A stretch of DNA of 64,000 nucleotides from Verrucomicrobiota bacterium (GTDB lineage: Bacteria > Verrucomicrobiota > Verrucomicrobiia > Chthoniobacterales > Chthoniobacteraceae), in assembly GCA_003402745.1 (NCBI GenBank), contig QQND01000005.1, forward strand, positions 1,357 to 65,356, in the 5' to 3' direction. This document shows positions 1 to 64,000 of the stretch, piece after piece. Both the position numbers and the translations under genes were made by a program. Under the pieces are notes generated by a model that saw only the letters and a program-made list of their open reading frames with translations, was not told the origin of the DNA and did not search any database. Each line of letters opens with the position of its first letter. The first letter of the stretch is position 1.

Positions 1-591
1 GGACTCCTCTCCCAGTTGCACGAAACCCACGGAATCAAGGTCCAGCACTACATCATTTCCAGCGGACTCAAAATCCTCATCGAAGGCAGCCGCCTCGCCC
101 CCTACGTCCAGGGGATTTTCGGCTGCGAATACGCCGAAGATGCCAGTGGTTGCATCACCTTTCCCAAACGGGTCATTTCCCACACCCAAAAAACCCAGTA
201 CCTGTTCCGCATCAACAAGGGACTGCTCTCCATGTCGCAGGATGTGAATGATCACATGCCCGCGGGAATCCGCCCTGTTCCTTTCCACAATATGATCTAC
301 ATCGGGGACGGCCCCACCGACGTCCCCTGCTTCACCGTTGTGCGGCAGAACGGGGGCCACGCCATCGCGGTATACAATCCTGAGGACGCCAGCCGCGCCT
401 CCTTCAGAAAGTGCTATCAGCTCTCCACCCATGCAGACCGCGTGCGGCATATCGCCCCGGCGGACTTTCGTTCGGGCAGCCATTTACGCCTGCTCCTAGA
501 ACAGATGGTGAGCGAAATCGGCAACCGCATCGTCGAAACTCGGGCCAGAGAACTCGAGGACGCCACGGTGCGCGCCCCGCAGCATTCCTGA
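1..591 (+). CDS. HAD-superfamily hydrolase, 5' end cut by window edge
   Basis: Frame 1 is open from base 1, and the listed ORF 16..591 starts at an internal TTG. It carries the HAD motif-IV-like 'IYIGDGPTDVPCF'. Confidence 0.6.
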   Translation, partial: GLLSQLHETHGIKVQHYIISSGLKILIEGSRLAPYVQGIFGCEYAEDASGCITFPKRVISHTQKTQYLFRINKGLLSMSQDVNDHMPAGIRPVPFHNMIYIGDGPTDVPCFTVVRQNGGHAIAVYNPEDASRASFRKCYQLSTHADRVRHIAPADFRSGSHLRLLLEQMVSEIGNRIVETRARELEDATVRAPQHS

Positions 592-693
592 TCCCGAGCA
601 GGCGTCTTCTGGACGACCGGCATCCCCTCCTGCAAAGATTACCCCAAAGTTTCCGCCCCACCGCGGATCAGCTCTCTACCAATCCTCCTTTTT

Positions 694-1728
694 ATGAATA
701 CCCCCCGCTGGATCTTACCCTCTACCGCCGTTCTCGCCCTTTTCGCCAGCGCCTCCCCCAAGGCCGGCGCCCACGACGTGGAGGCTGAAATGACCGTGGC
801 CGCGCAGCGCTTTCTCGCGACGCTCGCCCCCGAGCAAACCGCCAAGGCCTGCTTCAAACTGGAGGAAGCTGAACGCAAAAACTGGCATTTCATCCCTCGC
901 ACCCGCCTGGGGCTGACCCTCAAGGAAATGAGTCCCGAACAGCGGCTCGTTGCCCAAGCGTTGCTGTCTACCGGGTTGAGCTCCCAGGGCTACAGCAAGG
1001 CGCTCAGCGTCATGAGCCTGGAGGCTATCCTCGCAGAGCTTGAAAAGGGCCAGCAGGGCAAGGCCGTCCGCGACCCCGAAATGTACTTTTTCTCCATTTT
1101 CGGAACCCCGGAAGCCCTCAAGCCTTGGGGCTGGCGCCTTGAGGGGCACCATTTGTCGCTGAACTTCACCTGCTCAGGCCACGGAACCGCTTCCACCCCC
1201 TCTTTTTTCGGAACCAACCCCGGCGAGGTGCGCCAGGGGCCCCGCGCCGGACTCCGTTTGCTGGGCAAAGAAGAGGACCTCGGGCGAGAACTCGTGCGTT
1301 CCCTCAACGCCGAACAGCGCAAACAGGCCATCGTCTCGGAGGAAGCCCCCAAGGACATCCTCAATGACCCAAAACGCGAAGAACTCACCCATCCCGAAGG
1401 CGTGCCCGTCGCAGCACTGCAACCCGCCCAGCAAAAACTCGTCGAACAGATCGTGAGGGAATACTTGGGTACGCACCGCGCAGAGGTGGAAACCAGCGAA
1501 TGGGACCGCATTAAAAACGCGGGCTGGGACAGCGTCCGGTTCGCCTGGGCAGGAGGAATCGAGCCGGGCATGGGCCATTATTACAGAGTGCAGGGAAAAA
1601 CATTTGTGGTCGAATACGACAACACCCAAAACGGCGCCAACCATCCGCATGCCGTCTGGCGCGATCGGGAGCGTGACTTCGGCATGGACCTCCTCAAGGA
1701 GCACTACGCCAAGAGCCACTCGAAGTAG
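694..1728 (+). CDS. DUF3500-family secreted protein
   Basis: N-terminal signal peptide (ILPSTAVLALFASASPKAGA). DUF3500-like blocks 'GWRLEGHHLSLNFT' and 'HYYRVQG..FVVEYDNTQNGANHPHAVWRDRERDFGMDLL'. Confidence 0.75.
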   Translation: MNTPRWILPSTAVLALFASASPKAGAHDVEAEMTVAAQRFLATLAPEQTAKACFKLEEAERKNWHFIPRTRLGLTLKEMSPEQRLVAQALLSTGLSSQGYSKALSVMSLEAILAELEKGQQGKAVRDPEMYFFSIFGTPEALKPWGWRLEGHHLSLNFTCSGHGTASTPSFFGTNPGEVRQGPRAGLRLLGKEEDLGRELVRSLNAEQRKQAIVSEEAPKDILNDPKREELTHPEGVPVAALQPAQQKLVEQIVREYLGTHRAEVETSEWDRIKNAGWDSVRFAWAGGIEPGMGHYYRVQGKTFVVEYDNTQNGANHPHAVWRDRERDFGMDLLKEHYAKSHSK

Positions 1729-1893
1729 GCGAAACAGGCACAATCACCGGCGGCGGGCACCAAGTAAGACGGCGCCACGCCGCCGCATGATTATGGTGGC
1801 GAAGCAAATTCCTGCGTTTCGCTAGATAACGTAATGCCACGGGTTCGTCGTGGGTGTATGACTGAAGCGGCTCTCCGCTAAACCCGCTTCACC

Positions 1894-4800
1894 GTGAACC
1901 TATTCTCTTTTCAGTTCCGTCGTCGGTCGATCGCGGTGAGCTGCGCGACCCTCGCCCTTCTTCTTTCCCTATACGTGGCGGGGTTTTTTGACTCCCCTGC
2001 CCCAACGCGCAGCGCCCCTGACCCTCAGACCTCGGTGGACACCACCGCGACGCCCCAAGTCGCAGAACCCGCCCCTGAAGCTCCCTCCCCACAAAGCCCT
2101 TCGCCAGTCCACATGGCGGGCTCCCATCCGGCAGCCTCTGCAGCCGAGGCGCCCCAAGTGGCCGCCTTCCGTATCTGGCTTCAAAGCTACCTGCAGTCCA
2201 CGCCCGACCAGCAGCAGGCGACCCTTCACGAGGGAATCACGCTAGCCGAGGCCCGGCGCGGCGTGATGGCGACACTCATTCAGACCCGCCCCAAAGCGGC
2301 CCTCCAACAGTCCCTCCCTTTGGACGAATGGCAGGCGCTCCCGGCCGCCCTCAAGGCGGTGGTGGAACGGCCATTTAGCGAAGTAGCCCAATACACCCTT
2401 TTCCCCGTCTGCCCCGGCCCCAGTTCGGAAAGCACGGCCGCCCCCTCCGTTCGGCCGCCCCTCATTGAAGTCCGTTTTGCAAACGGAGATCAGGTGAAGG
2501 CCTTTGTCTACGGCGGCAAGACAGCGGTGAACTCCAAGGACAGGCTGCCTGTGCAGGGCGTCGCTTTGGACGGCGTCGCCGCTCTTTGGGATGGCGTCTT
2601 GCGCCCCCTGAGCGCAGCGGAGGCCGCCATCGCCAGGACCGCTTTTCCCTCTGGCCAACCCGACCAATCCCGAAGCTTCGTGACGGGTGAACCTATTGCA
2701 GGCAATCTGGTTACGGCCCTGGCAGGAGGCAAATGCTTCAGCTTCGCGAGCCTTAAAGAACTCTCCACCTTCGACGCCGCACTCGCAAAGCTGGATGCAA
2801 AACCCGGCCCTCGCGCGGGCTCGCACGCGATTTTCTCGCTCCCCTACAGCGCCGACGCAGCCAACAGCAACACCAACGCATTTAACTTTGCAGCCGCCGA
2901 AACGCAGGCGGAGGCCGCAGCCAAGGACTGGACCTCGACCGAAAAAAAGTTGTTCCTGATCAGGGCTGTCATTTCCGACGCGAATAACACCTCGCTGGTG
3001 GAAAAGGCCAGCGCTGAAACCGTCATCAACGGGTCTTCCTCCAGCTCGTCAGCCGCCGCGGCAATCTACAAGTTTTCGTACGGGAAGACTTCCGTAACCG
3101 CCACAGTCAGCGCCGGCGTGTATCAACTGCCCGGGACCGTCAGCGACTACGCAGGCGCACTCCCGTCGGATCCGGTTGCTTCCGGCACCTACACCAGCAA
3201 TATGGCGCGCCTCATGAACGATGCACGGGGAAAGTTCCGGCTCGAAAAAAATGCCCGCGGCGATTCCTCCATCGATATCGGCACACTGACAGCCGGAGAA
3301 ATCACGGGAGGTAGCCTGGGAGCCTACGACATCGTCGGCGTCACCTTTGTCGACATCGGGTGCTACGGAAACGGGGTCAAACTGGCGGGCTTGGCCAGCG
3401 TTGGCGGTCGAGATCTTTGGATGCAAGGCAGCAACGATCCCAAAGTTTACGTCCACGAAATGGGCCATATTTACGGCCTAGGCCACTCCAACTTTTGGCA
3501 AACCAACGACGGCTCGGTGGTCGGCGCTAACGGCGAAGAAAAAGAATATGGCGACCCCTACGACGTGATGGGTGCAGGTGCGCTGCCCAGAGGACACTTC
3601 CACCCGCAGGCCAAGCAGAAACTCGGCTGGCTGGAAGATTCACAATGGCAGGACGCCACAACCGGTGGATCCAAAACATACCGAATCTTCCAGTTCGACG
3701 ATCCCGCTACCTCCCCCACTACCGGCCTGGTTCGAGGAGTGCGCATCACGAAGGCTGGCACGAAGCAAGAGACCCCCGAATCCTCGACGGACGAGTACTA
3801 CTGGATTGGCTACCGACCCACCTACGCCGAAAATCAGCGCCTCTCAAAAAGCGCGTACCTGCTCTGGCAGCGGCCCCCGGCCGATAATTCTGGAGACAAG
3901 TCCTGCCTCCTGGACACCACCCCCCTCACCTCCGGCAACAGTGCCGTCGGGAAAGCCGACGCCGCCTTGGACATCGGCCGCACTTACTCAGATATCTCGG
4001 CCCGCGTCCACATCACACCGACCAGCCGAGGGGGGAGCGGTAGCAACCAATATCTGGACGTCTGCATCAACATCGGCACGCTCACCAGCGCTTCCTCCAC
4101 CACGCTTTCTGAAATCAGCGGGGGCACCCTTATCGAAACCGCGCGAACCGCGTCCACGTTTACCGCTCCAGCAACGAATGCAAAGGGCAACACGCTCGCC
4201 TATTTTTGGGACGCGGGAGATGGCACCGTCACAGGCGGTACCGGCGAAAGCGCCGCCAAATTCTCCCATGCCTGGACCACCGGCGGCAGTTATTCACTCA
4301 AGGTCACGGTAAGCGACATGAAAGGCGGCTCCGTCTCTCAAACGAGGCAAATCACCGTGTATGACCCTGCGCAAACCTTTGCGCCCAGCATTCGAGCGGA
4401 CCCCACCCTTGGAGACCTTAACGCCATCGCCGCAAGCCCCACCCTGCTGGTCGCCGTAGGAACCGCCTCCGGCACCGGCGCCGTAATCCGATCCTCTCCC
4501 GATGGTCTCCAATGGACGGACCGACCGATCCCAGAATCTACGCTGAATCTCCGACTGCATTCAATCACGTGGGACGGCTCGCGCTTTGTGGCGGTGGGAG
4601 AGGACTCCTATGTCACTCTCGATAAAATCGACAACCATGTACAATTCGGCGTCATTTACACCTCCGAAACCGGCTTGAATTGGACCCGCAGCTTTTCCAC
4701 AGGCACCGACGACACAGCCCTCAGGGCCGTCGCCTCGGGAGCCGGAGTCGTCCTCGCCGCCGGGGACAGGGGAACGGTTCTGCGCTCCACCAACGGAGGG

Positions 4801-7800
4801 AGTTGGACGCCTGTCGTCGGAATTCCATCCGTGACCTCAGGCGCAATGTCCTGCCGCGGCGTGGCCTTCGGAGCTGGCACGTTCGCGCTCACCGCGCGCA
4901 CCGCCGCCCTAAGCTCGGGAGGCGGCGTCCTCTGCACCTCCAGCGATGCAGGTCAGACATGGATAGAGCGGACTCCGGGCGCTGGACTGTCCACGGGAGA
5001 GGACCTTGAAAAAATCGCGTGGCTCAATGGAAAATTTGTCACCAGCGGCTGGTTTTCAAAACTCAAAACCTCCACCGACGGGGCCCAAACGTTCTCAAGC
5101 TCACTCGCCGGCTCAGAGGAGGCCTTCGTCCTCTGCTACGGCTCGGGTCTATTTTTCGCGAGCGGCGTCTCCCGCATCCAGGGCGGCACCGTGACTGAGT
5201 CACCCATAAACTTGTACTCCGCCGACGGACTATCTTGGGTGCAGAGCACGCCGCAGGCAGGCATGGAAGCGCAGAAAGACGGCGTCCTTTTCAACAACCG
5301 CCTCGTGAGCGTTGGGGCATTTGGGGCGATCTGGCAGAGCGGTTCGCTTCAAGCGGGCAACCACAGCCCCAATGTCAGCTCTATTGCGTCACAAACGACA
5401 CTCAACGCACGCAGCCCAATCTCTTTCGCAGTCACTGCCTCCGACGAGGAGGGAGATACGTTGACCTACCTCTGGGACGCGGGCGATGGAACCACTGCCA
5501 ACACGTCCCCCATATTCACAAACACCTGGCCAGATGGAGGCCCAAAAACCGTAAAGCTCACCGTCAACGACGGCAAAGGAGGCAGCGTCTCCCGCACCAC
5601 AACGGTGCAATTAAGCGACAGCGCGCAAACTTTCACAAAAGTCTCAGGAGGAATATCAACCGCAAGCGGAACGGTAACGCTCAATGGCGTTGCCTCCAGC
5701 GGCTCTCTGGTGGTTGCCGTAGGCGATAAAGGCAAAGTCGCGACTTCAACAGATGGCACAATCTGGACGAGCGGAACCATCTCTTCATCGCCAAACTTGT
5801 ACCTCAACGCCATCTCCTGGGACGGAGAGCAATTCATCACCGTCGGATTAGATTACACCACAAACTGGGTCAGCTCCATTTTTACTTCAAAAGATGGACT
5901 GGCTTGGATCAATAGATACACCTCCACCCCTTCGTCCTCGCAATACCCTTTCCGCTCGGTTGCCAGTTCCGGGGGCACAATCCTGGCAGGGGGCGATGGC
6001 GGCAGGCTGCTCCGCTCCGTCAACGCCGGAACAAGTTGGTCCACCGTCGGTATTGGAACCCTTGAAAGCACTCGCACCGTCTCCGGCCTCGCCTACGCAG
6101 GGGGCACATTCATCCTCACCACCCACCCCATGTCTGGGACGATTTCAAGCGGCACGGGTCGGGTTTACTCGACTCTAAATGGGAGCGATTTAACGAACGT
6201 GACCTCTACCGCCGCCGTTGGCTCAGGGTTTTATCTAGACCGCATTTCCCTTCTTAATGATCGGCTCGTCACAAGCGGCCGCGGCTCGGAAATACATATT
6301 TCCATAGACCAAGGAGCCTCCTTTCAAACCACAAATTCCACCACCGAACAGGCGCTCGCGCTCGCGTACGGAAACGGCGTCTACTTTGCCGCCGGCATAG
6401 ACCAGGAAGACGGCTCGACCAAGGTCCACGCAATTTCCACCGATGGCGCCCTCTGGGCACAGTCAGCCGCCCCCGCCGGCGTCGTGAGTGAAAACGCAGC
6501 AACCTTTTTCAAAAACCGATTCCTCATCGTTGGCGGCGGCGGACAAATCTGGCAAAGCGACACGATCAGCACCGGCGGACAAGGCCTCGAAATCCTCGCG
6601 CAACCCTTAGCCCTCACCGTCAACGAGGGGCGCAACGCCACCTTCACCGTTGCCGCTGTCGGAAGCGGCACGTTGTCGTACCAATGGAAAAGGAACGGCG
6701 AAAACATCTCAGGAGAAACGGCCCCCACGCTCACCATTAGAAGCACAACCACCTCCCAAGCTGGATTTTACAGCGTACTTATCACCGATTCTGCCAACGC
6801 AACCCCTCTGCTCAGCAACAGCGTTCCGCTCACAGTAAACATAACAACCATTGTGACCGACCCCTCCCTGGTCTTCAGCGGGCCGGCACAGGAAGTCTCC
6901 CTGGTTAAGGGCAGCGAGGCGACTCTTGGGATCACGCTCAAGCCCGAGGACGATGTCCTGCGAACCACCTACACCCTCTACTCAGGATCCCTCTCAACAA
7001 CCATCACCGGCACCCTCTCCACCAGTGCCGCCCCAGTCCCGCTCAAATCCATCTCCACCGCCGGCTCCTACTTCGTGCGCTTCGTGAGAACCTTCACAAC
7101 CGGTGTGAAAACTACGGCAGACACGGCCCCGTTCGTGGTCGTCTTCAAAACATGGGGCCCCACCGCTGGCAACTACGAAACCCTGCTGGCTTCCGATGCC
7201 CCAGCTCTCGCCGCGCTTAACGACAACGCCTCCTACCGGGGACTGCTCACCCTTGCCGTCACCCAGACGGGATCCGTCTCCGGACGCCTTCTCTACAACG
7301 AGGCGCCCCCTCTCCAAAACGGAACCTCAGGGGAACGTGTCTACACCCCAATTGCCCGCTCATTCGCGGGCAAATTCGTGCCAAAACCCGGGCTCCCCTC
7401 GACCTTCCAATTCACGCCAAAACTCGGCACGACCGCACAGGCAACGCATCAAAATTTGACCCTTGAGTTCGACTTGAGCGCTCCCACCCCCACCCTCAAT
7501 GCAAGACTTTCAGACGCCATTTCCCTGGCCGGCGGAACCTGCGTGAGTTCGGCACGTGACGTCTCCAAAACCACCCCCCGCCTCACCGGCATGCTGACTG
7601 CCCTGGCCGGCAAGTACCTGCTCGTCGCAGATGCCACAAACTCCGCGCAGGACGCCGAACCCCTGGCCTACGTCCAGACCCAGGTTCTGAGTACTGGCAA
7701 AGTTCTTTGGAACAGCCGCTTCAAGGGCTACGCAGGCACGGGCAGCGCCGGCTTGAACACGAACGACCCATCCACACTCGCCGCCCAATTTTATGAAGGC

Positions 7801-8454
7801 CGCCTCGCAACATCCTCCAAACTTCATCACTCCAACAGTCTGCTCGGCGTCCTAAATTTCACCCTCGCCAGCGGATCGCTCTGGGCCGCCGCCTTCGAAC
7901 AAAACGCACTCGAAAAACAGGCCAGCTACCTCACCCGGGAAACACTCTCAAACGTTCTGACCCCCGTCTACAAAGTCGAAGCCTTTGCAGCCGCCACCAA
8001 CTGGACGGGGGTAAAACATGCCGCCTTCCCACAAACCGGCTCTTCCCGCTGGAGCGGCAACACTTTTACCGCTCTCCCCGCCTTCTTCCCCGCACCCCTC
8101 ACACTCCTTCACTTGAGTGTCCTCAATCCGCAAACCACAGGCCCAGCCCTGACCTACCGCTGGACCGTCTCCGTCTCCAGCACAGGGGTTACAAAAACCA
8201 TCGCAGAGTTCGCCTCCGATGGCACGACGCCATCCCCGGCTCTGACTCTTCGCCTCGACCGCAACTCCGGACTGTGGGCCGGGGCTTATATTCTCTCCGG
8301 CAGTCGACACACCCTGGTTGGCGCTTCGCTTGACCCAGGATCAAACCGCGAAAGCGCCGCCCAGGGCTGGGTCGAATTAGGAACCTTGCCCAGTCTGAGC
8401 ACAGGCAGTTGGACAATTTCAAGCCGCAGCCGACCGATCCGCTCAGGTAACTAA
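1894..8454 (+). CDS. Giant secreted or anchored multidomain protein: metzincin-like Zn-protease motif, 2 x (PKD + BNR/Ycf48-like beta-propeller), Ig-like domain, unknown C-terminal region of about 530 aa
   Basis: GTG start followed by a hydrophobic anchor (IAVSCATLALLLSLYVAGFF). 'HEMGHIYGLGH' (HExxHxxGxxH) at 3454..3486. PKD-like 'YFWDAGDGT...YSLKVTVSDMKGGS' and 'YLWDAGDGT...KTVKLTVNDGKGGS'. Repeated 'S.DG..W' blades. Ig-like 'FTVAAVGSGTLSYQWKRNGENISGETAPTLTI...AGFYSVLITD'. Confidence 0.85.
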   Translation: MNLFSFQFRRRSIAVSCATLALLLSLYVAGFFDSPAPTRSAPDPQTSVDTTATPQVAEPAPEAPSPQSPSPVHMAGSHPAASAAEAPQVAAFRIWLQSYLQSTPDQQQATLHEGITLAEARRGVMATLIQTRPKAALQQSLPLDEWQALPAALKAVVERPFSEVAQYTLFPVCPGPSSESTAAPSVRPPLIEVRFANGDQVKAFVYGGKTAVNSKDRLPVQGVALDGVAALWDGVLRPLSAAEAAIARTAFPSGQPDQSRSFVTGEPIAGNLVTALAGGKCFSFASLKELSTFDAALAKLDAKPGPRAGSHAIFSLPYSADAANSNTNAFNFAAAETQAEAAAKDWTSTEKKLFLIRAVISDANNTSLVEKASAETVINGSSSSSSAAAAIYKFSYGKTSVTATVSAGVYQLPGTVSDYAGALPSDPVASGTYTSNMARLMNDARGKFRLEKNARGDSSIDIGTLTAGEITGGSLGAYDIVGVTFVDIGCYGNGVKLAGLASVGGRDLWMQGSNDPKVYVHEMGHIYGLGHSNFWQTNDGSVVGANGEEKEYGDPYDVMGAGALPRGHFHPQAKQKLGWLEDSQWQDATTGGSKTYRIFQFDDPATSPTTGLVRGVRITKAGTKQETPESSTDEYYWIGYRPTYAENQRLSKSAYLLWQRPPADNSGDKSCLLDTTPLTSGNSAVGKADAALDIGRTYSDISARVHITPTSRGGSGSNQYLDVCINIGTLTSASSTTLSEISGGTLIETARTASTFTAPATNAKGNTLAYFWDAGDGTVTGGTGESAAKFSHAWTTGGSYSLKVTVSDMKGGSVSQTRQITVYDPAQTFAPSIRADPTLGDLNAIAASPTLLVAVGTASGTGAVIRSSPDGLQWTDRPIPESTLNLRLHSITWDGSRFVAVGEDSYVTLDKIDNHVQFGVIYTSETGLNWTRSFSTGTDDTALRAVASGAGVVLAAGDRGTVLRSTNGGSWTPVVGIPSVTSGAMSCRGVAFGAGTFALTARTAALSSGGGVLCTSSDAGQTWIERTPGAGLSTGEDLEKIAWLNGKFVTSGWFSKLKTSTDGAQTFSSSLAGSEEAFVLCYGSGLFFASGVSRIQGGTVTESPINLYSADGLSWVQSTPQAGMEAQKDGVLFNNRLVSVGAFGAIWQSGSLQAGNHSPNVSSIASQTTLNARSPISFAVTASDEEGDTLTYLWDAGDGTTANTSPIFTNTWPDGGPKTVKLTVNDGKGGSVSRTTTVQLSDSAQTFTKVSGGISTASGTVTLNGVASSGSLVVAVGDKGKVATSTDGTIWTSGTISSSPNLYLNAISWDGEQFITVGLDYTTNWVSSIFTSKDGLAWINRYTSTPSSSQYPFRSVASSGGTILAGGDGGRLLRSVNAGTSWSTVGIGTLESTRTVSGLAYAGGTFILTTHPMSGTISSGTGRVYSTLNGSDLTNVTSTAAVGSGFYLDRISLLNDRLVTSGRGSEIHISIDQGASFQTTNSTTEQALALAYGNGVYFAAGIDQEDGSTKVHAISTDGALWAQSAAPAGVVSENAATFFKNRFLIVGGGGQIWQSDTISTGGQGLEILAQPLALTVNEGRNATFTVAAVGSGTLSYQWKRNGENISGETAPTLTIRSTTTSQAGFYSVLITDSANATPLLSNSVPLTVNITTIVTDPSLVFSGPAQEVSLVKGSEATLGITLKPEDDVLRTTYTLYSGSLSTTITGTLSTSAAPVPLKSISTAGSYFVRFVRTFTTGVKTTADTAPFVVVFKTWGPTAGNYETLLASDAPALAALNDNASYRGLLTLAVTQTGSVSGRLLYNEAPPLQNGTSGERVYTPIARSFAGKFVPKPGLPSTFQFTPKLGTTAQATHQNLTLEFDLSAPTPTLNARLSDAISLAGGTCVSSARDVSKTTPRLTGMLTALAGKYLLVADATNSAQDAEPLAYVQTQVLSTGKVLWNSRFKGYAGTGSAGLNTNDPSTLAAQFYEGRLATSSKLHHSNSLLGVLNFTLASGSLWAAAFEQNALEKQASYLTRETLSNVLTPVYKVEAFAAATNWTGVKHAAFPQTGSSRWSGNTFTALPAFFPAPLTLLHLSVLNPQTTGPALTYRWTVSVSSTGVTKTIAEFASDGTTPSPALTLRLDRNSGLWAGAYILSGSRHTLVGASLDPGSNRESAAQGWVELGTLPSLSTGSWTISSRSRPIRSGN

Positions 8455-8706
8455 TTACAATCCCAGCTGACAACAGACAGTTGGACAATTTCAAGCCGCC
8501 CTTCCAACAGCACAATCGTTTTCCCCCACCGAGGCGTTCCAAAGCCTCCCGCGCGGGCCACGCGGGTCCACAGGAGACCTGACTGAGCGGCGCCTTCAGG
8601 GTTCCAGCCAACGCATCGCGCTCCAACTCCTTCTCCAAGCTTTGATTTTACCCAGAGCCTGGCTACTATACAAAACCGAATCGATTATCCCGGTTTGAGC
8701 CACACC

Positions 8707-9540
8707 ATGAGCATCCCTCAGAAAATCTGGTTCCCTCTGCTCGCCATCACCGCGACGGTCATCGCTGTGCTTGTCAGCCACTCGGATCCGCCCGAATCCC
8801 TGTCCTCCTACCATCTCAAGGTCGAGTCTCTTGAGACTGAAAAAAGCACCCTCCTGACGCGCGTCGAGGAACTCGTCCAAGAACGGCGCAACCTAGAACT
8901 CAAACTCACTGCGCTTCAAGCGCAAAACCCCGCTGCGCAACAAGCGCTTGCAGCGCAGATCCCCGCCCCGCAAGGCGCGACCTCCAAACAATACAGCTCC
9001 CGCACCGGAACCTCTGAAAAAACAGCGTCCTCCGATGGCGAGACCCCTTTTGCAAAGGCAGTCTCAGCCCTGGCCTCGCGCGCCGGGGACTTGAACCAGC
9101 AGTTTCAAACCATGCCGGACAAGGAAATCCCCGAACTCCAATATCTCGACGAAGGAGACTGGCTGCATCTGGCCAAAGCCGCAAACCTGGACTCTCCCGA
9201 GGGCGTACGCAAGGCACTCGCCGACGTGCGCCAACAAGCAAAGGCCCGCTTCGCCCCCCTTCTCACAACCGCCCTGGCTGGCTTCTATAACGACAACAAC
9301 GCCCAGCCCCCCATTTCCATGGCGCAACTCAAACCCTACTTCTCCGTCCCCGTAGACGACGCCACCCTCGCCCGCTACAACATTGTCACCGACCCCTCCG
9401 GCAAACAAAAACTGGGCTCCTCGACCTACATCAGCGAAGGCCCCCCCGTGGACACCGTCCTAGACTCCCATTTTGAAATCGGCCTGACCGGTTGGAGTTC
9501 AAACTCCATCAACCAGAGCTACACGGAGAAAAATCGTTAA
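8707..9540 (+). CDS. Membrane-anchored coiled-coil protein of unknown function
   Basis: The ORF opens at TTG 8695, but ATG 8707 (MSIPQKIWFPLLAITATVIAVLV) is the likelier start. One TM helix is followed by a heptad-like segment (LKVESLETEKSTLLTRVEELVQERRNLELKLTALQ). Confidence 0.55.
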   Translation: MSIPQKIWFPLLAITATVIAVLVSHSDPPESLSSYHLKVESLETEKSTLLTRVEELVQERRNLELKLTALQAQNPAAQQALAAQIPAPQGATSKQYSSRTGTSEKTASSDGETPFAKAVSALASRAGDLNQQFQTMPDKEIPELQYLDEGDWLHLAKAANLDSPEGVRKALADVRQQAKARFAPLLTTALAGFYNDNNAQPPISMAQLKPYFSVPVDDATLARYNIVTDPSGKQKLGSSTYISEGPPVDTVLDSHFEIGLTGWSSNSINQSYTEKNR

Positions 9541-9565
9541 CCCCAGCCGCTAGCCCCCCGGGAGA

Positions 9566-9739
9566 CTAAGTCCCCTCCGGCTCCTCCTCGACCTCGGCTT
9601 CCCCTGAAAGCACCGCAAGCAAACCTTCCAGAAGCGCCGCCATCGGTATTTCAAACTCGGCCGCAGCTGCATCCAGCACCTCAAGCGGCTCTGGAACGGA
9701 ATCGGTGGGACTAGGGACTCTGGGGATTTTGGAAGACAT
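9566..9739 (-). CDS. Possible small acidic protein (57 aa), not in the supplied ORF track
   Basis: Hand translation of the minus strand gives MSSKIPRVPSPTDSVPEPLEVLDAAAAEFEIPMAALLEGLLAVLSGEAEVEEEPEGT*. ATG start, divergent from ORF 9880..10260. No recognisable family. Confidence 0.2.
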   Translation of the reverse strand: MSSKIPRVPSPTDSVPEPLEVLDAAAAEFEIPMAALLEGLLAVLSGEAEVEEEPEGT

Positions 9740-9879
9740 CAGAAAATCTTCACTTAGACGATTTTCTTCGAAACATCCACCAAAAAAACACCTCCAGCCC
9801 AGATTTAAAACCTTTAAGAATAATGAATTAGCTCCATTTATCCTTGCCTCCCAGACTGCGAGATATTATTGGATAATGC

Positions 9880-10260
9880 ATGGCCAATAAGCAAATGTCT
9901 GAAATAAAAATCAGGCAGACCAAAACAAGCACGCTCCAAGGATCCTCCGGCGAGATCACCGATTCCGCGCTCTTTCTCTCCGAGAAAATTGACGAATACC
10001 TTTTCAAGCTGGGCTGCTCCAGCGCCCACACTCTTGGCGTGGTCACCCAGTTGCTCAACGTCGGAAAAATCCGCCTCGATTTCCGCGATTACAACGAACG
10101 CCTGCAACTCATCAACGCCGCAGACGCTATGTCCCGCACGGATGCGATGAGCCTGACGGAGGCCTATCTTGGCTCAGTGCAGACCCAGAGCCACCCACCA
10201 AACGACTTGGATTTGACCCAAAAAGTGATCATCCAAGCCCCAAAAAGAAGCGGCTTCTAA
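9880..10260 (+). CDS. Hypothetical protein (126 aa)
   Basis: ATG-initiated ORF directly downstream of an AT-rich stretch (9740..9900). No motif recognised. Confidence 0.35.
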   Translation: MANKQMSEIKIRQTKTSTLQGSSGEITDSALFLSEKIDEYLFKLGCSSAHTLGVVTQLLNVGKIRLDFRDYNERLQLINAADAMSRTDAMSLTEAYLGSVQTQSHPPNDLDLTQKVIIQAPKRSGF

Positions 10261-10377
10261 AGCTTTCCTTAAAGCTGCGGGCCCATCCTTTCTCCGTACA
10301 GAGCCAGCGGAGCGGGGTGCAAGTTTTCCAAGAGCGCTACAGACCGGGGACTGCGCCGCGCCCTTCAAGCGCGGCCA

Positions 10378-11448
10378 CTAGATTTTCACGCCAAAGCGTT
10401 CCCCAGCCTTTACGTTCAGAGCGAAGGCGGCCAGAAGTTCAGCCGTCTGCTCGAGATCCGAGAACTGAATCATTTCCACAGGGGAATGCATATAGCGGTT
10501 GGGGACCCCGAGGGAAACAGTGGGAATCCCCCCCTTCTGTTTGAAGATCTCATCGGCGTCCGTCCCGCTCCAACGCGGATTAGCTTCCGACTGGAGGGGA
10601 ATGCCCTCCTTCTTACCCACCTCGCGCAACCGGGAGTTGACCACGGGGTGGTTAACGCTTCCAAGGCTCAGCACGGGACCCTTCCCCATGGCCACATCCC
10701 CGTGCTTGGGTTTTGAACAGTTCGGAATGTCTGTCGCATGCGTGACGTCCACGACAAGCGCCACATCCGGATGCACCCGGTATCCTGCCATCGCGGCGCC
10801 GTAGAGACCGTTTTCCTCTTGGATCGTCGACACCGCCACGATCCGGCATTTGAGCTTCTTTGCTTTGCGCGAGGCAAGACGCAACCCCTCTGCCGCGGCC
10901 CAAGCACCGATCCGGTTGTCGCACCCCCGCGCGGCAAACTTCCCACCCGCCAGCTCTTGGAACCCCGCCGAGTAGGTCACCGGATCGCCGATTCTCACCA
11001 GTTTTTCCGCCTCTTCCCGCGAGCCCACGCCCAGGTCGACATACATTAAGTGCATTTCCGGCACCTTGTTCCTGTCATCAGGTTCCTGCAGATGAATCGC
11101 AAGCAACCCGGTGACCCCCGGCACCGGCCCGTCGGCCCCGTGGACTGTCACGCGCTGGCCCCGGATCAAAGTCCGGTCCACACCGCCAATTCCCTTGAAG
11201 TAAAGAAAACCCTCCTCCGAAATAAACGAAACCATCAGCCCCAGTTCATCCACATGCCCGCTGAAAAGAATCGTAGGGTCCCCCTCAGGATTGAGTGTGG
11301 CAAAGGCGTTCCCGTAAGCATCCGTCTCCACGCTGTCCGCAAACTGGCTCACATAGTCGACCCATACCTTCTGACCCCGGGTTTCAAAGCCAGAGGGCGA
11401 GGGGGTTTCAAGCAGGGTTTTGAGAAATTCGTACGGGGTGGTTTTCAT
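10378..11448 (-). CDS. M42-family metallopeptidase (FrvX/YsdC-type aminopeptidase/endoglucanase-like)
   Basis: 'LLETPSPSGFE', 'FSGHVDELGLMV', 'RGCDNRIG', 'TIQEENGLYGA' and 'HSPVEM' are laid out as in M42 peptidases. Confidence 0.85.
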   Translation of the reverse strand: MKTTPYEFLKTLLETPSPSGFETRGQKVWVDYVSQFADSVETDAYGNAFATLNPEGDPTILFSGHVDELGLMVSFISEEGFLYFKGIGGVDRTLIRGQRVTVHGADGPVPGVTGLLAIHLQEPDDRNKVPEMHLMYVDLGVGSREEAEKLVRIGDPVTYSAGFQELAGGKFAARGCDNRIGAWAAAEGLRLASRKAKKLKCRIVAVSTIQEENGLYGAAMAGYRVHPDVALVVDVTHATDIPNCSKPKHGDVAMGKGPVLSLGSVNHPVVNSRLREVGKKEGIPLQSEANPRWSGTDADEIFKQKGGIPTVSLGVPNRYMHSPVEMIQFSDLEQTAELLAAFALNVKAGERFGVKI

Positions 11449-11628
11449 GAAAAAATGTTTCCGGGCGACAGACTTCCAAAATCGCGGAGTCCATCGCTTG
11501 CACTCTAAAAAGCCGTGGCTGAGAAGAACTGTCTAATATATTTATCTCCGAACCCTGAAGCTTTCAAGAAAGCCAGAAGTCCGGCTTAAAAAAGGCGCTC
11601 CGTCCCCCCTTATCCCCTAAAAAATCCG

Positions 11629-12987
11629 ATGCCCAACCAAAAACTAAGCCGCTTCACCCTGTGGGCATGCCTCGGCGCCAGTCTTCTCCTCCCTCCCGGA
11701 CCGCGGCTCGCTCAGGCACAGCAGGGCGCCGCCCCGGCACCAAACGGACCATTACGCACCTGGACCACCAGCGACGGACGCCTCTTCCAAGCCACCTACA
11801 TCAATGCGGACAGCACCCGTGTCGCCCTCCGAATGCCGGATGGAAAAACAACCGTCCTTCCACTCAAGTCACTCGGTGCGGAGGACCAGGCTTTTGTGCA
11901 AACCAAGGCAAAGGCGGGCGCTCCCGCCGCGGCGCCGCCACAAAACGCGCCGAACAAACAGCCCCTCCTTGCACCCGCACAAAAAAGAATCTGGCCCGAA
12001 AAGGCGATTCCCGAGGAATCCGCCCTCAACGTGCAGCAAGTCCCGGAAAGTCCTTCCATCAAGGGGTACCTGTATCGTTCAAAAAGTTTTGAATTCAACG
12101 CCTCTGAAAAACTCGCCGGCTCCGTGATTAAGGAAATCGCCCGCACCTTTGAAGCCACCCGCACCCTCACCCAAGTTTTGCCCTGGGGAATCCAACCGCA
12201 GCCTCCCGCCGATTTCGGCTACTACCGCGCCCAGCTCTACGCCGACCGCGCCGGATACCTTCAGGACGGCGGCCTCAAAAACTCAGGCGGAGCCTATTTT
12301 CCAAGATCAAAAATCTTTAAAGTTCCCTTCGAAAGCCTCGGCTTAGAGCGACGCGCCAAAACGTGGTTCAAAAACCCTGAGTACAACAGCGAAACCATCG
12401 TGCACGAAGTGACTCATCAAATGATGGATGAGTTCCTTCCCTTTCTGCCCATTTGGATCATCGAGGGGACGGCGGAATACACCTCCATGTTGCCCTTTCA
12501 AAGCGGCGCTTTCGCCTGTAGCTCTCACGAACGCGGCATCAAAGAGTACGTCAAAAACTACCAAAACCGCACGCGCAGCACGCTTTTTGAGACCAGCTCT
12601 CTTTCCGAACTGATGGCAATGACCTTGCAGGACTGGCATGCGCGCTCCGACACCGGAGCCAAGGACCAGGCCCGCCTGTATTTCTCCTCCTGCCTCCTTG
12701 TTTATTTCTTCTGCCACCTCGATGGCGACGGTCGCGGAACCGCGTTTCTGCAATACCTCGATCAAATCCGCGCCGCCCGCGACGCCTGGGTATCTTTTCT
12801 AAATAACCCCGAAGTGCGCCGGAATGCAGACGGCACAATCTCCTGCCCCTCAGGCATGACTCCGCCCTCGCAGGCCCGCTCGGAAGCCTATGGGCTCGAA
12901 CAAGGAACCCTGCTCCGCGGAAACCGCGACGAAGCACAACTCAAAAAGCAATTCTCGGAGGCCTTCAAAAAAATCGGCGTTCGCTAA
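11629..12987 (+). CDS. Secreted SHD1-domain + DUF1570-like putative Zn-metallopeptidase
   Basis: Signal peptide. SHD1-like 'RTWTTSDGRLFQATYINADSTRVALRMPDGKTTVLPLKSLGAEDQAFV'. HExxH 'VHEVTHQMM' followed by 'WIIEGTAEY', as in DUF1570 / peptidase-MA-like proteins. Confidence 0.65.
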   Translation: MPNQKLSRFTLWACLGASLLLPPGPRLAQAQQGAAPAPNGPLRTWTTSDGRLFQATYINADSTRVALRMPDGKTTVLPLKSLGAEDQAFVQTKAKAGAPAAAPPQNAPNKQPLLAPAQKRIWPEKAIPEESALNVQQVPESPSIKGYLYRSKSFEFNASEKLAGSVIKEIARTFEATRTLTQVLPWGIQPQPPADFGYYRAQLYADRAGYLQDGGLKNSGGAYFPRSKIFKVPFESLGLERRAKTWFKNPEYNSETIVHEVTHQMMDEFLPFLPIWIIEGTAEYTSMLPFQSGAFACSSHERGIKEYVKNYQNRTRSTLFETSSLSELMAMTLQDWHARSDTGAKDQARLYFSSCLLVYFFCHLDGDGRGTAFLQYLDQIRAARDAWVSFLNNPEVRRNADGTISCPSGMTPPSQARSEAYGLEQGTLLRGNRDEAQLKKQFSEAFKKIGVR

Positions 12988-13074
12988 CCCAGCAACGCGA
13001 GCGGCGCCACGCGCAAGGCTCAGGAATCGAAAACCCTTCCCCCAGGCTCGGGCCCCCAACCCAAGGACCTTTTT

Positions 13075-13375
13075 TGGGTTGCCATGGCCGCAGGATGTCC
13101 ACGACCGCGGGGGGCAGTCCGATGAGTTCCTCCAAAGGTGTGGACGTTTTCCAGGGGCGTTTGCCTTGCGCCAGAGCGACTGGAAGAATGGCGGGGAGTT
13201 TCGCGGGCGAGGGATGTTCTTGGGCGAAGCGTTCCCAGATGCGCAGAATGTAGGTGAGCAGGCTCAGGGCCATGCGCGGGTCCTCGGAGCTTTGGTGCTC
13301 GAAGAGCAGATATAGGAAGGCGCGGGCGTTCTCAGGGAAGGAGAAGGTGGCCTTCAGGAGCTTGTCGTTGGGTTG
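13075..13375 (-). pseudogene. Remnant of an Rpn/YhgA-like (PD-(D/E)xK, transposase_31-type) recombination-promoting nuclease
   Basis: Within ORF 12965..13510: 'NDKLLKATFSFPENARAFL' abuts 'YLLFEHQSSEDPRMALSLLTYILRIWERF...LPAILPVALAQGKRPW'. The segment that normally separates these blocks and the C-terminal half are missing. The ORF ends overlap both neighbouring genes. Confidence 0.6.
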
Positions 13376-13515
13376 CTGGATGGGATCCTCGGCCCCGGAA
13401 AAGGAAGGTGAGACTTGAGCGAGTGCGCGTGGATATCCAAGGACTCGGATACTGCGGGGCCTAAGGTCGTGAGGAAGGCAGGTTTGCGGTTGACTATGGG
13501 CATCATGCATTTAGG

Positions 13516-16500
13516 GTGGCGTGTATGAGGCAATGGTCGCTCACCCTGCACGACCCGACGGGTATCCTTACTCAGTTTGAATCTGGGGAGGCGCAGTTCG
13601 TCGTTGGCTCGGAGGCGGCGGGGGATGTGCTGCGTGTGGTGGCAGAGGGTGTGGCGCCTCGGCATGTGCGTGTGCGGCTCGCTAGCGAGCGCATGCAGGT
13701 GGAGGACCTCGGCACCGATCTTGGGACGCTTGTGAACGGGAACGCTATCGAGGGGCGCGTGGAGTTCGAGTATCCCGCGTCAGTGCAATTTGGGAAGGTG
13801 ACGCTGGTGGTGGAGGCCAAAATGGAGAAAGCGCAGGAGGCGCCAGACCCTTCGCTTGCGGAGACGATTCCTCAGCGAGGGGTGAGGCAAAGTGCCACGA
13901 GTTTGGATGTCACGAAACCGCAGCGGCCTCGTCGGGAGATGGAGACGCGCAGATCAGGTAATCCGGTGGCTGCACCATCTGAGAACGAGGCGCCCCTGGC
14001 CGGCAAGTATACGCTTGTGCGTGAGATCGCGCGCGGTGGGATGGGGCAAATTTTCCTCGCAGAGGATCCGCAGTTGAAGCGGCAGGTGGCGGTGAAGGTG
14101 AGTAGCTTGAGCTATGGAGGCGAAGACCCCCGCTTCTCCAAGGAGGCTGCGGTGCTCGCTCATTTGGCGCACCCGAACATCGTGCCGATTTACAACCTCG
14201 GAGTGGATGCGCAGCGCCGCCCGTTTTACTCGATGAAGTTGGTGAAGGGGCGCACGCTGCAGGCGGTCCTCGACGCTATTCGGGACGGAGATGCAGTGGT
14301 GGCGCGGGAGTATCCGCGCGCGGCGCTGCTGACGGTTTTCCGCAAGGTGTGTGATGCGATGGCGTTTGCTCACAGCAAGGGTGTGTTACACCGGGACTTG
14401 AAGCCTGAGAACATCATGGTGGGGGAGTATGGAGAGGTGTTGGTGATGGATTGGGGGCTTGCGAAGGTGCTTGGAGAGGCGGATTTGAAGGGAGTGGCGA
14501 GGTCGGTTGCATCAGATACGCGTGATTCCGGGATGACTATGGAGGGAGAGGTGATGGGCACCCCGCAGTACATGTCGCCGGAGCAGGCGGAGGGGATGGT
14601 GGCTGAACTGGATGTGCGTTCTGACATCTATTCGCTGGGAGGAATTTTGTACGCGATTCTGACGCTGCGTCCGCCGATTGACGGGACCACTTTAAACGAG
14701 GTGCTCACGAAGGTGAGGAAGGGCGAGATCAGCTCTATGCTCAGCAAGCGCCGGGGTTCGGGTTCCCTCGGAGAAGCGACGCCTGCGGTTATGGATGAGG
14801 AGGTGCCTGAGGCTTTGCGCGGTGTCACGTTGAAGGCGATGGCGCGCGAGCGTTCCAAACGTTACGCGCGCGCGGAAGAGTTTGCGGCGGACCTTGAGGC
14901 GTACCAGAACGGGTTTGCGACCACCGCCCTTCAAGTGGGTGCGTTTGGGCACTTGATCCTGCTCATGAAGCGCAACAGGGGGATCACGATTTCCATTGCG
15001 ACGGCGCTCTGTGCGATTTTTGCACTCTCCTCCTGGTTTGTTCTCAGTCTGAGGACGAAAGAACGCGTAGCCACCCGTGCTGCCGAGGTTGCGGAGATTG
15101 AAAAGGACAAGGCCGTCCAGGCGGAGCGCCAGGCACAAGCTTCGTTTGCAAAAGCGCAAATTGCTCTCGCAGAGGCCTCTTTTCGGTCCGGGGATTTCCC
15201 GGAAATGAGCAAGGCGCTTCATCTTTGCCCCGAGGAAATGCGCGACCAAACCTGGGAGTATCTCGCCTCAAAGAGCGACAGTTCCATGGGTGTGCTCAAG
15301 TTTTCCGAACTCGACAAGCCGACACTGGTGCGAGCTGTGCCGGGCGAGGCGGGGCAGTTCGCATTGGCAACATTGGGCGGTGATATTGGATTCGTGCAGG
15401 CAGGGACTGGCAAATTGTTGCGCAAATTCAAGACGGCCAAAGGTCTGAGTAATTTTGTGTTTTCTGGCGACGGACGGCTCTTTGCCGTGCTCATCGGGGG
15501 AAAGGAACTCCGGATTTACAACACGAAGACCGGTGAACCCCAGGGCAGCATGACCCTTCCCGAAGCGCCTTTGACCCTCAGCGTTGGGCAGGCTGAGCCG
15601 CTTGCGCTGAATGAAAACGGCACCGTTTTGGCTGCGATTGTCACAACCAGTGATGCAAAACCGGTTCGAAGACTGCAGTTAATCGACGTTCCCTCCTGCC
15701 TTGTCCGTTGGTATTTTGATTCGCCCGGTTTGAATGCGGTGCAATTTCATCCGGACGGGACCCGACTGCATGTGATCGCCGGAGGGGCAAGTCGTTATAG
15801 CTGGATTTTTGATGCTGCGAGTGGGAAGAAACTCAGCGAGTCGCGTGTATTTGCTTTGTGTCAGGCCTTGCACCCTGACGGCAAATCTGTGGCTGTTGGC
15901 ACGCAGGAAGGCGAAGTCTTGATCATTGACACTGCGAGCGGGGCTGTTTTGCGGAATGCGAAACTCCATTCCGGAAGATTAATCTCGCTAGCATGGACCG
16001 CGGACGGTCATCTGCTCACGGTGGGCACCGAGGGAAAGCATTATGACACGCGGTGGTTATTTAAACTCTGGGCGCCCAGAACCTTTGCGCTTCGAGCCGT
16101 GTTCGCCGGGCTGGAGCCTAAAGAACCCGTGCAATGGGGCTATGATCCTCTGAGTGGATACTTGGTGACCCTTGAAAACCCATGCAGGCTGTGGCGCATA
16201 CCAGCCGGGCGCGAACTCGCCAGGCTCAAAAATGGTTCTGAAACTGGTTACTCCGGAGATTTTCTTTCCGAAACAATCCTTCTCGGCCGCCAGGGGTGGG
16301 GGCTGACGCTTTACGAGCTCGGTCAGCAGATGCAGCTCAGCAAAATCAAGAATATCCCCGACTGGAAGGAACGGTTTTGCGCGGTCCACCAAAAAAGTGG
16401 ATTGTTTGCCATCAGCGGCGTCGAGGCTCCCATTCAGATTCGCCTCTTATCGCTGGATGCAGGAGCCGTTAAGACTCATTTTTCAAAACCCATTCCCAGC

Positions 16501-17133
16501 GCTCTGTCAGATTTGTGCTTCAACGATCAAGGGAACACTCTTGCGGCAACGTTGACTGGGGGTTCGATCCAGACGCTTGCCGTACCCTCCGGGGAATTGC
16601 GGCTGCAGATGCCCGGCAAATTTCAAAAAGCGATTTTCGCAGGTCCGGGCGATCAACTCATCGCCTCACAGGCAAATCTGGAGAAGCGCGATTTCGTTGA
16701 GTATCTGGTGCAGCAATTGGACGGAACCACCGGTGCTATATTAAAGTCTGTTTCGGTTCGGTTTAAAGTTCAGGCTCTTGCACGCTCCCCTGACCATAGC
16801 CTCTTCGCGGTGGCGGGGGTCGACCGGAGTATTTATTTTTTCAACCCTGAAACATTGGAGGCTCAGGGTGCGTTTCGTGCCCACGATGACGAGATTGGAG
16901 CCCTTGCTTTTCATCCGTCGCTTCCGATCCTTGCCAGCGCTTCCTCGGATGGTTCGGTCAAATTGTGGAATTACAAAAACAAGAAACTCTTGGATCACTT
17001 CATCGGTCTTGCCGGCGCTCCTGTGGCATTGGCCTTTAGCCCCAAGGGAAATCTTCTCTTGGCAGAGGCTCAGGAGGATACGACGCGACTTTACGATGTC
17101 AGTCATTTGAGTGCCGCAAAGTCTCCCGAATGA
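13516..17133 (+). CDS. FHA domain + Ser/Thr protein kinase + TM + WD40 beta-propeller protein
   Basis: FHA-like N-terminus. Hanks kinase motifs 'GGMGQIF', 'VAVKV', 'HRDLKPENIMV', 'DWGLAK' and 'GTPQYMSPEQ'. Hydrophobic segment 'ITISIATALCAIFALSSWFVL'. WD40-like 'AHDDEIGALAFHPSLPILASASSDGSVKLWN'. The start could be GTG 13516 or ATG 13525. Confidence 0.9.
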   Translation: MACMRQWSLTLHDPTGILTQFESGEAQFVVGSEAAGDVLRVVAEGVAPRHVRVRLASERMQVEDLGTDLGTLVNGNAIEGRVEFEYPASVQFGKVTLVVEAKMEKAQEAPDPSLAETIPQRGVRQSATSLDVTKPQRPRREMETRRSGNPVAAPSENEAPLAGKYTLVREIARGGMGQIFLAEDPQLKRQVAVKVSSLSYGGEDPRFSKEAAVLAHLAHPNIVPIYNLGVDAQRRPFYSMKLVKGRTLQAVLDAIRDGDAVVAREYPRAALLTVFRKVCDAMAFAHSKGVLHRDLKPENIMVGEYGEVLVMDWGLAKVLGEADLKGVARSVASDTRDSGMTMEGEVMGTPQYMSPEQAEGMVAELDVRSDIYSLGGILYAILTLRPPIDGTTLNEVLTKVRKGEISSMLSKRRGSGSLGEATPAVMDEEVPEALRGVTLKAMARERSKRYARAEEFAADLEAYQNGFATTALQVGAFGHLILLMKRNRGITISIATALCAIFALSSWFVLSLRTKERVATRAAEVAEIEKDKAVQAERQAQASFAKAQIALAEASFRSGDFPEMSKALHLCPEEMRDQTWEYLASKSDSSMGVLKFSELDKPTLVRAVPGEAGQFALATLGGDIGFVQAGTGKLLRKFKTAKGLSNFVFSGDGRLFAVLIGGKELRIYNTKTGEPQGSMTLPEAPLTLSVGQAEPLALNENGTVLAAIVTTSDAKPVRRLQLIDVPSCLVRWYFDSPGLNAVQFHPDGTRLHVIAGGASRYSWIFDAASGKKLSESRVFALCQALHPDGKSVAVGTQEGEVLIIDTASGAVLRNAKLHSGRLISLAWTADGHLLTVGTEGKHYDTRWLFKLWAPRTFALRAVFAGLEPKEPVQWGYDPLSGYLVTLENPCRLWRIPAGRELARLKNGSETGYSGDFLSETILLGRQGWGLTLYELGQQMQLSKIKNIPDWKERFCAVHQKSGLFAISGVEAPIQIRLLSLDAGAVKTHFSKPIPSALSDLCFNDQGNTLAATLTGGSIQTLAVPSGELRLQMPGKFQKAIFAGPGDQLIASQANLEKRDFVEYLVQQLDGTTGAILKSVSVRFKVQALARSPDHSLFAVAGVDRSIYFFNPETLEAQGAFRAHDDEIGALAFHPSLPILASASSDGSVKLWNYKNKKLLDHFIGLAGAPVALAFSPKGNLLLAEAQEDTTRLYDVSHLSAAKSPE

Positions 17134-17184
17134 GGCACCTGAAATTTTATCATCAGCATTTACTCCCTTTTAACCCCGCTTTGT

Positions 17185-19134
17185 ATGTTTATGAATCCCC
17201 CCTTCGTATCGCGCATGAAACGATGCGCGGTTTTCAGTTTCATCGTTTGCCTGAACAGCGCCGCGCTTTGCGTAGAAAATGCAGATTCTGTGATAGGTTC
17301 TTACCGGCGTCTTCCGGCAGAAAACGCGTGGCATGAGGGATCCATTTCCATAAAAACGGATAGCGATGAAGCGCTGTTGGAATGGAAAAACAAGGCGGGC
17401 GTTCGCTGGAATCTGATTCCGGATTGGGAAAAGGGCGTTCTAAACACGGACCAAGGCAACCCTTATTTTAAAAAGGGCGGAACGGAATTTAGACTGGAAA
17501 AGGAAGACGGAAAAATCATCGGGTTTGTGTTTAATTCCGACGTGTTTTATCGGGATCTTCCCGGCGGTGCAAAGGTCAGGATTCCCCAAAAATCGGGTGG
17601 ATTAAAAGGATACATCTCAATGCGTTTGGGCGCAGTTCCGGCGGGCTATGGTTACGGAGTCAGTTTTTATGTGCCCGCCTGGCCTTTGCTGGAGAAACCG
17701 CTGGCAGGCTTTCAGGTCGGGCTCCCCTCGACCTGGATTAAACCCGAGAATTCGGATTTCAAACAACCTCTCTGCCCTCCTGGAACCGTCGCGCGGGATC
17801 GGTGGCCTGAGCGCGGCCCGTATTACCGGGATGTTTTTCAAACCATCGAGGGCGGGTTGGGGTTTTGGGTGAGCACGCAGTTTGGAGCAGGAGCACCCAA
17901 GTACCGCATCAACGGGACTCCAAATGGTTACAATCATGAGATTTCCTCGCCGGGATGGGGGTTTGGCCGCACCACACCGCTGGCTGCGAAGGAGATGGGA
18001 ATCGCGCAGCTCAGCAATCGGTTGCTCCTGCCTCCTGATGGCCTGACCTTTAAGGCGGGCGCTGCTGGGGAGCTTCTAGGCAATGCGTGGATGGCTCTTC
18101 CCTTGACCAAAGCCAAGCAAAAGGACGGCGTGTCTACAGGCGAGCGCAGTTGGACGCTGTTCTTAAATGCCGAAAATTTCAAAGGCCCCGTTGCCTGTTG
18201 GATTCCTGAAACTTGGAGTCGCTTGTCGCAGAATTACCGCGAGATCGACGGACGCGGCTTGGACGCGCGCCCGGGGCTCATGAGCGGCGGCGCGATGGAA
18301 GTAAATACAGTGCCTTATCTTGAAGCGAGCGACTCCCTTGGGGTCAGGTATACGCGGGTTCCTCGCTTGCAATTCCCGGTCAATGAACGGGGGGAGTCGG
18401 TGTTAATGCAGGATGTCGTGATGTACTCTGAGGAGGCCTTGTTCAAAGCCGTTAAGACCACTGCCGCGGGCGCTCACAATAAAAGTTTGTCGTGGAAATT
18501 TCACCCGAACGCCGGGTTTCATCCCACCGTGCAAGCGAACCCACTCGTGCTCAAGCAGGGCGGCGATAACCTTCTGTTGAGTGGCATTGAGGCGTTTGTA
18601 CGGACGGAATTGCTCGATAGCGAAAAAGCTCAGATTTTTGGGTTAAAATGGAAGCAGGCTGAAAAGTGGGCGGCATTGCCGGAGTATTACCGGCAGGAGG
18701 GAGGCAAAATGGTGGCAGTGGCTGAAAATGCCGTTCCGCCGGAAACAGGGCTCACCAAGCAATCATTCCGAGCCGCGGGAAAAGGGCGGGCCTACACTTC
18801 GCCGCATCAAGGTGGCGGTGAATGGATTCAACCTGGTCCAAAGGCTGGGCCATTCAAAGTCTCCCTGAGTGATGGATCTGTTGTCACCTACGCTTGGTAC
18901 CGTTTTGTCGACCAGCCCTCCATTCGGGCAGCCGACTTGAGCGAGTCGGAACGGAACGCGGTGCAGGCGTTGATTGAGGGCTTACACGCGCAGTGGGCAG
19001 TGACGGACGAGTACCTTCCGGCGCCGAGCAGAGGGAAGTTGGTGGAGCTGGATTCCGGCTTAAAAGTCCACCCTCCGAAGGGGCTGGAAGTGGGGTACGT
19101 GCCGATCGTGATTACTCAAGAGGCACAGCCGTAA
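17185..19134 (+). CDS. Secreted protein of unknown function (about 640 aa)
   Basis: Long ORF with coding-like composition. The likely start is ATG 17215 (MKRCAVFSFIVCLNSAALC, a signal peptide). No family recognised. Confidence 0.6.
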   Translation: MFMNPPFVSRMKRCAVFSFIVCLNSAALCVENADSVIGSYRRLPAENAWHEGSISIKTDSDEALLEWKNKAGVRWNLIPDWEKGVLNTDQGNPYFKKGGTEFRLEKEDGKIIGFVFNSDVFYRDLPGGAKVRIPQKSGGLKGYISMRLGAVPAGYGYGVSFYVPAWPLLEKPLAGFQVGLPSTWIKPENSDFKQPLCPPGTVARDRWPERGPYYRDVFQTIEGGLGFWVSTQFGAGAPKYRINGTPNGYNHEISSPGWGFGRTTPLAAKEMGIAQLSNRLLLPPDGLTFKAGAAGELLGNAWMALPLTKAKQKDGVSTGERSWTLFLNAENFKGPVACWIPETWSRLSQNYREIDGRGLDARPGLMSGGAMEVNTVPYLEASDSLGVRYTRVPRLQFPVNERGESVLMQDVVMYSEEALFKAVKTTAAGAHNKSLSWKFHPNAGFHPTVQANPLVLKQGGDNLLLSGIEAFVRTELLDSEKAQIFGLKWKQAEKWAALPEYYRQEGGKMVAVAENAVPPETGLTKQSFRAAGKGRAYTSPHQGGGEWIQPGPKAGPFKVSLSDGSVVTYAWYRFVDQPSIRAADLSESERNAVQALIEGLHAQWAVTDEYLPAPSRGKLVELDSGLKVHPPKGLEVGYVPIVITQEAQP

Positions 19135-19471
19135 AAAGGCACTGTGCAGTCTGTGGTTAGAACAGGAGGGAATGAAGGATAGCGGTACGCTTTGCAGGTG
19201 CCTTCCATAGCGCCGCCTAGACACTGGGTCGCTCAAGGGGAAGCGGTGCCAGACACGGGATTACGCGAACATCCAGTGGCATCTGAGAATGGAGGCGATC
19301 GCACCCGTGGCGTCGGCGATGAGGCCCGTTGCTAGGGCATTCCGGCTCCCGCGGATCCTTAGCTCATACATTAGCCTCGTCTCCCTACCCAAAAGCTCTA
19401 TAAAACCAGTTCGATTTTCACATCCCGGCCCAACCCGCCGCCCTCCACTCATCCCCCGAACCCAAATACCA

Positions 19472-20839
19472 ATGCAAAAACCCATTTCCCGTCCTTGGTG
19501 GAGTCACCTGACCCCATACCACTGGTTCGTTGTGTGCGTCGCCTCTGCCGCCTGGTTTTTTGACTGCCTGGACCAGCGCCTCTTTTCACTGGCCCGAATT
19601 CCAGCCATTTCCAGTCTCATGAATCTTCCGGCCTCGGACACGCAGGTCCAGGGGTTTGGAAAAATTGTCACGGCCTGCTTCCTCATCGGATGGGGCGTTG
19701 GCGGCATGATTTTCGGAGCCCTCGGAGACCGCTACGGCCGCGCCCGCATGCTCACCCTCACCATCCTCATCTACTCCGCGTTTACCGGCCTGAGCTACTT
19801 CAGCCAGACTCAGCTAGATTTCACGGTATTCCGTTTTTTAACCGGTCTCGGCGTCGGCGGAGTCTTTGGGCTGGCCGTTGCCTTGATCGCGGAGACCGTC
19901 CCTAGCGAGGCAAGAGCGCAGTCACTGGGCCTCCTGCAAATTCTTTCAACAGTCGGCAATATCGCCGCAGGCTTCGCCAAAATGGGCATCGATTCCCTTG
20001 AAAAAAACGGCACGCTCGTCGCCGGAACGGGCTGGCGCTGGATGTTCCTTATCGGAGCGCTTCCCGCCCTACTCATTCTTTTGACTCGGAACAAACTCAA
20101 AGAGCCCGAGCCCTGGCTGCGTTTGAAGGAACAAGGCGGGTTACCCACGGGCGGCATTTTCGGCCCCTACGCAAGCCTCCTGGCACAAAAACGCTGGCGC
20201 AAAAACCTCCTCGTCGGTGCGCTCATTTCGGGCACGGGGGTCGTCGGCCTCTGGGCCATCGGGGAGTACGCCGTCGATTTACAGAAGGTCGTCTTCAAAT
20301 CCTTCTTTGAAAAAACCGTCGCCGCTGACGCAGTCAAGGCAAGCGTCGATGCCGCCATCACCAAAGCCTACCTGCTCCAGATGATCGGCGCCGCTCTCGG
20401 CATGACTTTGTTCACACGCATCGCCACACTCGGAAGAAAGGTCGCGTTTGGTTTCGGCTTCTCCGCGGCTCTCGTGGTCACCTTTCTCGTTTACTGGAAG
20501 ATGAACTCCCCCATGGATGCCTACTGGATGATGCCCCTCATGGGAATGGCTCAACTCAGTGTCTTCGCCGGCTTTGCCATCTACCTGCCAGAGCTGTTCC
20601 CCAGCCGTTTGCGGAGTACGGGCACCTCCTTCTGCTATAACTTCGGCCGCTTCGCCGCTGCCGCCGGAAGCTTCTTCTCCGCAAAGCTCACCGTCGATGT
20701 CTTCGGCGCCTACAAGGAAGTAGACCCCTCTTTGCCTTTGCGCTACGCCGCAATGACCATGTGCTGCATCTTCTTGGTGGCTCTTTTCACCCTCCCCTTC
20801 GCCCCCGAAACCATGGGCCAGCCGCTCCCCGAAGAGTAG
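19472..20839 (+). CDS. MFS transporter
   Basis: Multiple hydrophobic helices and the MFS loop motif 'GALGDRYGRARML'. Start placed at ATG 19472, because the upstream 61 codons of ORF 19289.. look non-coding (Pro/Arg-rich). Confidence 0.8.
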   Translation: MQKPISRPWWSHLTPYHWFVVCVASAAWFFDCLDQRLFSLARIPAISSLMNLPASDTQVQGFGKIVTACFLIGWGVGGMIFGALGDRYGRARMLTLTILIYSAFTGLSYFSQTQLDFTVFRFLTGLGVGGVFGLAVALIAETVPSEARAQSLGLLQILSTVGNIAAGFAKMGIDSLEKNGTLVAGTGWRWMFLIGALPALLILLTRNKLKEPEPWLRLKEQGGLPTGGIFGPYASLLAQKRWRKNLLVGALISGTGVVGLWAIGEYAVDLQKVVFKSFFEKTVAADAVKASVDAAITKAYLLQMIGAALGMTLFTRIATLGRKVAFGFGFSAALVVTFLVYWKMNSPMDAYWMMPLMGMAQLSVFAGFAIYLPELFPSRLRSTGTSFCYNFGRFAAAAGSFFSAKLTVDVFGAYKEVDPSLPLRYAAMTMCCIFLVALFTLPFAPETMGQPLPEE

Positions 20840-20905
20840 CACGTAACCTCTACAGTCTCGGGGAACGCTCGCCAGGCCCCCTCCAACGGCATCCGACCTC
20901 TGTCT

Positions 20906-22402
20906 ATGACTCATCCCCTCTTGTACGAAGTCAATGCGCGCCAATGGCTGGCCAGACTCTCCGAAAATCACGGCGCCGCTCTGAGCCTTCATCAGGTTCC
21001 TGACTCTGAACTGGAAGTCCTTCAAAAAATCGGGGTGACGCATTTATGGCTCATGGGAGTCTGGCCCACCGGAGAAAAGTCCCGGGCTCAAGCGCTCACG
21101 CACCCAGACCTTCGAAAAGCCTACTCCGAAGCGCTGCCCGACTGGACGGATGCCGACGTTCTCGGATCGCCCTATGCAGTCGCAGACCTTCGCGTCGCCG
21201 AATCTCTCGGAGGAGACGCCGGCCTCGCCGTCTTCCGCGCGAAACTGGCCTCCTTCAAGATCAAACTGATCTTGGATTTTGTCCCAAATCATCTCGGTTT
21301 GGATCACGAGTGGGTCTCCAAACGCCCCGAACTTTTTGTCGGGGCCCCTTCCCCCTTCCAAGATTCCTTCCCGTCTGAAACCTCCTCTCATCCCCGGTTT
21401 ATCGCCCATGGCAAGGACCCGTATTTCCCAGGGTGGACCGATACCGTCCAACTCGAATACCGCCGCGTGGAAACACGCGAGGCCATGGCCAGCCTCGTTC
21501 TCTCTCTCACCAAAAAATGTGATGGAGTCCGCTGTGACATGGCCATGCTCCTGCTCTCCGAAATTTTTGAACGCACTTGGGCGCACGTCCCTTTCGATGG
21601 CCCATGTGCGACTGGCGAATTCTGGCAGCAGGCCATCACCTCGGCAAAACAGGCCCGGCCCGACTTTCTCTTTCTAGCGGAAGCTTATTGGGGACTCGAA
21701 GGTCGGCTATGCGACCTCGGTTTTGACTACGCCTACGACAAAAGTCTCTATGACTTTATCGTCCACGATCACCCCTTCAACATCCAACCGCATCTCCTTG
21801 GGCTGGCAAACCACAATGCGAACCGCGCTCATTTTTTAGAGAACCACGACGAACCCCGCATCTCAACGGAGGTGCCGCTCGACCTGCACCGCGCCGCAGT
21901 CGTCCTCGCCTTGGGCCTGCCAGGCATGAGGTTTCTTCACGACGGACAACTCGAAGGCGTCCGCCGCTTTGCGCGCGTCCAACTCGCTCGCAGCGCCAAA
22001 GAACCCATCGACACCGCCATCCAGTCCATGTACGGCCCCTTGCTCGCCGCCTTTTCAAAAAGCGCCGTCGGTCAGGGCGAAGGCCGAATCCTCTCTCCGT
22101 TCGCTGCTTGGGAGAACAATCACTCCTTCCGTTTTTTCACCATCGTGCTGTGGCGAAAGCCCGACTCGGAGACGCATTTCGACCTCGTCGTGGTAAACAT
22201 GGCGCAACATCCCTCGCAGTGCCGCGTCCATTTCAACCCCACCGGCCTCAGTGGCAAAACGTGGCAACTCACGGACCGTATCGGCACCGAAGTCTGGACC
22301 AGGGACGGCCGCGAACTGGCTGAGAGCGGCCTCTTTTTGGACCTGCCTCCCAGAGGCGCGCAACTCTTCGCGCTCGCTCCAGTCTCTCAACCGTCGCGAT
22401 AA
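20906..22402 (+). CDS. GH13 alpha-amylase-family glycoside hydrolase
   Basis: The four GH13 regions are present: 'DFVPNHLG', 'GVRCDMAMLL', 'FLAEAYW' and 'FLENHDEPR'. Confidence 0.85.
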   Translation: MTHPLLYEVNARQWLARLSENHGAALSLHQVPDSELEVLQKIGVTHLWLMGVWPTGEKSRAQALTHPDLRKAYSEALPDWTDADVLGSPYAVADLRVAESLGGDAGLAVFRAKLASFKIKLILDFVPNHLGLDHEWVSKRPELFVGAPSPFQDSFPSETSSHPRFIAHGKDPYFPGWTDTVQLEYRRVETREAMASLVLSLTKKCDGVRCDMAMLLLSEIFERTWAHVPFDGPCATGEFWQQAITSAKQARPDFLFLAEAYWGLEGRLCDLGFDYAYDKSLYDFIVHDHPFNIQPHLLGLANHNANRAHFLENHDEPRISTEVPLDLHRAAVVLALGLPGMRFLHDGQLEGVRRFARVQLARSAKEPIDTAIQSMYGPLLAAFSKSAVGQGEGRILSPFAAWENNHSFRFFTIVLWRKPDSETHFDLVVVNMAQHPSQCRVHFNPTGLSGKTWQLTDRIGTEVWTRDGRELAESGLFLDLPPRGAQLFALAPVSQPSR

Positions 22403-22431
22403 GCACACCGCCCGACGCCAGCACCACCCCC

Positions 22432-22959
22432 ATGAAACGCAGGGAAATCATCAAACTCGCAGCCCTCTCTGCAGGCGCGCTCCTAGCTCCAGGTTCCGTC
22501 ACAAGCCTAGCAGCCTCCTCCAACGCGCACCCAGGCCCGGGTGCAACGCCCGCGCAGGAAACCCTCCTTGCGGAACTTGTGGAGGTCATCATCCCAACCA
22601 CCGACACTCCCGGCGCTAAAGCCGCGGGGGTTGAAAAATTCATCGTCCGTCTTCTTCGAGACTGTCATCAACCCGAGGAACAGGCCCGTTTCTACAAAGG
22701 GCTTGCCGATTTGGAAGCCGACGCGCTCAAGACGTTCGCTCTCCCTTTTCTTCAATTAAGCACAGCGCAACGAACGGAGTTGCTCAAACTTTGCAGCGTG
22801 CGCGACAAAGCTTTTTTCTTAAAGCTAAAGCAACTGACGGTGACCGGATATTTCACCTCGGAAATCGGCGCCACTCAGGCTCTCGTTTACCTCCCCATTC
22901 CAGGCCGCTTTGAAGGCTCCACTCCAATGGCCCCCGGCCAGAGGGCATGGGCCCTTTGA
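22432..22959 (+). CDS. Gluconate 2-dehydrogenase subunit-3-family protein (Tat-signal small subunit)
   Basis: Tat-like 'MKRREIIKLAALSAGALLAPGS'. Size and position immediately upstream of a GMC oxidoreductase match this family. Confidence 0.7.
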   Translation: MKRREIIKLAALSAGALLAPGSVTSLAASSNAHPGPGATPAQETLLAELVEVIIPTTDTPGAKAAGVEKFIVRLLRDCHQPEEQARFYKGLADLEADALKTFALPFLQLSTAQRTELLKLCSVRDKAFFLKLKQLTVTGYFTSEIGATQALVYLPIPGRFEGSTPMAPGQRAWAL

Positions 22960-22993
22960 TCTTGTAAATACACCCAAACCAAACTCCGGCTCC

Positions 22994-24709
22994 ATGGCAA
23001 ATCTCAATATCAACTCGGCCCAAGAAATGGCTTTTGACGCCATCGTGATCGGCTCAGGCGTTTCCGGAGGCTGGGCTGCCAAGGAACTCACCGAAAAGGG
23101 ACTCCGCGTTCTAATGCTCGAGCGGGGCCGAGCGTTGGAGCACGTTACCGGCTACGAAAACGCCATGAAAGCGCCCTGGGAGCTGCAATACGCCGGGCGC
23201 CTCACTCTCAAGCAGATCGAGACTCATCCCAAACTCTCCAGAGATTATCCGTACAACGAGATGACCGAGAAGTATTGGATGACCGATTCCGATTCCCTCT
23301 ACAAAGAAGAAAAACGCTTCGACTGGTTCAGGCCAAATATCGTCGGAGGAAAGTCCATCATGTGGGGCCGGCAGTCCTATCGTTTGAGCGATCTCGATTT
23401 CGAGGCGAACCTCAAGGAAGGCGTCGCCGTTGACTGGCCCATCCGCTACGCGGACATCGCACCCTGGTACTCTTATGTCGAAAAATTCGCGGGCATCTCC
23501 GGCGAAAAACTCGGCCTGCCCCAACTCCCGGATGGAGAATTTCTTCCACCGATGGACATGTTTCACGTCGAAAAAGAGGTCAAACAGCGCCTTGAAAAAC
23601 ACTTCCCCGGACGCCACTTAACCATCGGCCGTGTGGCCAACCTTTCTGAAGCTGCAAAGGAACAACTGGGCGTCGGACGGTCCCGCTGCCAATACAGAAA
23701 TAAGTGCAATCTTGGCTGTCCCTTTGGCGCCTATTTCAGCACCCAATCCTCGACTCTTCCCGCAGCCTCAAAAACAGGCCTCCTTACCCTCCGCCCAGAC
23801 TCCGTAGCCACCCAAGTCCTCTACAACAACGCCTCGCAACGCGCTACCGGAGTGCGCGTGCGCGATGCCGTCACGCTTCAGGACCGCGAGTATTCCGCGA
23901 AGATCATCTTTGTGTGCGCAAGCACCATCAGCTCCACCGCTCTTTTGATGAACTCCATTTCCGACCGTTTCCCAAACGGCCTCGGAAACGACTCCGGACA
24001 ACTAGGTCACAACCTGATGGATCACCACTTCCGCATTGGCGCGAGCGGAACCTGGGAGGGGGATCTGGATAAATATTATTACGGCCGCAGGGCCAATGGA
24101 ATTTACATCCCCCGCTACCGCAACCTCGGTTCCGAGCGCCGCAGCTATGCCCGCGGCTTCGGCTACCAAGGCTCCGCGAGCCGGCAAGGTTGGCAGCGCA
24201 ACGTTGCGGAACTCTCCTTTGGCGCAGAACTCAAGGAAGCTCTCACGCACCCCGGAGACTGGACCATGGGACTCACCGGCTTCGGCGAAATGCTGCCTTA
24301 TTTTGAAAACAAAATGACCCTCGACAACACCTCTCCCGACAAGTGGGGAATGCCAGTCGTCGTATTCGATGCCGAACTCAAGGAAAACGAAAAAAATATG
24401 CGCATCGACATGGCCAATGACGCCAAAGAAATGCTGGAAACATCCGGCCTCAAAAATGTCAAAATCTACGACAACGGCTCGTTCCCAGGCATGGCCATCC
24501 ACGAAATGGGAACCGCACGGATGGGACGCGATCCAAAAACCTCCGTCCTCAACGCCCACAACCAGCTTCATTCCGTTCCCAATGTCTTCGTCACTGACGG
24601 GGCCTCTATGACTTCCGCCTCTTGCGTGAATCCATCCCTAACTTACATGGCCCTGACCGCTAGGGCTGCTGATTTTGCGGTCCAAGAATTAAAGAAGGGG
24701 GCCCTCTAA
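22994..24709 (+). CDS. GMC-family FAD oxidoreductase
   Basis: 'FDAIVIGSGVSGGWAAKELTEKGLRVLMLERG' (FAD fold). C-terminal 'HEMGTARMGRDPKTSVLN...NVFVTDGASM'. Start placed at ATG 22994 (MANLNI). Confidence 0.85.
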   Translation: MANLNINSAQEMAFDAIVIGSGVSGGWAAKELTEKGLRVLMLERGRALEHVTGYENAMKAPWELQYAGRLTLKQIETHPKLSRDYPYNEMTEKYWMTDSDSLYKEEKRFDWFRPNIVGGKSIMWGRQSYRLSDLDFEANLKEGVAVDWPIRYADIAPWYSYVEKFAGISGEKLGLPQLPDGEFLPPMDMFHVEKEVKQRLEKHFPGRHLTIGRVANLSEAAKEQLGVGRSRCQYRNKCNLGCPFGAYFSTQSSTLPAASKTGLLTLRPDSVATQVLYNNASQRATGVRVRDAVTLQDREYSAKIIFVCASTISSTALLMNSISDRFPNGLGNDSGQLGHNLMDHHFRIGASGTWEGDLDKYYYGRRANGIYIPRYRNLGSERRSYARGFGYQGSASRQGWQRNVAELSFGAELKEALTHPGDWTMGLTGFGEMLPYFENKMTLDNTSPDKWGMPVVVFDAELKENEKNMRIDMANDAKEMLETSGLKNVKIYDNGSFPGMAIHEMGTARMGRDPKTSVLNAHNQLHSVPNVFVTDGASMTSASCVNPSLTYMALTARAADFAVQELKKGAL

Positions 24710-24810
24710 GGGCCGCGAGGAAACGTCTTCGGAAAAATTTCCAACGGCAACGCTCCTCCTGTGAATTCATTTCTTCTCTGCCGCCCGAGCTGAATTAGGA
24801 TCACAGACCG

Positions 24811-27675
24811 ATGGGCATTCCTCCTTCCCCCTCAACCCTCCATACAACCCCACGCTTTTCCCTGAGAGGGCGAGTGGCCAGCGGGGCGCTTTTGGTTTCG
24901 GCGCTGCTCGGAGCCCCCCTCCAGGCGCAGTCTCCCGTAGGCGGGCCTCAAGCCGCCGAACTCTACGTCAAGGCGATGACCGCCTTCGCCTCGAGTGATT
25001 TTTCTGCAGCTATCACCAGTCTGGAAGAAATGCTGAAGCTCGGAGTCGATGGCCCAGCCATGGAGAGCGTTCATTTCTCACTGGCCGCCGCTCACTTTAA
25101 TACGCAGGCCTTCCCAAAGGCTAAGGCAGCCTTTGAAAACTATCTTAAACTGTATCCAGCGGGAACAAAGGCAACCGACGCCCTCCTCGGCATCGCTCAA
25201 TGCCAGAAACTTTTAGGGGAAAAGGAAAAAGCGGCCGCAACTTTCGACCAGGTCGCACAAAAGGGAGGCCCTGCCAAGGAACAAGCCCTGTTTTCCAAAG
25301 CCACCCTCCTCAAAGAAACAGGCAACACCGCCGAAGCCGCAAAGACGCTTCAGTCCCTGCTTGCCGGCGGACTAAAAACGCCGGAGTCGGTTCAGGCAGC
25401 CCTTCTTCTAAGTTCCGTCGAAGCAGAACGCGGGGAGCGTACGAGCGCCCTGAAAATTCTAGAGCAGCTCCAGGGCCGGCTTCTAAACCTGGTGGAAAAC
25501 CCGCTGCAGTTGAACGCTCTCGCCTTTGAAATCGGCGATGCTTTTTTACACGCTTTCGAACTTAAACAGGCTCTGCTGGCGTATTCCATGGTCAGACGCA
25601 AAGAGGACATCGTGTCGCTTCAGCAGCAGCGCATTCAAAGCCTTGTCCGCCGGATGGAGGCCAACGTTGCCGCAGCGAAACTCGAGCCCTCTCGCACCGT
25701 CGAACTCACAAGCGCCAATGGTCGTTTAAAGGCCCAGTACGATATCGCAAAACAAGCCCTCGACCAAACAACGGCCGCCCCGGACCTCCTTTTCCCGCTC
25801 AGAGCCCGGCAGGCGTCTGCCTACCAGGAAACCGGCCGCCTAGAGGAAGCAATCCTTCTTTTTGAATCCATTCTTCTCTCCCCAGACAAAGCCGGCCGTG
25901 AAGACACTCTGCTCAATCTTGGTTCTCTTTATGCCAAAGCAGGAGAGACATCCGAGGCCGTCCGTGTTCTCACAGAGCTCCTCTCCGAATTTCCAAAAAC
26001 AAAAAGCAACGACACCGCCCTGTTCCTCCTTGGCACCCAGCAACTCCAACTGGACAAACCAGAACCTGCTGCCGCCTCTTTTGAAAAACTGCTGAAACAA
26101 TCGCCGAAAAGCTCCCATGTACCCACCGCTTTGTTTCTATTGGCGAACGTGCGTTTCGCTCAATCTTCCTACAAAGACGCACTCGCCGGATATCAAACCT
26201 ACCTGAAATCCTTCCCTGCCGCTGAATTCTCGGAAGAGGCCCAGTACCGCGTCGCGCTCTCCCATTTTTTTGCTGGTGAGTACGCGCCGGCATTGGAAAA
26301 ACTGGAGACCTATTCCAAAGAACATACCGACGGCTCATTTGCTGCAGACGCAGCGTATCGCATCGCAGCCTGTTACCAGGCAGCGCGAAAATCCGAGGAG
26401 GTCGTACGGCGCTGTGCCTTGTGGGAGGCATCCTACGGGGATCATCCAATTTCAGCGGAAGTTCTGACGCTGCATGGCGATGCGCTCACAGCGCTAAACC
26501 GCCAGGACGAATCCATCCAAGTCTATCGGAAAGCAACGCTTCGGGCTTCCTCCGATGAAGTCTCACACTACGCACTCTTTGAAGCCAATAAACAGCTTCA
26601 AAAACTCGGGCGCATCGATGAATCAGCCGAAATGTTTCAGGAATTTCTGGCCGCTAAGCCGCAACACCCCTCCAATGTTCTCGCGATGTATTGGATTGCG
26701 AAAGCCATGCACAAGTCGGGAAAAACCGATGCCGCGAAAGATTTTCTACGCGAAAAAATCGCTTCCTTTATTAACGACCGCACTCAGGACGCGGTAGAAC
26801 AACTTCTCTCCCAACTCGCCCAACTCTGCCTCAAGGCCCCACGCTCAAACGCCCCCCCCGCGTCCACCGAGTTGCCGCCCCCACCGCACAACCCAGAGGA
26901 GAATCTAAACAAATACCTTGATCCAAGCCAGTTCCCAGACACCCCCCTGACGGCCGCACGCCTCTTGTACGCACGCGCTGAGCTCGCGCGCATGCTGAGA
27001 AAACCAGCCGCCGCCGCCGCCGCTCTGGACGCGATTTGTGACAAAACACCTCCAAAAACACTCGGCGCAGCGCTCCTCGCCCAAAGCGGTGACCGCCTCC
27101 TAGAACGCCAGGAAACCAAGCGCGCCGCTGAATTTTACACGGAACTGATCCAAGCGTTTCCAAAGTCTGAAATGCTTGATTACGCATACAACGGTCGGGG
27201 GCAACTGGCACTGCTAGAGAACAAACCAGAGGAGGCATTACATTGGTTCACCGACGCAATCGACAAGGCCGGGGCTTCGACGAAACTGCGCGAGGTGACG
27301 CTGGGGCGGGCCAAAACACTTCTGCTCCTCGGCAAACCGGACGAGGCCAAGCCCATTCTAGAACAGGTCGCCTCGACGCGCGAATGGCGGGGCGAATGCA
27401 CCGCTGAGGCCGTTTTTTTACTGGGCGAAATCCTTGTTCAAAAAGGCGATCTTCCAGGAGCCATTCAATACTTCCAGCGCGTTTTTGTTGCGTACCAGCG
27501 CTACGAGCGTTTTGTTGGTCGCGCCTACCTCCGTGCAGCTGAGTGCTTTGAACAATTGAACGAGCCGGAAAAAGCACTCGCTCATTACAAAGAACTGGCC
27601 ACAAAACCGCGTCTCGCCTCTCTCCCTGAAACTAAAACCGCGCAAAAACGCCTCGAATCCAAGGACCCGAAATGA
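24811..27675 (+). CDS. Large secreted TPR-repeat protein
   Basis: Signal peptide, then many TPR/YbgF-like repeats (for example 'AKAAFENYLKLYPAGTKATDALLGIAQC'). Confidence 0.75.
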   Translation: MGIPPSPSTLHTTPRFSLRGRVASGALLVSALLGAPLQAQSPVGGPQAAELYVKAMTAFASSDFSAAITSLEEMLKLGVDGPAMESVHFSLAAAHFNTQAFPKAKAAFENYLKLYPAGTKATDALLGIAQCQKLLGEKEKAAATFDQVAQKGGPAKEQALFSKATLLKETGNTAEAAKTLQSLLAGGLKTPESVQAALLLSSVEAERGERTSALKILEQLQGRLLNLVENPLQLNALAFEIGDAFLHAFELKQALLAYSMVRRKEDIVSLQQQRIQSLVRRMEANVAAAKLEPSRTVELTSANGRLKAQYDIAKQALDQTTAAPDLLFPLRARQASAYQETGRLEEAILLFESILLSPDKAGREDTLLNLGSLYAKAGETSEAVRVLTELLSEFPKTKSNDTALFLLGTQQLQLDKPEPAAASFEKLLKQSPKSSHVPTALFLLANVRFAQSSYKDALAGYQTYLKSFPAAEFSEEAQYRVALSHFFAGEYAPALEKLETYSKEHTDGSFAADAAYRIAACYQAARKSEEVVRRCALWEASYGDHPISAEVLTLHGDALTALNRQDESIQVYRKATLRASSDEVSHYALFEANKQLQKLGRIDESAEMFQEFLAAKPQHPSNVLAMYWIAKAMHKSGKTDAAKDFLREKIASFINDRTQDAVEQLLSQLAQLCLKAPRSNAPPASTELPPPPHNPEENLNKYLDPSQFPDTPLTAARLLYARAELARMLRKPAAAAAALDAICDKTPPKTLGAALLAQSGDRLLERQETKRAAEFYTELIQAFPKSEMLDYAYNGRGQLALLENKPEEALHWFTDAIDKAGASTKLREVTLGRAKTLLLLGKPDEAKPILEQVASTREWRGECTAEAVFLLGEILVQKGDLPGAIQYFQRVFVAYQRYERFVGRAYLRAAECFEQLNEPEKALAHYKELATKPRLASLPETKTAQKRLESKDPK

Positions 27676-28457
27676 ACCGCTTTCGCCTCTGCGTCCTCAC
27701 TCTTTTTGTCCCCGGCTTCCTATGCGCGGAATCCGTCTTCCTCAAAGATGGAAAAATTCACTCCGCCAAAGAACTACGGAAGGAAGGAAATTTCCTCCTC
27801 TTCAAATCCCAAGGACAGGACGGAACGTTCTCCGACACAGTCACTCCGTTGAACCAAATCGAACGGGTCGAATTTGGAGACTTGCCTGCGCTGGCGGAGG
27901 CCCGCCAAATGGCGCGACAAGGCGATGCGGTCGGCGTCCTCGAAAAAACGGCCGCCCCAGCAGCATTTTTTCGCAGCTTTAGTGATGTCCCAGGAAACCA
28001 ATGGTCGGAGGTAATGCGTCTGCGTCTCCCTGCGCTCGCTGTGGCGGGCACGGAGGCCACCCTCTCAGAACTGCAGTCGCTCTGGACTAACACCGGAGAT
28101 ACGGAGCTCGATACGGCCTACCGCCTTCTTCTCGCCGCCAAGAACGATCCCGCAGGCGCCCATACCGCATGGAAAGCTCTCTCCCAACCCGGAGCAAGCT
28201 CCCTGGCCGCCGGAATATCCTGGCTGGAACTCGGGAAAGAGGCGCTCCTCGCCAAACAATGGAACACAGCCATTCGCGCATTCCTGTCGGTGGAAGTGTT
28301 TGTGCCAGGACAACGCCTCCTCCAGCCAAAGGCACTTCTTGGTGCCGCCGAAGCTTTTGTGCGGAAGGGCGAAAAAGCCAAGGCTGCGGCTCTGGCGGAA
28401 GACATCAAAACCGAATACCCAACGTCAACAGCTGACGCCTCAGCCCTCTTGAAGTAG
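27672..28457 (+). CDS. Secreted protein, helical repeat-like, unknown function
   Basis: The start overlaps the upstream stop (ATGA at 27672..27675). Signal peptide 'RLCVLTLFVPGFLCA'. Confidence 0.6.
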   Translation: MNRFRLCVLTLFVPGFLCAESVFLKDGKIHSAKELRKEGNFLLFKSQGQDGTFSDTVTPLNQIERVEFGDLPALAEARQMARQGDAVGVLEKTAAPAAFFRSFSDVPGNQWSEVMRLRLPALAVAGTEATLSELQSLWTNTGDTELDTAYRLLLAAKNDPAGAHTAWKALSQPGASSLAAGISWLELGKEALLAKQWNTAIRAFLSVEVFVPGQRLLQPKALLGAAEAFVRKGEKAKAAALAEDIKTEYPTSTADASALLK

Positions 28458-28514
28458 TTCCTCAAATTCTTTTTCCAATCCCGGCCACACTTTTCTTGTC
28501 AGACTTTTTTCGCT

Positions 28515-29486
28515 TCAAAAAACCCGGTCTATCAACGCCTCACCCCTTTCAAAAAGGACAAGGTTCGCCAGGAAATGCCTGACCAAAGCCTCGTCTTGAT
28601 CATGACGCCCCCCAGCCGTGTGCGGTGTGATAAAACAGTTCGGCGTCGTCCAAAGCTCATGCTCGGGAGGCAACGGTTCAGGTTCGGTGACATCCAAATA
28701 AGCAGCCGCGAGCCGCCCCGCCCTTAGTGCGTCTACCAAGGCATTCTGGTCCACGGTCGTCCCACGGCCGATATTGTAGAATTGCGCGCTGGGCTTGATC
28801 TGGGCAAACCGCTCCTGATTCATGAAATCACGGGTTGCTGCGTTGGCAGGAAGAATGTTCACCACATGGTCCGCGGTCTTCAGCGCTCCGGCGAGTGCTT
28901 CCGCACCCACAATTTCCACGCCCGCCGCCGCAAGAGCGCGGCGCCGGTAGGCAAGTAACCGAACACCGAAGGGCGCCAGCAGTTCTGCAAGGCGGCGTCC
29001 GATCGCTCCAAACCCGAGGAGTAGCACCGTCTGTCCCGTCAGAAGTCGGGAGTGATAACGGCGTTCGTCGTAATGCCACGAGTGATCCGTAATTTGATCG
29101 CGGTAAGAGGGGAGAATCTGCCGCGCAAATGCCAGCATCATGGAAAGAACGTGTTGTGCGCACGGATCCGCAAATACCCCGGACGCATTGGTAAAGGCGG
29201 CTCCTCGCGCCCTAAAAGCCGCGCCGAACTCCTCCGTGTCATAACGCGTGTAACCCGCGGAACTCACCTCGACCCACTTTAGTCGTTTGTTCTCAAAACA
29301 ATCTGCCAGGCTAGGCTGACCAAAAGCCACATCTACCAATGCAAATCCTGGGTCAGATGCGCCCGCGTTGAGCACAGAGGCGCTCGCTCGTGGAGCGCTC
29401 AAAAGCCGGTGTCCACTTGTACCCTTCTCCAAAAGTTGCAACGCAGCAGGCGCGAAAATTTCGTTGGTCCATATCGTAAGACTCAT
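28515..29486 (-). CDS. D-isomer-specific 2-hydroxyacid dehydrogenase family protein
   Basis: 'GQTVLLLGFGAIGRRLAELL' (NAD fold), 'NIGRGTTVD', 'LDVTEPEPLP' and 'ITPHTAG'. Start placed at the internal ATG (MSLTIW). Confidence 0.85.
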   Translation of the reverse strand: MSLTIWTNEIFAPAALQLLEKGTSGHRLLSAPRASASVLNAGASDPGFALVDVAFGQPSLADCFENKRLKWVEVSSAGYTRYDTEEFGAAFRARGAAFTNASGVFADPCAQHVLSMMLAFARQILPSYRDQITDHSWHYDERRYHSRLLTGQTVLLLGFGAIGRRLAELLAPFGVRLLAYRRRALAAAGVEIVGAEALAGALKTADHVVNILPANAATRDFMNQERFAQIKPSAQFYNIGRGTTVDQNALVDALRAGRLAAAYLDVTEPEPLPPEHELWTTPNCFITPHTAGGRHDQDEALVRHFLANLVLFERGEALIDRVF

Positions 29487-29562
29487 AAGCAAAAAAGAAT
29501 CCCGCGAAAGGGAGACAAAAGTCAAAAGCAGGTTCCACTTTTTACGCCGCCTCCGCAGCACT

Positions 29563-31017
29563 TCATCGAAGTTCCGCTAGCAAAACCGAGGGTTGTTTCC
29601 CAGGTGCACAATGCCGGCCGATAACTTCGATAAGGGCGCGCAGGTCACTCTCGCTAGTAAACGGATTCATCAGTGCGGTTCTTAACCAGACCTCGCCCTT
29701 TAAGACCGTTTGGACGATGTAAAACTCACCCGCGGAGACAACCGCAGCGCGAATTTTACGCTGCAACTCATTCGCTGCATCCACATCCAAACCAATGGTT
29801 TTTACGCGAAAACAAACGATATTTGATTCCGGCCTGACCGCCGTTTCAAACCGTTCGTCCTGTCTTAATATCTCATCGAATAAGACCGCGGTTGCGTGGA
29901 CGCGCCGGAGGTTCTCCACGAAAAGGCCCTCCCCATGCACTCTCCAAATCGAGGCGATTTTCAGACTCATCGCCAGCTTCGTACACTCAAACGAACGACG
30001 CCCCACATTAAACCATTCCGCTTCCCTGGAAGCATCCCACAGATATTGCGCCTTTTGTTCAAACGCCGACCACGATTGTGAACCGTCTCGGAAGACAACA
30101 GCCGTAGCCAAAGCGGGGGTGAGAAGAAGTTTGTGGAAATCTAAAACCACGGAATCTGCGCGCTCAATTCCCACAAGGCGCTCGCGTAGTTCACTGCAAA
30201 AAGCAACCGCAGCTCCGTGCGCTCCATCCACGTGAAACCATAACCCGCGGCGCTCACAAAAATCTGCGATCGCGTTCAAGTCGTCGTACGATCCAGTCGA
30301 CGTTGTGCAGGCGCTTCCCACCACAGCAACCGGCGTCCTGCCTTGCAAAACACATTGCTCAAACACCTCATCCAAAAGATCAACCCGCATTTTAAAACGG
30401 GCATCCACTGGCACCACAGCAAAGCCGTTTCGCCCCCACCCCATCACATGCGCCGCACGCGCAGAGCAGTAGTGCGCTTCCGCAGAGGCCATAATCGCCC
30501 ACTTCGGCTCGGTCCCTGACTCGATCGCACCCCCCACCTGTTTGGCGCGGGCTGCAAGGAGAGCTGTTGTCATCGCAAGCGTCCCCCCAGAAGTGAGAAA
30601 CCCGCTCCCCTGCGGCATCCCTAAAAGATCAGAAGTCCGTTCAATAATCCAGCGCTCCAAAGCAGTCGCAGACGGCCCCATCTCATAAACCGCCATCCCG
30701 TTGTTGAGCAGTTCGGAGACCAACCCCGCCAAGGCTGCGACTGGGGCCGGCGCACAAACCTGATGTCCCATATAGCGCGGGTGATGCAGGTGAATCGCCC
30801 TCTTCACAAATTCATCCAGAAACTCAAAAGCCTCTCCTGAAGGCTCCTGCATTTTTTGGGCCCAGAACGCAAATTCCACCTCAGGCCCCTCTCCGTTGAC
30901 CACTCGCCCTTTGCGTGAGAGAGCAGAAGATAGATGGTCGGCGAGGAGGTCCACCACGCGGTGGCCTAATTCACGAAATGCCTCTGGCTCAAAAGCTCTT
31001 TCCAAGGGACTTTTCAT
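29563..31017 (-). CDS. Group II PLP-dependent amino-acid decarboxylase
   Basis: Fold-type-I decarboxylase layout with 'HVDGAHGA' and the PLP-lysine context 'SVVLDFHKLLLTP'. Confidence 0.8.
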   Translation of the reverse strand: MKSPLERAFEPEAFRELGHRVVDLLADHLSSALSRKGRVVNGEGPEVEFAFWAQKMQEPSGEAFEFLDEFVKRAIHLHHPRYMGHQVCAPAPVAALAGLVSELLNNGMAVYEMGPSATALERWIIERTSDLLGMPQGSGFLTSGGTLAMTTALLAARAKQVGGAIESGTEPKWAIMASAEAHYCSARAAHVMGWGRNGFAVVPVDARFKMRVDLLDEVFEQCVLQGRTPVAVVGSACTTSTGSYDDLNAIADFCERRGLWFHVDGAHGAAVAFCSELRERLVGIERADSVVLDFHKLLLTPALATAVVFRDGSQSWSAFEQKAQYLWDASREAEWFNVGRRSFECTKLAMSLKIASIWRVHGEGLFVENLRRVHATAVLFDEILRQDERFETAVRPESNIVCFRVKTIGLDVDAANELQRKIRAAVVSAGEFYIVQTVLKGEVWLRTALMNPFTSESDLRALIEVIGRHCAPGKQPSVLLAELR

Positions 31018-31145
31018 ACCGCGTCATACTTCACAGGGTCTCCACAGTGCGAAGTCCATTTTCAAGAATCTAGAAATATCTGGCCGCTCCAAGTCATGAG
31101 TCAGCGTTAGAAGCACGCAAGAGGCCACGCCCGCCAACCCCCGAA

Positions 31146-32228
31146 CTATTCCCACGCAGGTTTCTGGTTGAGAAAATTAGGCGAATATTCCGTGGGGTCG
31201 TAGGCCCGCACCCAGAGCGGGCTCGCAGCACCAGATATCGGCGGCACAAGCCAGTCCCAACGGCCCGTCACCGGCCGTCCACAGGCTTTCTCCTCCTCCT
31301 CAAACCGAACATGCAACTGCGCCGCTGTGTGGTGGTCGATCATCCTGACTCCCGCCTCCCGGAACGAATGCAACACCGCTCGATTAAGCTCAACCAACGC
31401 TTTGTCCCTCCACAACGATCCCTCCCTTTTTTCAAAAATTCCCATCCGCTCAGCGAGTTCAGGAAGCACATCATAACGGCTCCAGTCCGCAAGATTTCGA
31501 GCCCCAATTTCCGTTCCCATGTACCAACCGTTGAACGGAGCTGCTGGGTACCGGATGCCCCCGATTTCCAAAAGCATATTGGTCACCACCGGAACCGAAT
31601 ACCAGCGCAGCTCCATTTCCTTAAACCACAAAAATTCTGGGTGTTCCATTTTTACCTCTAAAACACTTTCCGGCGGCACTTCAAATACGGCGGGCCTCGC
31701 ACCCGGCCCAGAAACCACGATGGGTAGAACATCAAACCGACCCGGACGCTCCGGCGCATTCCATCCCAGGGTCTTACAGTGCTCTGTAAAGCGAGCTTCA
31801 GCAGGGTCGCCCAAAACCTCTCCATCTTCGGCCGCATATCCTGCGTATCGCACAAGTTGATAGTTCCAGACCCGCCAGGGCACCCGGCCGCGCTGGGCGG
31901 GAAAAACCGTAACCAGCGGCCGGACCGCACCGCCATTTGTCGCCAACTTCAAGTGCTCAACACATTTTTCCGCGAGACCCTCCGCGCACTCCGTTTGCCT
32001 CGCATCGCGAACCTCCAATTGTTTCCAAAAGTAACGGCCAATACAACGGACGCTGTGCCGCCAGGCGAACCGGCATCCCCATAGCAACTCTTCAGGGGTA
32101 TGCTCGTAAAAGCGGTGCCGATCAATTTCGCGAAGAACCGCGCTTCGCCGTGCAAGGGTCACCCCCGGCCCACCCTCCTCACTTTCCAAAAGATCCAAGA
32201 AAGCTTCGGCTTTTTGTTTTAACGACAT
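31146..32228 (-). CDS. nos: Nitric-oxide synthase, oxygenase domain only (bacterial NOS)
   Basis: 'AWRHSVRCIGRYFW', with the heme-thiolate Cys codon at 32045..32043. Also 'GWYMGTEIGARNLAD' and 'WLVPPISGA'. Length (about 360 aa from MSLKQK) fits bacterial NOSoxy, and no reductase domain is present. Confidence 0.85.
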   Translation of the reverse strand: MSLKQKAEAFLDLLESEEGGPGVTLARRSAVLREIDRHRFYEHTPEELLWGCRFAWRHSVRCIGRYFWKQLEVRDARQTECAEGLAEKCVEHLKLATNGGAVRPLVTVFPAQRGRVPWRVWNYQLVRYAGYAAEDGEVLGDPAEARFTEHCKTLGWNAPERPGRFDVLPIVVSGPGARPAVFEVPPESVLEVKMEHPEFLWFKEMELRWYSVPVVTNMLLEIGGIRYPAAPFNGWYMGTEIGARNLADWSRYDVLPELAERMGIFEKREGSLWRDKALVELNRAVLHSFREAGVRMIDHHTAAQLHVRFEEEEKACGRPVTGRWDWLVPPISGAASPLWVRAYDPTEYSPNFLNQKPAWE

Positions 32229-32330
32229 TCTGCCGCGTATCTTCAGGCGGCGGTAAACAGAAGCTGACGCACCATCGCCTGAGGCGGCTCCGGGCAAGAC
32301 TAGAGGGCACTCTGGCATTGCAAACGTAAA

Positions 32331-33170
32331 CTAATTTGCCGGACCGTCCGCGCTCAGACCGGCCTCTTCCCAAAGCTTCAATTCACTTTCTTTTTGGCCC
32401 AGAGTGCGGCGCAGTTTTGCAATCGCGTACTTTCCGAGCACCAGCCGCATTGGAGCATTCTCTGAGGCAACCACCTGCAGGATCGCATGAGCTGCCCGTA
32501 CCGCGTCGCCAGGCTGTTTTCCGTCCATCCCCCCAATGATCTTGGAAAACTTGCCGACGGACGATTCGTATTCAGAAAGGTTTCCAGAAGTTTTCTCCAA
32601 AGACCGGCTTATAAAATCAGTGCGGAACGGGCCCGGCTCAATGATCGTCACCTTCAACCCAAACGCACGCCCCTCCGCCGCAAGCGATTCGCTCATCCCT
32701 TCAAGCGCACACTTAGCTGCGCCATAGATTCCAAAGCCGGGATAGTTTGCGATTGCTGCCGCCGCGCTCATGTTTAGCACATGTCCGCCTTTCTGAGCTC
32801 GAAAGCTTGGAAGCAATTCTCGGATCATATTTAGCGCACCAAAGAAATTCACTTCGAAGATTCTCCGGATCTGGTCGTCCGAACTCTCCTCCAGAGACCC
32901 AAGCAGGCCGTAACCCGCATTGTTCACCAAGACGTCAATCCGCCCGAAAATGCTGAGCGAATCCGTGACCACCGTTTTTATATGATCCGGCAGCGTGACA
33001 TCGAGTTCAGCGATGTGAGCCGTTTTAGGCCATCGGGCTGCAAACTCAGCAATCGCAGAGATGTTTCTTGCTGTTACAATCACCCGCTCTCCCCGTTCTA
33101 GAGCGGTTTGGGCTAGTGCCCGGCCAAAGCCGCTTGATGCTCCCGTAATCAGCCATACTTTTTCAGACAT
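32331..33170 (-). CDS. Short-chain dehydrogenase/reductase (SDR)
   Basis: 'WLITGASSGFGRALA' (TGxxxGxG), 'NNAG' and 'YGAAKCAL' (YxxxK). Confidence 0.85.
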   Translation of the reverse strand: MSEKVWLITGASSGFGRALAQTALERGERVIVTARNISAIAEFAARWPKTAHIAELDVTLPDHIKTVVTDSLSIFGRIDVLVNNAGYGLLGSLEESSDDQIRRIFEVNFFGALNMIRELLPSFRAQKGGHVLNMSAAAAIANYPGFGIYGAAKCALEGMSESLAAEGRAFGLKVTIIEPGPFRTDFISRSLEKTSGNLSEYESSVGKFSKIIGGMDGKQPGDAVRAAHAILQVVASENAPMRLVLGKYAIAKLRRTLGQKESELKLWEEAGLSADGPAN

Positions 33171-33248
33171 GCGCTCGAATATCTGCCATTGTTCCACACA
33201 TGGCACGCATGAATTGGACGGCTCTGCGATCCGCGCAGCGATTGGGCA

Positions 33249-34514
33249 CTATCCGCGCAGCGGTTGGGAAACCCATCCGCAAAGCCACGAACGCAGATGA
33301 GACGGCATTCCTTCACTCTGGTGCGCAACAACCACAAGACAGGGGCCTCCCCCGAATACTGAAACTCCACCGCGGGCGTGGTTGACGGTGACGCTTAAAA
33401 ACCCGTCTTGTGCTCCATGCGTCAACGAAGCGCTCTCCAGGATTTTTTCCAGCCGAAACCGCGTCGTAGCCGCTTTTGTATCAACGCCCAGTTCTCCAGT
33501 TTGCATCGCGTCGTCTCCAAGCCACAAAGCAAATCCCCGCACCTCTGGAAATCGAGAGAGCGAGAGACCCAGCTCTTCAAACCGCATTTGCTGAAGAGCT
33601 GGAGGACCCAGAGAAATCTCCCCTTGCGCGCGCCCACCACTCGCCTTTTGAGGAACATCACTCGACAACAAGTGCCCTGATGATGGCACAGCCTCAGCCG
33701 CTTCAGCCGTTTTTTCCCGTTGAACGAATCCTACTTTTTCTGTTTCAAGAATCCGCAACGTTGGCGCAATTTGCCGCACAGGAGTCTGTGCCGGTGGCAC
33801 TATCCCGCTTGCGTACGCCTCCAAGATCTTTTTTAAACGGCCGCTTGCAGGAATCCCCGGCGAGGGAACCGTCGATTCCCGTGCCGTACCTTGGCTCTCA
33901 AGCTTAGGACTTGGCGCCTCAAACACCAGTAATTCGCCAAAAGCCGAAGAATCGACATTCTTTGAAACCGGCAATTCTACACTCCGCAGAGCCTTCGCGG
34001 TTTCCCGCGCTTCCCTCGACCGGGCCCGCTTCGTCTGAGTTTCCCCCTCCCAATGGGTAAACGTCTCAGATTCTATCTGCGCCTCGTCCAAGACCTCGGC
34101 AGGCACCTCGGTCAGCGCTGGCTCCGGTTCGCGCAACGGCTCCATCGCGAGATCCACCCCGATGTCTCTCTCCTTCACTCCCGGATCTCGGAAAAAATCA
34201 GGGTAGCATTTAACCAAATAACGCAAGGAATAGGCCAGTGGCCTTTCGGCACCCGCGTTTAAGCGCCCGGCCGCCTGCAGTGTGATCATCTGCTCCGGAA
34301 CCCATTCGCCGGAGCGCCTCCAAGCAGCCGGCACGCGCGCCATAAGGTCACCAAGCGTCAAACGATGCGCAGAGCCACGGGCGGCCTCCACAGGCACCTC
34401 TAGGGCCACAGCAGGCCGCGCTCCCGGACCGTCGATAGGCTCGAAAATAATATCCTCAGCTTTGGGAGCAGAACGGCCAACAAGCCCTCCCAACATACGG
34501 CGCAAAAAACCCAT
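33249..34514 (-). CDS. Hypothetical protein (about 421 aa)
   Basis: Long ORF with no family recognised. Start placed at ATG 34514 (MGFLRRMLGG), because the longer ORF would overlap the photolyase gene. Confidence 0.5.
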   Translation of the reverse strand: MGFLRRMLGGLVGRSAPKAEDIIFEPIDGPGARPAVALEVPVEAARGSAHRLTLGDLMARVPAAWRRSGEWVPEQMITLQAAGRLNAGAERPLAYSLRYLVKCYPDFFRDPGVKERDIGVDLAMEPLREPEPALTEVPAEVLDEAQIESETFTHWEGETQTKRARSREARETAKALRSVELPVSKNVDSSAFGELLVFEAPSPKLESQGTARESTVPSPGIPASGRLKKILEAYASGIVPPAQTPVRQIAPTLRILETEKVGFVQREKTAEAAEAVPSSGHLLSSDVPQKASGGRAQGEISLGPPALQQMRFEELGLSLSRFPEVRGFALWLGDDAMQTGELGVDTKAATTRFRLEKILESASLTHGAQDGFLSVTVNHARGGVSVFGGGPCLVVVAHQSEGMPSHLRSWLCGWVSQPLRG

Positions 34515-34605
34515 GTCTTCTTTGAAAGCGTGAAAGAGTGCCGGGTGCAAGCCATGGAATTCTGGAACCGCACGGAAAAAGGGGCGGCGAACCGCACCTC
34601 GGTCC

Positions 34606-36138
34606 TCAGCCCCCTTTAATCTGGGCTGCCTGCACGCGGACTGCCTCAAGGAACTCCGGGGTGAATCGGTCTAGGTTTTTGAGCTGAAGAGCCATGCGCT
34701 GGTTGCCCCCAAGCCTCGCCCTGTTCCTCGCCAAAAAATCCCAGTAAAGCGTGGTAAAAGGACAGGCCTTCTCACCCACAGAAAGCGCAGGGTCGTAAAT
34801 GCACCCACGGCAATAATCGCTCATTCGCTGTATGTATTTGCCGCTTGCGGCATAGGGCTTTGACGCCATGACACCGCCGTCTGCGTACTGCGACATTCCA
34901 ATCGTGTTCGGGATCTCCACCCATTCCACGGCATCGATATAGACCCCCAGATACCATTCATGAACCTCAATAGGCCGGACTCCCAGAAGCAAGGCGTAAA
35001 GGCCCGTCACCATGAGTCGCTGAATATGATGGGCATATCCAAGCTTCAGAGTCTGGCCAATCGCCTGCTTGAGACATTGCATGTCTGTTTCTCCTGTCCA
35101 ATAAAAAGCAGGTAACGCAGCGTGCGCCTCCAAAGCATTCGCCTCCAAATATCCGGGCATCGAACGCCAGTAAATGCCCCGAACATATTCCCTCCATCCC
35201 AGAATCTGACGAATAAACCCCTCCGCCGCGGCAATGGGAACCAATCCCAGATTCCAAGACTTCTCCGCAGCAGTGATGACTTCCAGCGGACAAATCAGCT
35301 TGAGGTTGAGCGCTGCACTGAGTCGCGCATGGTACAACCAAGGTTGCCCAGTCCACATGGCGTCTTGATACTGCCCGAAATAAGGCAGCCGGTTCGTGAT
35401 GAAATCCGAAAGCGCCTCCAGAGCCTGGTTGCGGGTCACAGGAAAGTCAAAATGCCTGCTCGTTCCGGGGGCCTCAGGTAACTCGCGGTCCACCATTTCT
35501 ATCACACTACGGGTCGTTGAATCAGGGGCAAAAGCAATAGGCGCTGGCAACAGTTCGGGCCCGTTTTTCCCAAAACCCCCTCGGTTCAGTGCATCAAAAT
35601 TCCACGCGCCTCCGGCCGGTTTTGCGCCCTCCATCAAAACACCAAGGCGTTGGCGCATCTCCCGATAAAAAAACTCCATGCGCAGCTGCTTGCGCCCTTT
35701 AGCATGTGCTTCAAATTGCCTGTGAGAGCACAGAAAATGGGGGTCCTCGAGCCAATCCCCCTCCCCGTTTGGCCAGAGAATCAAACGGAGTCCTTCGCGC
35801 AAGCGCCACTCCCCAGGCTCTACCGCGACAATCTCCTTCGGCCTGTGTTTTTCAATAAACCGTTCCAATGCACCAGACAGACTTCCCGCGTTATCCGGCG
35901 CCTGCAGTTCCGTGTACTCCACACGCCAACCCTTCGCCAACAAGCCATCTCTAAAGTGGCGCATCGCCGCTAAAAACATCACGATGCGTGCCTTGGAGCT
36001 GACCACATGCGTGGATTCCTCCCGCACCTCCGCCATCCAAATACAATCGATTTTGGGGTCGAATTGTGAAAACGCAGGAGAAGCCTCATCAAGTTGATCT
36101 CCAAAAACTACGACAAGCCGTCTAAGCATCCCCCTCAT
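34606..36138 (-). CDS. Cryptochrome/photolyase-family protein of the Fe-S (FeS-BCP / PhrB-CryB, (6-4)-type) class
   Basis: About 510 aa. 'LVVVFGDQL' N-terminus, 'YAHHIQRLMV', and a Cys set (C..'YCRGCIYDP'..'KACPFTTLYWDFL') arranged as in the 4Fe-4S photolyases. Confidence 0.8.
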   Translation of the reverse strand: MRGMLRRLVVVFGDQLDEASPAFSQFDPKIDCIWMAEVREESTHVVSSKARIVMFLAAMRHFRDGLLAKGWRVEYTELQAPDNAGSLSGALERFIEKHRPKEIVAVEPGEWRLREGLRLILWPNGEGDWLEDPHFLCSHRQFEAHAKGRKQLRMEFFYREMRQRLGVLMEGAKPAGGAWNFDALNRGGFGKNGPELLPAPIAFAPDSTTRSVIEMVDRELPEAPGTSRHFDFPVTRNQALEALSDFITNRLPYFGQYQDAMWTGQPWLYHARLSAALNLKLICPLEVITAAEKSWNLGLVPIAAAEGFIRQILGWREYVRGIYWRSMPGYLEANALEAHAALPAFYWTGETDMQCLKQAIGQTLKLGYAHHIQRLMVTGLYALLLGVRPIEVHEWYLGVYIDAVEWVEIPNTIGMSQYADGGVMASKPYAASGKYIQRMSDYCRGCIYDPALSVGEKACPFTTLYWDFLARNRARLGGNQRMALQLKNLDRFTPEFLEAVRVQAAQIKGG

Positions 36139-37748
36139 TTCGTCCCCTTCGGCCTAGTCTTAAATAAAATCCCCTCGAACTCGGTGCGAACCTTGTCCAA
36201 ATCCTGGGATGTCGGAGCTCCAGACAAACACAGCCGTACCTCACCCTTCTGGTTCACGACAAAAACCTCAATTGAAAAGCCCGGGCTGCAGAGCTGATTC
36301 ACATTTTTGGCGCTCCAATCCATCAGTACGGGCCACTGCGTGCCATCCCGGATCATCATCCGTACGGCGCCGTGAAAAATGGACGGGATGTTTCTCACGT
36401 CGGCCAAGCCCAGAATCTCGACGTTTGCGCCAAAAACATCGTGTATGGGTTTAACCCATGCGGCTATTTTACTCGTCCCTGAGCGGGACGATGCCACAAG
36501 CAATAAAGGCCGTTCTCGGGGAAAGCGTATCTCGTGCGGTTGCCCGACCTGATCCTCAAGAACCAAATCAGGACACCGCTCCGGCACCGCCTCAACAACA
36601 GATCCTGAGAGGCATAACAACATTCCAACCATAGGGAGGACACGTCCCCGCCAACCTACCGGCCTGCCCGTCCAAAAACGCAAAGCTCCGTACCATTGGT
36701 TGAGTAAGAGCGCGCCCACCGCGACAGGTTGCAGAAGCACTCCGGCAAGCGGTTGATTAAAACGAAACGCAAGCACACCACGTCCAGCAAACCCCAGCGC
36801 AAGAGCCAACAAAGCCCACCGCCCAGAGACTTTATCAAGATGCCCAGAAAGCAGACCAAGCAGCGGAAAAACCTGCCCGAAAAAAAGCAGCAGCCCAAAT
36901 GGTAGAACGCTTTTGGGGGAAGCTAGTCCCTCGTGCGCGTTCTTCGCAAAACCCCGCCACACTTCACCCAAGCCTGTGTACATACGGCAAACGGCAACTC
37001 CGCTTGCGTCGAATAAATCTGCAATCTTACCCGCCTTCCGAAAGGCGCGCGCAAGGCCGATCCCCTCGTGGAAACTCTGCTTGGTGATCTCGTGTCCGCC
37101 CACTTCAAAGTAAGCACTCCTGCGGATAAGCATCAACTGCCCACAAGCGGCCGCAAACCTGGGATCCGCTGTCGCCCGCATCCGTTGGAGCGGCAAAAAA
37201 CCCAGGAGCACAAAGTGGATCAAAGGAATGATCATGACCTCAGATAATGTTCCAAGTCTTTGCCATGGGATACCACTTAGAAGATCAAGTTCGGGACGAA
37301 GAAATGCAGCCGCCATTCGCGCGAGCGCATCGCCTCCTCGGAAGCGCACGTCCGCGTCCATGAAAACAAGAATGTCCCCCTTGGCTGCCTGCGCCAAACT
37401 CCAACATCCAAATGGCTTTCCAGCCCATCCTTGAGGAGGAGGAGTTCCTTTGAAAAAACCGACTCGAGAATCCTCAGCAGCAAGCAATTGAACAATTTCG
37501 GCCGTCGCATCTGTGGACCCATCATCCCAGACAAGCACTTCAAAATTTAGCCCCTCACAATGCAGCACAGATTCAATGGCCGCCCGGATATTTGCCTCCT
37601 CGTTCCTCGCAGGGATCAAGACAGAAACAGAGGGAACGTCCCTCACTGACGGGTCGCCAAGGGGCCGGTAAAGGCGCAGGTTCGCCACAATCATCGCAAC
37701 TGGAAGCGCCGCTGCTACACTGCAAAACATCATTACCGCAGGATTCAT
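36135..37748 (-). CDS. GT2 glycosyltransferase (CrtQ-like) with multi-TM region and a C-terminal redoxin-like domain lacking Cys
   Basis: 'VLIPARNEEANI', 'VWDDGSTDAT' and 'FMDADV' (DxD). Start ATG 37748 overlaps the upstream stop (ATGA), and the stop overlaps the photolyase start (36135..36138). Confidence 0.75.
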   Translation of the reverse strand: MNPAVMMFCSVAAALPVAMIVANLRLYRPLGDPSVRDVPSVSVLIPARNEEANIRAAIESVLHCEGLNFEVLVWDDGSTDATAEIVQLLAAEDSRVGFFKGTPPPQGWAGKPFGCWSLAQAAKGDILVFMDADVRFRGGDALARMAAAFLRPELDLLSGIPWQRLGTLSEVMIIPLIHFVLLGFLPLQRMRATADPRFAAACGQLMLIRRSAYFEVGGHEITKQSFHEGIGLARAFRKAGKIADLFDASGVAVCRMYTGLGEVWRGFAKNAHEGLASPKSVLPFGLLLFFGQVFPLLGLLSGHLDKVSGRWALLALALGFAGRGVLAFRFNQPLAGVLLQPVAVGALLLNQWYGALRFWTGRPVGWRGRVLPMVGMLLCLSGSVVEAVPERCPDLVLEDQVGQPHEIRFPRERPLLLVASSRSGTSKIAAWVKPIHDVFGANVEILGLADVRNIPSIFHGAVRMMIRDGTQWPVLMDWSAKNVNQLCSPGFSIEVFVVNQKGEVRLCLSGAPTSQDLDKVRTEFEGILFKTRPKGTK

Positions 37749-38545
37749 AAGCAGGAAGAGTGATTGAGTGCCGCCTTTTCCTTGTTCCACATTGCCTTGA
37801 AACGCCGCCACAAATCGTATGGGACAGAAACCCCACCTCGGCCCTGGAGAAGCGTTTCAAAAAGAGTTCCCTCTCTGTTGCAGGCCTCGGCGGCGAGCGC
37901 GTCCTGAATGCTCTCCAATCCCGCTTCCAGGCTCGCTTGCACCTCCGTGAAATTCGCTCCCAGACTCCTCCCGCTTTTCGCGGGACCGAACCGTAATATC
38001 ACCTCGGGATACCGTTCCTGACCAAATCCATATTCAATGGCAAGTGGCACGAACATGGCTTCCGGTTCTCTCACAGCAAGATGAGCAAGGCCAGCCGCAA
38101 AATTGACGGGCCGCTCACGAACATCGGCAAACCGCCCCTGAGGCGTGAGCCACAGCATCGCACCCGGCTGGGCAAGCAAGGCTCGTGAAGTGCGCAGAAA
38201 CGTCCGGGCACCCGAGACGGTTCCTTTTTCCACGCCAAACACTCCAAGATATTTAAAAAAACCGTACCGTTCCAATTGGGCTGCGTCTATCGGACCGAAT
38301 TGTGGGCGCCCCGGATAACAGCGCGCACCGAGCCACATCATTACGAGGGGATCCCACCACGAGGCGTGATTCAGATAAACCACGAGGGGCGTATTGTGTG
38401 AAACAAGAGGTGCGTGTCCCCCTTGAGTCATTCTAACGGCGTGAAAATTTCCTCGCAACGCCCTCTCAATGTATCCCAAAAAGCCAGCCAACAACACCGG
38501 TACGATTCTAGCGGGCGCTTGTTGGGAATTGCGAGCCGGTTTCAT
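37745..38545 (-). CDS. PlsC-family acyltransferase (CrtO-like)
   Basis: HX4D motif 'NHASWWDP'. Start placed at ATG 38545 (MKPARNS), 5 nt after the upstream stop. Confidence 0.75.
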   Translation of the reverse strand: MKPARNSQQAPARIVPVLLAGFLGYIERALRGNFHAVRMTQGGHAPLVSHNTPLVVYLNHASWWDPLVMMWLGARCYPGRPQFGPIDAAQLERYGFFKYLGVFGVEKGTVSGARTFLRTSRALLAQPGAMLWLTPQGRFADVRERPVNFAAGLAHLAVREPEAMFVPLAIEYGFGQERYPEVILRFGPAKSGRSLGANFTEVQASLEAGLESIQDALAAEACNREGTLFETLLQGRGGVSVPYDLWRRFKAMWNKEKAALNHSSCL

Positions 38546-38550
38546 GGCCG

Positions 38551-40092
38551 TTAAACGTGCACCTTCGGATTTTTTGGAACTGCCTTGTCTGCATCGAGCG
38601 CATCGGCAGCAATCCACCCGCTCATGAGCGCCATGGGCATTCCAGGACCGGGATGAGCGGAGCCCCCTGCGAGGTAAAGCCCTTTCACATCGGGACTCCG
38701 ATTTGAAGGCTTCAAAGAACCGCTGATTCTGCCGTGACTGGCCAGTCCATAAATCGCCCCATGAAGAACCTGATAGCGGTCCTGAATGTCCTGAGGCGTG
38801 AGTATTCGTTCTGTGACAATCCTCTCCTCAAGATCCTCTAAACCTGCGGTGCGCTTAAGCTTATCGATAATCGTACGCCTGTAAGCCGGAAGAATTACCT
38901 TCCAGTCCTGTCCCGGCCGCAGATAGGGGGTGTGCACAAGAACATACAGCGCTTCTCCCCCTTCAGGAGCCACACCGGGCTCCGTTCCCGAGGGAGCGCA
39001 GACATAGCACGTCGGATCAGGCGCGGGTATTCCTTGCTCATAGATCGCATCAAACTCGAGGTGCGGATCGGCACTGAAAACAAAGTTGTGGTGCAGAAGA
39101 TGCTCGTATCGCTTTTTTAAGCCGAGATACAAAACCACCCCCGAACACGCAGGCTCGTACTTGCGCCTCTTTTCAAACTTCCCTGCAACTGGTCCGCCGA
39201 GAAGATCCCTATGGGTGAGAACACTGTCTCGATTCGAAACCACTGCTGAGGCCGCAATTTTTTCTCCGGAAGAAGTTTCCACTCCGACCGTGCGCCCCTC
39301 CTCCACTAAGATCCGGGAGACGGAGACGCCAGTTTCGATTTTAACTCCGAGCTGGACCGCCAGTTTTTCCAGTGCCGCAGGAACAGCCGCAGTGCCTCCA
39401 CGCGGGTACCAAACCCCTTCGCTAGACTGCATGTGGGCGATCCCGCAGAGCACTGCCGGCGACAATTCTGGCGAAGATCCCACATACTGAGTGAAATGAT
39501 CCAGCATCTGGGTGACGCGTTCATCCGGTACGTAGGAACGGAGAAGTCCCGAAACGGTGCGCCCTAGTCGGATGGCCAGCACGTCTTGGAGGGAACCCGC
39601 GCGGACCATATCGCGCGCCGAAAACATATCCATCATTTTGCCGATGGGCCGCCAAAAGAAAACCCTCTCTGAGATATCGGACTGCCGCTTTGAGAGCTCT
39701 AAAAACTTCACGTAGCCATCGCCACTCTTCGTGCCCGGTGAAAATGCGTCTATCCGCTTCGCCATCTCCGGACCATCGGCAACAAGATCGAGCGTTGAGC
39801 CATCCTCGAAAAAACTGCGCCACTGCGGATCGAGACGGACCAAATCCAATTTGTCCTCCAGAGCTTGGCCTGCCTCGGCAAAAATACGCCGGAGCACCGA
39901 GGGAACGGTGACGATTGTCGGCCCCATGTCGAATCTAAAACCCTGCTCCTCATGAACAGCCGCCTTGCCTCCAAGCCAGCTGTTCGTTTCCAAAAGACGG
40001 ACCGTATAGCCTCTTGCTGCTAACGTGCAGCTCGCGGCAAGTCCTCCCAACCCCCCTCCGATTACCAAAATCTGATCCGTTTTTGTCTTCAT
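38551..40092 (-). CDS. Phytoene-desaturase-family oxidoreductase (CrtN/CrtP-like)
   Basis: 'ILVIGGGLGGLAASCTLAARGYTVRLLE' FAD fold and 'GLYLAGGSAHPGPGMPMA' C-terminal motif. Confidence 0.8.
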   Translation of the reverse strand: MKTKTDQILVIGGGLGGLAASCTLAARGYTVRLLETNSWLGGKAAVHEEQGFRFDMGPTIVTVPSVLRRIFAEAGQALEDKLDLVRLDPQWRSFFEDGSTLDLVADGPEMAKRIDAFSPGTKSGDGYVKFLELSKRQSDISERVFFWRPIGKMMDMFSARDMVRAGSLQDVLAIRLGRTVSGLLRSYVPDERVTQMLDHFTQYVGSSPELSPAVLCGIAHMQSSEGVWYPRGGTAAVPAALEKLAVQLGVKIETGVSVSRILVEEGRTVGVETSSGEKIAASAVVSNRDSVLTHRDLLGGPVAGKFEKRRKYEPACSGVVLYLGLKKRYEHLLHHNFVFSADPHLEFDAIYEQGIPAPDPTCYVCAPSGTEPGVAPEGGEALYVLVHTPYLRPGQDWKVILPAYRRTIIDKLKRTAGLEDLEERIVTERILTPQDIQDRYQVLHGAIYGLASHGRISGSLKPSNRSPDVKGLYLAGGSAHPGPGMPMALMSGWIAADALDADKAVPKNPKVHV

Positions 40093-41573
40093 TGTACGTT
40101 TTTGTTTTTTAAACTTTTGCGTGCCTCCCTCCAGGCCAGCACACCACTCTTAATCAGAGAAACTACGCCCGTAAGCCTCGCCCAAATTCCGTTCCCGTGT
40201 GTCAGCCGTATCATTGCCATGGCGAGATCGGCACTGACCTCCTCCGGTTCCAAATGGGCCATTGAGCCCCCGTTGCGAACCTGCAGGACCTTGATGCGCG
40301 TGAGCTCTAGCAATCCCTCTGCTCCGCGCGTCACTCCGTAACCACTACGGCCGGAGCCTCCAAATGGAATTCGAGGATCTGCACTCGGCACAATCAGATC
40401 ATTGACCGTAACCAGCCCGGCGCGAACTTTCAATGCCATCTCGGAGGCTGCGCCAAGGTCCGTTGAAAAAACCGATGCGCCTAGCGCGTATTCACACTGT
40501 GCTGCGGCAGCAAGGGCTTCAGCATCGGAATCTACGGCAATTATACAAAGAATTGGCGAAAAAAAATCTCCGAGATCAGCCATCAGATCGGAAGGCACAT
40601 CCGTGAGCACGTAGGGAGCATCGCTTGTCTCATTTGCTGTATCGCCATAGACAATCCGGGCGCCTCGTCTTAATGCCTCCGCGCGCCATAGGCTAAGAGC
40701 GCTAGACTTCCCAGCGGAGCTCGTTGAAAAGAGCCGGCAGTTCATGGAGTCGAAAGCATCTTTTATTGCCGATTCCAATTCTGCGGCTCGTCCCCGTTCC
40801 ACAAACACCCGCCTCGGAGCCAGACAGGTGCGGCTCTGGTTGAAGGTGAGTCCAAAGCGGAGCGCCTTTGCCACAAGCGTGACGTCGGCATCGCCTCGGA
40901 CAAACACAGCGTCGCAACCCGACAACTCTAGAACCGCTGGAATCGCCCTTTGGGAAAGCGCTTGCAACACCTTTGTTCCGTTAGCAAAGCCTCCGGTGAA
41001 AACAACTTTGTCCACCGGTTCTTTTAACAAAGCTGCACCAGCCTCAACCGTGTCCTCGAGAACAATCAGCAAACCCGCTGGAAGACCGGCTTCTGCACCC
41101 AATTCCGCCAAACGCTGCGCAACGGCACCGCCCCCTGGCGCGGGTTTCCAAACCACTGCATTTCCAGCCACGAGCGCTTGAAGAACTTGGACACCACCTA
41201 GAAAAAGCGGGTAGTTCGAGGGCGAAATAATCGACACCACACCGAGAGGTTCCCTGTGAATTTCAGACCGAACTCCTCCGAGCCACCAAGGCCTGCCACG
41301 GCTCCCCAAAGAACGCCGCGCAAGAAGCTTAACAGCATTCTCTTCAAGGAACACGCAGGCCTCCAGCAACGGAAGAACCTCGGAGAGTAAGACCTCGTGA
41401 ATCGGGTGAGAACTTGAAGCCCCTGCCTCCGCTAAAACTCCACACGAATCTGAAATCCGCCCCCGCAACCTGCGCAACACAAGCAAGCGGGATTCAACCG
41501 AGCCTTGACGCCAACTCCATTGGGCTGCGCGGGCCTGTGCTACGCCTTCCGCAATGTTTGGCGCGACCCTCAT
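40089..41573 (-). CDS. Aldehyde dehydrogenase (carotenoid-aldehyde dehydrogenase-like)
   Basis: 'ELSGCDAVFV' and 'FNQSRTCLAPRRVFV' (catalytic Glu/Cys contexts). The stop overlaps the downstream start (ATGA at 40089..40092). Confidence 0.8.
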   Translation of the reverse strand: MRVAPNIAEGVAQARAAQWSWRQGSVESRLLVLRRLRGRISDSCGVLAEAGASSSHPIHEVLLSEVLPLLEACVFLEENAVKLLARRSLGSRGRPWWLGGVRSEIHREPLGVVSIISPSNYPLFLGGVQVLQALVAGNAVVWKPAPGGGAVAQRLAELGAEAGLPAGLLIVLEDTVEAGAALLKEPVDKVVFTGGFANGTKVLQALSQRAIPAVLELSGCDAVFVRGDADVTLVAKALRFGLTFNQSRTCLAPRRVFVERGRAAELESAIKDAFDSMNCRLFSTSSAGKSSALSLWRAEALRRGARIVYGDTANETSDAPYVLTDVPSDLMADLGDFFSPILCIIAVDSDAEALAAAAQCEYALGASVFSTDLGAASEMALKVRAGLVTVNDLIVPSADPRIPFGGSGRSGYGVTRGAEGLLELTRIKVLQVRNGGSMAHLEPEEVSADLAMAMIRLTHGNGIWARLTGVVSLIKSGVLAWREARKSLKNKNVQ

Positions 41574-41773
41574 GACGCCTCTCTACAAAAATGCCGGCCC
41601 GCTTGCCGCAAATGCGTCTCCGCAAGCCGGCGCCCCGCCCGGACGAACACGCCGCGGTCCCCCCGGACGCGACAGGCTCCCATGACGGGACGACGGCTTG
41701 CAGAGACAACGAGCGCGTTTCCCCAGTGCCGACGGATAACTCTTGGTGCTGATTCGATCACAGAAAATGTGTT

Positions 41774-43357
41774 CTAGCAATGGGAACCCGCTCTGGAGGC
41801 CAATTTGGAGGCGATCGAGCCCCATTCTTGCGTAATGCTGGACTCGAGGTTGAAGTGAGGCTCAGCAACAGGGCTCGGAACCCCAAAGTCTTCGCACAAA
41901 AGCCGGGAGGTGATTCGAGCCCCCTCGTAAATAACGGGCAACCCGCTTCCTGGGTGTGTGCCTCCACCCACGAGATACATTCCATCAATGTCCTCGAAAC
42001 GATTGCGGGGACGAAAATGAAGCATTTGAGAAAGCGTATGGGCCAGATTAAAGGTCGCCCCCTTGTGGATGGAAAAACCATTCTCCCATTCGTCCGGCGT
42101 CAGCATTTTCTCGTATCGGATCCGCTTCCGCAGTCCACTAAAACCCGCCGCCTCCGCGGCCACGAGAAGTCGTTCGCGGAACGCCACCTTGTCTGCCTGC
42201 CAGTTGATGTTCGCGGTTTGATGCGGAACTGGCGCGAGCAAATAAAGCGTGCTGCTACCACTGGGCGCCAGCGACGGATCGGTCACACACGCATTTTGAA
42301 CGTAAAATGAAGGCTCGGAGGGTAATACTTTTAGATCTTCGATCTCCCTCAAGTTTTGCCGGTACTGGCTGGAAATCTGGATGGTGTGATGCGGCATATC
42401 CGGATATTCCCCCTCCACTCCGAGATAGAGCATAAAGGTAGAACACGAGTACTGCTTCGTTTCCAGTTTCGCGTCTGTCCAATTCCTGCGAAGTTTGTCG
42501 GGAACCAAGTGCCCCATGGCATGCGCAAAATCAGCATTCAGCACAACTGCGTCGGCATGGTACATGCCCGCCTTGGTGCGCACTCCCGTGACTCTGCGGC
42601 CACTAAATCGGAGGTCTTCCACCGGTTCGTTGAGACGCACATCCACCCCCATGCGCTGCGCAACACGGGCCATCGCCTGACTCACTTCGCCACAGCCACC
42701 AACGGGATGCCACACCCCATAATCGTATTCCAAGTAGCTGAGAATGCTGAACAAACTGGGACACCGGAATGGAGACATTCCGAGGTACTTGCTTTGAAAG
42801 CTGAAAGCCAAACGGACGCGCTCGTCGGAGAAAAATTTATGCAGGTAACCGTCCACCGACTCCCAGGGCCGTATATGGGGCAGGGAAGAAATCACCTCTT
42901 TGGCCAAGAGACTTCCCCAACCTAAAAACGGCCGCTCCAAGCAGGATCGGATACCGTTGAACTTGGCGCGATTGTCATCCAAAAAACGCCGAAACCCCCC
43001 CTCGTCCGCCGGGCAAATCTGCGCTATTTGCCGCTCCATCTCCTCCGGATTCGGAGTCGCATCTATTTTCCCGCCCGTTCCAAACTGAATTCTGTACTGG
43101 GGATCCAGACGGATCATCTCAACTTCCTTCCGCAAATTGGTTCCCGCGGCGCGAAGGATTTCGTCGAGGATTTTGGGATATAGAAAGAAGGTCGGCCCGA
43201 GGTCGAACCGGAAACCCTCCTCCTCAATGGACGAAGTCCTTCCTCCAACAGTCGTCATTTTCTCGAGCACCGTCACCCGAAAACCGGCCGCCCCAAGGAG
43301 GATAGCAGAGGCCAAGCCACCCGGTCCGGCACCAACGATAACAATTTCTTGTGCCAT
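41774..43357 (-). CDS. Phytoene-desaturase-family oxidoreductase (CrtN/CrtI-like)
   Basis: 'IVIVGAGPGGLASAILLGAAGFRVTVLE' and 'MYLVGGGTHPGSGLPVI'. Confidence 0.8.
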   Translation of the reverse strand: MAQEIVIVGAGPGGLASAILLGAAGFRVTVLEKMTTVGGRTSSIEEEGFRFDLGPTFFLYPKILDEILRAAGTNLRKEVEMIRLDPQYRIQFGTGGKIDATPNPEEMERQIAQICPADEGGFRRFLDDNRAKFNGIRSCLERPFLGWGSLLAKEVISSLPHIRPWESVDGYLHKFFSDERVRLAFSFQSKYLGMSPFRCPSLFSILSYLEYDYGVWHPVGGCGEVSQAMARVAQRMGVDVRLNEPVEDLRFSGRRVTGVRTKAGMYHADAVVLNADFAHAMGHLVPDKLRRNWTDAKLETKQYSCSTFMLYLGVEGEYPDMPHHTIQISSQYRQNLREIEDLKVLPSEPSFYVQNACVTDPSLAPSGSSTLYLLAPVPHQTANINWQADKVAFRERLLVAAEAAGFSGLRKRIRYEKMLTPDEWENGFSIHKGATFNLAHTLSQMLHFRPRNRFEDIDGMYLVGGGTHPGSGLPVIYEGARITSRLLCEDFGVPSPVAEPHFNLESSITQEWGSIASKLASRAGSHC

Positions 43358-43371
43358 TCAATAAGATCCTG

Positions 43372-43575
43372 TTACAGGGGCGTCTTCAAGCCGCACGCCC
43401 GAGCGACGCACCAGCCTTTGAAAGCCTCAAAAAGCATGAACAAGCCGCTCCCACCCAGAGCCACCGCTGCAACCATGTGATCCCGCAAAAAAAACGCTCC
43501 GCCCAGGCAGCACAGCCCGCAAGCACCGCGAACCAAACGGCCGAGACGATCGATGTTTTGCTTGAAGAAACTCAT
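43372..43575 (-). CDS. DUF2892 (YgaP-like) small membrane protein
   Basis: 67 aa with two hydrophobic helices and the terminal 'FKGWCVARACGLKTP' typical of DUF2892. Confidence 0.6.
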   Translation of the reverse strand: MSFFKQNIDRLGRLVRGACGLCCLGGAFFLRDHMVAAVALGGSGLFMLFEAFKGWCVARACGLKTPL

Positions 43576-43637
43576 AAGAGGCGGATGCGTATTTTGAGGG
43601 TGGTCTCTGGGCCGGAAAAGGTCGATACGTTCCCAGT

Positions 43638-43670
43638 CTGCGAAAATTTTGTCAATGTATTGTTTAAGTA
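43638..43670 (-). promoter_or_regulatory. Candidate CarH-type operator: three tandem 11-bp direct repeats overlapping a TTGACA -35-like hexamer
   Basis: The minus strand reads TACTTAAACAA TACATTGACAA AATTTTCGCAG. Repeats 1 and 2 fit nAnnTnnACAn at 5 of 5 fixed positions, and repeat 3 at 4 of 5. TTGACA lies at 43655..43650. Confidence 0.55.
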
Positions 43671-43738
43671 TCTCGAGGAAATGAGTTGATATTGGTTGAT
43701 TTTGTCTATCTTACTGTTCAACTTTACGACAGTCTGAC

Positions 43739-44692
43739 ATGCCCACTTCCGTTTCCATTCAAACCGTTGCCGAACGGACCGGCCTCACGCCCCACGCCAT
43801 CCGAGCCTGGGAGAGGCGCTATGGAGCGATCGAACCGGCCCGCTCAAAAGGCCGCCATCGAATGTATTCGGATTCTGACGTGCGGAGACTGGCACTCCTC
43901 GCTCGCGCAACTCGGGCGGGCAAGTCGATCGGCCGCATCGCACGCTTGGACGACGAAGAATTGAGCGCCATTGTTGCGGAGACTTCGCACAGCACCGCAC
44001 AGTCCTTGAGTGGATGCTTGGATGGAACGCACCGGTTGGCAGAGGCCGCGTTTTTTGAGAATGCGCTGCAGGCGATTCTAGCCCTGGATACGCAGTCGCT
44101 GGACGATACGTTTCAGGCGGCGCAGGTCAAACTGGGGGATCAAGGCTTGCTGAGACGCTTGATCACCCCTTTGGCGAGGGAGGTGGGCGGTCGATGGCGT
44201 ACCGGCCAACTCACCGCGGCTCAAGAGCATTTTTTCACCGCGATGTCCAAGGTGTTTCTGTGGAATCTCACCAGGCAGTACCAACTGGACGCGCATGCCC
44301 CAAAGATCGTGGTGGGAACGCCTGCGGGACAAATCCACGACCTAGGCGCTGTGATTGTGGCTGCTGCAGCCGCAAACAACGGCTGGCGTGTTTCTTACGT
44401 TGGAGCGAGCCTGCCGGCTTTTGAGCTCGCTGGGGCAGTGCAAACGGTTGGTGCCAGGGCAATCGCCCTCAGCATCGTGTACCCCGATGATGACCCAAAA
44501 CTGGAAATAGAACTCTCAAAACTTGGGCGCTTACTCCCCGAGAACGTCCATTTTTATGTCGGTGGCCGGGCCTCGAGTTTTTACCTGCCGGCGCTCAAGC
44601 GTTGTGGAGCCCGCGTACTGGGCTCGCTCGAGGAACTCGACGAAGAATTGGACACAGCTCGAAGAACATCCAATCGCCCCTCACTACCATGA
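43739..44692 (+). CDS. carH: CarH/LitR-type light-responsive regulator (MerR HTH + B12-binding domain)
   Basis: MerR HTH 'IQTVAERTGLTPHAIRAWERRYG'. Wx9EH motif 'WRTGQLTAAQEH' (W codon 44195, EH 44225..44230). B12 lower-ligand context 'GQIHDLGA' (His codon 44336..44338). Confidence 0.85.
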   Translation: MPTSVSIQTVAERTGLTPHAIRAWERRYGAIEPARSKGRHRMYSDSDVRRLALLARATRAGKSIGRIARLDDEELSAIVAETSHSTAQSLSGCLDGTHRLAEAAFFENALQAILALDTQSLDDTFQAAQVKLGDQGLLRRLITPLAREVGGRWRTGQLTAAQEHFFTAMSKVFLWNLTRQYQLDAHAPKIVVGTPAGQIHDLGAVIVAAAAANNGWRVSYVGASLPAFELAGAVQTVGARAIALSIVYPDDDPKLEIELSKLGRLLPENVHFYVGGRASSFYLPALKRCGARVLGSLEELDEELDTARRTSNRPSLP

Positions 44693-45168
44693 TGAATTCA
44701 AAATCGAAGAGCATCCATGAGGAGCAGTGGGTGCCCTTGTCGCAGGACAAAGTATTCGCCTTTTTCTCCAACGCCGAAAACCTCGAAAAGGTAACCCCAC
44801 CTTGGGTCGGATTCCGCATTCTCACAAGCACCCCTATTGTCATGGCTGCCGGAATCATGATCGATTACGAAGTGCGAATCCACCGGCTTCCAATGCGCTG
44901 GCGTTCGGAAATTACCGAATGGGTTCCCCCGCATCATTTTGTTGACGTGCAACGCAAGGGGCCCTACTCGGAATGGAAGCACCGCCACTCTTTCCGCGAA
45001 CTCAATGGCGGGACCTTGGTGACAGATGATGTGGAGTATCTCGTTCCCCTGAGTTGGATGCCCGGGGCGGGATTAGTAGAACGGTTTTTGGTGCGCCCGG
45101 AGCTAAACCGGATTTTCGCGCACCGGCGCTCCGCACTGCGGACGCACTTTGGTTTGCCGCCGGAATGA
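44689..45168 (+). CDS. SRPBCC (START/cyclase-dehydrase-like) family protein
   Basis: About 159 aa with the start overlapping the carH stop (ATGA). 'FFSNAENLEKVTPPW', 'F.D.Q.KGPY..W.H.H.F' pattern. Confidence 0.65.
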   Translation: MMNSKSKSIHEEQWVPLSQDKVFAFFSNAENLEKVTPPWVGFRILTSTPIVMAAGIMIDYEVRIHRLPMRWRSEITEWVPPHHFVDVQRKGPYSEWKHRHSFRELNGGTLVTDDVEYLVPLSWMPGAGLVERFLVRPELNRIFAHRRSALRTHFGLPPE

Positions 45169-45347
45169 GTGCGCCACCACTCTCGACGAACAGCCTTCCA
45201 TTTTTACAGCAGAAAAGCGTCTCGCGAAAAAACAGTCCGTATCTAAATAATGCCCGACTCAAGCCGACGATTTTAGACAGATCTCCCCTTTCCTTCGGAA
45301 TTCAATACTCTCTCCGCTCCCCAAAAACGCAGCAAAACCCTTTAAGC

Positions 45348-46544
45348 ATGCACGATATCAGTCACTCCACACCACTGCCTGGAAAACTTAGCAACGCATA
45401 CAGCCACAGAACTTTCCCGCCCTTCAGCCTGAGCCGCCTGCTGAACACCGTGTTCACCCCAACTCAGGGCTTAAGCGTATGCATCCTCATCGATCTTCCA
45501 GAGCCCGCTTTGATGAAGGATTTTTCCTTTTTGAAAGAGACAAAACTTACGATTCAACGCCATGCCTATGACGTGTTTTTTCAAGGACTCAAGGAAGGCG
45601 TACTCGCAGAGTTGGGGATGTCGGGCGGAGAAATGTTCGCGTATGCTCTCACTGGAGGAAGCAACTTGGATTTACCGGAAACCTGTATCAATGCGGCTGG
45701 TGAGTCGCTTTCCTTTGAAGAAGCAGTCTACAAAAAATACAATCTTGTTCTCTGCGTTTCCACGTACTCAGCCACAGCACCTCTCACGGCCTCGGCCAAA
45801 AAATTTGGGTTCCGCGGCGCTACGCTCCACGGACTGAATGAGATCATCCTGAGCTCCGGGCTTTCGGTGGATTACAATGAAGTGAGCGTTCTGGCGGAGC
45901 GCTTTCGGTCTGGACTCACACGCGCAGACCGCGTTGAGATCGACTTCGTAGCCGGGGGCGAGGCCGCGACACTCCGGCTTGAACTTGGGGGCCAGGAGGC
46001 GCAAAAAAGCCACGGCCTGTGTCCTGGTACGGAACCCGACGTCGCAAACTTGCCTGCCGGAGAAGTCTATTTTGTGCCAGTCACTGCGGAAGGCGCGTTG
46101 CCAATGAAATACGAAGACGGAACCCTAGGCATGATGACTGTCACTGAAGGGCGGATCGTGCACGCACGCCTCCTTTCGGGTTCTGCCGCCACCATCGAGG
46201 CGCACAACGCAAAACTCGCGTTTGATCCCGTCACGGGCGAGTTGGGAGAACTTGGTTTTGGCACCCAGGAACTGCCCCCCAGCGGCCGCGACATTCAGGA
46301 TGAGAAAATCCTAGGCACGCTTCATGTCGCCACCGGACGCAGCGACCATCTTGGAGGCACGCTGACCCCCGATCGGTTCGCAAGCCGCCTGAATGCCACG
46401 CACGATGACGTCCTGTTTAGCTCGACCAAGACCCCCGAGATCCGCGTCCCTCAGGCGCGTGTTTACCGGGCGGGAGAAGTCCACTCAGTGATTGAGGATT
46501 ACTTGCCATCCGCCTACGTTAGACAGCTAATGGCAGGTCAGTAG
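45348..46544 (+). CDS. M29 (aminopeptidase T/PepS)-like protein
   Basis: 'NLPAGEVYFVP', 'ELGFGT' and 'DEKILGTLHVATG' resemble M29 blocks. Start placed at ATG 45348, because the longer ORF overlaps the SRPBCC gene. Confidence 0.5.
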   Translation: MHDISHSTPLPGKLSNAYSHRTFPPFSLSRLLNTVFTPTQGLSVCILIDLPEPALMKDFSFLKETKLTIQRHAYDVFFQGLKEGVLAELGMSGGEMFAYALTGGSNLDLPETCINAAGESLSFEEAVYKKYNLVLCVSTYSATAPLTASAKKFGFRGATLHGLNEIILSSGLSVDYNEVSVLAERFRSGLTRADRVEIDFVAGGEAATLRLELGGQEAQKSHGLCPGTEPDVANLPAGEVYFVPVTAEGALPMKYEDGTLGMMTVTEGRIVHARLLSGSAATIEAHNAKLAFDPVTGELGELGFGTQELPPSGRDIQDEKILGTLHVATGRSDHLGGTLTPDRFASRLNATHDDVLFSSTKTPEIRVPQARVYRAGEVHSVIEDYLPSAYVRQLMAGQ

Positions 46545-46560
46545 TGCCCAAGAAAGCAGC

Positions 46561-46644
46561 GGCCCGCACGCAAGTCTGGCGCGAGCGCAGGAAGGACGAT
46601 TCTTTACTGCGACGGACAGAACCTTTTGTGCGGGCCTTTTTTTT
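46561..46644 (+). terminator. Long imperfect hairpin closed by a 9-bp GC stem and followed by T8 (terminator or attenuator-like)
   Basis: GGCCCGCAC (46561..46569) pairs with GTGCGGGCC (46628..46636). Inner pairs are TCTG/CAGA and CGCAG/CTGCG. T8 lies at 46637..46644, 2 nt before the kinase ATG. Confidence 0.4.
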
Positions 46645-46646
46645 CA

Positions 46647-47834
46647 ATGAACTCAGGTTTTTTAGACAAACTGATCGAGCGCATCGGCCGTGTCCGCTCG
46701 GAAGATCTCGAAAGTTATCTGCTGCGACTGGCGGATGAAAAAGGGTTTTTAGAAACCATTTTCAATGCCATTCACGAGGGCGTGATCGTCACAGATCTCC
46801 AAGGACGCATCAGTTATATCAACCGGGGCGCCTGTGAGTTGTTCGGTTTGGACAGAGAAGGTTCCATGAACTCGCCCATCGGGGAATGTTTGCGCGGAAT
46901 TGCTTGGGGGGAGTTGCTCGGAGACGGGAAGGTTGTGTCGCGCGATGTGGAAGTTTTTTATCCGCAGCATCGGTTTGTGAATTTTTATATCGAACCGATG
47001 CGCCTCGAAAAACCGGCTGCGAGACGTTCCTCAGAGGGCTTTGAATGTGAGCCGGTAGGTTTTGCGGTCATCCTTCGCGACATTACCGAAAACCGGCGTT
47101 CCACGGAGGAAACCATCCACAGCGAACAATTGTCTGCTCTGACTTTGCTCGCGGCCGGAGTGGCTCATGAAATTGGAAACCCTCTAAATTCTCTCAACAT
47201 CCACCTCCAACTCTTAGACAGGAAACTCAAGAGAGTCGACGATCCCGTTCGGAGGGAGATGAAGGACGTGCTAGACATTGCTCGGGGTGAAATAGAGCGT
47301 CTCGATTCTATTGTCAGGCAGTTCCTTGGCGCCATCCGTCCCGCACAACTGGAGCTTGGTTTAGAAAACATCAACACCTTGATCCGCGAGACCGTGGACT
47401 TCCTGCGGCAGGAAATTGCGGACCGCGATATCCGGGTAGAGAAGCATCTTCGCGCGGATCTTCCGCTGGCAGAGGTGGACAAAACTCAGATCAAGCAGGC
47501 GTTTTTTAATGTCATCAAAAACGCCGTGCAGGCGATGCGCCCGGGCGGCGTGCTCCACATCGCTTCCACCCAGGAAAACCAATTCATCAAGATCACTTTC
47601 CGCGACACGGGCGGGGGGATTTCACCGACGGATATGAGCAAGATCTTCGATCCGTACTTTACCACGAAGAAAAGCGGATCAGGCCTGGGATTGCTGATTG
47701 TCAGGAGGATCGTTCGCGAACATGGGGGTGAAATCGACCTTGTCTCCCACGACGGAGAAGGGCTCGAGTTCACAATCCGCCTGCCAGTGAGGGATCAGCG
47801 GGCGCGCCTTCTTCCCCCCTCCACCTCCGCCTAA
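46647..47834 (+). CDS. PAS-domain sensor histidine kinase (NtrB/AtoS-like, cytoplasmic)
   Basis: PAS 'LETIFNAIHEGVIVTDLQGRISYINRGACELFG'. H-box 'LAAGVAHEIGNPLNSL'. HATPase 'FRDTGGGI' and 'GSGLGLLIVRRIV'. Confidence 0.85.
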   Translation: MNSGFLDKLIERIGRVRSEDLESYLLRLADEKGFLETIFNAIHEGVIVTDLQGRISYINRGACELFGLDREGSMNSPIGECLRGIAWGELLGDGKVVSRDVEVFYPQHRFVNFYIEPMRLEKPAARRSSEGFECEPVGFAVILRDITENRRSTEETIHSEQLSALTLLAAGVAHEIGNPLNSLNIHLQLLDRKLKRVDDPVRREMKDVLDIARGEIERLDSIVRQFLGAIRPAQLELGLENINTLIRETVDFLRQEIADRDIRVEKHLRADLPLAEVDKTQIKQAFFNVIKNAVQAMRPGGVLHIASTQENQFIKITFRDTGGGISPTDMSKIFDPYFTTKKSGSGLGLLIVRRIVREHGGEIDLVSHDGEGLEFTIRLPVRDQRARLLPPSTSA

Positions 47835-47897
47835 CAGCGAGGGGTGATCCCCGGGCCTCACAAAGGCAAGGCGGGGATCGGAACGCTTCCAAAAAAT

Positions 47898-49487
47898 CTA
47901 CTCCCACTCGATGGTCGCCGGAGGTTTCGAGGAGATGTCGTACACGACCCGGTTTACTCCTTTGACCTCGTTTATAATCCGCGTGGAGATGCGAGCCAGC
48001 AATTCATACGGGAGTTTGACCCAGTCAGCAGTCATCCCATCCTGGCTTTCAACAATGCGCAGAGCCACGGTATTTTCATAGGTCCGCTCATCTCCCATCA
48101 CACCGACGGACCGGACGGGAAGAAGCACTGCGAAACTCTGCCAGACCCGATAATACCAGTCCGATGCCTTCATCTCCGCGACCACAATGGAATCGGCCTC
48201 GCGGAGGACGGAAAGACGCTCCTTAGTGATATCGCCCAAAATGCGGACGGCAAGGCCCGGCCCGGGGAAGGGCTGGCGAAGAACCACCTCCTTGGGCAAA
48301 CCAAGTTGTGCTCCGACCTCGCGCACCTCGTCCTTGAAAAGCTCCCGCAAGGGCTCCACGAGCTGGAACTTCATGTTCTTGGGCAGGCCGCCTACGTTGT
48401 GGTGGCTCTTAATGAGCGCCGCGGGGTTTCCTGCAATGGCCACGCTCTCTATCACATCAGGATAGAGCGTTCCTTGCGCGAGAAACTTAAACTTTGGAGC
48501 CTCCGCCCGGCCCTTCTTGGACGAGAGTTTTTCAACGGCAGCCTCAAAAACGTGGATGAACTCCCGGCCAATGATGCGCCTCTTTCGCTCCGGATCCGTG
48601 ACTCCTTTGAGTTTCTTTAAAAACTGGGCGGAGGCATTGACCACCTTGAGCCTCATTTGAAAGTTATCGCCGAAAAGTTTCCTCACCGCCTCCTCTTCAT
48701 TCGCTCGGAGCAGGCCGTTATTCACGAAAACGCAGGTCAGTTGGTCTCCGATCGCCCTGTGGATCAGCGCGGCGGCGACGCTTGAGTCTACCCCGCCGCT
48801 GAGACCAAGGATGACATGATCCGTACCCACCTGTTCCCGAATGCGATTGCACGTCTCCTCGATGAAGGAACCCATCGTCCAGTCCTTCATGAACCCGCAC
48901 ACTTTGAACAAAAAGTTCGAGATGATTTCCCTGCCCTTGGGGGTGTGTACCACTTCAGGATGAAACTGCAGACCGAAGAACTTCTTTTTGGGATGTTCAA
49001 TCGCAGCGTATGGGCTGTTACCGGTTTTCGCCACCGTTCGGAACCCTGTGGGAAGTTTAGTGAGCTTGTCACCGTGAGAATTCCAGATGTCTAGGGAATC
49101 GGCGAGGCCATCAAAAAGGGCGCATTCCTGCACGAGCGCCAATTCACCCATGCCGTACTCCCGCCGTTCGGAATGCTCCACTTTCCCCCCCAAATGATGC
49201 CCCATCAACTGCATCCCATAACAGATTCCAAGCACTGGAATCCCGAGCTTGAAAAGTTCAGGATCCGGCTGCGGTGCTTTCTTACCATATACGCTGGAAG
49301 GTCCCCCTGAGAGAATAATCCCCTTGGGAGCGAGCTTCTTGATGGCCGCCGCAGAAGTGTCGAAGGGGACGATCTGCGAATAGACCTGAGCCTCGCGCAC
49401 GCGCCGTGCGATGACTTGAGTATACTGCGAGCCGAAATCAAGGATGAGTAAGCGGCTGTGGACGGTTGGGGCGGTCGAGGTAGACAT
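47898..49487 (-). CDS. guaA: GMP synthase (glutamine-hydrolysing)
   Basis: GATase 'GICYGMQL' and 'LQFHPEV'. PP-loop '[12 protein letters not shown]'. C-terminal '[15 protein letters not shown]'. Confidence 0.97.
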
Positions 49488-49503
49488 GGAAAAAATGAAC
49501 GAG

Positions 49504-49686
49504 CTAGCGGGGGGGATTCAGAGAAGCATCCTGCTCGGGGTTGGGTGTGTAAAGAGATCCCTGTCCGCGGATGCCGCGTTGCAGCTTTTCACCGAAACCA
49601 GGCTCTCGCGATGGGAGCTCTGATTCGCACGCGCAGAATCCGGTCGCCAGGAGCGTCGCGCCTAAAAGTTTAAACAGGGTCTTCAT
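49504..49686 (-). CDS. Possible small secreted protein (60 aa)
   Basis: Internal ATG gives '[20 protein letters not shown]...' (signal-peptide-like). The upstream part of ORF 49504..49863 overlaps the next gene. Confidence 0.3.
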
Positions 49687-49804
49687 CTCGGCTTTATAGA
49701 TGCAGCAGAGCGGGAAGTCTAACCGGGAAAATGGCGTTTGGAGCCTTTGTCTGGAGGCCGCGCGGAGGGAGACGACGGAAGCCCCCTTTGCGCCCCTTAC
49801 CCCA

Positions 49805-50305
49805 TCAGTGCGCCGGACCACTTTGCCGGTAGAGCACACATTTTTTGGGGAGCTGCGCAGCACCCGATACCGAGATGAGCTGCCATTTTAAACGGTCGCC
49901 CTTGATTGTAAGAAGGGCCTCTCCCGAACCGCTACTCTTGCGAAGCTGGAATTGCACCGAAGCCCTCCCGGCTGCACTCACCCGCCCGCGCACCGAGGGA
50001 GGCTCAGGATCGGTGCGCAACGCGGCCTCGATCAGGCCGGCTTGCCCCACAAGCGCCGCATGGTACCCCTCGATGGCAGTGCCAACCTGCGTCAGATCCA
50101 GTTCAAACGATGTTTTATCCGTTTCTGCAGCCACCCACAATCCGGTAAAAGACGGGTTGAGAGAAGACTTCGTCCCGATTCCGTCCGCCCCACGGGGAGC
50201 AGAACTGCACCCCGCCAGAAGCAGCACGAGAAGGAGCAGCAGGGGCCCCGGTTGCTGCTTGCCTCTCTTGAAAAAGACCCCACCAAAAAAAGCGCCCATT
50301 CCCAT
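49805..50305 (-). CDS. Lipoprotein of unknown function
   Basis: An internal ATG gives 'MGMGAFFGGVFFKRGKQQPGPLLLLLVLLLAGCSS' with the lipobox LLAGC. Confidence 0.55.
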   Translation of the reverse strand: MGMGAFFGGVFFKRGKQQPGPLLLLLVLLLAGCSSAPRGADGIGTKSSLNPSFTGLWVAAETDKTSFELDLTQVGTAIEGYHAALVGQAGLIEAALRTDPEPPSVRGRVSAAGRASVQFQLRKSSGSGEALLTIKGDRLKWQLISVSGAAQLPKKCVLYRQSGPAH

Positions 50306-50420
50306 TACCGCCGGCCTCCGCTCTGGAACCGATCTTTCAGACCCCCGACAGCATGCAGCCCTGTTTCGACCCACTCCCAAGACTGAGCCGCGGAGAAAAA
50401 ACGGGGACGAGGCGCGAGGC

Positions 50421-50474
50421 TTTTTTTCACAAACAAAAACAAAGGCGCTTTCCTCGGAAAGGAAAGCGCCTTTG
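50421..50474 (-). terminator. Rho-independent terminator of gene 50505..51242
   Basis: Perfect 14-bp stem, CAAAGGCGCTTTCC (50440..50453) with GGAAAGCGCCTTTG (50461..50474), and a 7-nt loop. On the minus strand it is followed by TTTTTGTTTGTGAAAAAAA. It begins 30 nt after the stop codon. Confidence 0.85.
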
Positions 50475-50504
50475 TGCGAAAGATGCGACGAAAACAGCCT
50501 AAAA

Positions 50505-51242
50505 TCAGACGGCGGCCGCCATTTCCTGCGCATTAAGCTCTTGATCCAACTTGTAAGTTCCGCGAGCCAGTCGGACTACCAGTTTGTTTTTCTTTCCTGT
50601 ACTGGAAAGCCAGACGTGCACCCTCCGATAGCTTGAGCCGATATTGCTGGCAATCTCGCTCACCGACAACCCCCTGGCGCCCGCTTGTTTGAGCGCGTTA
50701 ATAATACTCCTCGTGACCTCGCCGCGACGGGTGCCCGACAAGACCTGGAAGCAATCCCCGCCCACCCCTAACTTTGCGGGAAGGATGGGGACGGTGACGC
50801 TGCCGCAGAGGTGATAGTGGCTCGGACCGGACTTCCGGATCTGAGGAAACCGCTTCAAAGCAGTGTGAAACCAAGAGTGAATATTAACCGCCTTCATTCC
50901 AAGCCTCTCTGCGATGGCATGCACATTGACCCCCGCGTTTCCCGCAGACTCAAGCTGCTGTATGATTTGGGCTCGGAGCTCGCCCCTCGCCATTCTCCTG
51001 CGGTTTGACATTCTTGGGCGCCGAAGTTCTTTCAACCTGGACCGGACATGTCTATTTTCAGAAGTGAAAAGGTCGCGCTGAATAGTGTCTATTCTTTCCT
51101 GGAGCATCTGGAGAGAGTTTTCCAATCCAGTCCGCTGTTCTTCCAGGTCCATGAGTTCTTTCAGGGAGGTGATGCGTTCGCCGCCGGGATGAGCGGTGTA
51201 TGTTGATGTTTTAAAGGTGGTTGCAGCTTTATTTTGGGGCAT
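50505..51242 (-). CDS. Coiled-coil + tandem winged-helix-like repeat protein (putative DNA-binding)
   Basis: N-terminal coiled coil (LKELMDLEEQRTGLENSLQMLQERIDTIQ). Two homologous units of about 60 aa: 'RGELRAQIIQQLESAGNAGVNVHAIAERLG...' and 'RGEVTRSIINALKQAGARGLSVSEIASNIG...'. Confidence 0.6.
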   Translation of the reverse strand: MPQNKAATTFKTSTYTAHPGGERITSLKELMDLEEQRTGLENSLQMLQERIDTIQRDLFTSENRHVRSRLKELRRPRMSNRRRMARGELRAQIIQQLESAGNAGVNVHAIAERLGMKAVNIHSWFHTALKRFPQIRKSGPSHYHLCGSVTVPILPAKLGVGGDCFQVLSGTRRGEVTRSIINALKQAGARGLSVSEIASNIGSSYRRVHVWLSSTGKKNKLVVRLARGTYKLDQELNAQEMAAAV

Positions 51243-51960
51243 TTTGTTTGGGTTTGGATTTTTGCGTTGAGGGTCAGGGATAAAGTTAACGCACTGTCAT
51301 CTGAACATCGCACCCGGCACATGATGCGGATGCCGTGGACTTCTTTTATTTAGATAATGCTTAAACTTTCATTGTTTCCGGCCGAGGTATGCTGTGGCCG
51401 CTAAAGCGTTAGGAAGGTCTGCCCTAGCGGAGAAGCAGCCCCCTGGGAGCCTGAGCTGAGCCAAAGCGAACGTTCCGCCTCTTTTTATTTGACCCTTTAG
51501 CCAACCTGTGGAACTTTGTCCCTGCCTAGAGAGGGACGTCCTGAGGATGTGGTGTCCCCCTTGGCCTCCCAGCAGACGGGAAACCCGGTGACGAAGTTTT
51601 TAGGACTTAGGGGATCTCTGGACGCTTTTCATTGAGTTACGGCCGATGGGCTAGATTCAGAAAAAGTCCGGATTTTCAGAGACAATGAAGTCTTAGCGCG
51701 CTGGGGTTCTGAAATAGCTGTATGATGGCTGTATGTTACTGAGCTTTTCCGGCACGGCAGCGTGCGCGCCTAAGAAAGTGCAGTGCGCCGGCAGGGAGGT
51801 TGGCAGCCAAACATCCTCCGAAAATCCTCCGAGCCCCTCCCTTTGTTGGGATTGCGGCTGCGTGTTGACTCTCCGGCCTGAATCCACTGCCGCTGGTCTC
51901 TAGTCCGGCGGGATTGCTCAAAAAAAAAACAGCTCCGAAAAATATAAGACAAGCGTTTCA

Positions 51961-52159
51961 CGCAGCGCCGCCTCCTCGTTATTGCGTCCCTTTTCCGTCC
52001 CTTTTGCGTCCCCCAGGAACAAGCCCCGCCAGTCGCGGCTTCCCCCGATGTCCACCGCCTTAAAATGGCCCCAAGCTTCTGCAACCCTCGTCGAGGGCTG
52101 CGGAAGGCCCCGCCCCAGCATAGGCGACAAACTGACTTTCTTCTTTTCCTTTTCTCACA
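51961..52159 (+). promoter_or_regulatory. C-rich, G-poor rho leader (rut-like)
   Basis: Hand count over 51961..52060 gives 46 C against 21 G. Tandem 11-nt GTCCCTTTTCC/GTCCCTTTTGC/GTCCCCC at 51986..52014. It lies immediately upstream of the rho start. Confidence 0.4.
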
Positions 52160-54460
52160 ATGACAGAGCCCACGACTGCGCCATCCCCAGAAACCCCAGC
52201 CAAGAGCGTAAAACGCCCCGTAAAACGCAAGCCGAAGACGGAGGCAGCGGTGCCTGCACCCCAGGAACCTGTCGTCGCGACTGGGGCCGCTACCGAGGCA
52301 CCCGCCGGCAAAGCCTCCAGCGTGCGTAAGACACGTCCAAAACCCGCCTCCATGGCACAGGACACCGTCTCGACGCCGCTCGCCCCACCCGTGGTCACCG
52401 ATGCACCAAAAAAGCTGGCGACCAAAAAGCCAACCGCGAGAAAAACAGCCTCACCGCCGGAACCAACCGCTCGGATCGCAGAGCCGGTTTACAGTGCCCC
52501 AGAGCCCCCTCCAGAGCCCCCCTCAGAGAGCGGTGCGCCCGCCGGAGCCAAGCCCCGGCGCAAAAAAGCATCTTCTCCCGCCTCAGAGATTCCTTCAGCC
52601 GAACCGGAAAGTATTTTGTTGCCCAACGACGGCTCGTCTGCGCCCGTAAAGCGGGCAAAAACAGTCCCCCGAAAAAAACGGGAGGAAACTGCTGCGCCGT
52701 CCGCGCCTCCAACCCCCGCGCCCGCCTCCTCTGCTCCGGAACCCCTCTCCCGCGAAGATTCCCATGAAACCTGGTCTCCGGGTTCTCGCTCGACGACGGT
52801 TCCAGTAGAATCAGCGCGCAAGCCCTATCCCGTGTATGTACCTCTGCACATCGCCAAACAGATGGAGCAAGAGGGCAAAGCCGCGCCGTTAGCCGTTGCC
52901 GCCGACGCTCATCAGGCCGCAGAAATTCGCGCGGCATCCTACGAGAACCGCCACGGGGGCGGCCACCAACCCCAGTCGCAGGCGACAACCTATCCACGCG
53001 ATGATCAGGGCCGCGGACAACGCCGGGAACGCTCAGGGGAACGCTCAGGGGAACGCTCAGGGGAACGCTCAGGGGAACGCTCAGGGGAACGCTCAGGGGA
53101 ACGCTCAGGGGAACGCTCAGGAGAACGCTCAGGAGAACGCTCAGGAGAACGCTCAGGAGAACGCTCAGGAGAACGCTCAGGAGAACGCGTGCAGGAGAAC
53201 CGCTCGCAGGACCGCCATGAACGTCACGATCGGAAACGGAGCAGGCACGACAGAAGAAGGGACGGGCGCGATGAGCCCCATCAGCCGCATCAAAGGCAGG
53301 GCGATAGCCAGAACCAGCAAGAGCACACCCGTGAACTGCCCCCGCCAACCCTTGAGGAACTTTCTGAAGGAGAAGGAATCATTGAGATTTCGGGCAAGGG
53401 ATTCGGTTTCTTACGCGACCGCGGGCGCAATTTTGCCCAGAGCCCAGCTGACATCTTTGTTTCGCCTGAGATGGTTCGCCGATTCAATCTACGGGACGGC
53501 CAGTGGATCAAGGGAACGGTAAGAAAGAGCGGCAGAGGCCATCAGATGCATGAAATTCAATCGGTCAACGGAGATGCTCCTGAGGCGTCTCGGATGCAGC
53601 CCTCTTTCGACGAGCTGACGGTGATTAATCCGAGCGAGCCGCTCTGGATGGCGACCACTCCCGAGCGTTACACGACGCGGATCATTGATATGGTTTCACC
53701 GATAGGAAAAGGGCAGCGGGGACTCATTGTGGCCCCGCCTCGGACAGGGAAGACGACCTTGCTGCAGCACATTGCAGACGCGATGATGAAGAACCACCCG
53801 GAGGTACAGCTCATCATGTTGCTCGTTGATGAAAGACCGGAGGAAGTCACTGAAATCAGGCACACCGTGCCCAAGGCGGAGATCATGGCCAGTTCAAACG
53901 ACATGGACGTGCGCAGTCACACTCGGATTGCTGAACTTGCCATTGAGCGCGCCAAGCGCCTGGTGGAAGCAGGCAAGGATGTGTTCATCCTACTTGATTC
54001 GATCACCAGACTTGGGCGCGCCTTCAACAATGCGATGACCAACGGCGGACGCACCATGTCTGGCGGGATTGACGCTCGGGCGATGGAAACGCCTCGAAAA
54101 CTGTTTGCAGCCGCGCGGAACACGGAGGAGGCGGGGTCGCTCACCATTATTGCAACCGCGCTGATTGAAACGGGAAGCCGCATGGATGAAATCATCTTTC
54201 AAGAATTCAAGGGCACCGGAAATATGGAGCTCGTACTGGACCGTAAAATTGCTGAACAGCGGATTTACCCTGCCGTGGATATTTTCCAGAGCGGAACGCG
54301 CCGGGAAGAGCTGCTGGTGCCTGCGGACACGCTGCACAAAATCAATTTTTTGCGCAGGGGACTCGCCGGCTGCCGGCCCTCGGACGCAATCGATCGGCTT
54401 CTGTTTTATCTCAAAAAGTTTCAAACCAACGACCAGATGCTCCGCGAAATCCGCGGATAG
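52160..54460 (+). CDS. rho: Transcription termination factor Rho with an N-terminal low-complexity extension of about 400 aa
   Basis: Core from about aa 404: 'GEGIIEISGKGFGFLRD', 'IFVSPEMVRRFNLRDGQWIKG', Walker A 'APPRTGKTTLL', 'LLVDERPEEVTE', 'LLDSITRLGRAFN' and 'EFKGTGNMELVLDRKIAE'. Confidence 0.95.
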   Translation: MTEPTTAPSPETPAKSVKRPVKRKPKTEAAVPAPQEPVVATGAATEAPAGKASSVRKTRPKPASMAQDTVSTPLAPPVVTDAPKKLATKKPTARKTASPPEPTARIAEPVYSAPEPPPEPPSESGAPAGAKPRRKKASSPASEIPSAEPESILLPNDGSSAPVKRAKTVPRKKREETAAPSAPPTPAPASSAPEPLSREDSHETWSPGSRSTTVPVESARKPYPVYVPLHIAKQMEQEGKAAPLAVAADAHQAAEIRAASYENRHGGGHQPQSQATTYPRDDQGRGQRRERSGERSGERSGERSGERSGERSGERSGERSGERSGERSGERSGERSGERSGERVQENRSQDRHERHDRKRSRHDRRRDGRDEPHQPHQRQGDSQNQQEHTRELPPPTLEELSEGEGIIEISGKGFGFLRDRGRNFAQSPADIFVSPEMVRRFNLRDGQWIKGTVRKSGRGHQMHEIQSVNGDAPEASRMQPSFDELTVINPSEPLWMATTPERYTTRIIDMVSPIGKGQRGLIVAPPRTGKTTLLQHIADAMMKNHPEVQLIMLLVDERPEEVTEIRHTVPKAEIMASSNDMDVRSHTRIAELAIERAKRLVEAGKDVFILLDSITRLGRAFNNAMTNGGRTMSGGIDARAMETPRKLFAAARNTEEAGSLTIIATALIETGSRMDEIIFQEFKGTGNMELVLDRKIAEQRIYPAVDIFQSGTRREELLVPADTLHKINFLRRGLAGCRPSDAIDRLLFYLKKFQTNDQMLREIRG
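53027..53182 (+). repeat. 13 perfect 12-bp tandem repeats encoding (E-R-S-G)13 inside rho
   Basis: GAACGCTCAGGG x7 followed by GAACGCTCAGGA x6. A degenerate 14th unit (GAACGCGTGCAG) follows at 53183. Confidence 0.95.
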
Positions 54461-54516
54461 TGAGATGTTTGACGGGGATGCATTGAGAATCCGACTGGGG
54501 GCCGGAGGCGGAAAGA

Positions 54517-55242
54517 TCAGCGCGTCGACCGCGCCGAAAAGGCGGCGTCTCTCCTTGCTTGTAGAAGAGCCTCCCAGTTTTTGTCCTCCAATTTAAAATT
54601 CTCCCCGAGGATCAGCCGGAGATTGTCGAGTGCGAACGGGCCCAACGGATGCAGAGGCACGCCCGCCAGCTGCCTCAGGCTGGGGAGTGAGACCTCATCC
54701 GGACGCTCCATCAAGTCAGCGAACAGCACGCTCAAGACGCGGCCGTGTGCTTGCGGGTTGAGGAGAAAAGGCAACGCCACATCTCTCCACGCCTTGTCAG
54801 GCAGGCGTTTCAAGGCTTGCTCTGCGGCAGGCTCCAGTGCCTCTTCGGGCAGATAGCCCAGCAGCCCAAAAACAGCCTTTGCCGCCGCCGTGTCATCGAC
54901 GGCCCGGGCCACGGCCTGCTTTATCTGCAACTCCCAGGGCAGCGGTCCCCTGGAGAACTGCAGCAGGGACGCGACATTGGGGGCTGCAGGGGGGCTTGTC
55001 CCGCCTGCCACGGCAATCGGAAAATGTCCTGCGAGGAGCGCCTCGTCGGAAACGTCCTTCGGCGCAATATCCGGCGCAGCCTGCGTTGGAATCGCCCCCC
55101 CCGTAATCGATGGTGCCTCCATTGGGGTTCGCAGCGGCCCGTCGCCCGACGAAGCCTTCGGGGCAACAGCACTGAGCGACCAAAACAACAGGCAGCCCGC
55201 CAAAGATATCAGGGCGATTCGAGCTGACACGGAAAGCTTCAT
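54517..55242 (-). CDS. Lipoprotein of unknown function
   Basis: 'MKLSVSARIALISLAGCLLF' contains the lipobox LAGC. The remainder is Ala/Pro/Leu-rich with no known motif. Confidence 0.55.
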   Translation of the reverse strand: MKLSVSARIALISLAGCLLFWSLSAVAPKASSGDGPLRTPMEAPSITGGAIPTQAAPDIAPKDVSDEALLAGHFPIAVAGGTSPPAAPNVASLLQFSRGPLPWELQIKQAVARAVDDTAAAKAVFGLLGYLPEEALEPAAEQALKRLPDKAWRDVALPFLLNPQAHGRVLSVLFADLMERPDEVSLPSLRQLAGVPLHPLGPFALDNLRLILGENFKLEDKNWEALLQARRDAAFSARSTR

Positions 55243-55360
55243 GCTTTGTTCAGCCTAGCTAATTTTGCGGCAGCGATCCTTTGAAAAAACATCCTCGGGG
55301 CTATCCAGAATCACCGGTCCATAGATCTGCTGAAAACGAGCGGCCTCCGGCGGCGCGACG

Positions 55361-57454
55361 CTACTTCGCATCCATCTTCCAGACACCTCTCCAATCCGGA
55401 GGTGGGTTGAGCGCCAGTTGTTGACAACGTTCCCCGAGCGTTTGGCTCGCACCGTCAGAGTACGTCCGATGCAACCCTTCAAAGGCCGCTTGCGCCTCGG
55501 CAAAGTGTCCCTCGGAATACAGGGCATATGCGGCGGTATAGGCCTCGCACAACTGGGCATAGTTAGGAGGCGTGCAGGGATTTTCGCATTCCAATAATTC
55601 GATCGGCTCTGTCTTTCCTTTCACAATGGCCCTGTCCACCAGACGGTGGATCCCGGGATTGGTGAACTGCGAAAAAGTGTCCCGTGAAACGAGCAAGCGC
55701 ACCCCGTAGTACTTGGTCAGCGATTCGATGCGCGAGGCGGCGTTCACACTGTCTCCCACCAACCCGTAGTCCAACCGCTTTGCGGAACCCTTGTTGCCGA
55801 CGAGCACCCGCCCGCTGTGAAGCGCCACGCCGTACCCGAAGATCTCGAGAATCTCCTTTGAAAAGGAGGCCCGCAACGCTTCCATAGCTGTTATCAGTGC
55901 ATAAGCCGCCCGCAAGGCCCGGTCGGCCGCGTCCGGTTGGGGCTTCGGGGCCCCCCAATAGCTCAGGAACTGATCCCCCAGAAAGTGCTCAAGGTTTCCC
56001 TGCTCCTTCATGATGGCATTCGTCTGCGCCTCGAAGACTTTATTGAGCAGGTCAAACATCCCCTGCGGACCGAGGATCTCCGCCAGGGGCGTGGAATTTC
56101 GCAGGTCCGTGAGCAGGAGCGTCACGTCCGCGTGTTTGGGCTGCATCGAACCGGGATCCGCAAGAACCGCCTCCAGAACCGTGGGCGAAAAATAGAGCCC
56201 CATCGTGTGCTTGAGTTTCACGCGGTCGATCCGTTCCCGAAAAAAGTCATAAAAAAGGATGAGCACACCTCCCCCCATCAACGCGAAAAGGGGCGCCGCC
56301 ACAGGGACCATCCAGCCCAACTTGTCGTAACACCACTGCGCCAGCACCCAGTAGCTAGCGACACTCATGACAACGGTGCCCAGCCTCTGCATAGGCTGGA
56401 AGTTGTGGAAAGAGAGCGCCCCCGCGAGCATCCCCGACATGAGAATAATGAGCACCACAACCGCTTTGGGGGGTTCCCACAGAAACTGTTTTTGAAGCGC
56501 CGCCGCAAGGATGTTCAGATGCACCTCGGGGCCGTTCATCTGGCGCTGGGTGAAAGGGGTGTCGTGTTCGTCGTGGAAAATCCCAGCCGTCGGACCGATC
56601 AGCACGATTTTATCCCGAAAAAAGGACCCGTTTTCGTAGTTTTTTTCCCAGACTTGGGGAATCAGTACGTCGCCGATGGGATGTATTTTATAGCCCATTC
56701 CAGGCTCGCTGCCATACCGGAAGCGGGTTAGATCAAACGTGGGGGGTATCGTATCTGGCCTTCCAAATTTTTGCAGCACCCGGGAGGCGAGGGACTCCAT
56801 CACGGCGGTCTCCTCCACCACAAAACCCGCCTGCGCTCCCGTTTGGCGAAACCGGGTGCGTCTGACCACTCCGTCGGGGTCCTTGGGAATGTTCACGTAG
56901 GCGACCCTGTCGTCCTGCACGAGCGCCTCGTTGTCGGCAGCGGGCAGCACCACAGAGTTCGGGGAGATGAGGTGCAGGAAATCACCACGGTCGGCCTTCT
57001 GCGTGCTCAGCGTGCAGCCGATGACTACCTTGTCCTTGTGCTTGGCTAAGGCCTCCGCCAAGCGCGCGTCTCCCATGTTCGGCGAGCCAAACACCAAATC
57101 GAAAGCGATCACCTTCGCGCCGGCCCCGACAAGTTTGTCCGTGAGCTCCGCCCAAACTGCGCGCGACCACGGGAAATCTTTCTGCAACTCCCTTAAGATA
57201 GGAGCGCCCTCCAAATCCTCGTCCTTGAAATCACTAGCCGGATAGTTGGGTCGGTCAATCCCGATGAGTACCAGCTCAGGAGAGACCAGGGTTTTCCTTC
57301 CCAACCGGGTGCGGACATCCCCGGTAAAAACTTCCAAATCCCGCAAAGGAGCATAGGAAATGCCCTCAATCAAACCAGAGAGCAAAAGCGCCAGAATCGA
57401 ACATCCTAGGCAGATGCCGATGAAAGCTTGGCGGCGGTCGATTTCGTGACTCAT
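55361..57454 (-). CDS. CHASE2 sensor domain + class III adenylate/guanylate cyclase, with a short helical C-terminal tail
   Basis: The N-terminal TM and CHASE2-like periplasmic region is followed by 3 TM helices. Cyclase blocks 'VTLLLTDLRNST', 'FLGDQFLSYWGAP' and 'GLVGDSVNAASRIES'. Confidence 0.85.
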   Translation of the reverse strand: MSHEIDRRQAFIGICLGCSILALLLSGLIEGISYAPLRDLEVFTGDVRTRLGRKTLVSPELVLIGIDRPNYPASDFKDEDLEGAPILRELQKDFPWSRAVWAELTDKLVGAGAKVIAFDLVFGSPNMGDARLAEALAKHKDKVVIGCTLSTQKADRGDFLHLISPNSVVLPAADNEALVQDDRVAYVNIPKDPDGVVRRTRFRQTGAQAGFVVEETAVMESLASRVLQKFGRPDTIPPTFDLTRFRYGSEPGMGYKIHPIGDVLIPQVWEKNYENGSFFRDKIVLIGPTAGIFHDEHDTPFTQRQMNGPEVHLNILAAALQKQFLWEPPKAVVVLIILMSGMLAGALSFHNFQPMQRLGTVVMSVASYWVLAQWCYDKLGWMVPVAAPLFALMGGGVLILFYDFFRERIDRVKLKHTMGLYFSPTVLEAVLADPGSMQPKHADVTLLLTDLRNSTPLAEILGPQGMFDLLNKVFEAQTNAIMKEQGNLEHFLGDQFLSYWGAPKPQPDAADRALRAAYALITAMEALRASFSKEILEIFGYGVALHSGRVLVGNKGSAKRLDYGLVGDSVNAASRIESLTKYYGVRLLVSRDTFSQFTNPGIHRLVDRAIVKGKTEPIELLECENPCTPPNYAQLCEAYTAAYALYSEGHFAEAQAAFEGLHRTYSDGASQTLGERCQQLALNPPPDWRGVWKMDAK

Positions 57455-57541
57455 GGCAATAAACTTAAGGAACTCCGGCGCCGGCGCCGTAAGCCGTCTC
57501 CCGGGATCTCCGACTTCGTCCCCGGGATTGGAGAGAAGGTT

Positions 57542-58537
57542 TTAAAATTGTATCCTCAGGGACATGCCCAACCCAGTATCCACCTTCTGGTAGTCTTCAA
57601 TAGTGACGTCGCTGGAATCACGCGCCTCGAAATTCGCAAAGGTGCGTAGACTGAGGTCGTTGGTCAGGGCATAAGCAAGGACCAGTCCCACCGAATGAAT
57701 GACGTCCTTGCGCTGGTGATTGCGCGTGTACTGGGTCAACTGCGCCCGGTAAAACGGTTGGAAAACCAACCCCTGCAAAAGTTCCCGTGTGTAACTGATC
57801 GTGGCCGATTCATCCACCCGGTCATAGTGGTCCGTATACGGGGCGTCCACATGCGAGATGTGCCCGCCGACACCGAGACTTGCCGAGAACGCCGACTTCT
57901 TACCCAGTGCAAAGGACCTTTGAAGGCTCACGTTGGGGGCGAATTCGCTATAGAACTCTTCGTAGGTGCCTCCCTCAGCGCTCAGCAACCGGTTGTGATC
58001 GAGCCCCACCATGGCCACCCATTTTTCGTGAAACAGGTACCGCCACTGCATGAAAAAAGAACTCACGTCAAAATCGGAGTCATTGATGAAACTTTCGTTT
58101 CCCCCAGTTGCAATCCCGTAGTTGAACTTTTGGTGGCGGTACCCAAGCTTTGTGGACAACTCGCCTCCAGGAACCTGCCAGGCGGGGGGCGTCAAGGCGG
58201 CTTGCACCGTCGAAATCATCAGGGACGTTTCAATTTTTTCACCCTCGTACTGAGTCGCGTTTGAGGTGGACCCAAACTGGACGTCCGTGGAGGCCTCCAA
58301 CCAAGAATGGCGGGCCTTCTGGCGGATGAGCACCTGCGGGCCGACATCCTTGTCTTCGTCCTCATACAGGGAGGAAATCGCTTCGGGTGCGGGCGTTTGC
58401 AAGCGGGGGATCAAGTTCAAACGCTCGACCTGCTGGGCGGCGGAATCAATGCGGTTTTGAGCGAAACTGATTCCCGAGAGTGCGCCAAGGGCAGCGAGCG
58501 CCAGGGCGGGACCGCGGAGGGGAAAGAATGACTTCAT
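57542..58537 (-). CDS. Outer-membrane beta-barrel protein
   Basis: Signal peptide 'LALAALGALSGISFA'. Alternating amphipathic strands. The C-terminus ends in '...GLGMSLRIQF' (terminal Phe). Confidence 0.65.
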   Translation of the reverse strand: MKSFFPLRGPALALAALGALSGISFAQNRIDSAAQQVERLNLIPRLQTPAPEAISSLYEDEDKDVGPQVLIRQKARHSWLEASTDVQFGSTSNATQYEGEKIETSLMISTVQAALTPPAWQVPGGELSTKLGYRHQKFNYGIATGGNESFINDSDFDVSSFFMQWRYLFHEKWVAMVGLDHNRLLSAEGGTYEEFYSEFAPNVSLQRSFALGKKSAFSASLGVGGHISHVDAPYTDHYDRVDESATISYTRELLQGLVFQPFYRAQLTQYTRNHQRKDVIHSVGLVLAYALTNDLSLRTFANFEARDSSDVTIEDYQKVDTGLGMSLRIQF

Positions 58538-58553
58538 GAAAATACGCCCTCGG

Positions 58554-60608
58554 CTAAGGAGTTCTCTGCTGGACGCTCATGTTGGTAATTCGAGAGCCGT
58601 CGGACCGTTGAATATCATTCGTCGTAGAGGTGCTCTTGATCAGATCGCCTCCATATTTCACTCCACTGATGAAGTTAACCTGAAAAGGCCTCGAACGCTG
58701 GTTTGTGTTTGGCAAAGCTGCGAGCACTCCGTCTCTGGAGGCCAACCGAACCGTGGATCCGTCCTGAAAGTCGACGTTTGTCAGGTTGATCGTTCTCGCA
58801 TCCAGGGAAATGCTGGCCGCATTCAACTTCGTCGCAGGCACAGTGCTGGCGATGTTGATGTCCCCGCCGGCCACCATTTTCAAAGTGGAATTCGGAGCCG
58901 TGAACTCCCTCGCCCAAGCTTCATTAATGAAAATATTAGTAATGGCGCTCATCAAAACATTGCCCCTCGCGTAAACGCTCGTGTCTGCGGCGGTTATGGA
59001 GCTTCCTGCGATTTCAACCGAACCGGAACGGTTAAACACAACGGTCTTTGTGAGCTCTATCGTCGGAGACACGGAGGCGTCTGCGAGGCCAAGAACAAAG
59101 GCCTCGGATTTTATATTTAAGAGCGTTTTGTTCACCGTCACGGATCTGCCCTGGATCAAGAGCAGCTTTTCTGTCGCTACAGGTCCCTGAGCACCGGCGA
59201 GTTCAGAGGTGAGTTGTGTCAGACTGGGCCCACCCGGCTCGGAAAGGCTCATTGGCGTGGGGCCGCTCAGATTCAGGGCGGCGTCCGTTCTTGCATCGTC
59301 CAAGAGAACCGTTCCGGTGGCTGCGATGATTTTCAAGTCGATGCGCAGATCGGGGAACAGAAACTCCGCGATACTTCCACCACCGGTGAAGTGCTCTAGC
59401 AGAGGAGGCAGCGACTCACCCGGCAGCAAGGGTGTGGTTGGCGGAAGGGCGGGATCCAGTCCCCTTACCTCCAGGTTGTTTGCGAGCAGCAACCGCGCGG
59501 ATTTGTCCCCGTAATTCAGTTTCAGTTTGCTGTAACTTGACTCGCCAAAGACGGAGGCGAGGGACTGCGGCACGCTGGACCCTGGGGACAACTTAAGGCG
59601 GCTCAATAACTCGTTAAAACTCAGAGGGGTTTTCCCGGAACCAAACAGGCTCGACCCAGGCTCTTTCCCATGCTGGCCCAACACCCCCACATTCTGACCC
59701 AGGGCAAAACTGATGGCGGCGTCCATTGCAATGTCGATATTGATCCCCTTCACAGCTTCACTAGGACGCAGCACATCCGCCCTGCGCAGCGGCGGCGACT
59801 CGTTGCCCTCCTCCATCAGGTGTTCGCCCCGCACCCTGAGGCGGGTGGGTTCCGCCCGGCCGTCAGCAATCATTCGCTCTTGCTTCTCCACCGAGGCCAG
59901 CACCTTGCCTTCGGAGGCCACCGGAGCGCGAAATCCCTTCAGCAAACTAGAACCTGCCACCTGGTCTTTCAGACGGAAGTTGAGCACCGGTCCAAATTCC
60001 GCTTTCCCCGGGGAGACCACGGTTAACTGGCCCGCCGTGACGGCGATGGAATCACCGTTAGAGAGCGTGGCCTTGGCCTTGCCCTCGAGAACCAGCAGCT
60101 TGAATCCTCCGCTGGTAGTTGCTGTGACGATGAGCGTGGTTCCCATCACGGCCGCCTGAGCGCCCTCGGAGGAAATCACGCCCCCGCCCTTCCCCGTAGG
60201 TGAATGGAAAAGCAGACTGCCTTTCTGAAGCTTGACCTCTCTTTTGTCCGCCGCAAAGGAGAACACCGTGTTGGCACCGACGCGAGTCACGGTGCCGTCG
60301 GGGGCGATGAGTTCCGCCCTAGAATTTGCCCCAGTGGAGACCTGATCCGGCACTTTGAAAGCTTCGTTAACTACCGCCGGCCGTGAACGCTGGGTAGTGG
60401 CGTCAATCACCATCACCTTATCCACGACCTCGCTGAACTTGAGCGCGTTAAAATTCCCAGGCGCCGCACCAAAAGCCGGGGAGCCCAAAACGGGAAGAGC
60501 AAGCAACGCCGCGGTGATCTGACGCCGGTGAGTGGCGAGAGGGGCGATAAAAGAGAAGATCATAACGGCGAGAAAGGTTGAGCGGGTGGCGGGGCGAGCA
60601 CCAATCAT
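58554..60608 (-). CDS. FecR-domain secreted protein with a long beta-rich C-terminal region
   Basis: FecR-like 'STGANSRAELIAPDGTVTRVGANTVFSF...KLQKGSLLFHSP...AAVMGTTLIVT...LLVLEGKAKA'. Confidence 0.7.
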   Translation of the reverse strand: MIGARPATRSTFLAVMIFSFIAPLATHRRQITAALLALPVLGSPAFGAAPGNFNALKFSEVVDKVMVIDATTQRSRPAVVNEAFKVPDQVSTGANSRAELIAPDGTVTRVGANTVFSFAADKREVKLQKGSLLFHSPTGKGGGVISSEGAQAAVMGTTLIVTATTSGGFKLLVLEGKAKATLSNGDSIAVTAGQLTVVSPGKAEFGPVLNFRLKDQVAGSSLLKGFRAPVASEGKVLASVEKQERMIADGRAEPTRLRVRGEHLMEEGNESPPLRRADVLRPSEAVKGINIDIAMDAAISFALGQNVGVLGQHGKEPGSSLFGSGKTPLSFNELLSRLKLSPGSSVPQSLASVFGESSYSKLKLNYGDKSARLLLANNLEVRGLDPALPPTTPLLPGESLPPLLEHFTGGGSIAEFLFPDLRIDLKIIAATGTVLLDDARTDAALNLSGPTPMSLSEPGGPSLTQLTSELAGAQGPVATEKLLLIQGRSVTVNKTLLNIKSEAFVLGLADASVSPTIELTKTVVFNRSGSVEIAGSSITAADTSVYARGNVLMSAITNIFINEAWAREFTAPNSTLKMVAGGDINIASTVPATKLNAASISLDARTINLTNVDFQDGSTVRLASRDGVLAALPNTNQRSRPFQVNFISGVKYGGDLIKSTSTTNDIQRSDGSRITNMSVQQRTP

Positions 60609-60649
60609 TCGGCAGCAGGCCCTAGTGAGTCAGTCGACTCAGGAGAAAT

Positions 60650-63163
60650 TCATTTTCTATTCGAATCCGAATTGCCGGAGAGAACCAACTGCAGGAGTTC
60701 ATCCCCAGTATAACGATCGGCGGCATCGTGCGGGCAGGCGGAGACGCAACGCGGTTCGGGGATGTCTTTTTCCCCCTCCGCATCGCAAAGGTCGCAAGCC
60801 ACGGCCTTCGGTTGGGCCAAGCGCAGGGTCTGGCCGGGCTGAGCCGAAACCTGCTGTACCAGCGCATTTTCATTGGGCACCATAAAGATGCTGCCGTAAG
60901 GGCAATTGTTGGCGCAGAGACCGCAGCCGATGCAGTGGTCTTCAATGACGATCTGCAGATGTTTGCCCCTGTGAATGGAGTCAACGGGGCAGCCCACCAT
61001 GCAGTGGGCTTCCACGCACGAGCGACAGGAGGTCGCCACCATGAAGTTGCCCAACCGCATGCCATCTCGAAGTAGGCGAGTCACAGGCACTCCATGGGAA
61101 TGGGTGCCGTGTTGCTCCACGCAGCCTTTGGTGCATTCGTCGCAGCGGATGCAAAGGTCCATGTTCAGGGCCAGAATACTGCGCCCCTCGTAGAGCCCTT
61201 GGCCCACGTAATTGTCGAGGATCGGATCCGAATGGTTATCCCCCTTCAAGAAGTTCAGGGAACGCACAATCAGGTTGCGGCGCAACGTGGGAAAGGCGCG
61301 CAGCATGGGTAAGAAGTCCTCGCGGCTCAGCCGAGCCACCTCCAATTGTCCGAGCGCCGAGCAACTCGCCGAGCGAACTCCCTTGGGGAGTACTTTGGCG
61401 AGGTCGACCGCGTCCTGATTGAGGACCTCCACCAAGGAACGCTCCACTTCCTCCGCGCTCCGGTCGGCGTCGCCCGCGTCCAAGCCAAGCATGCCGATTT
61501 CGCCAATCAGCCCGCCCGGCCCGCGTGAAACCACCCTAGACTCCTGCTCGTAGCGGCGAATCCCGATGCGCGTATACCCCAAACGTACGATGTAAAGACA
61601 GTCTGCGGGATCCCCCTGATTGAAGAGCACCTGGCCGGGGTTAATCTTTAAAAAACGAATGCGCGGGCGCATGTAATCGATGAGCCGCGCGTATTCCTCC
61701 TTGGGAATCCCCTCGAAGATGCTCAGGGACTGCAACGCGAGGTTGAGCGAACGCTCCCGGTAGGCGGATTCAAACTTCTGGCGCTGGCTGGGCAGGCGCA
61801 TCAGACGATCCAGGACATTTCGGCGGATCTCCCAAACCTCGCCGTCCTCAAGAACCTTGAGGTCCGCGCTTCTGGGCGAACCACTCAGACAGGACATTTC
61901 GCCCACAATCACATCGGCGGGAGTGACCTCGACCTCAAAGACCACCTCCTTGCTCGACTTCGCCATCCAGGCGCTGAAAAAGCCCTTCTTGTCAGGCGCC
62001 GTAGGCTTGTAAACCGTGGTTTGATAACGGCCCGAGCGCAGGATAAAAGCCGTGTTCCCGGGTTCGCCCTGATGCACCAGAAGACTACCCGCGCTCACTT
62101 TGCGCCGCAGGACCAGTCCCTCCTGCCACAGCAAAAACTTGGGCGGCACTCCTGCAAACAAGGGGTCCTTAAGAAGTTCTGCAGCGGAAATTTTCTCCAC
62201 CGTCCCCTGCCTAGGCACCGCCTTCACCGAGGCAACCGGATTAAAGGTGATGGCGCTGGTAGGGCAAGAAATCATGCATTCCCCACACTGCACGCAGCCG
62301 CTTTCACCCATGGGTTCGTCCAGGTCAAACCCGATGGAAGCGTGGGCGCCCTTGCCAGTGCGGCCGATGATATTGTTGCCCTTCACCTCGTTGCAGGCGC
62401 GCACGCAGCGGTCGCAAAGCACGCAGGCGCTGTGATCGGTCACAAACACGGGCGACGAAGTATCAACACGCTGCCTGTGGGCAATGGCCTCCGGTTGGAG
62501 CGGTGCGAAAACTTCGCTTTTAAGGCGCGAAGGGTCGGCGCCACAGCGCGACAACAGACGGCCCAGTTCGTTGAAAGGGGCCAGCTCCTTGTCCAGTTCT
62601 GCACGGGGCGCAGGTTTGAGGTGGTCGACCGCCAGCAACTCGGTGAGCGTCTTGACAGATTTCCGCACCCGTTCACCGTCGGGACCGGCGTCCTGCATGG
62701 TGAAAACCTCCATCCCCTCCTTGACCTGGTGCTGACAGGCAGGAAGCAACTTCCGTTCGGCCGCGCGTTTGCCGCGCTTCTGCCCATAAATTTGAACCAC
62801 ACAAAGCCTGCATACCGCCACAGGCTTCATGTGCGCCTGATGGCACAACACGGGGATCGGTATTTTAACCTCGTCGCCCGGTTGTTTGACGTAAAGTTTG
62901 GTGGCTGCATCGTAAATGGTGGTGTAGCGGGGCGTGGTGCGGCCCTCCAGATCGAGGATGATGTTCCCATTGGCATCCTGAGAAGGCTCCGCCATCGGCA
63001 CCGTCACGCTCTGGCCGTCAATCTGCAAGGTGATGTTCCTGCCGTAATCCCGCTCCACAGGGGCGTCCAAACGCACCAACTGCCCGTTGATATCACGGCT
63101 GAAGAGGCCTTCGTCTTCGTCTTCGCGGGCCAGGGTCGCGGGAAAGTCGGTTGTCGGTAACAT
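60650..63163 (-). CDS. Fe-S protein: NuoG-N-terminal-like 2Fe-2S/4Fe-4S + two cNMP-binding (CAP-effector) domains + DmsB-like poly-4Fe-4S domain
   Basis: 'ITLQIDGQSV...VLCHQ...CRLCVV...LLPACQ'. 'HSACVLCDRCVRAC'. 'CVQCGECMISCP'. cNMP phosphate-binding cassettes 'GEMSCLSGSPRSADL' and 'GEIGML...VRSASCSA'. C-terminal 'CIRCDECTKGC', 'CRSCVEAHCMVGCP', 'CIGCGLCANNCP' and 'CDLCDA...CVSACP'. Confidence 0.8.
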   Translation of the reverse strand: MLPTTDFPATLAREDEDEGLFSRDINGQLVRLDAPVERDYGRNITLQIDGQSVTVPMAEPSQDANGNIILDLEGRTTPRYTTIYDAATKLYVKQPGDEVKIPIPVLCHQAHMKPVAVCRLCVVQIYGQKRGKRAAERKLLPACQHQVKEGMEVFTMQDAGPDGERVRKSVKTLTELLAVDHLKPAPRAELDKELAPFNELGRLLSRCGADPSRLKSEVFAPLQPEAIAHRQRVDTSSPVFVTDHSACVLCDRCVRACNEVKGNNIIGRTGKGAHASIGFDLDEPMGESGCVQCGECMISCPTSAITFNPVASVKAVPRQGTVEKISAAELLKDPLFAGVPPKFLLWQEGLVLRRKVSAGSLLVHQGEPGNTAFILRSGRYQTTVYKPTAPDKKGFFSAWMAKSSKEVVFEVEVTPADVIVGEMSCLSGSPRSADLKVLEDGEVWEIRRNVLDRLMRLPSQRQKFESAYRERSLNLALQSLSIFEGIPKEEYARLIDYMRPRIRFLKINPGQVLFNQGDPADCLYIVRLGYTRIGIRRYEQESRVVSRGPGGLIGEIGMLGLDAGDADRSAEEVERSLVEVLNQDAVDLAKVLPKGVRSASCSALGQLEVARLSREDFLPMLRAFPTLRRNLIVRSLNFLKGDNHSDPILDNYVGQGLYEGRSILALNMDLCIRCDECTKGCVEQHGTHSHGVPVTRLLRDGMRLGNFMVATSCRSCVEAHCMVGCPVDSIHRGKHLQIVIEDHCIGCGLCANNCPYGSIFMVPNENALVQQVSAQPGQTLRLAQPKAVACDLCDAEGEKDIPEPRCVSACPHDAADRYTGDELLQLVLSGNSDSNRK

Positions 63164-63175
63164 GAAAAAGGCCTC

Positions 63176-64000
63176 CTAGGATTGGGGTTGCGGTTTTGCC
63201 ACAGGAGCAGTGAGGTGTTTGGCGACGTCCTCTGGGAAGAAATTCACGAGCGAGCGCAAGGGCGCGGGCACCGACCGGCCAAGGCCGCATATGGAGGAGA
63301 GTTCGATCGCGCCCAGGAGATCCTTCATCAGAGGCAGCAACTCTTCCTTCCAGGTCGTGGCGTCTATCTTCCCGGCGTACAGGCTGTCCGCAAGCGAAGT
63401 CATTTTCTGGGACCCCAACCGGCAAGGCACACATTTGCCGCAGGATTCGTTCCGATAGAACTCCATCGAATAGAGCGTCTGCTCGGCCATGTCGCGCCCT
63501 TCCGCGTAGACCACAAGCCCGGCCCCCAGCGCCTGCGTCGGGCTTAGAGCGCGGAAAAGGTTCAGCTCCAGCTCGAGATCCAGAATGTCGATCTCGAGGC
63601 TGGCAGGGTCGACCCCACGGCGGGCGGCGAGGGCAATCCACGCCTTGTTGTTCACGTGGTCACGAGGTAAACCGGCCCCCGCTTTGAGTTTGGCAGGAAG
63701 GAACCCGCCAGAGGGACCGGAGGGTGCAAACGCCTTCATCGGCAAATCCCCGACGATCCCCCCACAATAGCTCTCGCCGTAGATGAGCTCGCGCAAAGTC
63801 ATCCCCATCGGAACCTCGTAGACCCCCGGCTTTTTCACATCCCCAGAAATGGAGAAGAAACGCCGCCCCTTCCATCCGTTGACCCCGAGCCCGGCATACG
63901 TGGCCCCTCCTTTGGCAAAAATGTAGGGCATCCAACCGTAGGTCTCCACGTTGCTGACGATGGTCGGAAGGTCCTGCAGTCCGTTCGTCTCTAGCTTCGG
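63176..64000 (-). CDS. NuoF-like (51-kDa NADH dehydrogenase flavoprotein-type) subunit, 5' end beyond window
   Basis: The frame stays open to base 64000 ('...VSNVETYGWMPYIF'). SLBB-like 'GDVKKPGVYEVPMGMTLRELI'. 4Fe-4S motif 'ESCGKCVPCRLG'. Confidence 0.8.
   Translation of the reverse strand, partial: PKLETNGLQDLPTIVSNVETYGWMPYIFAKGGATYAGLGVNGWKGRRFFSISGDVKKPGVYEVPMGMTLRELIYGESYCGGIVGDLPMKAFAPSGPSGGFLPAKLKAGAGLPRDHVNNKAWIALAARRGVDPASLEIDILDLELELNLFRALSPTQALGAGLVVYAEGRDMAEQTLYSMEFYRNESCGKCVPCRLGSQKMTSLADSLYAGKIDATTWKEELLPLMKDLLGAIELSSICGLGRSVPAPLRSLVNFFPEDVAKHLTAPVAKPQPQS

Follow-up and report, generated by a model that had tools for sequence, protein, structure and literature searches.

The nitric-oxide synthases (NOS) of Firmicutes, bsNOS of Bacillus subtilis (1M7V) and gsNOS of Geobacillus stearothermophilus (2FLQ), consist of a single oxygenase domain without reductase, calmodulin site or Zn-binding Cys-x4-Cys, and they are presumed to depend on non-dedicated cellular reductases. 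The stand-alone NOS of Deinococcus radiodurans reportedly has a role when cells recover from UV damage, and biosynthetic clusters that carry a dedicated NOS gene are well established (both in review PMC9500659). We analyzed a 64,000-nucleotide stretch of DNA (the window), in which an earlier note had described a stand-alone NOS gene downstream of a photolyase and carotenoid block and had suggested a parallel to Deinococcus. The features of this locus are the following:

28515..29486, minus strand: D-2-hydroxyacid dehydrogenase, last gene of the run (Pfam 2-Hacid_dh_C, 171 bits)
29563..31017, minus strand: group-II PLP-dependent decarboxylase, downstream of nos (Pfam Pyridoxal_deC, 172.7 bits)
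31146..32318, minus strand: nos, NOS oxygenase of the stand-alone type; 390 aa with ATG 32318 as the most likely start (Pfam PF02898)
31511..31509, minus strand: codon of Glu270
31586..31584, minus strand: codon of Val245
32043..32045, minus strand: codon of Cys92 in RCIGR, read from the sequence
32229..32318, minus strand: N-terminal 30-residue extension of NOS, MPECPLV...ASVYRRLKIRGR (alignment conservation, AF2 model)
32319..32330, minus strand: 12 nt that separate the stop codon TAG of the SDR from the ATG of nos
32331..33170, minus strand: SDR (short-chain dehydrogenase), a classical oxidoreductase; 279 aa with ATG 33170 as start, reading frame open as far as GTG 33206
33249..34514, minus strand: UNK, 421-aa orphan protein with a predicted Roadblock/LC7-fold C-terminal domain
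34606..36138, minus strand: FeS-BCP (CryB / PhrB (6-4) photolyase) gene (Pfam DPRP, 237 bits)
36135..43357, minus strand: carotenoid (crt) block, upstream of nos (Pfam and NCBIfam)
43739..44692, plus strand: CarH-type regulator with MerR HTH and B12-binding domains, divergent from the run that contains crt and nos

The minus-strand ORF ending at 31146 is present as described, and the part from 31146 to 32228 translates to 360 aa with the motifs RCIGR, GWYMGTEIGARNLAD and WLVPPISGA. Its identity as a bacterial NOS oxygenase was borne out by the Pfam profile, by PDB sequence matches and by intact catalytic residues. PF02898 (NO_synthase) matched with E=7.8e-142 and 473 bits (cutoff 22.7) over profile positions 5-362 of 362, and a PDB sequence search returned gsNOS, bsNOS and mammalian NOS with values from 1e-115 to 1e-95, the Geobacillus enzyme 2flq being the best match (E=1.1e-115) and iNOS following at 1e-103. 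At the sequence level this family match is far beyond chance. The score to the mammalian enzymes (iNOS, nNOS, eNOS) is near the Firmicute level, at 350 versus 360-390 bits. The AF2 model (pLDDT 91.3, pTM 0.90) shows the 'catcher's mitt' fold of NOS in a Foldseek comparison with bsNOS (TMt 0.93, rmsd 1.9 A, 46% identity), and the fold likewise resembles the mammalian oxygenase domain, with a TMq of 0.87-0.89 to nNOS.

As in bsNOS and gsNOS, there is only one Pfam domain in the 390-aa ORF, and a fused reductase, globin or calmodulin-binding domain is absent, in agreement with the initial description. Unlike mammalian NOS, the protein has no reductase domain, calmodulin site, Zn-binding Cys-x4-Cys or beta-hairpin hook. 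The fused reductase module of the multidomain type (mammalian NOS, cyanobacterial syNOS, Sorangium) is missing and the flanking ORFs encode the SDR and the PLP-decarboxylase. Neither a flavodoxin nor an FNR or diflavin reductase was found within ~25 kb, which matches the previous view that no dedicated reductase lies nearby. As no reductase is fused or encoded in the vicinity, we assume that non-dedicated reductases supply the enzyme. With the Deinococcus NOS no link specific to sequence or context came to light; that enzyme interacts with tryptophanyl-tRNA synthetase II (TrpRS II), and a partner of this kind was not seen in the window.

The closest relatives are MAGs of Verrucomicrobiota, Chthoniobacteraceae and 'Spartobacteria', so that the assignment to a PVC genome held, and they originate from lake and reservoir metagenomes. 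This nos clade is at home in freshwater Verrucomicrobiota (Chthoniobacterales / 'Spartobacteria'-like MAGs), and NCBI already names relatives 'nitric oxide synthase oxygenase [Verrucomicrobiota bacterium]'. The GC content of nos (0.56-0.57) lies within the 0.51-0.60 range of the co-oriented run and thus points to native composition; recent horizontal transfer was rejected, as GC is flat over the region. A literature search for Verrucomicrobial NOS or for an N-terminal Cys-Pro in bacterial NOS retrieved nothing relevant. The gene adds to a known family and has some features that are particular to its clade.

The active site is complete. The codon of the heme-thiolate cysteine (tgt) is located at 32045..32043, exactly where it had been placed, and an alignment of 20 NOS homologues revealed no loss of the conserved Arg/Trp substrate and pterin residues. 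Cys92 in R-C-I-G-R and the proximal Trp86, six residues upstream, account for heme-thiolate ligation; the L-arginine-binding residues Glu270, Tyr266, Trp265, Gln154, Arg274 and Asn275 are all present, and Trp354 and Trp356 form the pterin-stacking pair (W-x-W-L-x-P-P). Gln154 is conserved in 19 of the 20 homologues and all other residues mentioned (C92, W86, E270, R274, N275, W265, Y266, W354, W356) are invariant. The heme, arginine and pterin residues are identical to those of bsNOS and gsNOS, including the bacterial-type Asn275 at the position of bsNOS Asn248, where iNOS has Asp376. Differences to bsNOS comprise a Val in place of Ile218, a Tyr in place of His128 and a Ser-Gly after WLxPP, where bsNOS and gsNOS have Ser-Pro. 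With mammalian NOS the enzyme has a Val at the switch position and the motif PP(I/V)SG in common. This switch residue is Val245, which occupies the Val/Ile switch position (Val in 35/37 clade members) and in kinetic terms stands for fast NO release (PMC6120233). It is not an exceptional 'mammalian' trait, since Val occurs there in 58 of 94 scored homologues, many of them labelled Actinobacteria.

The start of the gene has to be revised. The earlier note had placed it at 32228, but 30 further residues encoded upstream align with the N-termini of relatives, and the ATG at 32318, which gives 390 rather than 360 aa, is most likely the start as judged from the alignments. Since the start moves to 32318, the region 32229..32330 is not intergenic: the supposed 102-bp gap is mostly nos coding sequence, and the true distance to the SDR stop is 12 nt (32319..32330). 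This spacing of 12 nt is the same in the window and in the related loci L001, L009 and L020, and it is 6 nt in L017.

The extension distinguishes the Verrucomicrobial NOS from the Firmicute enzymes. It is conserved among relatives in the motifs M-x-x-C-P and VYxRL, and the Cys-Pro (Cys4, codon 32309..32307) occurs in 30 of 37 NOS of the Verrucomicrobial clade and in other clades too. In the AF2 model residues ~17-25 are predicted as a helix; the mean pLDDT of the block 11-20 is 72 and that of the block 21-30 is 93, and residues 1-10 are of low confidence. Some Foldseek alignments with nNOS and iNOS cover 388-391 columns and thus include the extension. The Cys-Pro recalls the N-terminus of iNOS, which reads MACPW, but this resemblance is probably coincidental. 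In iNOS, Cys-3 is a palmitoylation site (cited in PMC5515344).

With regard to the neighborhood, a photolyase-family gene is indeed located ~2.3 kb upstream of nos in the same orientation, with the SDR and the 421-aa protein in between. To see what is conserved, we compared 12 loci of one Verrucomicrobial (Chthoniobacterales-like) NOS clade, which are kin and hence not independent observations. The two genes that had been regarded as separators turned out to be conserved partners: the SDR is the most conserved neighbor, directly upstream of nos in 11 of 12 loci, and UNK stands beside nos in 9 of 10. A UNK-SDR-nos unit of this kind was not seen in Firmicutes. The carotenoid block adjoins the unit in 6/10 loci, the PLP-decarboxylase and 2-hydroxyacid dehydrogenase follow nos in 3/11 loci (window, L009 and L020), and a photolyase-like gene lies next to the unit in only two of the ten evaluable loci (window and L009). 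Even L020, with a NOS of 75% identity and in other respects collinear with the window, lacks it. The proposed linkage of nos, photolyase and crt is therefore not conserved in the relatives, and a meaning of the placement beside the photolyase finds no support; the adjacency would rather be a lineage-specific accident than a conserved functional link.

At otherwise equivalent loci nos can be present or absent (L011 versus L012, L010 versus L014). The SDR is kept at the same locus in L012, where nos is absent, and UNK is also found at loci without nos. Because UNK and SDR occur at equivalent loci without nos, we regard nos as an accessory last gene of a UNK-SDR unit. The persistence of both genes also means that their adjacency to nos may go back to a single ancestral insertion, which was then inherited vertically, rather than to functional coupling.

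The SDR matches Pfam adh_short (155.8 bits) and NCBIfam PRK06180 (323 bits, cutoff 298), a generic SDR subfamily that does not define the substrate, and its best PDB match is 3m1a (1.6e-62), a 'putative dehydrogenase'. A tetrahydropterin is required by NOS, and sepiapterin reductase, PTR1 and DHPR are SDR-fold enzymes. One might consequently consider the SDR as a cofactor helper, similar to a sepiapterin, pteridine or dihydropteridine reductase, which makes or recycles the reduced pterin of NOS, and the pairing with nos, the most conserved of all and by appearance translationally coupled, would be in line with such a role. We consider this very improbable: neither the 25 best NCBIfam matches nor the 60 best PDB matches include a pterin-reductase family or structure, L012 keeps the SDR without nos, and genes for GTP cyclohydrolase and PTPS are absent from the window. 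A function as pterin reductase is thus unsupported by family and structure matches.

UNK matched neither Pfam nor PDB sequences, and Robl_LC7 (PF03259) was not matched even at E<=10. In a deep profile search of 1.84 billion proteins its family comprised only 16 representative clusters at 50% identity. According to AF2 the protein consists of an N-terminal domain (~50-125), a disordered linker and a C-terminal domain (~305-416), with a pLDDT of ~90 in the domains. The C-terminal 110 residues are modelled as the alpha-beta-beta-alpha-beta-beta-beta-alpha Roadblock fold, as in MglB, LAMTOR/Ragulator and dynein LC7, and Foldseek matched this part to LAMTOR, MP1-p14, MglB and Roadblock structures (E ~1e-4, TMt 0.55-0.72). 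All 26 PDB matches at E<=1e-3 are of the Roadblock/LAMTOR type and include Ragulator subunits, MP1-p14, HBXIP and Asgard Roadblock; MglB and dynein LC7 follow just above E 1e-3. Unlike Roadblock/LC7 proteins, UNK carries a further domain at its N-terminus and a long linker that is disordered, and no small GTPase gene lies near the locus. The idea that UNK is a redox partner or NO sensor was rejected, as it has no Pfam or PDB match and belongs to its own small family only; the scaffold/regulatory Roadblock fold and the occurrence of UNK without nos also argue against it.

The genes downstream of nos could point in another direction. The decarboxylase is DesA-like or 2,4-diaminobutyrate-decarboxylase-like, with every NCBIfam match below cutoff, and the D-2-hydroxyacid dehydrogenase probably has 323 aa from ATG 29486, the length of its orthologue in L009 and L020. 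By analogy with TxtD, RufN and PtnF of actinomycetes, stand-alone NOS oxygenases whose genes lie in tight clusters with those of other enzymes (review PMC9500659), nos, SDR, decarboxylase and dehydrogenase might form a small specialised-metabolite pathway, to which the NOS would provide NO or N-hydroxy-arginine. This would fit the tight spacing, with 12 nt between SDR and nos and 6 nt between nos and the decarboxylase in L009 and L020, the similarity of the decarboxylase to diamine-forming enzymes of siderophore pathways (PDB 5o5c, 3.6e-52) and the pattern of dedicated NOS genes in clusters mentioned above. Among the annotated ORFs of the window, however, there is no TxtE/RufO-like, nitrating P450, no NRPS or PKS and no other tailoring core; the neighbors are a generic SDR, which also occurs without nos, and a scaffold-like orphan. 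The decarboxylase/dehydrogenase pair was rejected as a conserved NOS partner, as it follows nos in no more than the three loci named above. Taken together, a biosynthetic role seems rather improbable to us.

On the upstream side, the proposed photolyase held as to family but was refined to the FeS-BCP/CryPro type (CryB 3zxs, 1.2e-153; PhrB (6-4) photolyase 4dja, 2.7e-151). The carotenoid block encodes a GT2 (CruG-like), an acyltransferase, a CrtD/CrtI-family desaturase, an aldehyde dehydrogenase and a CrtI-family desaturase. A CarH-type regulator (Pfam MerR_1 58.8 bits, B12-binding 43.1 bits, B12-binding_2 29.7 bits) lies 11.4 kb upstream of nos; transcribed divergently from 43739, it heads a run of 11 co-oriented genes, which extends from 43357 down to 28515 mostly with overlaps or 12-200 bp gaps and has no convincing terminator. 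It is therefore tempting to place nos at the end of a super-operon that light induces through a CarH-controlled promoter region and that consists of the crt genes, the (6-4) photolyase/CryB, UNK, SDR and nos, in which NO would aid the recovery from light or UV damage. The frequent adjacency of the crt block, the CarH-like gene that in L013 stands together with the same small ORF immediately before UNK, the lake and reservoir origin of the relatives and the Deinococcus precedent (review PMC9500659) are consistent with this idea.

Other observations speak against it or are neutral, and we regard it as unlikely. The photolyase adjacency is not a conserved one, as outlined above. L004, L010, L011 and L017 carry UNK-SDR-nos in surroundings without crt, photolyase or CarH genes, and at L010 and L011 UNK is preceded by a gene of opposite orientation, which implies a separate promoter for the unit in these two loci. 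Between CarH and crt a single repeat, ATTTTGTCWAT, was detected; its two occurrences, versus 1.3 expected, do not exceed chance, and it is found nowhere else in the window. The former negative search for CarH repeats upstream of nos had scanned coding DNA. Neither a CarH operator-like repeat nor a common motif was found in front of the unit; when the sequences preceding UNK were footprinted across 9 loci, they shared only a short GCTTTCAAAGAA beside the start codon and revealed no operator, and the CarH region of L013 has only a weak TTGTCWA in common with the window. Promoter and terminator scans of 28.3-44 kb gave counts equal to or below those of shuffled sequence and assigned neither element near nos, the gap between nos and the decarboxylase folds no better than its shuffles (z = +0.81), and no Rfam families or tRNAs were found in the window. 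In this genome, light control of nos by read-through from the CarH-headed carotenoid/photolyase run is possible as judged from gene order, and the link to light or UV stays hypothetical because the photolyase adjacency is not conserved.

A more far-reaching version combines both ends of the gene: the cassette of Roadblock protein, SDR and NOS would be the tail of a CarH (B12, light) regulon, and the Cys-Pro of the NOS would act as a thiol or heme-regulatory switch. This combination appears quite doubtful to us. If true, light would switch on NO synthesis together with carotenoids and the (6-4) photolyase, and the Cys-Pro switch would be common to a broad, unstudied set of environmental NOS including NOS-GGDEF fusions.

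We therefore favor the explanation that nos encodes a predicted functional stand-alone NOS oxygenase, that it is the accessory last gene of UNK-SDR-nos and that the adjacency to the photolyase is accidental, and we assign a probability of about 75% to these points taken jointly. The NOS dimer would convert L-arginine to citrulline and NO with O2 and a reduced pterin, and the electrons may come from non-dedicated cellular reductases of the flavodoxin/ferredoxin type, as in Bacillus. On the basis of gene spacing, nos is probably co-transcribed with UNK and SDR, and in this sub-lineage the unit would be extended by the PLP-decarboxylase and the 2-hydroxyacid dehydrogenase. By analogy with other bacteria (review PMC9500659), the most likely use of the NO would be in signalling or in protection from stress, in an oxic habitat exposed to sunlight.

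The earlier note had identified nos correctly, and for this gene automatic annotation suffices; what had made it look special was the photolyase next to it, an adjacency that the relatives do not share. Bacterial NOS biology stems almost wholly from Firmicutes, Actinobacteria and Deinococcus; with a clade of Verrucomicrobia from sunlit freshwaters, it would come to include bacteria that are abundant in the environment. The clade offers several handles, namely the eukaryote-like Val switch and Ser-Gly, the Cys-Pro N-terminal extension and the near-obligate upstream SDR, and these features bear on the source of electrons for stand-alone NOSs and on the purpose of the NO that they make.

The minus-strand ORF ending at 31146 is present in the window, and translation from the start favored in the earlier note (32228) yields 360 residues that contain the signatures RCIGR, GWYMGTEIGARNLAD and WLVPPISGA, with the proposed thiolate Cys encoded by tgt at 32045..32043. 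Its identity as a nitric oxide synthase (NOS) oxygenase is real and far beyond chance: the whole Pfam NO_synthase profile is covered (473 bits, cutoff 22.7, E = 7.8e-142), and among solved structures the protein hits the NOS oxygenases of Geobacillus (1.1e-115), Bacillus (about 1e-107) and mammals (about 1e-103). The confident AlphaFold model (pLDDT 91.3, pTM 0.90) superimposes on bsNOS with a TM of 0.93 and an rmsd of 1.9 A. An alignment of 20 NOS sequences revealed that Trp86, Cys92, Trp265, Tyr266, Glu270, Arg274, Asn275, Trp354 and Trp356 (390-aa numbering) are invariant and that Gln154 is kept in 19 of them; judged by these residues, the window protein is shown to be an intact NOS oxygenase. 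As nos shows each of the testable hallmarks of a stand-alone bacterial NOS, it is a further member of that known family; automatic annotation already labels relatives 'nitric oxide synthase oxygenase [Verrucomicrobiota bacterium]'.

Tyr153 replaces His128 of bsNOS, Ser-Gly follows WLVPP as in mammalian NOS, and Asn is found at the Asn/Asp position as in bacterial NOS. Most studied bacterial NOSs carry an Ile, which slows NO release, at the position of Val245 (25 positions ahead of the substrate Glu), whereas eukaryotic NOSs have Val (PMC6120233; PMC9500659). Val is present in 35 of the 37 members of the Verrucomicrobial clade and also in 58 of all 94 scored homologues, which rules it out as an exceptional trait and makes it clade-characteristic only.

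The reading frame is open as far as an ATG at 32318, resulting in 390 aa. Close relatives are almost all 388-400 aa long and their N-termini align with this extension, sharing an initial M-x-x-C-P and, about 20 residues from the start, V-Y-x-R-L. Furthermore, this ATG is located exactly 12 nt from the TAG of the upstream short-chain dehydrogenase gene (SDR), a spacing that recurs in the related loci L001, L009 and L020 (6 nt in L017). Therefore, the 102-bp gap formerly placed upstream of nos (32229..32330) is mostly coding, and nos is tightly, almost translationally, coupled to SDR. In the model, residues 17-25 form a helix and residues 1-10 are flexible, with block-mean pLDDT rising from 72 (residues 11-20) to 93 (residues 21-30).

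The Cys-Pro tip is disordered in the monomer model and occurs in 30 of the 37 clade members, in a 'MSSCPF' clade and in NOS-GGDEF fusions. The codon of Cys4 lies at 32307..32309, and an extreme N-terminal MxxCP (CPF/CPV/CPL) recurs in several non-Firmicute NOS clades (homologues P0002-P0067). A literature search on this motif in bacterial NOS found nothing relevant, and we regard the conserved extension as modestly new and unstudied. That the motif resembles heme-regulatory Cys-Pro motifs and the N-terminus of iNOS, where Cys-3 is palmitoylated (PMC5515344), is no more than a lead. Four homologues (P0073, P0074, P0078, P0109) are NOS oxygenases fused at the C-terminus to a GGDEF diguanylate-cyclase domain (in P0073, NO_synthase at residues 54-413 and GGDEF at 428-577), and all except P0074 start with M-A-x-C-P. 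This would be a direct NO/c-di-GMP fusion, of which we know no description.

In the window, eleven genes run on the minus strand from 43357 down to 28515, divergent from a regulator:

43739..44692 (+), CarH-type MerR/B12 regulator
Gene 1 (-), CrtI-family desaturase
Gene 2 (-), aldehyde dehydrogenase
Gene 3 (-), CrtD/CrtI-family desaturase
Gene 4 (-), acyltransferase
Gene 5 (-), GT2 (CruG-like)
Gene 6, 34606..36138 (-), FeS-BCP photolyase/cryptochrome (CryB 1.2e-153; PhrB (6-4) photolyase 2.7e-151)
Gene 7, 33249..34514 (-), orphan protein UNK, 421 aa, likely start ATG 34514
Gene 8, 32331..33170 (-), SDR, 279 aa, likely start ATG 33170
Gene 9, 31146..32318 (-), nos, 390 aa, likely start ATG 32318
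Gene 10 (-), Group-II PLP decarboxylase
Gene 11 (-), D-2-hydroxyacid dehydrogenase, 323 aa, likely start ATG 29486

The predicted lengths of SDR, UNK and the 2-hydroxyacid dehydrogenase agree with their orthologues. GC content is flat across the region, which rules out a recent insertion of nos. As the earlier note had stated, no reductase is fused to nos or located nearby: flavodoxin, ferredoxin-NADP reductase and diflavin reductase are absent within about 25 kb, and the sole Fe-S or NADH-type proteins found lie at 60.6-63.9 kb. A signaling/redox cluster (55361..63949, minus strand, 23 kb from nos) encodes a CHASE2 adenylate/guanylate cyclase, a FecR-domain protein, a NuoF-like Fe-S protein and an 837-aa protein with cNMP-binding and 2Fe-2S/4Fe-4S ferredoxin domains. 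The window also contains a 766-aa Rho termination factor, extended N-terminally by roughly 400 residues (52160..54460, +), a giant 2186-aa ORF (1894..8454, +) and a 1205-aa Ser/Thr kinase with WD40 beta-propellers (13516..17133, +); a similar kinase-WD40 gene adjoins nos in L016.

The closest NOS sequences (64-77% identity) belong to Verrucomicrobiota, Chthoniobacteraceae and 'Spartobacteria' MAGs of freshwater metagenomes. We compared 12 clade loci (window, L001-L004, L009-L011, L016, L017, L020 and the contig of P0010). SDR is located directly upstream of nos in 11 of 12, missing only in L010, and UNK is nearby in 9 of 10 evaluable loci, missing in L017. The carotenoid block (6/10), the PLP-decarboxylase plus dehydrogenase (3/11) and a photolyase-like gene (2/10; window and L009) are less frequent. 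L020, with a NOS 75% identical to that of the window, is otherwise collinear, yet lacks the photolyase gene; the nos unit is found in wholly different neighborhoods in L011, L010, L004 and L017, and none of these neighbors is present in the outgroup NOS clades (L005-L008, L018/L019). UNK and SDR also persist without nos at apparently equivalent loci (L012 versus L011, L014 versus L010). Thus, nos acts as an accessory added onto a UNK(-SDR) unit and not as a photolyase partner, and its placement beside the photolyase, to which significance had been attached, is not conserved. Two modestly new, unstudied points are the near-obligate SDR upstream of nos and the polymorphic presence or absence of nos itself. 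L002 (CAMDSZ010000205.1), titled 'Akkermansia muciniphila' MAG, has an SDR-nos pair 61-70% identical to Chthoniobacteraceae-type loci; the isolate name resembles that of a sample from a freshwater time series, and the label is probably wrong.

SDR belongs to the classical SDRs (NCBIfam subfamily PRK06180; 323 bits, cutoff 298), with the uncharacterized 'putative dehydrogenase' 3m1a as nearest solved structure. None of the top 25 NCBIfam or top 60 PDB matches gave a pterin-reductase signal, and we consider a pterin helper function of SDR for NOS very improbable; a biosynthetic role for nos seems hardly less so. UNK had no match in Pfam or PDB, and its family is tiny (90 clusters at 90% identity and 16 at 50% among 1.84 billion representatives). 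In its model, a disordered linker connects two confidently predicted domains, the C-terminal one with a Roadblock/LC7 fold (LAMTOR, MP1-p14, MglB, Asgard Roadblock; E about 1e-4, TMt up to 0.72). As modeled, this fold is of a scaffold or regulatory type rather than an electron-transfer type, and such an orphan neighbor of nos is modestly new and unstudied. A GCTTTCAAAGAA element, conserved at the DNA level whatever the reading frame, precedes the UNK start by 3-7 nt in the window (34515..34535, minus strand), L001 and L009; L012 and L003 carry degenerate copies of it. The element may act as a leader or as a signal for translation initiation.

Control of nos by light, through read-through from the CarH-headed run in the window genome, appears unlikely. 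The order CarH-like gene, small ORF and UNK in L013 hints that UNK has long been associated with a CarH locus, but sequence scans of the window's nos/CarH region allowed no operator, promoter or terminator to be assigned, and in lineages whose upstream gene is divergent the nos unit must rely on a promoter of its own. The small ORF, ending in ...GWCxARACGLKTPx and judged by eye to be a DUF2892/YgaP-like membrane peptide, separates CarH from the first crt gene in the window (about 43385..43575, minus strand) and the CarH-like gene from UNK in L013 (5297..5498, +). Downstream of the CarH gene, both loci encode an unannotated protein of about 400-500 aa together with a PAS histidine kinase (window 45054..47834, +; L013 949..3382, minus strand), which suggests a conserved module of all three. 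The carotenoid cluster headed by CarH (36135..43357, minus strand), with two CrtI-family desaturases, aldehyde dehydrogenase, acyltransferase and CruG-like glycosyltransferase, is the set expected, by analogy to staphyloxanthin, for an acylated glycosyl carotenoid acid.

As an accessory of the UNK-SDR unit, nos is probably co-transcribed with both genes. The enzyme would dimerize, bind heme and reduced pterin and turn L-Arg and O2 into citrulline and NO, with electrons from housekeeping flavodoxin/ferredoxin systems as in Bacillus. The NO probably serves protection or signaling in an oxic, illuminated habitat.

Follow-up and report, generated by a model that had tools for sequence, protein, structure and literature searches.

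Tandem 11-bp direct repeats as a predicted CarH operator upstream of carotenoid and photolyase genes in a Verrucomicrobiota bacterium

Genes and features of the locus

The window, by which is meant the whole 64,000-nucleotide stretch of DNA that was analysed, has its closest genomes among Chthoniobacteraceae MAGs (Verrucomicrobiota) from lakes. Within it, a 163-bp intergenic region separates the regulator gene carH from a divergently orientated gene for a small YgaP-like membrane protein, behind which lies a string of carotenoid and photolyase genes recognised with Pfam and NCBIfam (Table 1). In every group A locus, that is, in the window and the eight orthologous loci that share its arrangement (see below), the YgaP-like gene is found at this place. 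Shared strand and spacing lead us to infer that the ygaP, crt and photolyase genes are co-transcribed, and the string can be read as a pathway to a glycosylated and acylated carotenoid combined with photorepair, a cargo typical of CarH. No convincing terminator was detected at the end of the operon, where terminator-like matches occurred at chance level.

Table 1. Coordinates of the genes and sequence features discussed (positions in the window)
Feature	Positions	Strand	Remarks
Photolyase-related protein (DPRP)	34606..36138	-	
GT2 glycosyltransferase	36135..37811	-	
Acyltransferase	37745..38617	-	
Second CrtI-family enzyme	38551..40092	-	
Aldehyde dehydrogenase	40089..41573	-	
CrtI-family desaturase	41774..43357	-	
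Carotenoid and photolyase gene string (the six genes above)	34606..43357	-	Pfam and NCBIfam
YgaP-like membrane protein	43372..43575	-	67 aa; Pfam PF11127; first gene of operon; ATG at 43575
Candidate weak -10, GAACGT	43627..43632	-	17 nt after -35; 2/6 match to consensus
DR3 ('dr', pseudo-repeat), AATTTTCGCAG	43638..43648	-	4/5 fixed positions of nAnnTnnACAn; within promoter spacer
DR2, TACATTGACAA	43649..43659	-	5/5 fixed positions; candidate -35 hexamer inside
Candidate -35, TTGACA	43650..43655	-	Candidate crt operon promoter; conserved in all orthologues
DR1, TACTTAAACAA	43660..43670	-	5/5 fixed positions; just upstream of candidate -35
Possible second site O2	43702..43720	-	TGAACA 43720..43715 plus AAGATAGACAA 43712..43702; oriented like DR1-3
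carH	43739..44692	+	317 aa; MerR-type HTH, four-helix bundle with Wx9EH, Rossmann B12-binding domain

Genes on the same strand run on past the DPRP gene (28515..34649, minus strand), the first of them coding for a 466-aa protein without assigned function, followed by an SDR (32331..33206), a bacterial nitric-oxide-synthase oxygenase-domain protein (31146..32318; PF02898, 7.7e-142), a PLP-dependent decarboxylase (29563..31017) and a 2-hydroxyacid dehydrogenase (28515..29561). Within the carotenoid gene string itself, a GC-rich non-coding gap of 200 bp (41574..41773) separates the CrtI-family gene from that for the aldehyde dehydrogenase; it is of the same size in loci L010 and L013, and no repeat, Rfam match or operator-like site was found in it. 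On the other side of the intergenic region, carH is followed (44602..47834) by genes for an SRPBCC protein (Polyketide_cyc), a protein of ~398 aa without Pfam match and a PAS/HisKA kinase, an arrangement common to loci of groups A and B (the window, L010, L013 and L015-L018). Rfam searches of the intergenic region at a lax threshold and of the whole window returned nothing, a cobalamin riboswitch included, and a tRNA search was likewise negative.

The divergent regulator

The carH product matched the Pfam families MerR_1, B12-binding_2 and B12-binding, with an N-terminal MerR-type winged helix (PF13411, 5.6e-16; PF00376, 6.6e-9) and a four-helix-bundle subdomain (PF02607). Among solved structures it is matched best by Thermus thermophilus CarH, 3WHP and 5C8D/5C8E/5C8F (E ~1e-23, both domains), while the DNA-binding domain also aligns to Myxococcus CarA (2JML). 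The carH product and Thermus CarH have the recognition-helix region R-WERRYG and the wing HR-YS in common.

The earlier note had credited this regulator with the photochemical motif Wx9EH and with a B12-ligand His, and both were found: the Wx9EH is intact (WRTGQLTAAQEH) and aligned to the Thermus motif, and 21 homologues with identities down to 39% all retain residues W153, E163, H164 and H200. It is the intact Wx9EH that separates CarH from CarA, which is without its Trp (PMC9304148). The B12 motif, counted on the translation, reads QIHDLG-x41-SIV-x27-GG, with the His ligand in QIHDLG; the His, Gly, Ser, Val and GG of this motif are also invariant in the 21 homologues. One position deviates, in that the CarH motif of the literature, D/ExHx2G-x41-SxT/V-x22-27-GG, begins with Asp or Glu (PMC9304148), whereas residues 198-203 here read QxHxxG, the Gln being invariant in the 21 homologues and present in the distant locus L008 too.

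The NCBIfam model TransRegCarH was the best match to the protein, scoring 111.9 bits where the cut-off is 400; because that model appears tuned to a narrow clade, the low score was read as a measure of distance and not as exclusion. The MerR-type domain, the intact Wx9EH and the Rossmann B12 motif, its Gln apart, place the product of 43739..44692 with CarH and class I LitR, and by analogy with that family it would be an AdoCbl-dependent photoreceptor-repressor that binds AdoCbl, oligomerises and is relieved by light.

The repeat array and its chance expectation

Read on the minus strand, positions 43670..43638 consist of three 11-bp direct units, TACTTAAACAA, TACATTGACAA and AATTTTCGCAG. The earlier note had described them as three tandem repeats fitting the CarH operator pattern, with all five fixed positions matched in the first two and four in the third, and had placed TTGACA (43655..43650) inside the second repeat, ~75 nt upstream of the first operon ORF; sequence, coordinates and match counts were reproduced on re-examination, the one mismatch being a G at position 8 of DR3 and the distance exactly 75 nt. 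The pattern itself is in print as the CarH direct-repeat consensus, nAnnTnnACAn (PMC8156234), and elsewhere as nnnnTnnACAn (PMC9304148). When both strands of the window (128 kb) were searched for three consecutive nAnnTnnACAn units with no more than two mismatches, 43638..43670 was the single occurrence, and the same search of shuffled sequence gave 0/100.

Chance was recalculated with the intergenic region's own composition because the region is AT-rich, and the analytic expectation for three-unit sites with no more than one mismatch in those 163 bp was then 8e-5. DR3 by itself is weak evidence, the probability of at least four matches in five being 0.03. No inverted repeats occur in 43560..43760, and a palindromic MerR site was therefore rejected. 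A further match, to TnnACA-N5-TnnACA at 31030..31046 (plus strand), is GC-rich, lies on the opposite strand and has a chance expectation of 0.64; it was therefore treated as a chance event.

A plainer reading of the array is that it belongs to an ordinary constitutive promoter, with TTGACA as its -35 and DR1, a conserved A/T-rich block, as an UP-like element or polymerase contact, that the agreement with the CarH consensus is accidental, and that CarH acts elsewhere. TTGACA itself satisfies TnnACA, so that any good -35 supplies one 'repeat', and the AT-richness of the region also speaks for this reading. Against it, even with TTGACA assumed from the outset, so good a fit at the remaining 11 fixed positions has a probability of 6e-5.

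Conservation across carH-upstream regions

The region upstream of carH was compared in 16 loci, the window and 15 others; genome and metagenome protein scans gave few close relatives, and most of the orthologous loci were obtained via exact-protein look-ups. In the nine loci of group A (the window plus eight), carH is divergent from ygaP and crt genes, and the CarH proteins of the other eight are 94, 83, 69, 68, 65, 63, 63 and 63% identical to that of the window. In an unguided MAFFT alignment, two stretches stood out as identical against a diverged background, namely a TAGACA near carH and the DR1-DR2 block.

Two group A loci, L012 and L020, carry TTGACA followed 11 bp on by TCTACA or TTGACA, and the comparison was accordingly made in two registers: in register 1 the first TTGACA of these loci was put in the DR1 slot, and in register 2 the pair was placed in the DR2 and DR3 slots, by its distance of 52 bp from the carH-side TAGACA. 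In either register two full, tandem, in-phase 11-bp units are kept in 9/9 group A loci, and in both registers three slots stand above background.

In register 1, positions A2, T5, A8, C9 and A10 of DR1 are invariant in 9/9 loci, with an information content of 2.00 at fixed positions against 0.91 at n positions; its cores are TAAACA, TGAACA, TTCACA and TTGACA, and the n positions vary. The corresponding values were 1.80 against 1.20 for DR2 and 0.85 against 0.60 for the DR3 slot, with 0.25-0.5 in the flanking slots. In register 2, DR1 matches at all five fixed positions in seven loci, DR2 at four or five in all nine, and DR3 at between three and five in all nine. A fourth repeat was not found on either side of DR1-DR3 in any of the nine loci, the flanking slots matching at 0-2 of the five fixed positions, which in register 2 compares with a chance expectation of 1.5.

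The TTGAC[A/G] of DR2 is kept in 9/9 loci. The n positions of DR2 (TG) are conserved too, unlike those of DR1, as would be expected if DR2 were constrained twice over, once as a repeat and once as a -35; part of the DR2 conservation signal is simply that of a good -35. The sequence of DR3, on the other hand, varies even in the locus with a 94% identical CarH, where it reads AATTCGCGCAG and matches at 3/5. The earlier note had proposed conservation of the 11-bp phase in orthologous carH-crt regions as a test that could refute the operator; units 1 and 2 passed it in nine loci, while the sequence of unit 3 was not conserved.

Spacing was equally constrained. Among the T..AC[A/G] pairs of the 16 regions, 13 were at 11 bp and five at 12 bp, with other spacings almost never seen, and essentially all such motifs lay on the crt strand. 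In a 14-locus subset, the 11 pairs observed at 11 bp compared with a shuffle mean of 0.17, a number reached in 0/2000 shuffles; because the loci are related these counts do not represent independent events, although the intervening sequence has nevertheless diverged. The comparison as a whole thus yielded two full, in-phase 11-bp direct repeats, situated in the divergent carH/ygaP-crt intergenic region and conserved in nine loci.

Group B (L001/L016, L002, L003, L007 and L017) consists of five loci with CarH proteins 60-63% identical to that of the window, in which carH is divergent from ygaP and adjacent crt genes are missing. Tandem repeats were not found at the ygaP promoter of these loci, where the -35 carries no more than single repeat-like units, and the predicted three-slot operator is therefore specific to the clade with crt genes after ygaP. 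The group B ygaP promoter takes the form TAGACA/TTGACA-N16-17-(TAGGTT/AAAGTT/GAAGTT/GAGGTT/TAATCT). The carH promoter of the same group is apparently TTGAAC-N16-TCTAAT, which ends ~8 nt before the start codon and suggests that the group B carH mRNA may be leaderless.

For the array in the window, an ordinary constitutive promoter is favoured by group B, which at the equivalent promoter exhibits A-rich sequence plus a single TAGACA or TTGACA in place of tandem units. Against it, all five consensus positions of DR1, the C included, are invariant and the positions next to them vary, a requirement that an UP element does not impose, while the strict 11-bp phase, the orientation on a single strand across loci and the presence of a divergent carH are what an operator would lead one to expect. 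A constitutive promoter is considered improbable.

The candidate crt promoter

The earlier note had also drawn attention to the overlap of a CarH repressor with the -35, and published CarH operators do carry the -35 hexamer within one repeat (PMC9304148, PMC8156234), pseudo-repeats ('dr') being tolerated (PMC9304148). In the window, the TTGACA within DR2 is followed 17 nt downstream by an nAnnnT hexamer. Orthologues have GAAAGT, GAATCT, GAGGCT and ATTATG at the same spacing, such that nAnnnT is present in 4/5. A sigma-70 consensus scan of 43300..43900 returned neither promoter nor terminator, and for this reason the -10 was deduced from the conserved spacing: GAACGT may be a weak -10, with transcription perhaps starting near 43620. 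Given the poor -10 and the negative consensus scan, TTGACA is itself put forward as a candidate -35 only.

This arrangement bears on a second alternative, according to which CarH does bind 43638..43670 but by some other logic, either as a B12-independent, CarA-like repressor working with an antirepressor or as a MerR-type activator. In its favour, both class II LitR proteins and paralogues that work without B12 (CarA) belong to the family (PMC9304148, PMC9758184), a promoter with so weak a -10 might require activation, and the B12 motif begins with Gln instead of Asp or Glu. Classical MerR activation, on the other hand, involves a (pseudo)palindrome at the centre of an over-long spacer of 19-20 bp between -35 and -10, and the repeats here are direct and the spacer 17 nt long; this spacer, together with the absence of an inverted repeat, argues against the activator mode and fits repression by occlusion. 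A CarA-like mode is opposed by the Trp of Wx9EH, which CarA lacks (PMC9304148), and by the His ligand, SxV and GG, all of them present and invariant. Either form of this alternative is accordingly thought unlikely, about as much so as a constitutive promoter.

Predicted operator function

The repeats and their significance, their position-specific conservation and 11-bp phase, and the architecture and motifs of the regulator are together best explained if 43638..43670 is the operator through which the divergent, AdoCbl-dependent CarH represses the ygaP-crt-photolyase promoter, a prediction from sequence that agrees with the reading in the earlier note and in which considerable confidence can be placed. 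Binding of AdoCbl, oligomerisation, occupancy of the site, repression and relief by light would then all proceed as in the characterised homologues (PMC9304148, PMC8156234, PMC4557120). In the dark, AdoCbl-bound CarH would form oligomers (tetramers in characterised homologues) and engage the array with one MerR-type domain per 11-bp repeat, DR1 and DR2 serving as full sites and DR3 as a weak one. By covering the -35 and the spacer, a stretch of the crt promoter from about -48 to -16, the bound protein would block RNA polymerase. Light would cleave the Co-C bond of AdoCbl, whereupon the oligomer would dissociate and vacate the operator, and the carotenoid and photolyase genes could then be transcribed.

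Regulators of the OmpR/PhoB type likewise use tandem direct repeats, spaced ~11 bp apart, and the synteny of carH with the genes for the SRPBCC protein, the protein without Pfam match and the PAS/HisKA kinase is conserved, but assignment of the repeats to a different regulator, for example a response regulator partnering that kinase, is the least probable alternative of all, since the loci read contain no response regulator gene adjacent to the kinase, the repeats follow precisely the consensus published for CarH, and the carH product shares its recognition-helix residues with Thermus CarH.

Comparison with characterised CarH systems

The predicted CarH operator resembles that of Thermus thermophilus CarH (LitR; DNA-bound tetramer 5C8E) in consisting of three tandem 11-bp nAnnTnnACAn units with the -35, here a candidate, within one of them (PMC8156234, PMC9304148); one DNA-binding domain is accommodated by each 11-bp repeat, of which Thermus has three and Bacillus four (PMC8156234). 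Both organisms have a divergent carH-crt intergenic region and a regulator built from MerR, Wx9EH and B12 Rossmann modules. They differ in that a full, conserved repeat occurs only twice here, alongside one pseudo-repeat, in that the proteins are distantly related (E ~1e-23 over two aligned domains), and in the B12 motif, which is QxHxxG here and ExHxxG in Thermus. Moreover, the -35 of the Thermus operator belongs to the regulator's own promoter, whereas that in the window appears to serve the crt operon promoter.

The Pcrt operators of myxobacteria (Myxococcus, Cystobacter, Sorangium and Haliangium) share with the window a mixture of DR and dr units and a TTGACA located in one DR (PMC9304148). 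Myxobacterial CarH directly represses the carotenoid operon, and in vitro binding extends to arrays in which drs accompany one or two DRs (PMC9304148); the same holds for operators of this mixed make-up in general (PMC9304148, PMC8156234). By way of contrast, the myxobacterial arrays comprise four or five units spread over ~55 bp, compared with three slots here; the crt operon of Cystobacterineae includes carH, which in the window is divergent from it; and no CarA or CarS partners are evident in the window. In Bacillus megaterium, as appears to be the case here, the -35 or -10 is overlapped by tandem DRs of 11 bp, and one dr is tolerated (PMC9304148), but the operators have four units in place of three slots; the CarH of this organism is an AdoCbl-dependent tetramer (PMC9304148), and its photolysed form a dimer. 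The closest published design appears to be the myxobacterial 'DR + dr' form that directly represses the crt operon, matched here in a three-slot size like that of Thermus.

The array is thus very probably a further example, in an uncultured Verrucomicrobium, of the well-understood CarH switch, with no new mechanism implied and the known one left unchanged by these results. No report of CarH/LitR regulation in Verrucomicrobiota was found in the literature searched, and the prediction would extend the CarH operator design of tandem 11-bp repeats, each bound by one domain, to this phylum and to a freshwater lineage resembling Chthoniobacteraceae. If correct, it implies light-induced, B12-dependent expression of pigment and photolyase genes in these uncultured bacteria, which bears on the ecology of B12 in lakes. 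The comparative data support the nAnnTnnACAn recognition code independently and on purely evolutionary grounds, and likewise the sufficiency of two full repeats plus one degenerate repeat. As another natural operator variant, 43638..43670 could moreover find use in CarH-based optogenetic tools.

A possible second site in the carH promoter

Between the array and carH lies a second conserved pair of repeat-like units, O2, with the form TGAACA-N6-TAGACA. Within it, the 11-mer AAGATAGACAA conforms to nAnnTnnACAn and shows 91% identity to the core of DR2; the internal spacing is 12 bp, except in L011 where it is 11 bp. The TAGACA of O2 is invariant in 14 loci, and in 9/9 group A loci it is separated from the -35, measured T to T, by 52-53 bp (~five helical turns), the intervening sequence having diverged. 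Candidates for the carH promoter in the same region are TTGATT (43696..43701) -N17- CAACTT (43719..43724), or TTGATA -N15- TATCTT.

Autoregulation is common in the CarH family. O2 may accordingly be an autoregulatory CarH site within the carH promoter, and could equally be part of that promoter itself. A bipartite control element, in which O1 (DR1-DR2-dr3) on the crt promoter and O2 in the carH promoter together switch both divergent promoters, is a tentative proposal, considered less likely than not. Were it true, CarH oligomers would occupy O1 and O2 on one face of the DNA, either through cooperative binding or via the DNA-binding domain left free in a Thermus-type tetramer, and the 12-bp spacing of O2 and the invariant Gln of the B12 motif would represent lineage-specific variations.

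Arrays upstream of more distant carH genes

Two loci with more distant CarH proteins also carry repeat arrays on the minus strand upstream of carH. In L008 (CarH 39% identical), three canonical repeats at ~2880..2915, AAGCTTGACAA, GACTTAGACAA and AGTCTGTACAA, span TTGACA-N18-TACAAT from -35 to -10; downstream of them come ORFs for small membrane and fasciclin-like proteins and not crt genes. In L004 (CarH 48% identical), five (G/T)(A/T)(T/G)AC(A/C) units are grouped around a TTGACA at ~3850..3920 with spacings of 11, 12, 9 and 11 bp, forming a looser array of roughly helical period.

Follow-up and report, generated by a model that had tools for sequence, protein, structure and literature searches.

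Five genes at the end of the window

The window, a stretch of 64,000 nucleotides from a member of the Chthoniobacteraceae (Verrucomicrobiota), closes with five minus-strand genes, encoding in this order a NuoE-NuoF fusion (F), an Fe-S/cNMP protein (G), a FecR-domain protein (H), a β-barrel (I), and a CHASE2 cyclase (J). The gaps given in the first-pass annotation (12, 41, 16, and 87 bp) were obtained again when recomputed from the open reading frames, and the array is a real observation, with the corrections that the NuoF-like gene is incomplete, the barrel is a weak call, and the start of the FecR gene is ambiguous. The 41-bp gap between G and H hinges on the ATG chosen for the FecR gene; the later start called in a 97%-identical relative (locus L081) widens it to 90 bp. 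Promoter-like or terminator-like sites are absent from the four gaps, which is compatible with a single transcript but falls short of showing one.

The first gene (63176..64000, minus strand) runs off the window end and encodes the C-terminal 274 codons of a NuoE-NuoF fusion flavoprotein, an NADH/FMN input module. Its earlier label, NuoF-like, agrees with the NADH_4Fe-4S (7.9e-21) and SLBB (1.3e-08) matches in Pfam, but the gene is cut by the window end and its full form is a fusion: the fragment is 97% identical to residues 411-684 of the L081 protein (684 aa), which carries 2Fe-2S_thioredx, Complex1_51K, SLBB, and NADH_4Fe-4S domains. Against NCBIfam nuoF_fam the fragment scores 131.7 bits, under the cut-off of 558.65.

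G (60650..63163, minus strand; 837 aa) is a cytoplasmic protein and the conserved partner of the NuoEF gene. It contains motifs for one [2Fe-2S] and six [4Fe-4S] clusters and, mid-protein, a tandem pair of cNMP-binding domains (Pfam: cNMP_binding, 8.5e-28, in two stretches; Fer2_4; several Fer4 families). Hydropathy indicates no transmembrane segment in the 97%-identical L081 version, and no signal peptide is evident on reading the window sequence. There are more than 890 homologues, of which the best 120 listed align along their whole length at 60% identity or more; databases call them no more than "cyclic nucleotide-binding domain-containing protein" or "Fe-S-cluster-containing hydrogenase component 2". 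Among the homologues compared, every Fe-S cysteine is invariant. The AlphaFold model of G (pLDDT 51.8) is too poor to show geometry.

The HoxU/NuoG-like N-terminal module of G (residues ~97-310; 62234..62875, minus strand) holds one [2Fe-2S] and two [4Fe-4S] motifs (C107, C118, C121, C143; C247, C250, C253, C257; C290, C293, C296, C300). It matches Fer2_4, Fer4_Nqo3, and Fer4_8 in Pfam and the N-terminal domains of formate dehydrogenase, hydrogenase, and NuoG in the PDB, while its HoxU match reaches 100.6 bits against a cut-off of 333. The His-ligated cluster of NuoG and HydA is absent from this module. The first cNMP-binding domain (residues ~335-465; 61769..62161, minus strand; best Pfam stretch 354-456) has an intact phosphate-binding cassette, GEMSCLSGSPRSA, that aligns with the cassette of PKA RI-alpha, GELALIYGTPRAA. 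Its G421, E422, and R431 are invariant across 22 homologues, and the canonical pattern, Gly-Glu...Pro-Arg-(Ser/Thr/Ala)-Ala, is also retained in the FNR-type G' proteins. The cassette of the second domain (residues ~480-645; 61229..61726, minus strand) is interrupted by a conserved insert of ~35 residues (GEIGML...[35]...GVRSASCSAL); since the domain has degenerated in G', it is uncertain whether it can bind a ligand. The C-terminal part (residues ~660-830; 60674..61186, minus strand) is a HydN/HycB-like polyferredoxin (NCBIfam HydN, 1.2e-14; PDB matches HycB3 and HycB4) with four [4Fe-4S] motifs (C671/674/677/681, C713/716/721/725, C744/747/750/754, and C790/793/806/810), and G' keeps 16 of these 16 cysteines.

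H (58554..60608, minus strand; 684 aa) is a secreted FecR-domain protein (Pfam FecR, 2.7e-12) with a signal peptide, the FecR domain at residues 88-178, and then ~500 residues without a family match; its one hydrophobic segment is N-terminal. Neither an anti-sigma N-domain nor an ECF sigma gene was seen with H in the loci annotated. I (57542..58537, minus strand; 331 aa) is a probable outer-membrane β-barrel. The earlier barrel call fits a signal peptide and a C-terminal ...SLRIQF, both found by reading, but the family matches are sub-threshold (BBP2_2, 19.2 bits, 6e-4, cut-off 23.7; EpsL, 18.6 bits, 7.5e-4, cut-off 275). Homologues of I with 27-34% identity lie beside a FecR gene and a cyclase in most metagenome contigs, and the one in L166 also matches BBP2_2 faintly.

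J (55361..57454, minus strand; 697 aa) is a class III nucleotide cyclase (Pfam CHASE2, 1.1e-37; Guanylate_cyc, 2.8e-13) composed of a transmembrane segment, a periplasmic CHASE2 domain (57364-56426), two transmembrane helices, the cyclase domain (56137-55610), and a C-terminal tail of ~80 residues. Both metal-binding Asp residues and the catalytic Asn and Arg are retained. Among solved structures, the catalytic domain is closest to that of Cya2, a guanylyl cyclase regulated by CHASE2 (PDB ID: 2W01, 5.3e-21). E-H-F-L-G-D had been read correctly at the specificity site: the His aligns with Glu488 of Cya2 and with the Lys of its E488K adenylyl variant (PDB ID: 6FHT; PMC5995499). The resulting His/Gly pair, kept in 74 of 80 homologues, justifies the caution expressed over ATP or GTP specificity. 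Cyclases of a second type (N) are canonical Lys/Thr adenylyl cyclases.

The larger cluster and its recurrence

The array had been called a self-contained module; it is instead the tail of a larger cluster that continues beyond position 64000. In L081 it makes up the 3' end of a run of seven co-directional genes, the first of which encode a membrane protein bearing two HX13H pairs (D) and a decahaem cytochrome c. D, E, and C lie outside the window and are assigned to the source genome through this 97%-identical relative. The four invariant His residues of D form HX13H pairs on TM3 and TM5, its TM2-TM3 loop is positively charged, and it has a cytoplasmic domain of ~120 residues. D is probably a dihaem b membrane protein; it has no match in Pfam, PDB sequences, or Foldseek, so its haem binding is read from the motif itself. 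E is a decahaem cytochrome c (10 CXXCH motifs) with an N-terminal anchor, C is a c554-like cytochrome with a signal peptide, three CXXCH motifs, and one CX3-4CH, and M is a decahaem LVIVD propeller (10 CXXCH). The larger cluster is undescribed and looks built for NAD(P)H electron transfer across the inner membrane to multihaem cytochromes. The putative dihaem b protein and the cytochromes c give the proposed electron flow a destination.

With the cyclase and the Fe-S protein as queries, the linkage recurs in both directions, although the locus counts are not phylogenetically independent. The NuoEF partner adjoins G in 68 of 68 loci. Among the 32 species whose loci have at least 7 kb on both sides, at least two of C, D, and E occur within 7-10 kb of G in 22, in three arrangements, and a cyclase is within reach of G in 10, with none nearby in the other 22. 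The cyclase-linked loci belong to at least three separate clades and show at least three arrangements: co-directional G-H-I-J; G convergent with a cyclase-153-aa ORF-FecR/TPR/TonB-barrel-FecR/TPR series; and a cyclase inserted between C and D. The linkage is missing at L050 and L007, the outgroups closest to the clade of the window. With the Fe-S protein as anchor, it is facultative.

The view from the cyclase is different. Of the 25 metagenome contigs that extend at least 7 kb upstream, 18 carry a cNMP-binding polyferredoxin, 19 carry D or E, and 23 carry FecR-domain genes; in this set an FNR-like flavoprotein stands in place of NuoEF. Redox genes, regarded earlier as an unusual addition, are therefore usual neighbours in the J subfamily, whereas the remark that FecR proteins are frequent neighbours of CHASE2 sensors holds well; such a pairing is also known in Burkholderia (PMC5192318). 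L093, L098, L145, and L166 add further cyclase-redox layouts, and in a Luteolibacter cluster an ABC exporter with its own cNMP-binding domain directly follows the cyclase. In other lineages the NuoEF protein and the NuoG-like N-terminus are swapped for FAD_binding_6, NAD_binding_1, and Fer2 domains, while the cNMP-binding polyferredoxin, D, E, and the cyclase module are all kept; by its domain content, this FNR-like input module is a non-orthologous displacement.

These counts bear on whether the genes are simply independent neighbours, the FecR-barrel-cyclase genes being a general envelope operon that feeds a cell-wide pool (e.g., for CRP-type regulators), the Fe-S protein reading that global pool or no nucleotide, and adjacency reflecting shared genomic history. 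Such independence is unlikely, though it deserves more weight than any other alternative. It agrees with the facultative linkage (10 of 32 species) and with an unlinked second cyclase of the J subfamily in the MAG of a close relative (that of L001), at an unrelated locus (L165). Cyclic nucleotides diffuse, so a dedicated linkage is not required, and the genes occur in co-directional, convergent, and divergent orientations, which means that co-transcription is not a conserved feature. It fits poorly with a cNMP-binding polyferredoxin within 10 kb of the cyclase in 18 of 25 contigs, for which our own estimate of chance, assuming that a genome of several Mb holds one target gene or two, is well below 1%, and with a linkage that outlasts many rearrangements and the swap of the NAD(P)H module. 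In addition, the remaining 55 kb of the window contain no other J- or N-like cyclase.

Proposed path of signal and electrons

From sequence and gene order, that is, from directly observed domain content, cofactor motifs, arrangement, and recurrence, the best reading (probability about 55%) is that an envelope signal acts through a cyclic nucleotide to gate NAD(P)H-driven electron export. The five genes would lie downstream in a conserved verrucomicrobial system that has a redox arm and a sensor arm. In the redox arm, a cytoplasmic NAD(P)H dehydrogenase, made up of the NuoE-NuoF fusion and the HoxU/NuoG-like N-terminus of G or, elsewhere, of an FNR-like FAD/NAD/[2Fe-2S] protein, would pass electrons to the four-cluster polyferredoxin of G. 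The polyferredoxin would dock on D, a small inner-membrane protein with two putative stacked b haems, from which electrons would reach the membrane-anchored periplasmic E, then C, and often M. The net effect would be NAD(P)H-driven export over the inner membrane that bypasses the quinone pool. In the sensor arm, the outer-membrane barrel and the periplasmic FecR-domain protein may relay an envelope or surface cue to CHASE2, and the cued cyclase would make a cyclic nucleotide. This would bind the tandem domains at the exact junction of dehydrogenase and polyferredoxin and switch electron transfer across it, so that costly export would take place only when the external cue is present. A path from envelope signal to cNMP to electron flow had been proposed in the first-pass annotation, and the recurrent linkage favors it; what does not stand is its self-contained nature, and from the Fe-S side the linkage is facultative.

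Electrons might also flow inwards, with the periplasmic multihaem cytochromes oxidizing an external donor (Fe(II), reduced humics, or an electrode-like mineral) and D and G conveying electrons to NAD(P)+. NuoEF-type modules are reversible in principle, and components similar to the multihaem, LVIVD, and NHL proteins have been discussed in connection with electron uptake by Tenderiales (bioRxiv 10.1101/2022.05.06.490989). Transfer to the potential of NAD+ would nevertheless be uphill in redox terms and against the membrane potential, and the cluster encodes no coupling device, be it a proton or sodium pump or a bifurcating partner. The alternative input module is of the FNR type, typical of NAD(P)H-oxidizing reductases, and inward flow is accordingly quite improbable.

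Equally doubtful is that the cNMP-like domains of G do not gate at all and instead recognize some other ligand, act as a structural spacer, or form a redox-plus-nucleotide sensor that signals elsewhere. Some proteins have CRP/FNR-superfamily effector domains whose ligand is haem, an Fe-S cluster, or an organic molecule, and the second domain, split in G and degenerate in G', would suit such a role. Against it, the first domain retains the PKA-aligned cassette with its invariant Arg, the recurrent neighbor is a cyclase, and the Fe-S clusters are the sole output of G, in which Pfam finds no other output domain. That F and G are HoxF/HoxU-like diaphorase subunits of a hydrogenase or formate dehydrogenase, as the name "hydrogenase component 2" and the best N-terminal matches (HoxU, [FeFe]-hydrogenase, and formate dehydrogenase N-domains in NCBIfam and the PDB) might suggest, is very improbable, since all such matches fall far under family cut-offs, G has no catalytic domain, the recurrent neighbors are cytochromes, and no hydrogenase or molybdopterin gene occurs in the annotated 10-kb flanks of L081, L083, and L166 or among the ten L095 cluster ORFs scanned.

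Relation to known systems

The proposed envelope-gated export combines features of several characterized systems. In Sinorhizobium meliloti, the NsrA barrel is required for a signal to reach the CHASE2 cyclases CyaD1, CyaD2, and CyaK and, through them, the cAMP receptor Clr (PMC13001267; Garnerone et al. 2018 cited therein). Both systems comprise an outer-membrane β-barrel (a probable one here), a CHASE2 class III cyclase, and a cNMP-binding protein as receptor. The receptor there is a CRP-type transcription factor; in the system proposed here, an Fe-S protein for electron transfer takes its place, the sensor constantly includes a FecR-domain protein as third component, and the cyclase has the His/Gly pair. 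Synechocystis Cya2 shares the CHASE2-TM-cyclase architecture and the Gly at the second specificity position but has Glu488 at the first (Lys in the adenylyl variant), where the J subfamily has His. Cya2 is not known to be linked to redox genes. Burkholderia and Pseudomonas operons likewise place a periplasmic FecR protein directly beside a CHASE2 sensor, but their output is a histidine kinase with a response regulator, the FecR protein carries LysM, and barrel, cyclase, and redox genes are lacking (PMC5192318).

With the NADH-input modules of complex I, soluble hydrogenases, and formate dehydrogenases (NuoE, NuoF, the NuoG N-terminus, and HoxF/HoxU), the input module shares the [2Fe-2S] thioredoxin-like domain, the FMN/NADH site, the N3-type [4Fe-4S] cluster, and the NuoG-type [2Fe-2S] plus two [4Fe-4S] clusters. 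It differs in missing all family cut-offs, in the fusion of NuoE with NuoF, in the loss of the His-ligated cluster, in the appended cNMP-binding tandem and four-cluster polyferredoxin, and in having cytochromes as partners instead of complex I subunits or a catalytic subunit. Hmc, Tmc, and DsrMKJOP, transmembrane redox complexes of sulfate reducers, also join a cytoplasmic Fe-S protein, a membrane cytochrome b, and a periplasmic multihaem cytochrome c, while NOX pairs an NAD(P)H module of the FNR type with two His pairs, placed on TM3 and TM5. Common to them is a logic in which a cytoplasmic redox module is followed by membrane-spanning helices with bis-His haem b and by an acceptor at the outer side. 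The proposed system would in function resemble a split NADPH oxidase/ferric reductase, or Hmc/Tmc run outwards. Compared with all of these, D has no sequence or fold similarity to solved proteins, the components are separate polypeptides, and the cytoplasmic partner is NAD(P)H-linked and carries the cNMP-binding tandem; we know of no report of nucleotide gating in Hmc, Tmc, DsrMKJOP, or NOX/FRE.

In the PDB and NCBIfam, the middle of G best matches PKA regulatory subunits, the mycobacterial acetyltransferase Pat, and Bdellovibrio Bd1971, in which a single or tandem cNMP-binding domain is likewise fused to, or docks on, an effector; here, the effector is an Fe-S cluster chain. A literature search found no described case of cNMP-binding domains controlling such a chain. 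If the proposed gating is true, an electron-transport chain may here be under the direct control of a second messenger.

The five-gene array and its surroundings

The array consists of five minus-strand open reading frames: the CHASE2 cyclase J (55361-57454), the probable outer-membrane beta-barrel I (57542-58537, 331 aa), the FecR-domain protein H (58554-60608), the 837-aa Fe-S/cNMP protein G (60650-63163), and the NuoF-like F, whose frame is open from 63176 to the window end. The intergenic gaps described by the first-pass annotation (87 bp for J-I, 16 bp for I-H, 41 bp for H-G, and 12 bp for G-F) are borne out by the reading frames, and the stated domains by Pfam. No consensus promoter or terminator was found in the four gaps, and a hairpin 3' of the cyclase stop is on par with shuffled sequence (z = +1.28), which supports no terminator. 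The DNA comes from a Chthoniobacteraceae bacterium; among genomes, CANJZW010000017.1 is the best match, at 97% identity.

After an unassigned 241-aa gene at 54517-55242, the 3' boundary of the array is marked by a convergent gene (52160-54460, plus strand) for a Rho termination factor extended at its N-terminus by ~400 residues, and the region of the extension has an AT skew of ~0.25. The minus strand encodes a complete oxygenase domain of a bacterial nitric-oxide synthase (PF02898, E 7.7e-142) at 31146-32318, between genes for a short-chain dehydrogenase and a PLP-dependent decarboxylase (32331-33206 and 29563-31017, both minus); no reductase partner was seen. The region 34606-44692 holds a light-response or carotenoid-like block, with a DPRP cryptochrome/photolyase-related protein, a GT2 glycosyltransferase, an acyltransferase, two CrtI-like amine oxidases, and an aldehyde dehydrogenase on the minus strand and a divergent CarH/LitR-like regulator (MerR plus B12-binding, 43739-44692). 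Two long plus-strand genes encode a 2186-aa ORF (1894-8454) and a 1205-aa Ser/Thr kinase-WD40 protein (13516-17133), which is 34% identical to an FHA-kinase near the cluster in L081, a 97%-identical relative.

The cyclase J matches CHASE2 (Pfam, 1.1e-37; PF05226, 130.5 bits against a cut-off of 26.3, residues 31-343) and Guanylate_cyc (2.8e-13). Its hydrophobic segments span residues 8-34, 329-352, and 379-405, transmembrane helices flanking CHASE2. The segments LLLTDLRNST, FLGDQF, and GDSVNAASRIE align with the matching residues of Cya2 and OaPAC, and the alignment retains two metal-binding Asp residues, the transition-state Asn, and the Arg of class III enzymes; J is a class III nucleotidyl cyclase with the full predicted set of catalytic residues. 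The closest solved relative is Cya2 (PDB ID: 2W01), a CHASE2-regulated guanylyl cyclase with Glu488 at the first specificity position, for which PDB ID: 6FHT represents the E488K adenylyl variant (PMC5995499). The corresponding residue of J is His, and the second position is occupied by Gly, as in Cya2. This combination rules out the adenylyl cyclase pair (Lys with Asp or Thr) and departs from the guanylyl cyclase pair (Glu with Cys or Gly) at the first position. As the His/Gly pair matches neither canonical pair in full, specificity for ATP or GTP is not assignable from sequence, which agrees with the first-pass annotation. Since the pair is kept in 74 of 80 J homologues (50-100% identity), it is read as the mark of a cyclase subfamily and not as a local oddity. 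Second-type cyclases (N) at other loci carry Lys/Thr, the canonical adenylyl residues.

H contains a FecR domain (2.7e-12; PF04773, 47.4 bits against a cut-off of 24) and a signal peptide that looks cleavable. A FecIR anti-sigma system is ruled out by the absence of an N-terminal anti-sigma domain from H and of a sigma gene nearby, no sigma-factor families appearing in the gene lists of the comparison loci L081, L083, and L166. The barrel identity of I is the weakest assignment of the array: a signal peptide and a C-terminal Phe, both read by eye from the sequence, suggest it, whereas the BBP2_2 (19.2 against 23.7) and EpsL (18.6 against 275) scores fall below their cut-offs. A porin-cytochrome conduit of the MtrCAB type, defined by a porin of at least 20 strands encoded with the periplasmic multihaem cytochrome that it sheathes, was rejected for I, which has only 331 residues and is accompanied by a FecR gene and a cyclase, not by cytochromes. 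The verrucomicrobial porin-multihaem cluster (PMC5615132) comprises a different gene set.

Redox proteins of the cluster

The Pfam matches of G comprise two stretches of cNMP_binding (8.5e-28), Fer2_4, and many Fer4 families. Among the 22 homologues from which residue conservation was read, the ligands of an N-terminal [2Fe-2S] cluster of the NuoG/HoxU type (C107, C118, C121, and C143) and of two ferredoxin-type [4Fe-4S] clusters (C247...C257 and C290...C300) are invariant, and the HydN/HycB-like C-terminus holds four [4Fe-4S] clusters (C671...C810). Between C143 and C247 there is no HX3CX2CX5C motif of a His-ligated cluster; this, with a HoxU score of 100.6 against a cut-off of 333, excludes G from the HoxU/NuoG N-terminal modules. 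All similarities of G to named Fe-S families lie far under the curated cut-offs, and its PDB matches are limited to formate dehydrogenase, hydrogenase, and NuoG N-domains and HycB-type ferredoxins. The AlphaFold2 model (mean pLDDT 51.8) is confident for the cNMP-binding domains only and was not used for geometry or fold search.

The cNMP-binding tandem of G aligns with CNB-A and CNB-B of PKA RI-alpha. In domain 1 (PF00027, 96.6 bits against a cut-off of 27.5), the phosphate-binding cassette GEMSCLSGSPRSA aligns with the PKA RI-alpha cassette GELALIYGTPRAA, and its residues G421, E422, and R431 are invariant. Domain 1 is therefore predicted to be a cNMP-binding receptor domain of the CAP/PKA type, with the cassette G-E...R-(S/T/A)-A. 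The residue following the cassette Arg showed no co-variation with cyclase type (His/Gly versus Lys/Thr), Ser, Thr, and Ala occurring in both contexts. In domain 2, a conserved insert of ~35 residues splits the cassette.

The window copy of F contains NADH_4Fe-4S (7.9e-21) and SLBB domains, consistent with the NuoF-like gene first described, but it is cut at the window end; the full-length protein in L081 is a 684-aa NuoE-NuoF fusion with the domains expected of both. Membership in complex I is not supported, with a nuoF_fam score of 131.7 bits against a cut-off of 558.65 (for the partial window copy), and no genes for nuo membrane subunits occur in the annotated flanks of L081, L083, and L166. 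A diaphorase of a hydrogenase or formate dehydrogenase was dismissed for F-G, as no catalytic partner lies in the flanks. The Fe-S front end formed by G and F thus shares its domain types with complex I and HoxFU, but misses every family threshold and the catalytic partner.

The gene set continues past the window end. In L081, D and E precede the F gene in the same direction, with junctions of a 4-bp gap and a 4-bp overlap, and a c554-like cytochrome with a signal peptide (C) lies divergently upstream. E (507 aa) contains 10 CXXCH motifs and an N-terminal anchor. D (302 aa; L081 5501-6409, outside the window) matches no Pfam family; it has four or five TM helices, with HX13H motifs on TM3 (H98 and H112) and TM5 (H275 and H289), a strongly basic TM2-TM3 loop, and a helical domain of ~120 residues between TM4 and TM5. 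The four His residues are invariant in both cluster types, down to 22% identity, and the helices bearing them appear in the predicted model. With the basic loop placed inside, TM3 and TM5 would run parallel and bring the His pairs to matching depths, the layout expected from the motif for two stacked b haems. A profile search against PDB sequences gave no match to D with E < 0.5, and a Foldseek search of its model against the PDB gave nothing at E <= 0.001 (TM-scores ~0.3). Membership in the NOX/FRE, NarI, or cytochrome b families is not supported: the bis-His pairs fit, but neither search gave a match in sequence or fold, and the fold stays unassigned.

A further protein, M, with LVIVD repeats and 10 CXXCH motifs, is often encoded near the cluster. 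This decahaem beta-propeller protein of ~1,280 aa occurs in many cluster loci (e.g., L095 13379-17221 and L083 436-4281), often with an NHL-repeat protein (L095 12117-13382), and may act as terminal reductase or as a surface component. The window has no gene for M, and 52160-54460 there encodes rho.

In metagenome contigs anchored on the cyclase, NuoEF is missing and the gene order is C (divergent), F', G', D, E, the barrel with one or two FecR genes (divergent), the cyclase, an NHL-repeat protein, and M. Here F' is an FNR-like protein of 435 aa (FAD_binding_6, NAD_binding_1, and Fer2 by Pfam), and G' (574 aa) has cNMP-binding domains, the second of which is degenerate, followed by a four-cluster polyferredoxin as in G. 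The two proteins are 24% identical over 550 residues, and G' keeps 16 of the 16 polyferredoxin Cys residues. Two unrelated front ends, both predicted to oxidise NAD(P)H, appear to feed a common core of cNMP-binding polyferredoxin, D, and E, and in both versions the cNMP-binding tandem is placed exactly between front end and polyferredoxin. This exchange around a constant tandem provides the strongest argument of the analysis: the conserved function would be NAD(P)H-linked transfer of electrons to haem proteins in the membrane and periplasm, with the nucleotide acting at the junction of front end and polyferredoxin.

Linkage of cyclase and redox genes

Gene neighbourhoods were compared with both proteins as queries. 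Among 80 species-level genome loci with a G homologue, the NuoEF gene adjoins the G gene in all 68 with enough sequence. A subset of 32 loci has 7 kb or more to either side; 22 of them carry two or more of C, D, and E, and 10 carry a class III cyclase. On the tree of G, the loci with a cyclase form several distinct groups of differing layout: the window clade has co-directional G-H-I-J; a large clade carries, directly after G, a convergent module of a CHASE2 cyclase of the second type (only 27% identical to J), a 153-aa ORF, a FecR-TPR-TonB-type-barrel fusion, and a FecR-TPR protein; a Udaeobacter-like pair has this same module inserted between C and D; and there are two singletons. Conversely, a metagenome scan with the cyclase alignment found J-type cyclases of 50-70% identity on 80 contigs; among the 25 with at least 7 kb upstream, FecR is found in 23, D or E in 19, and a cNMP-binding Fe-S gene in 18. 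The genes are arranged in several layouts in this set, too.

By the authors' estimate, the chance of finding one or two target genes within 10 kb in a genome of several Mb is well under 1%. The linkage counts are phylogenetically non-independent, but the variety of arrangements argues for a linkage retained by selection. The two nearest outgroups of the window clade (L050 and L007) have no cyclase within 5-10 kb, and J-subfamily paralogs exist outside the cluster: the MAG of L001 encodes one, 65% identical to J, at a locus unrelated to the cluster. This unlinked gene (L165 10001-12037, CANJZW010000001.1) adjoins one for a 2588-aa PATR-repeat protein, with no redox gene near.

The linkage noted in the first-pass annotation thus recurs from both directions. 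Its description of the redox genes as an unusual addition does not hold: they are the rule for the J cyclase subfamily, and the cyclase is optional for the Fe-S protein. Nor is the module self-contained, as the unit is larger and reaches past the window end to D, E, and C, as seen in L081.

Two loci show further variation. In Luteolibacter sp. (L166, JBDSJS010000024.1), the CHASE2 cyclase gene comes immediately after E, and that of an ABC exporter bearing a cNMP-binding domain comes next (12163-14394; ABC_membrane, ABC_tran, and cNMP_binding); this exporter is a candidate second cNMP effector within the cluster. Another set of FecR, barrel, and CHASE2 cyclase genes is found 8 kb beyond. In L019, a non-CHASE2 cyclase (2718-4313) is encoded on the strand of the Fe-S gene, 1.1 kb downstream of it; the region preceding its catalytic domain looks HAMP-like by eye, its specificity positions are Gln/Thr, and GN replaces GD before the catalytic Asn.

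Proposed control of electron export

Beyond the established domain content, cofactor motifs, gene order, and recurrence, a functional scheme can be inferred from sequence and gene order. F (or F') would oxidise NAD(P)H, and electrons would pass through the Fe-S clusters of G to the two predicted haems of D; the decahaem E would receive them next and hand them to C and M in the periplasm. A surface or periplasmic cue might reach CHASE2 by way of the barrel and the FecR-domain protein, upon which J would produce a cyclic nucleotide. In PKA R subunits, cAMP re-orients the tandem cNMP-binding domains; likewise, the nucleotide bound at domain 1 of G might re-orient the tandem, connecting or disconnecting the two Fe-S modules.

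Outward electron flow is favoured, because it is downhill in redox terms and along the membrane potential. Inward flow to NAD+ is less favoured, as it would run uphill in redox terms and against the membrane potential, and no coupling device for it is encoded in the cluster. With outward flow, a valve on export would make sense, because export draws on both the membrane potential and reducing power. Ferric chelates or humic quinones are attractive guesses for the terminal acceptor, given the FecR and TonB-barrel components and the NOX/FRE-like logic.

The sensor arm resembles NsrA - CyaD1/D2/K - Clr of Sinorhizobium meliloti (PMC13001267) and the Burkholderia operons that pair FecR with a CHASE2 kinase (PMC5192318). 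The redox arm resembles Hmc/Tmc-type transmembrane complexes or a split NADPH oxidase in logic, but neither sequence nor fold supports membership. In the literature on cNMP-binding and Fe-S proteins, CHASE2, multihaem, and verrucomicrobial systems, neither this cluster nor an Fe-S protein with cNMP-binding domains was found described.

The outline of the original interpretation, in which an envelope signal acts through a cNMP on electron flow, stands together with its genomic test; the size of the unit, the scope of the linkage, and the path of electrons, now across the membrane to multihaem cytochromes, need change. In its full form, the proposal is that a second messenger, possibly a non-canonical cNMP made by the His/Gly CHASE2 cyclase in response to an outer-membrane/FecR signal, binds the PKA-like tandem in an Fe-S wire and opens NAD(P)H-driven export via a hitherto unrecognised dihaem-b protein to multihaem cytochromes. 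This reading is tentative, with a probability of roughly 0.3.

Bacterial cyclic-nucleotide effectors are known mainly as transcription factors, kinase-like and acetyltransferase enzymes, and channels. The cluster may represent cNMP signalling with a new effector class and, if so, an Fe-S electron-transfer protein would constitute that class; the chance is also real that a new regulatory principle is at work here, with an envelope sensor exerting fast allosteric control over electron export. It defines three uncharacterised families: the cNMP-binding polyferredoxins (more than 890 clusters), the 300-aa HX13H membrane proteins (more than 1,300 clusters, all named 'hypothetical'), and the His/Gly CHASE2 cyclase subfamily (~600 clusters). 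Soils, peat, and lakes harbour abundant Chthoniobacterales (including Candidatus Udaeobacter) and Luteolibacter, whose capacities for electron transfer to humics or metals are poorly understood. If the proposal is true, a post-translational valve on respiration-like electron flow would be widespread in soil and freshwater Verrucomicrobiota.
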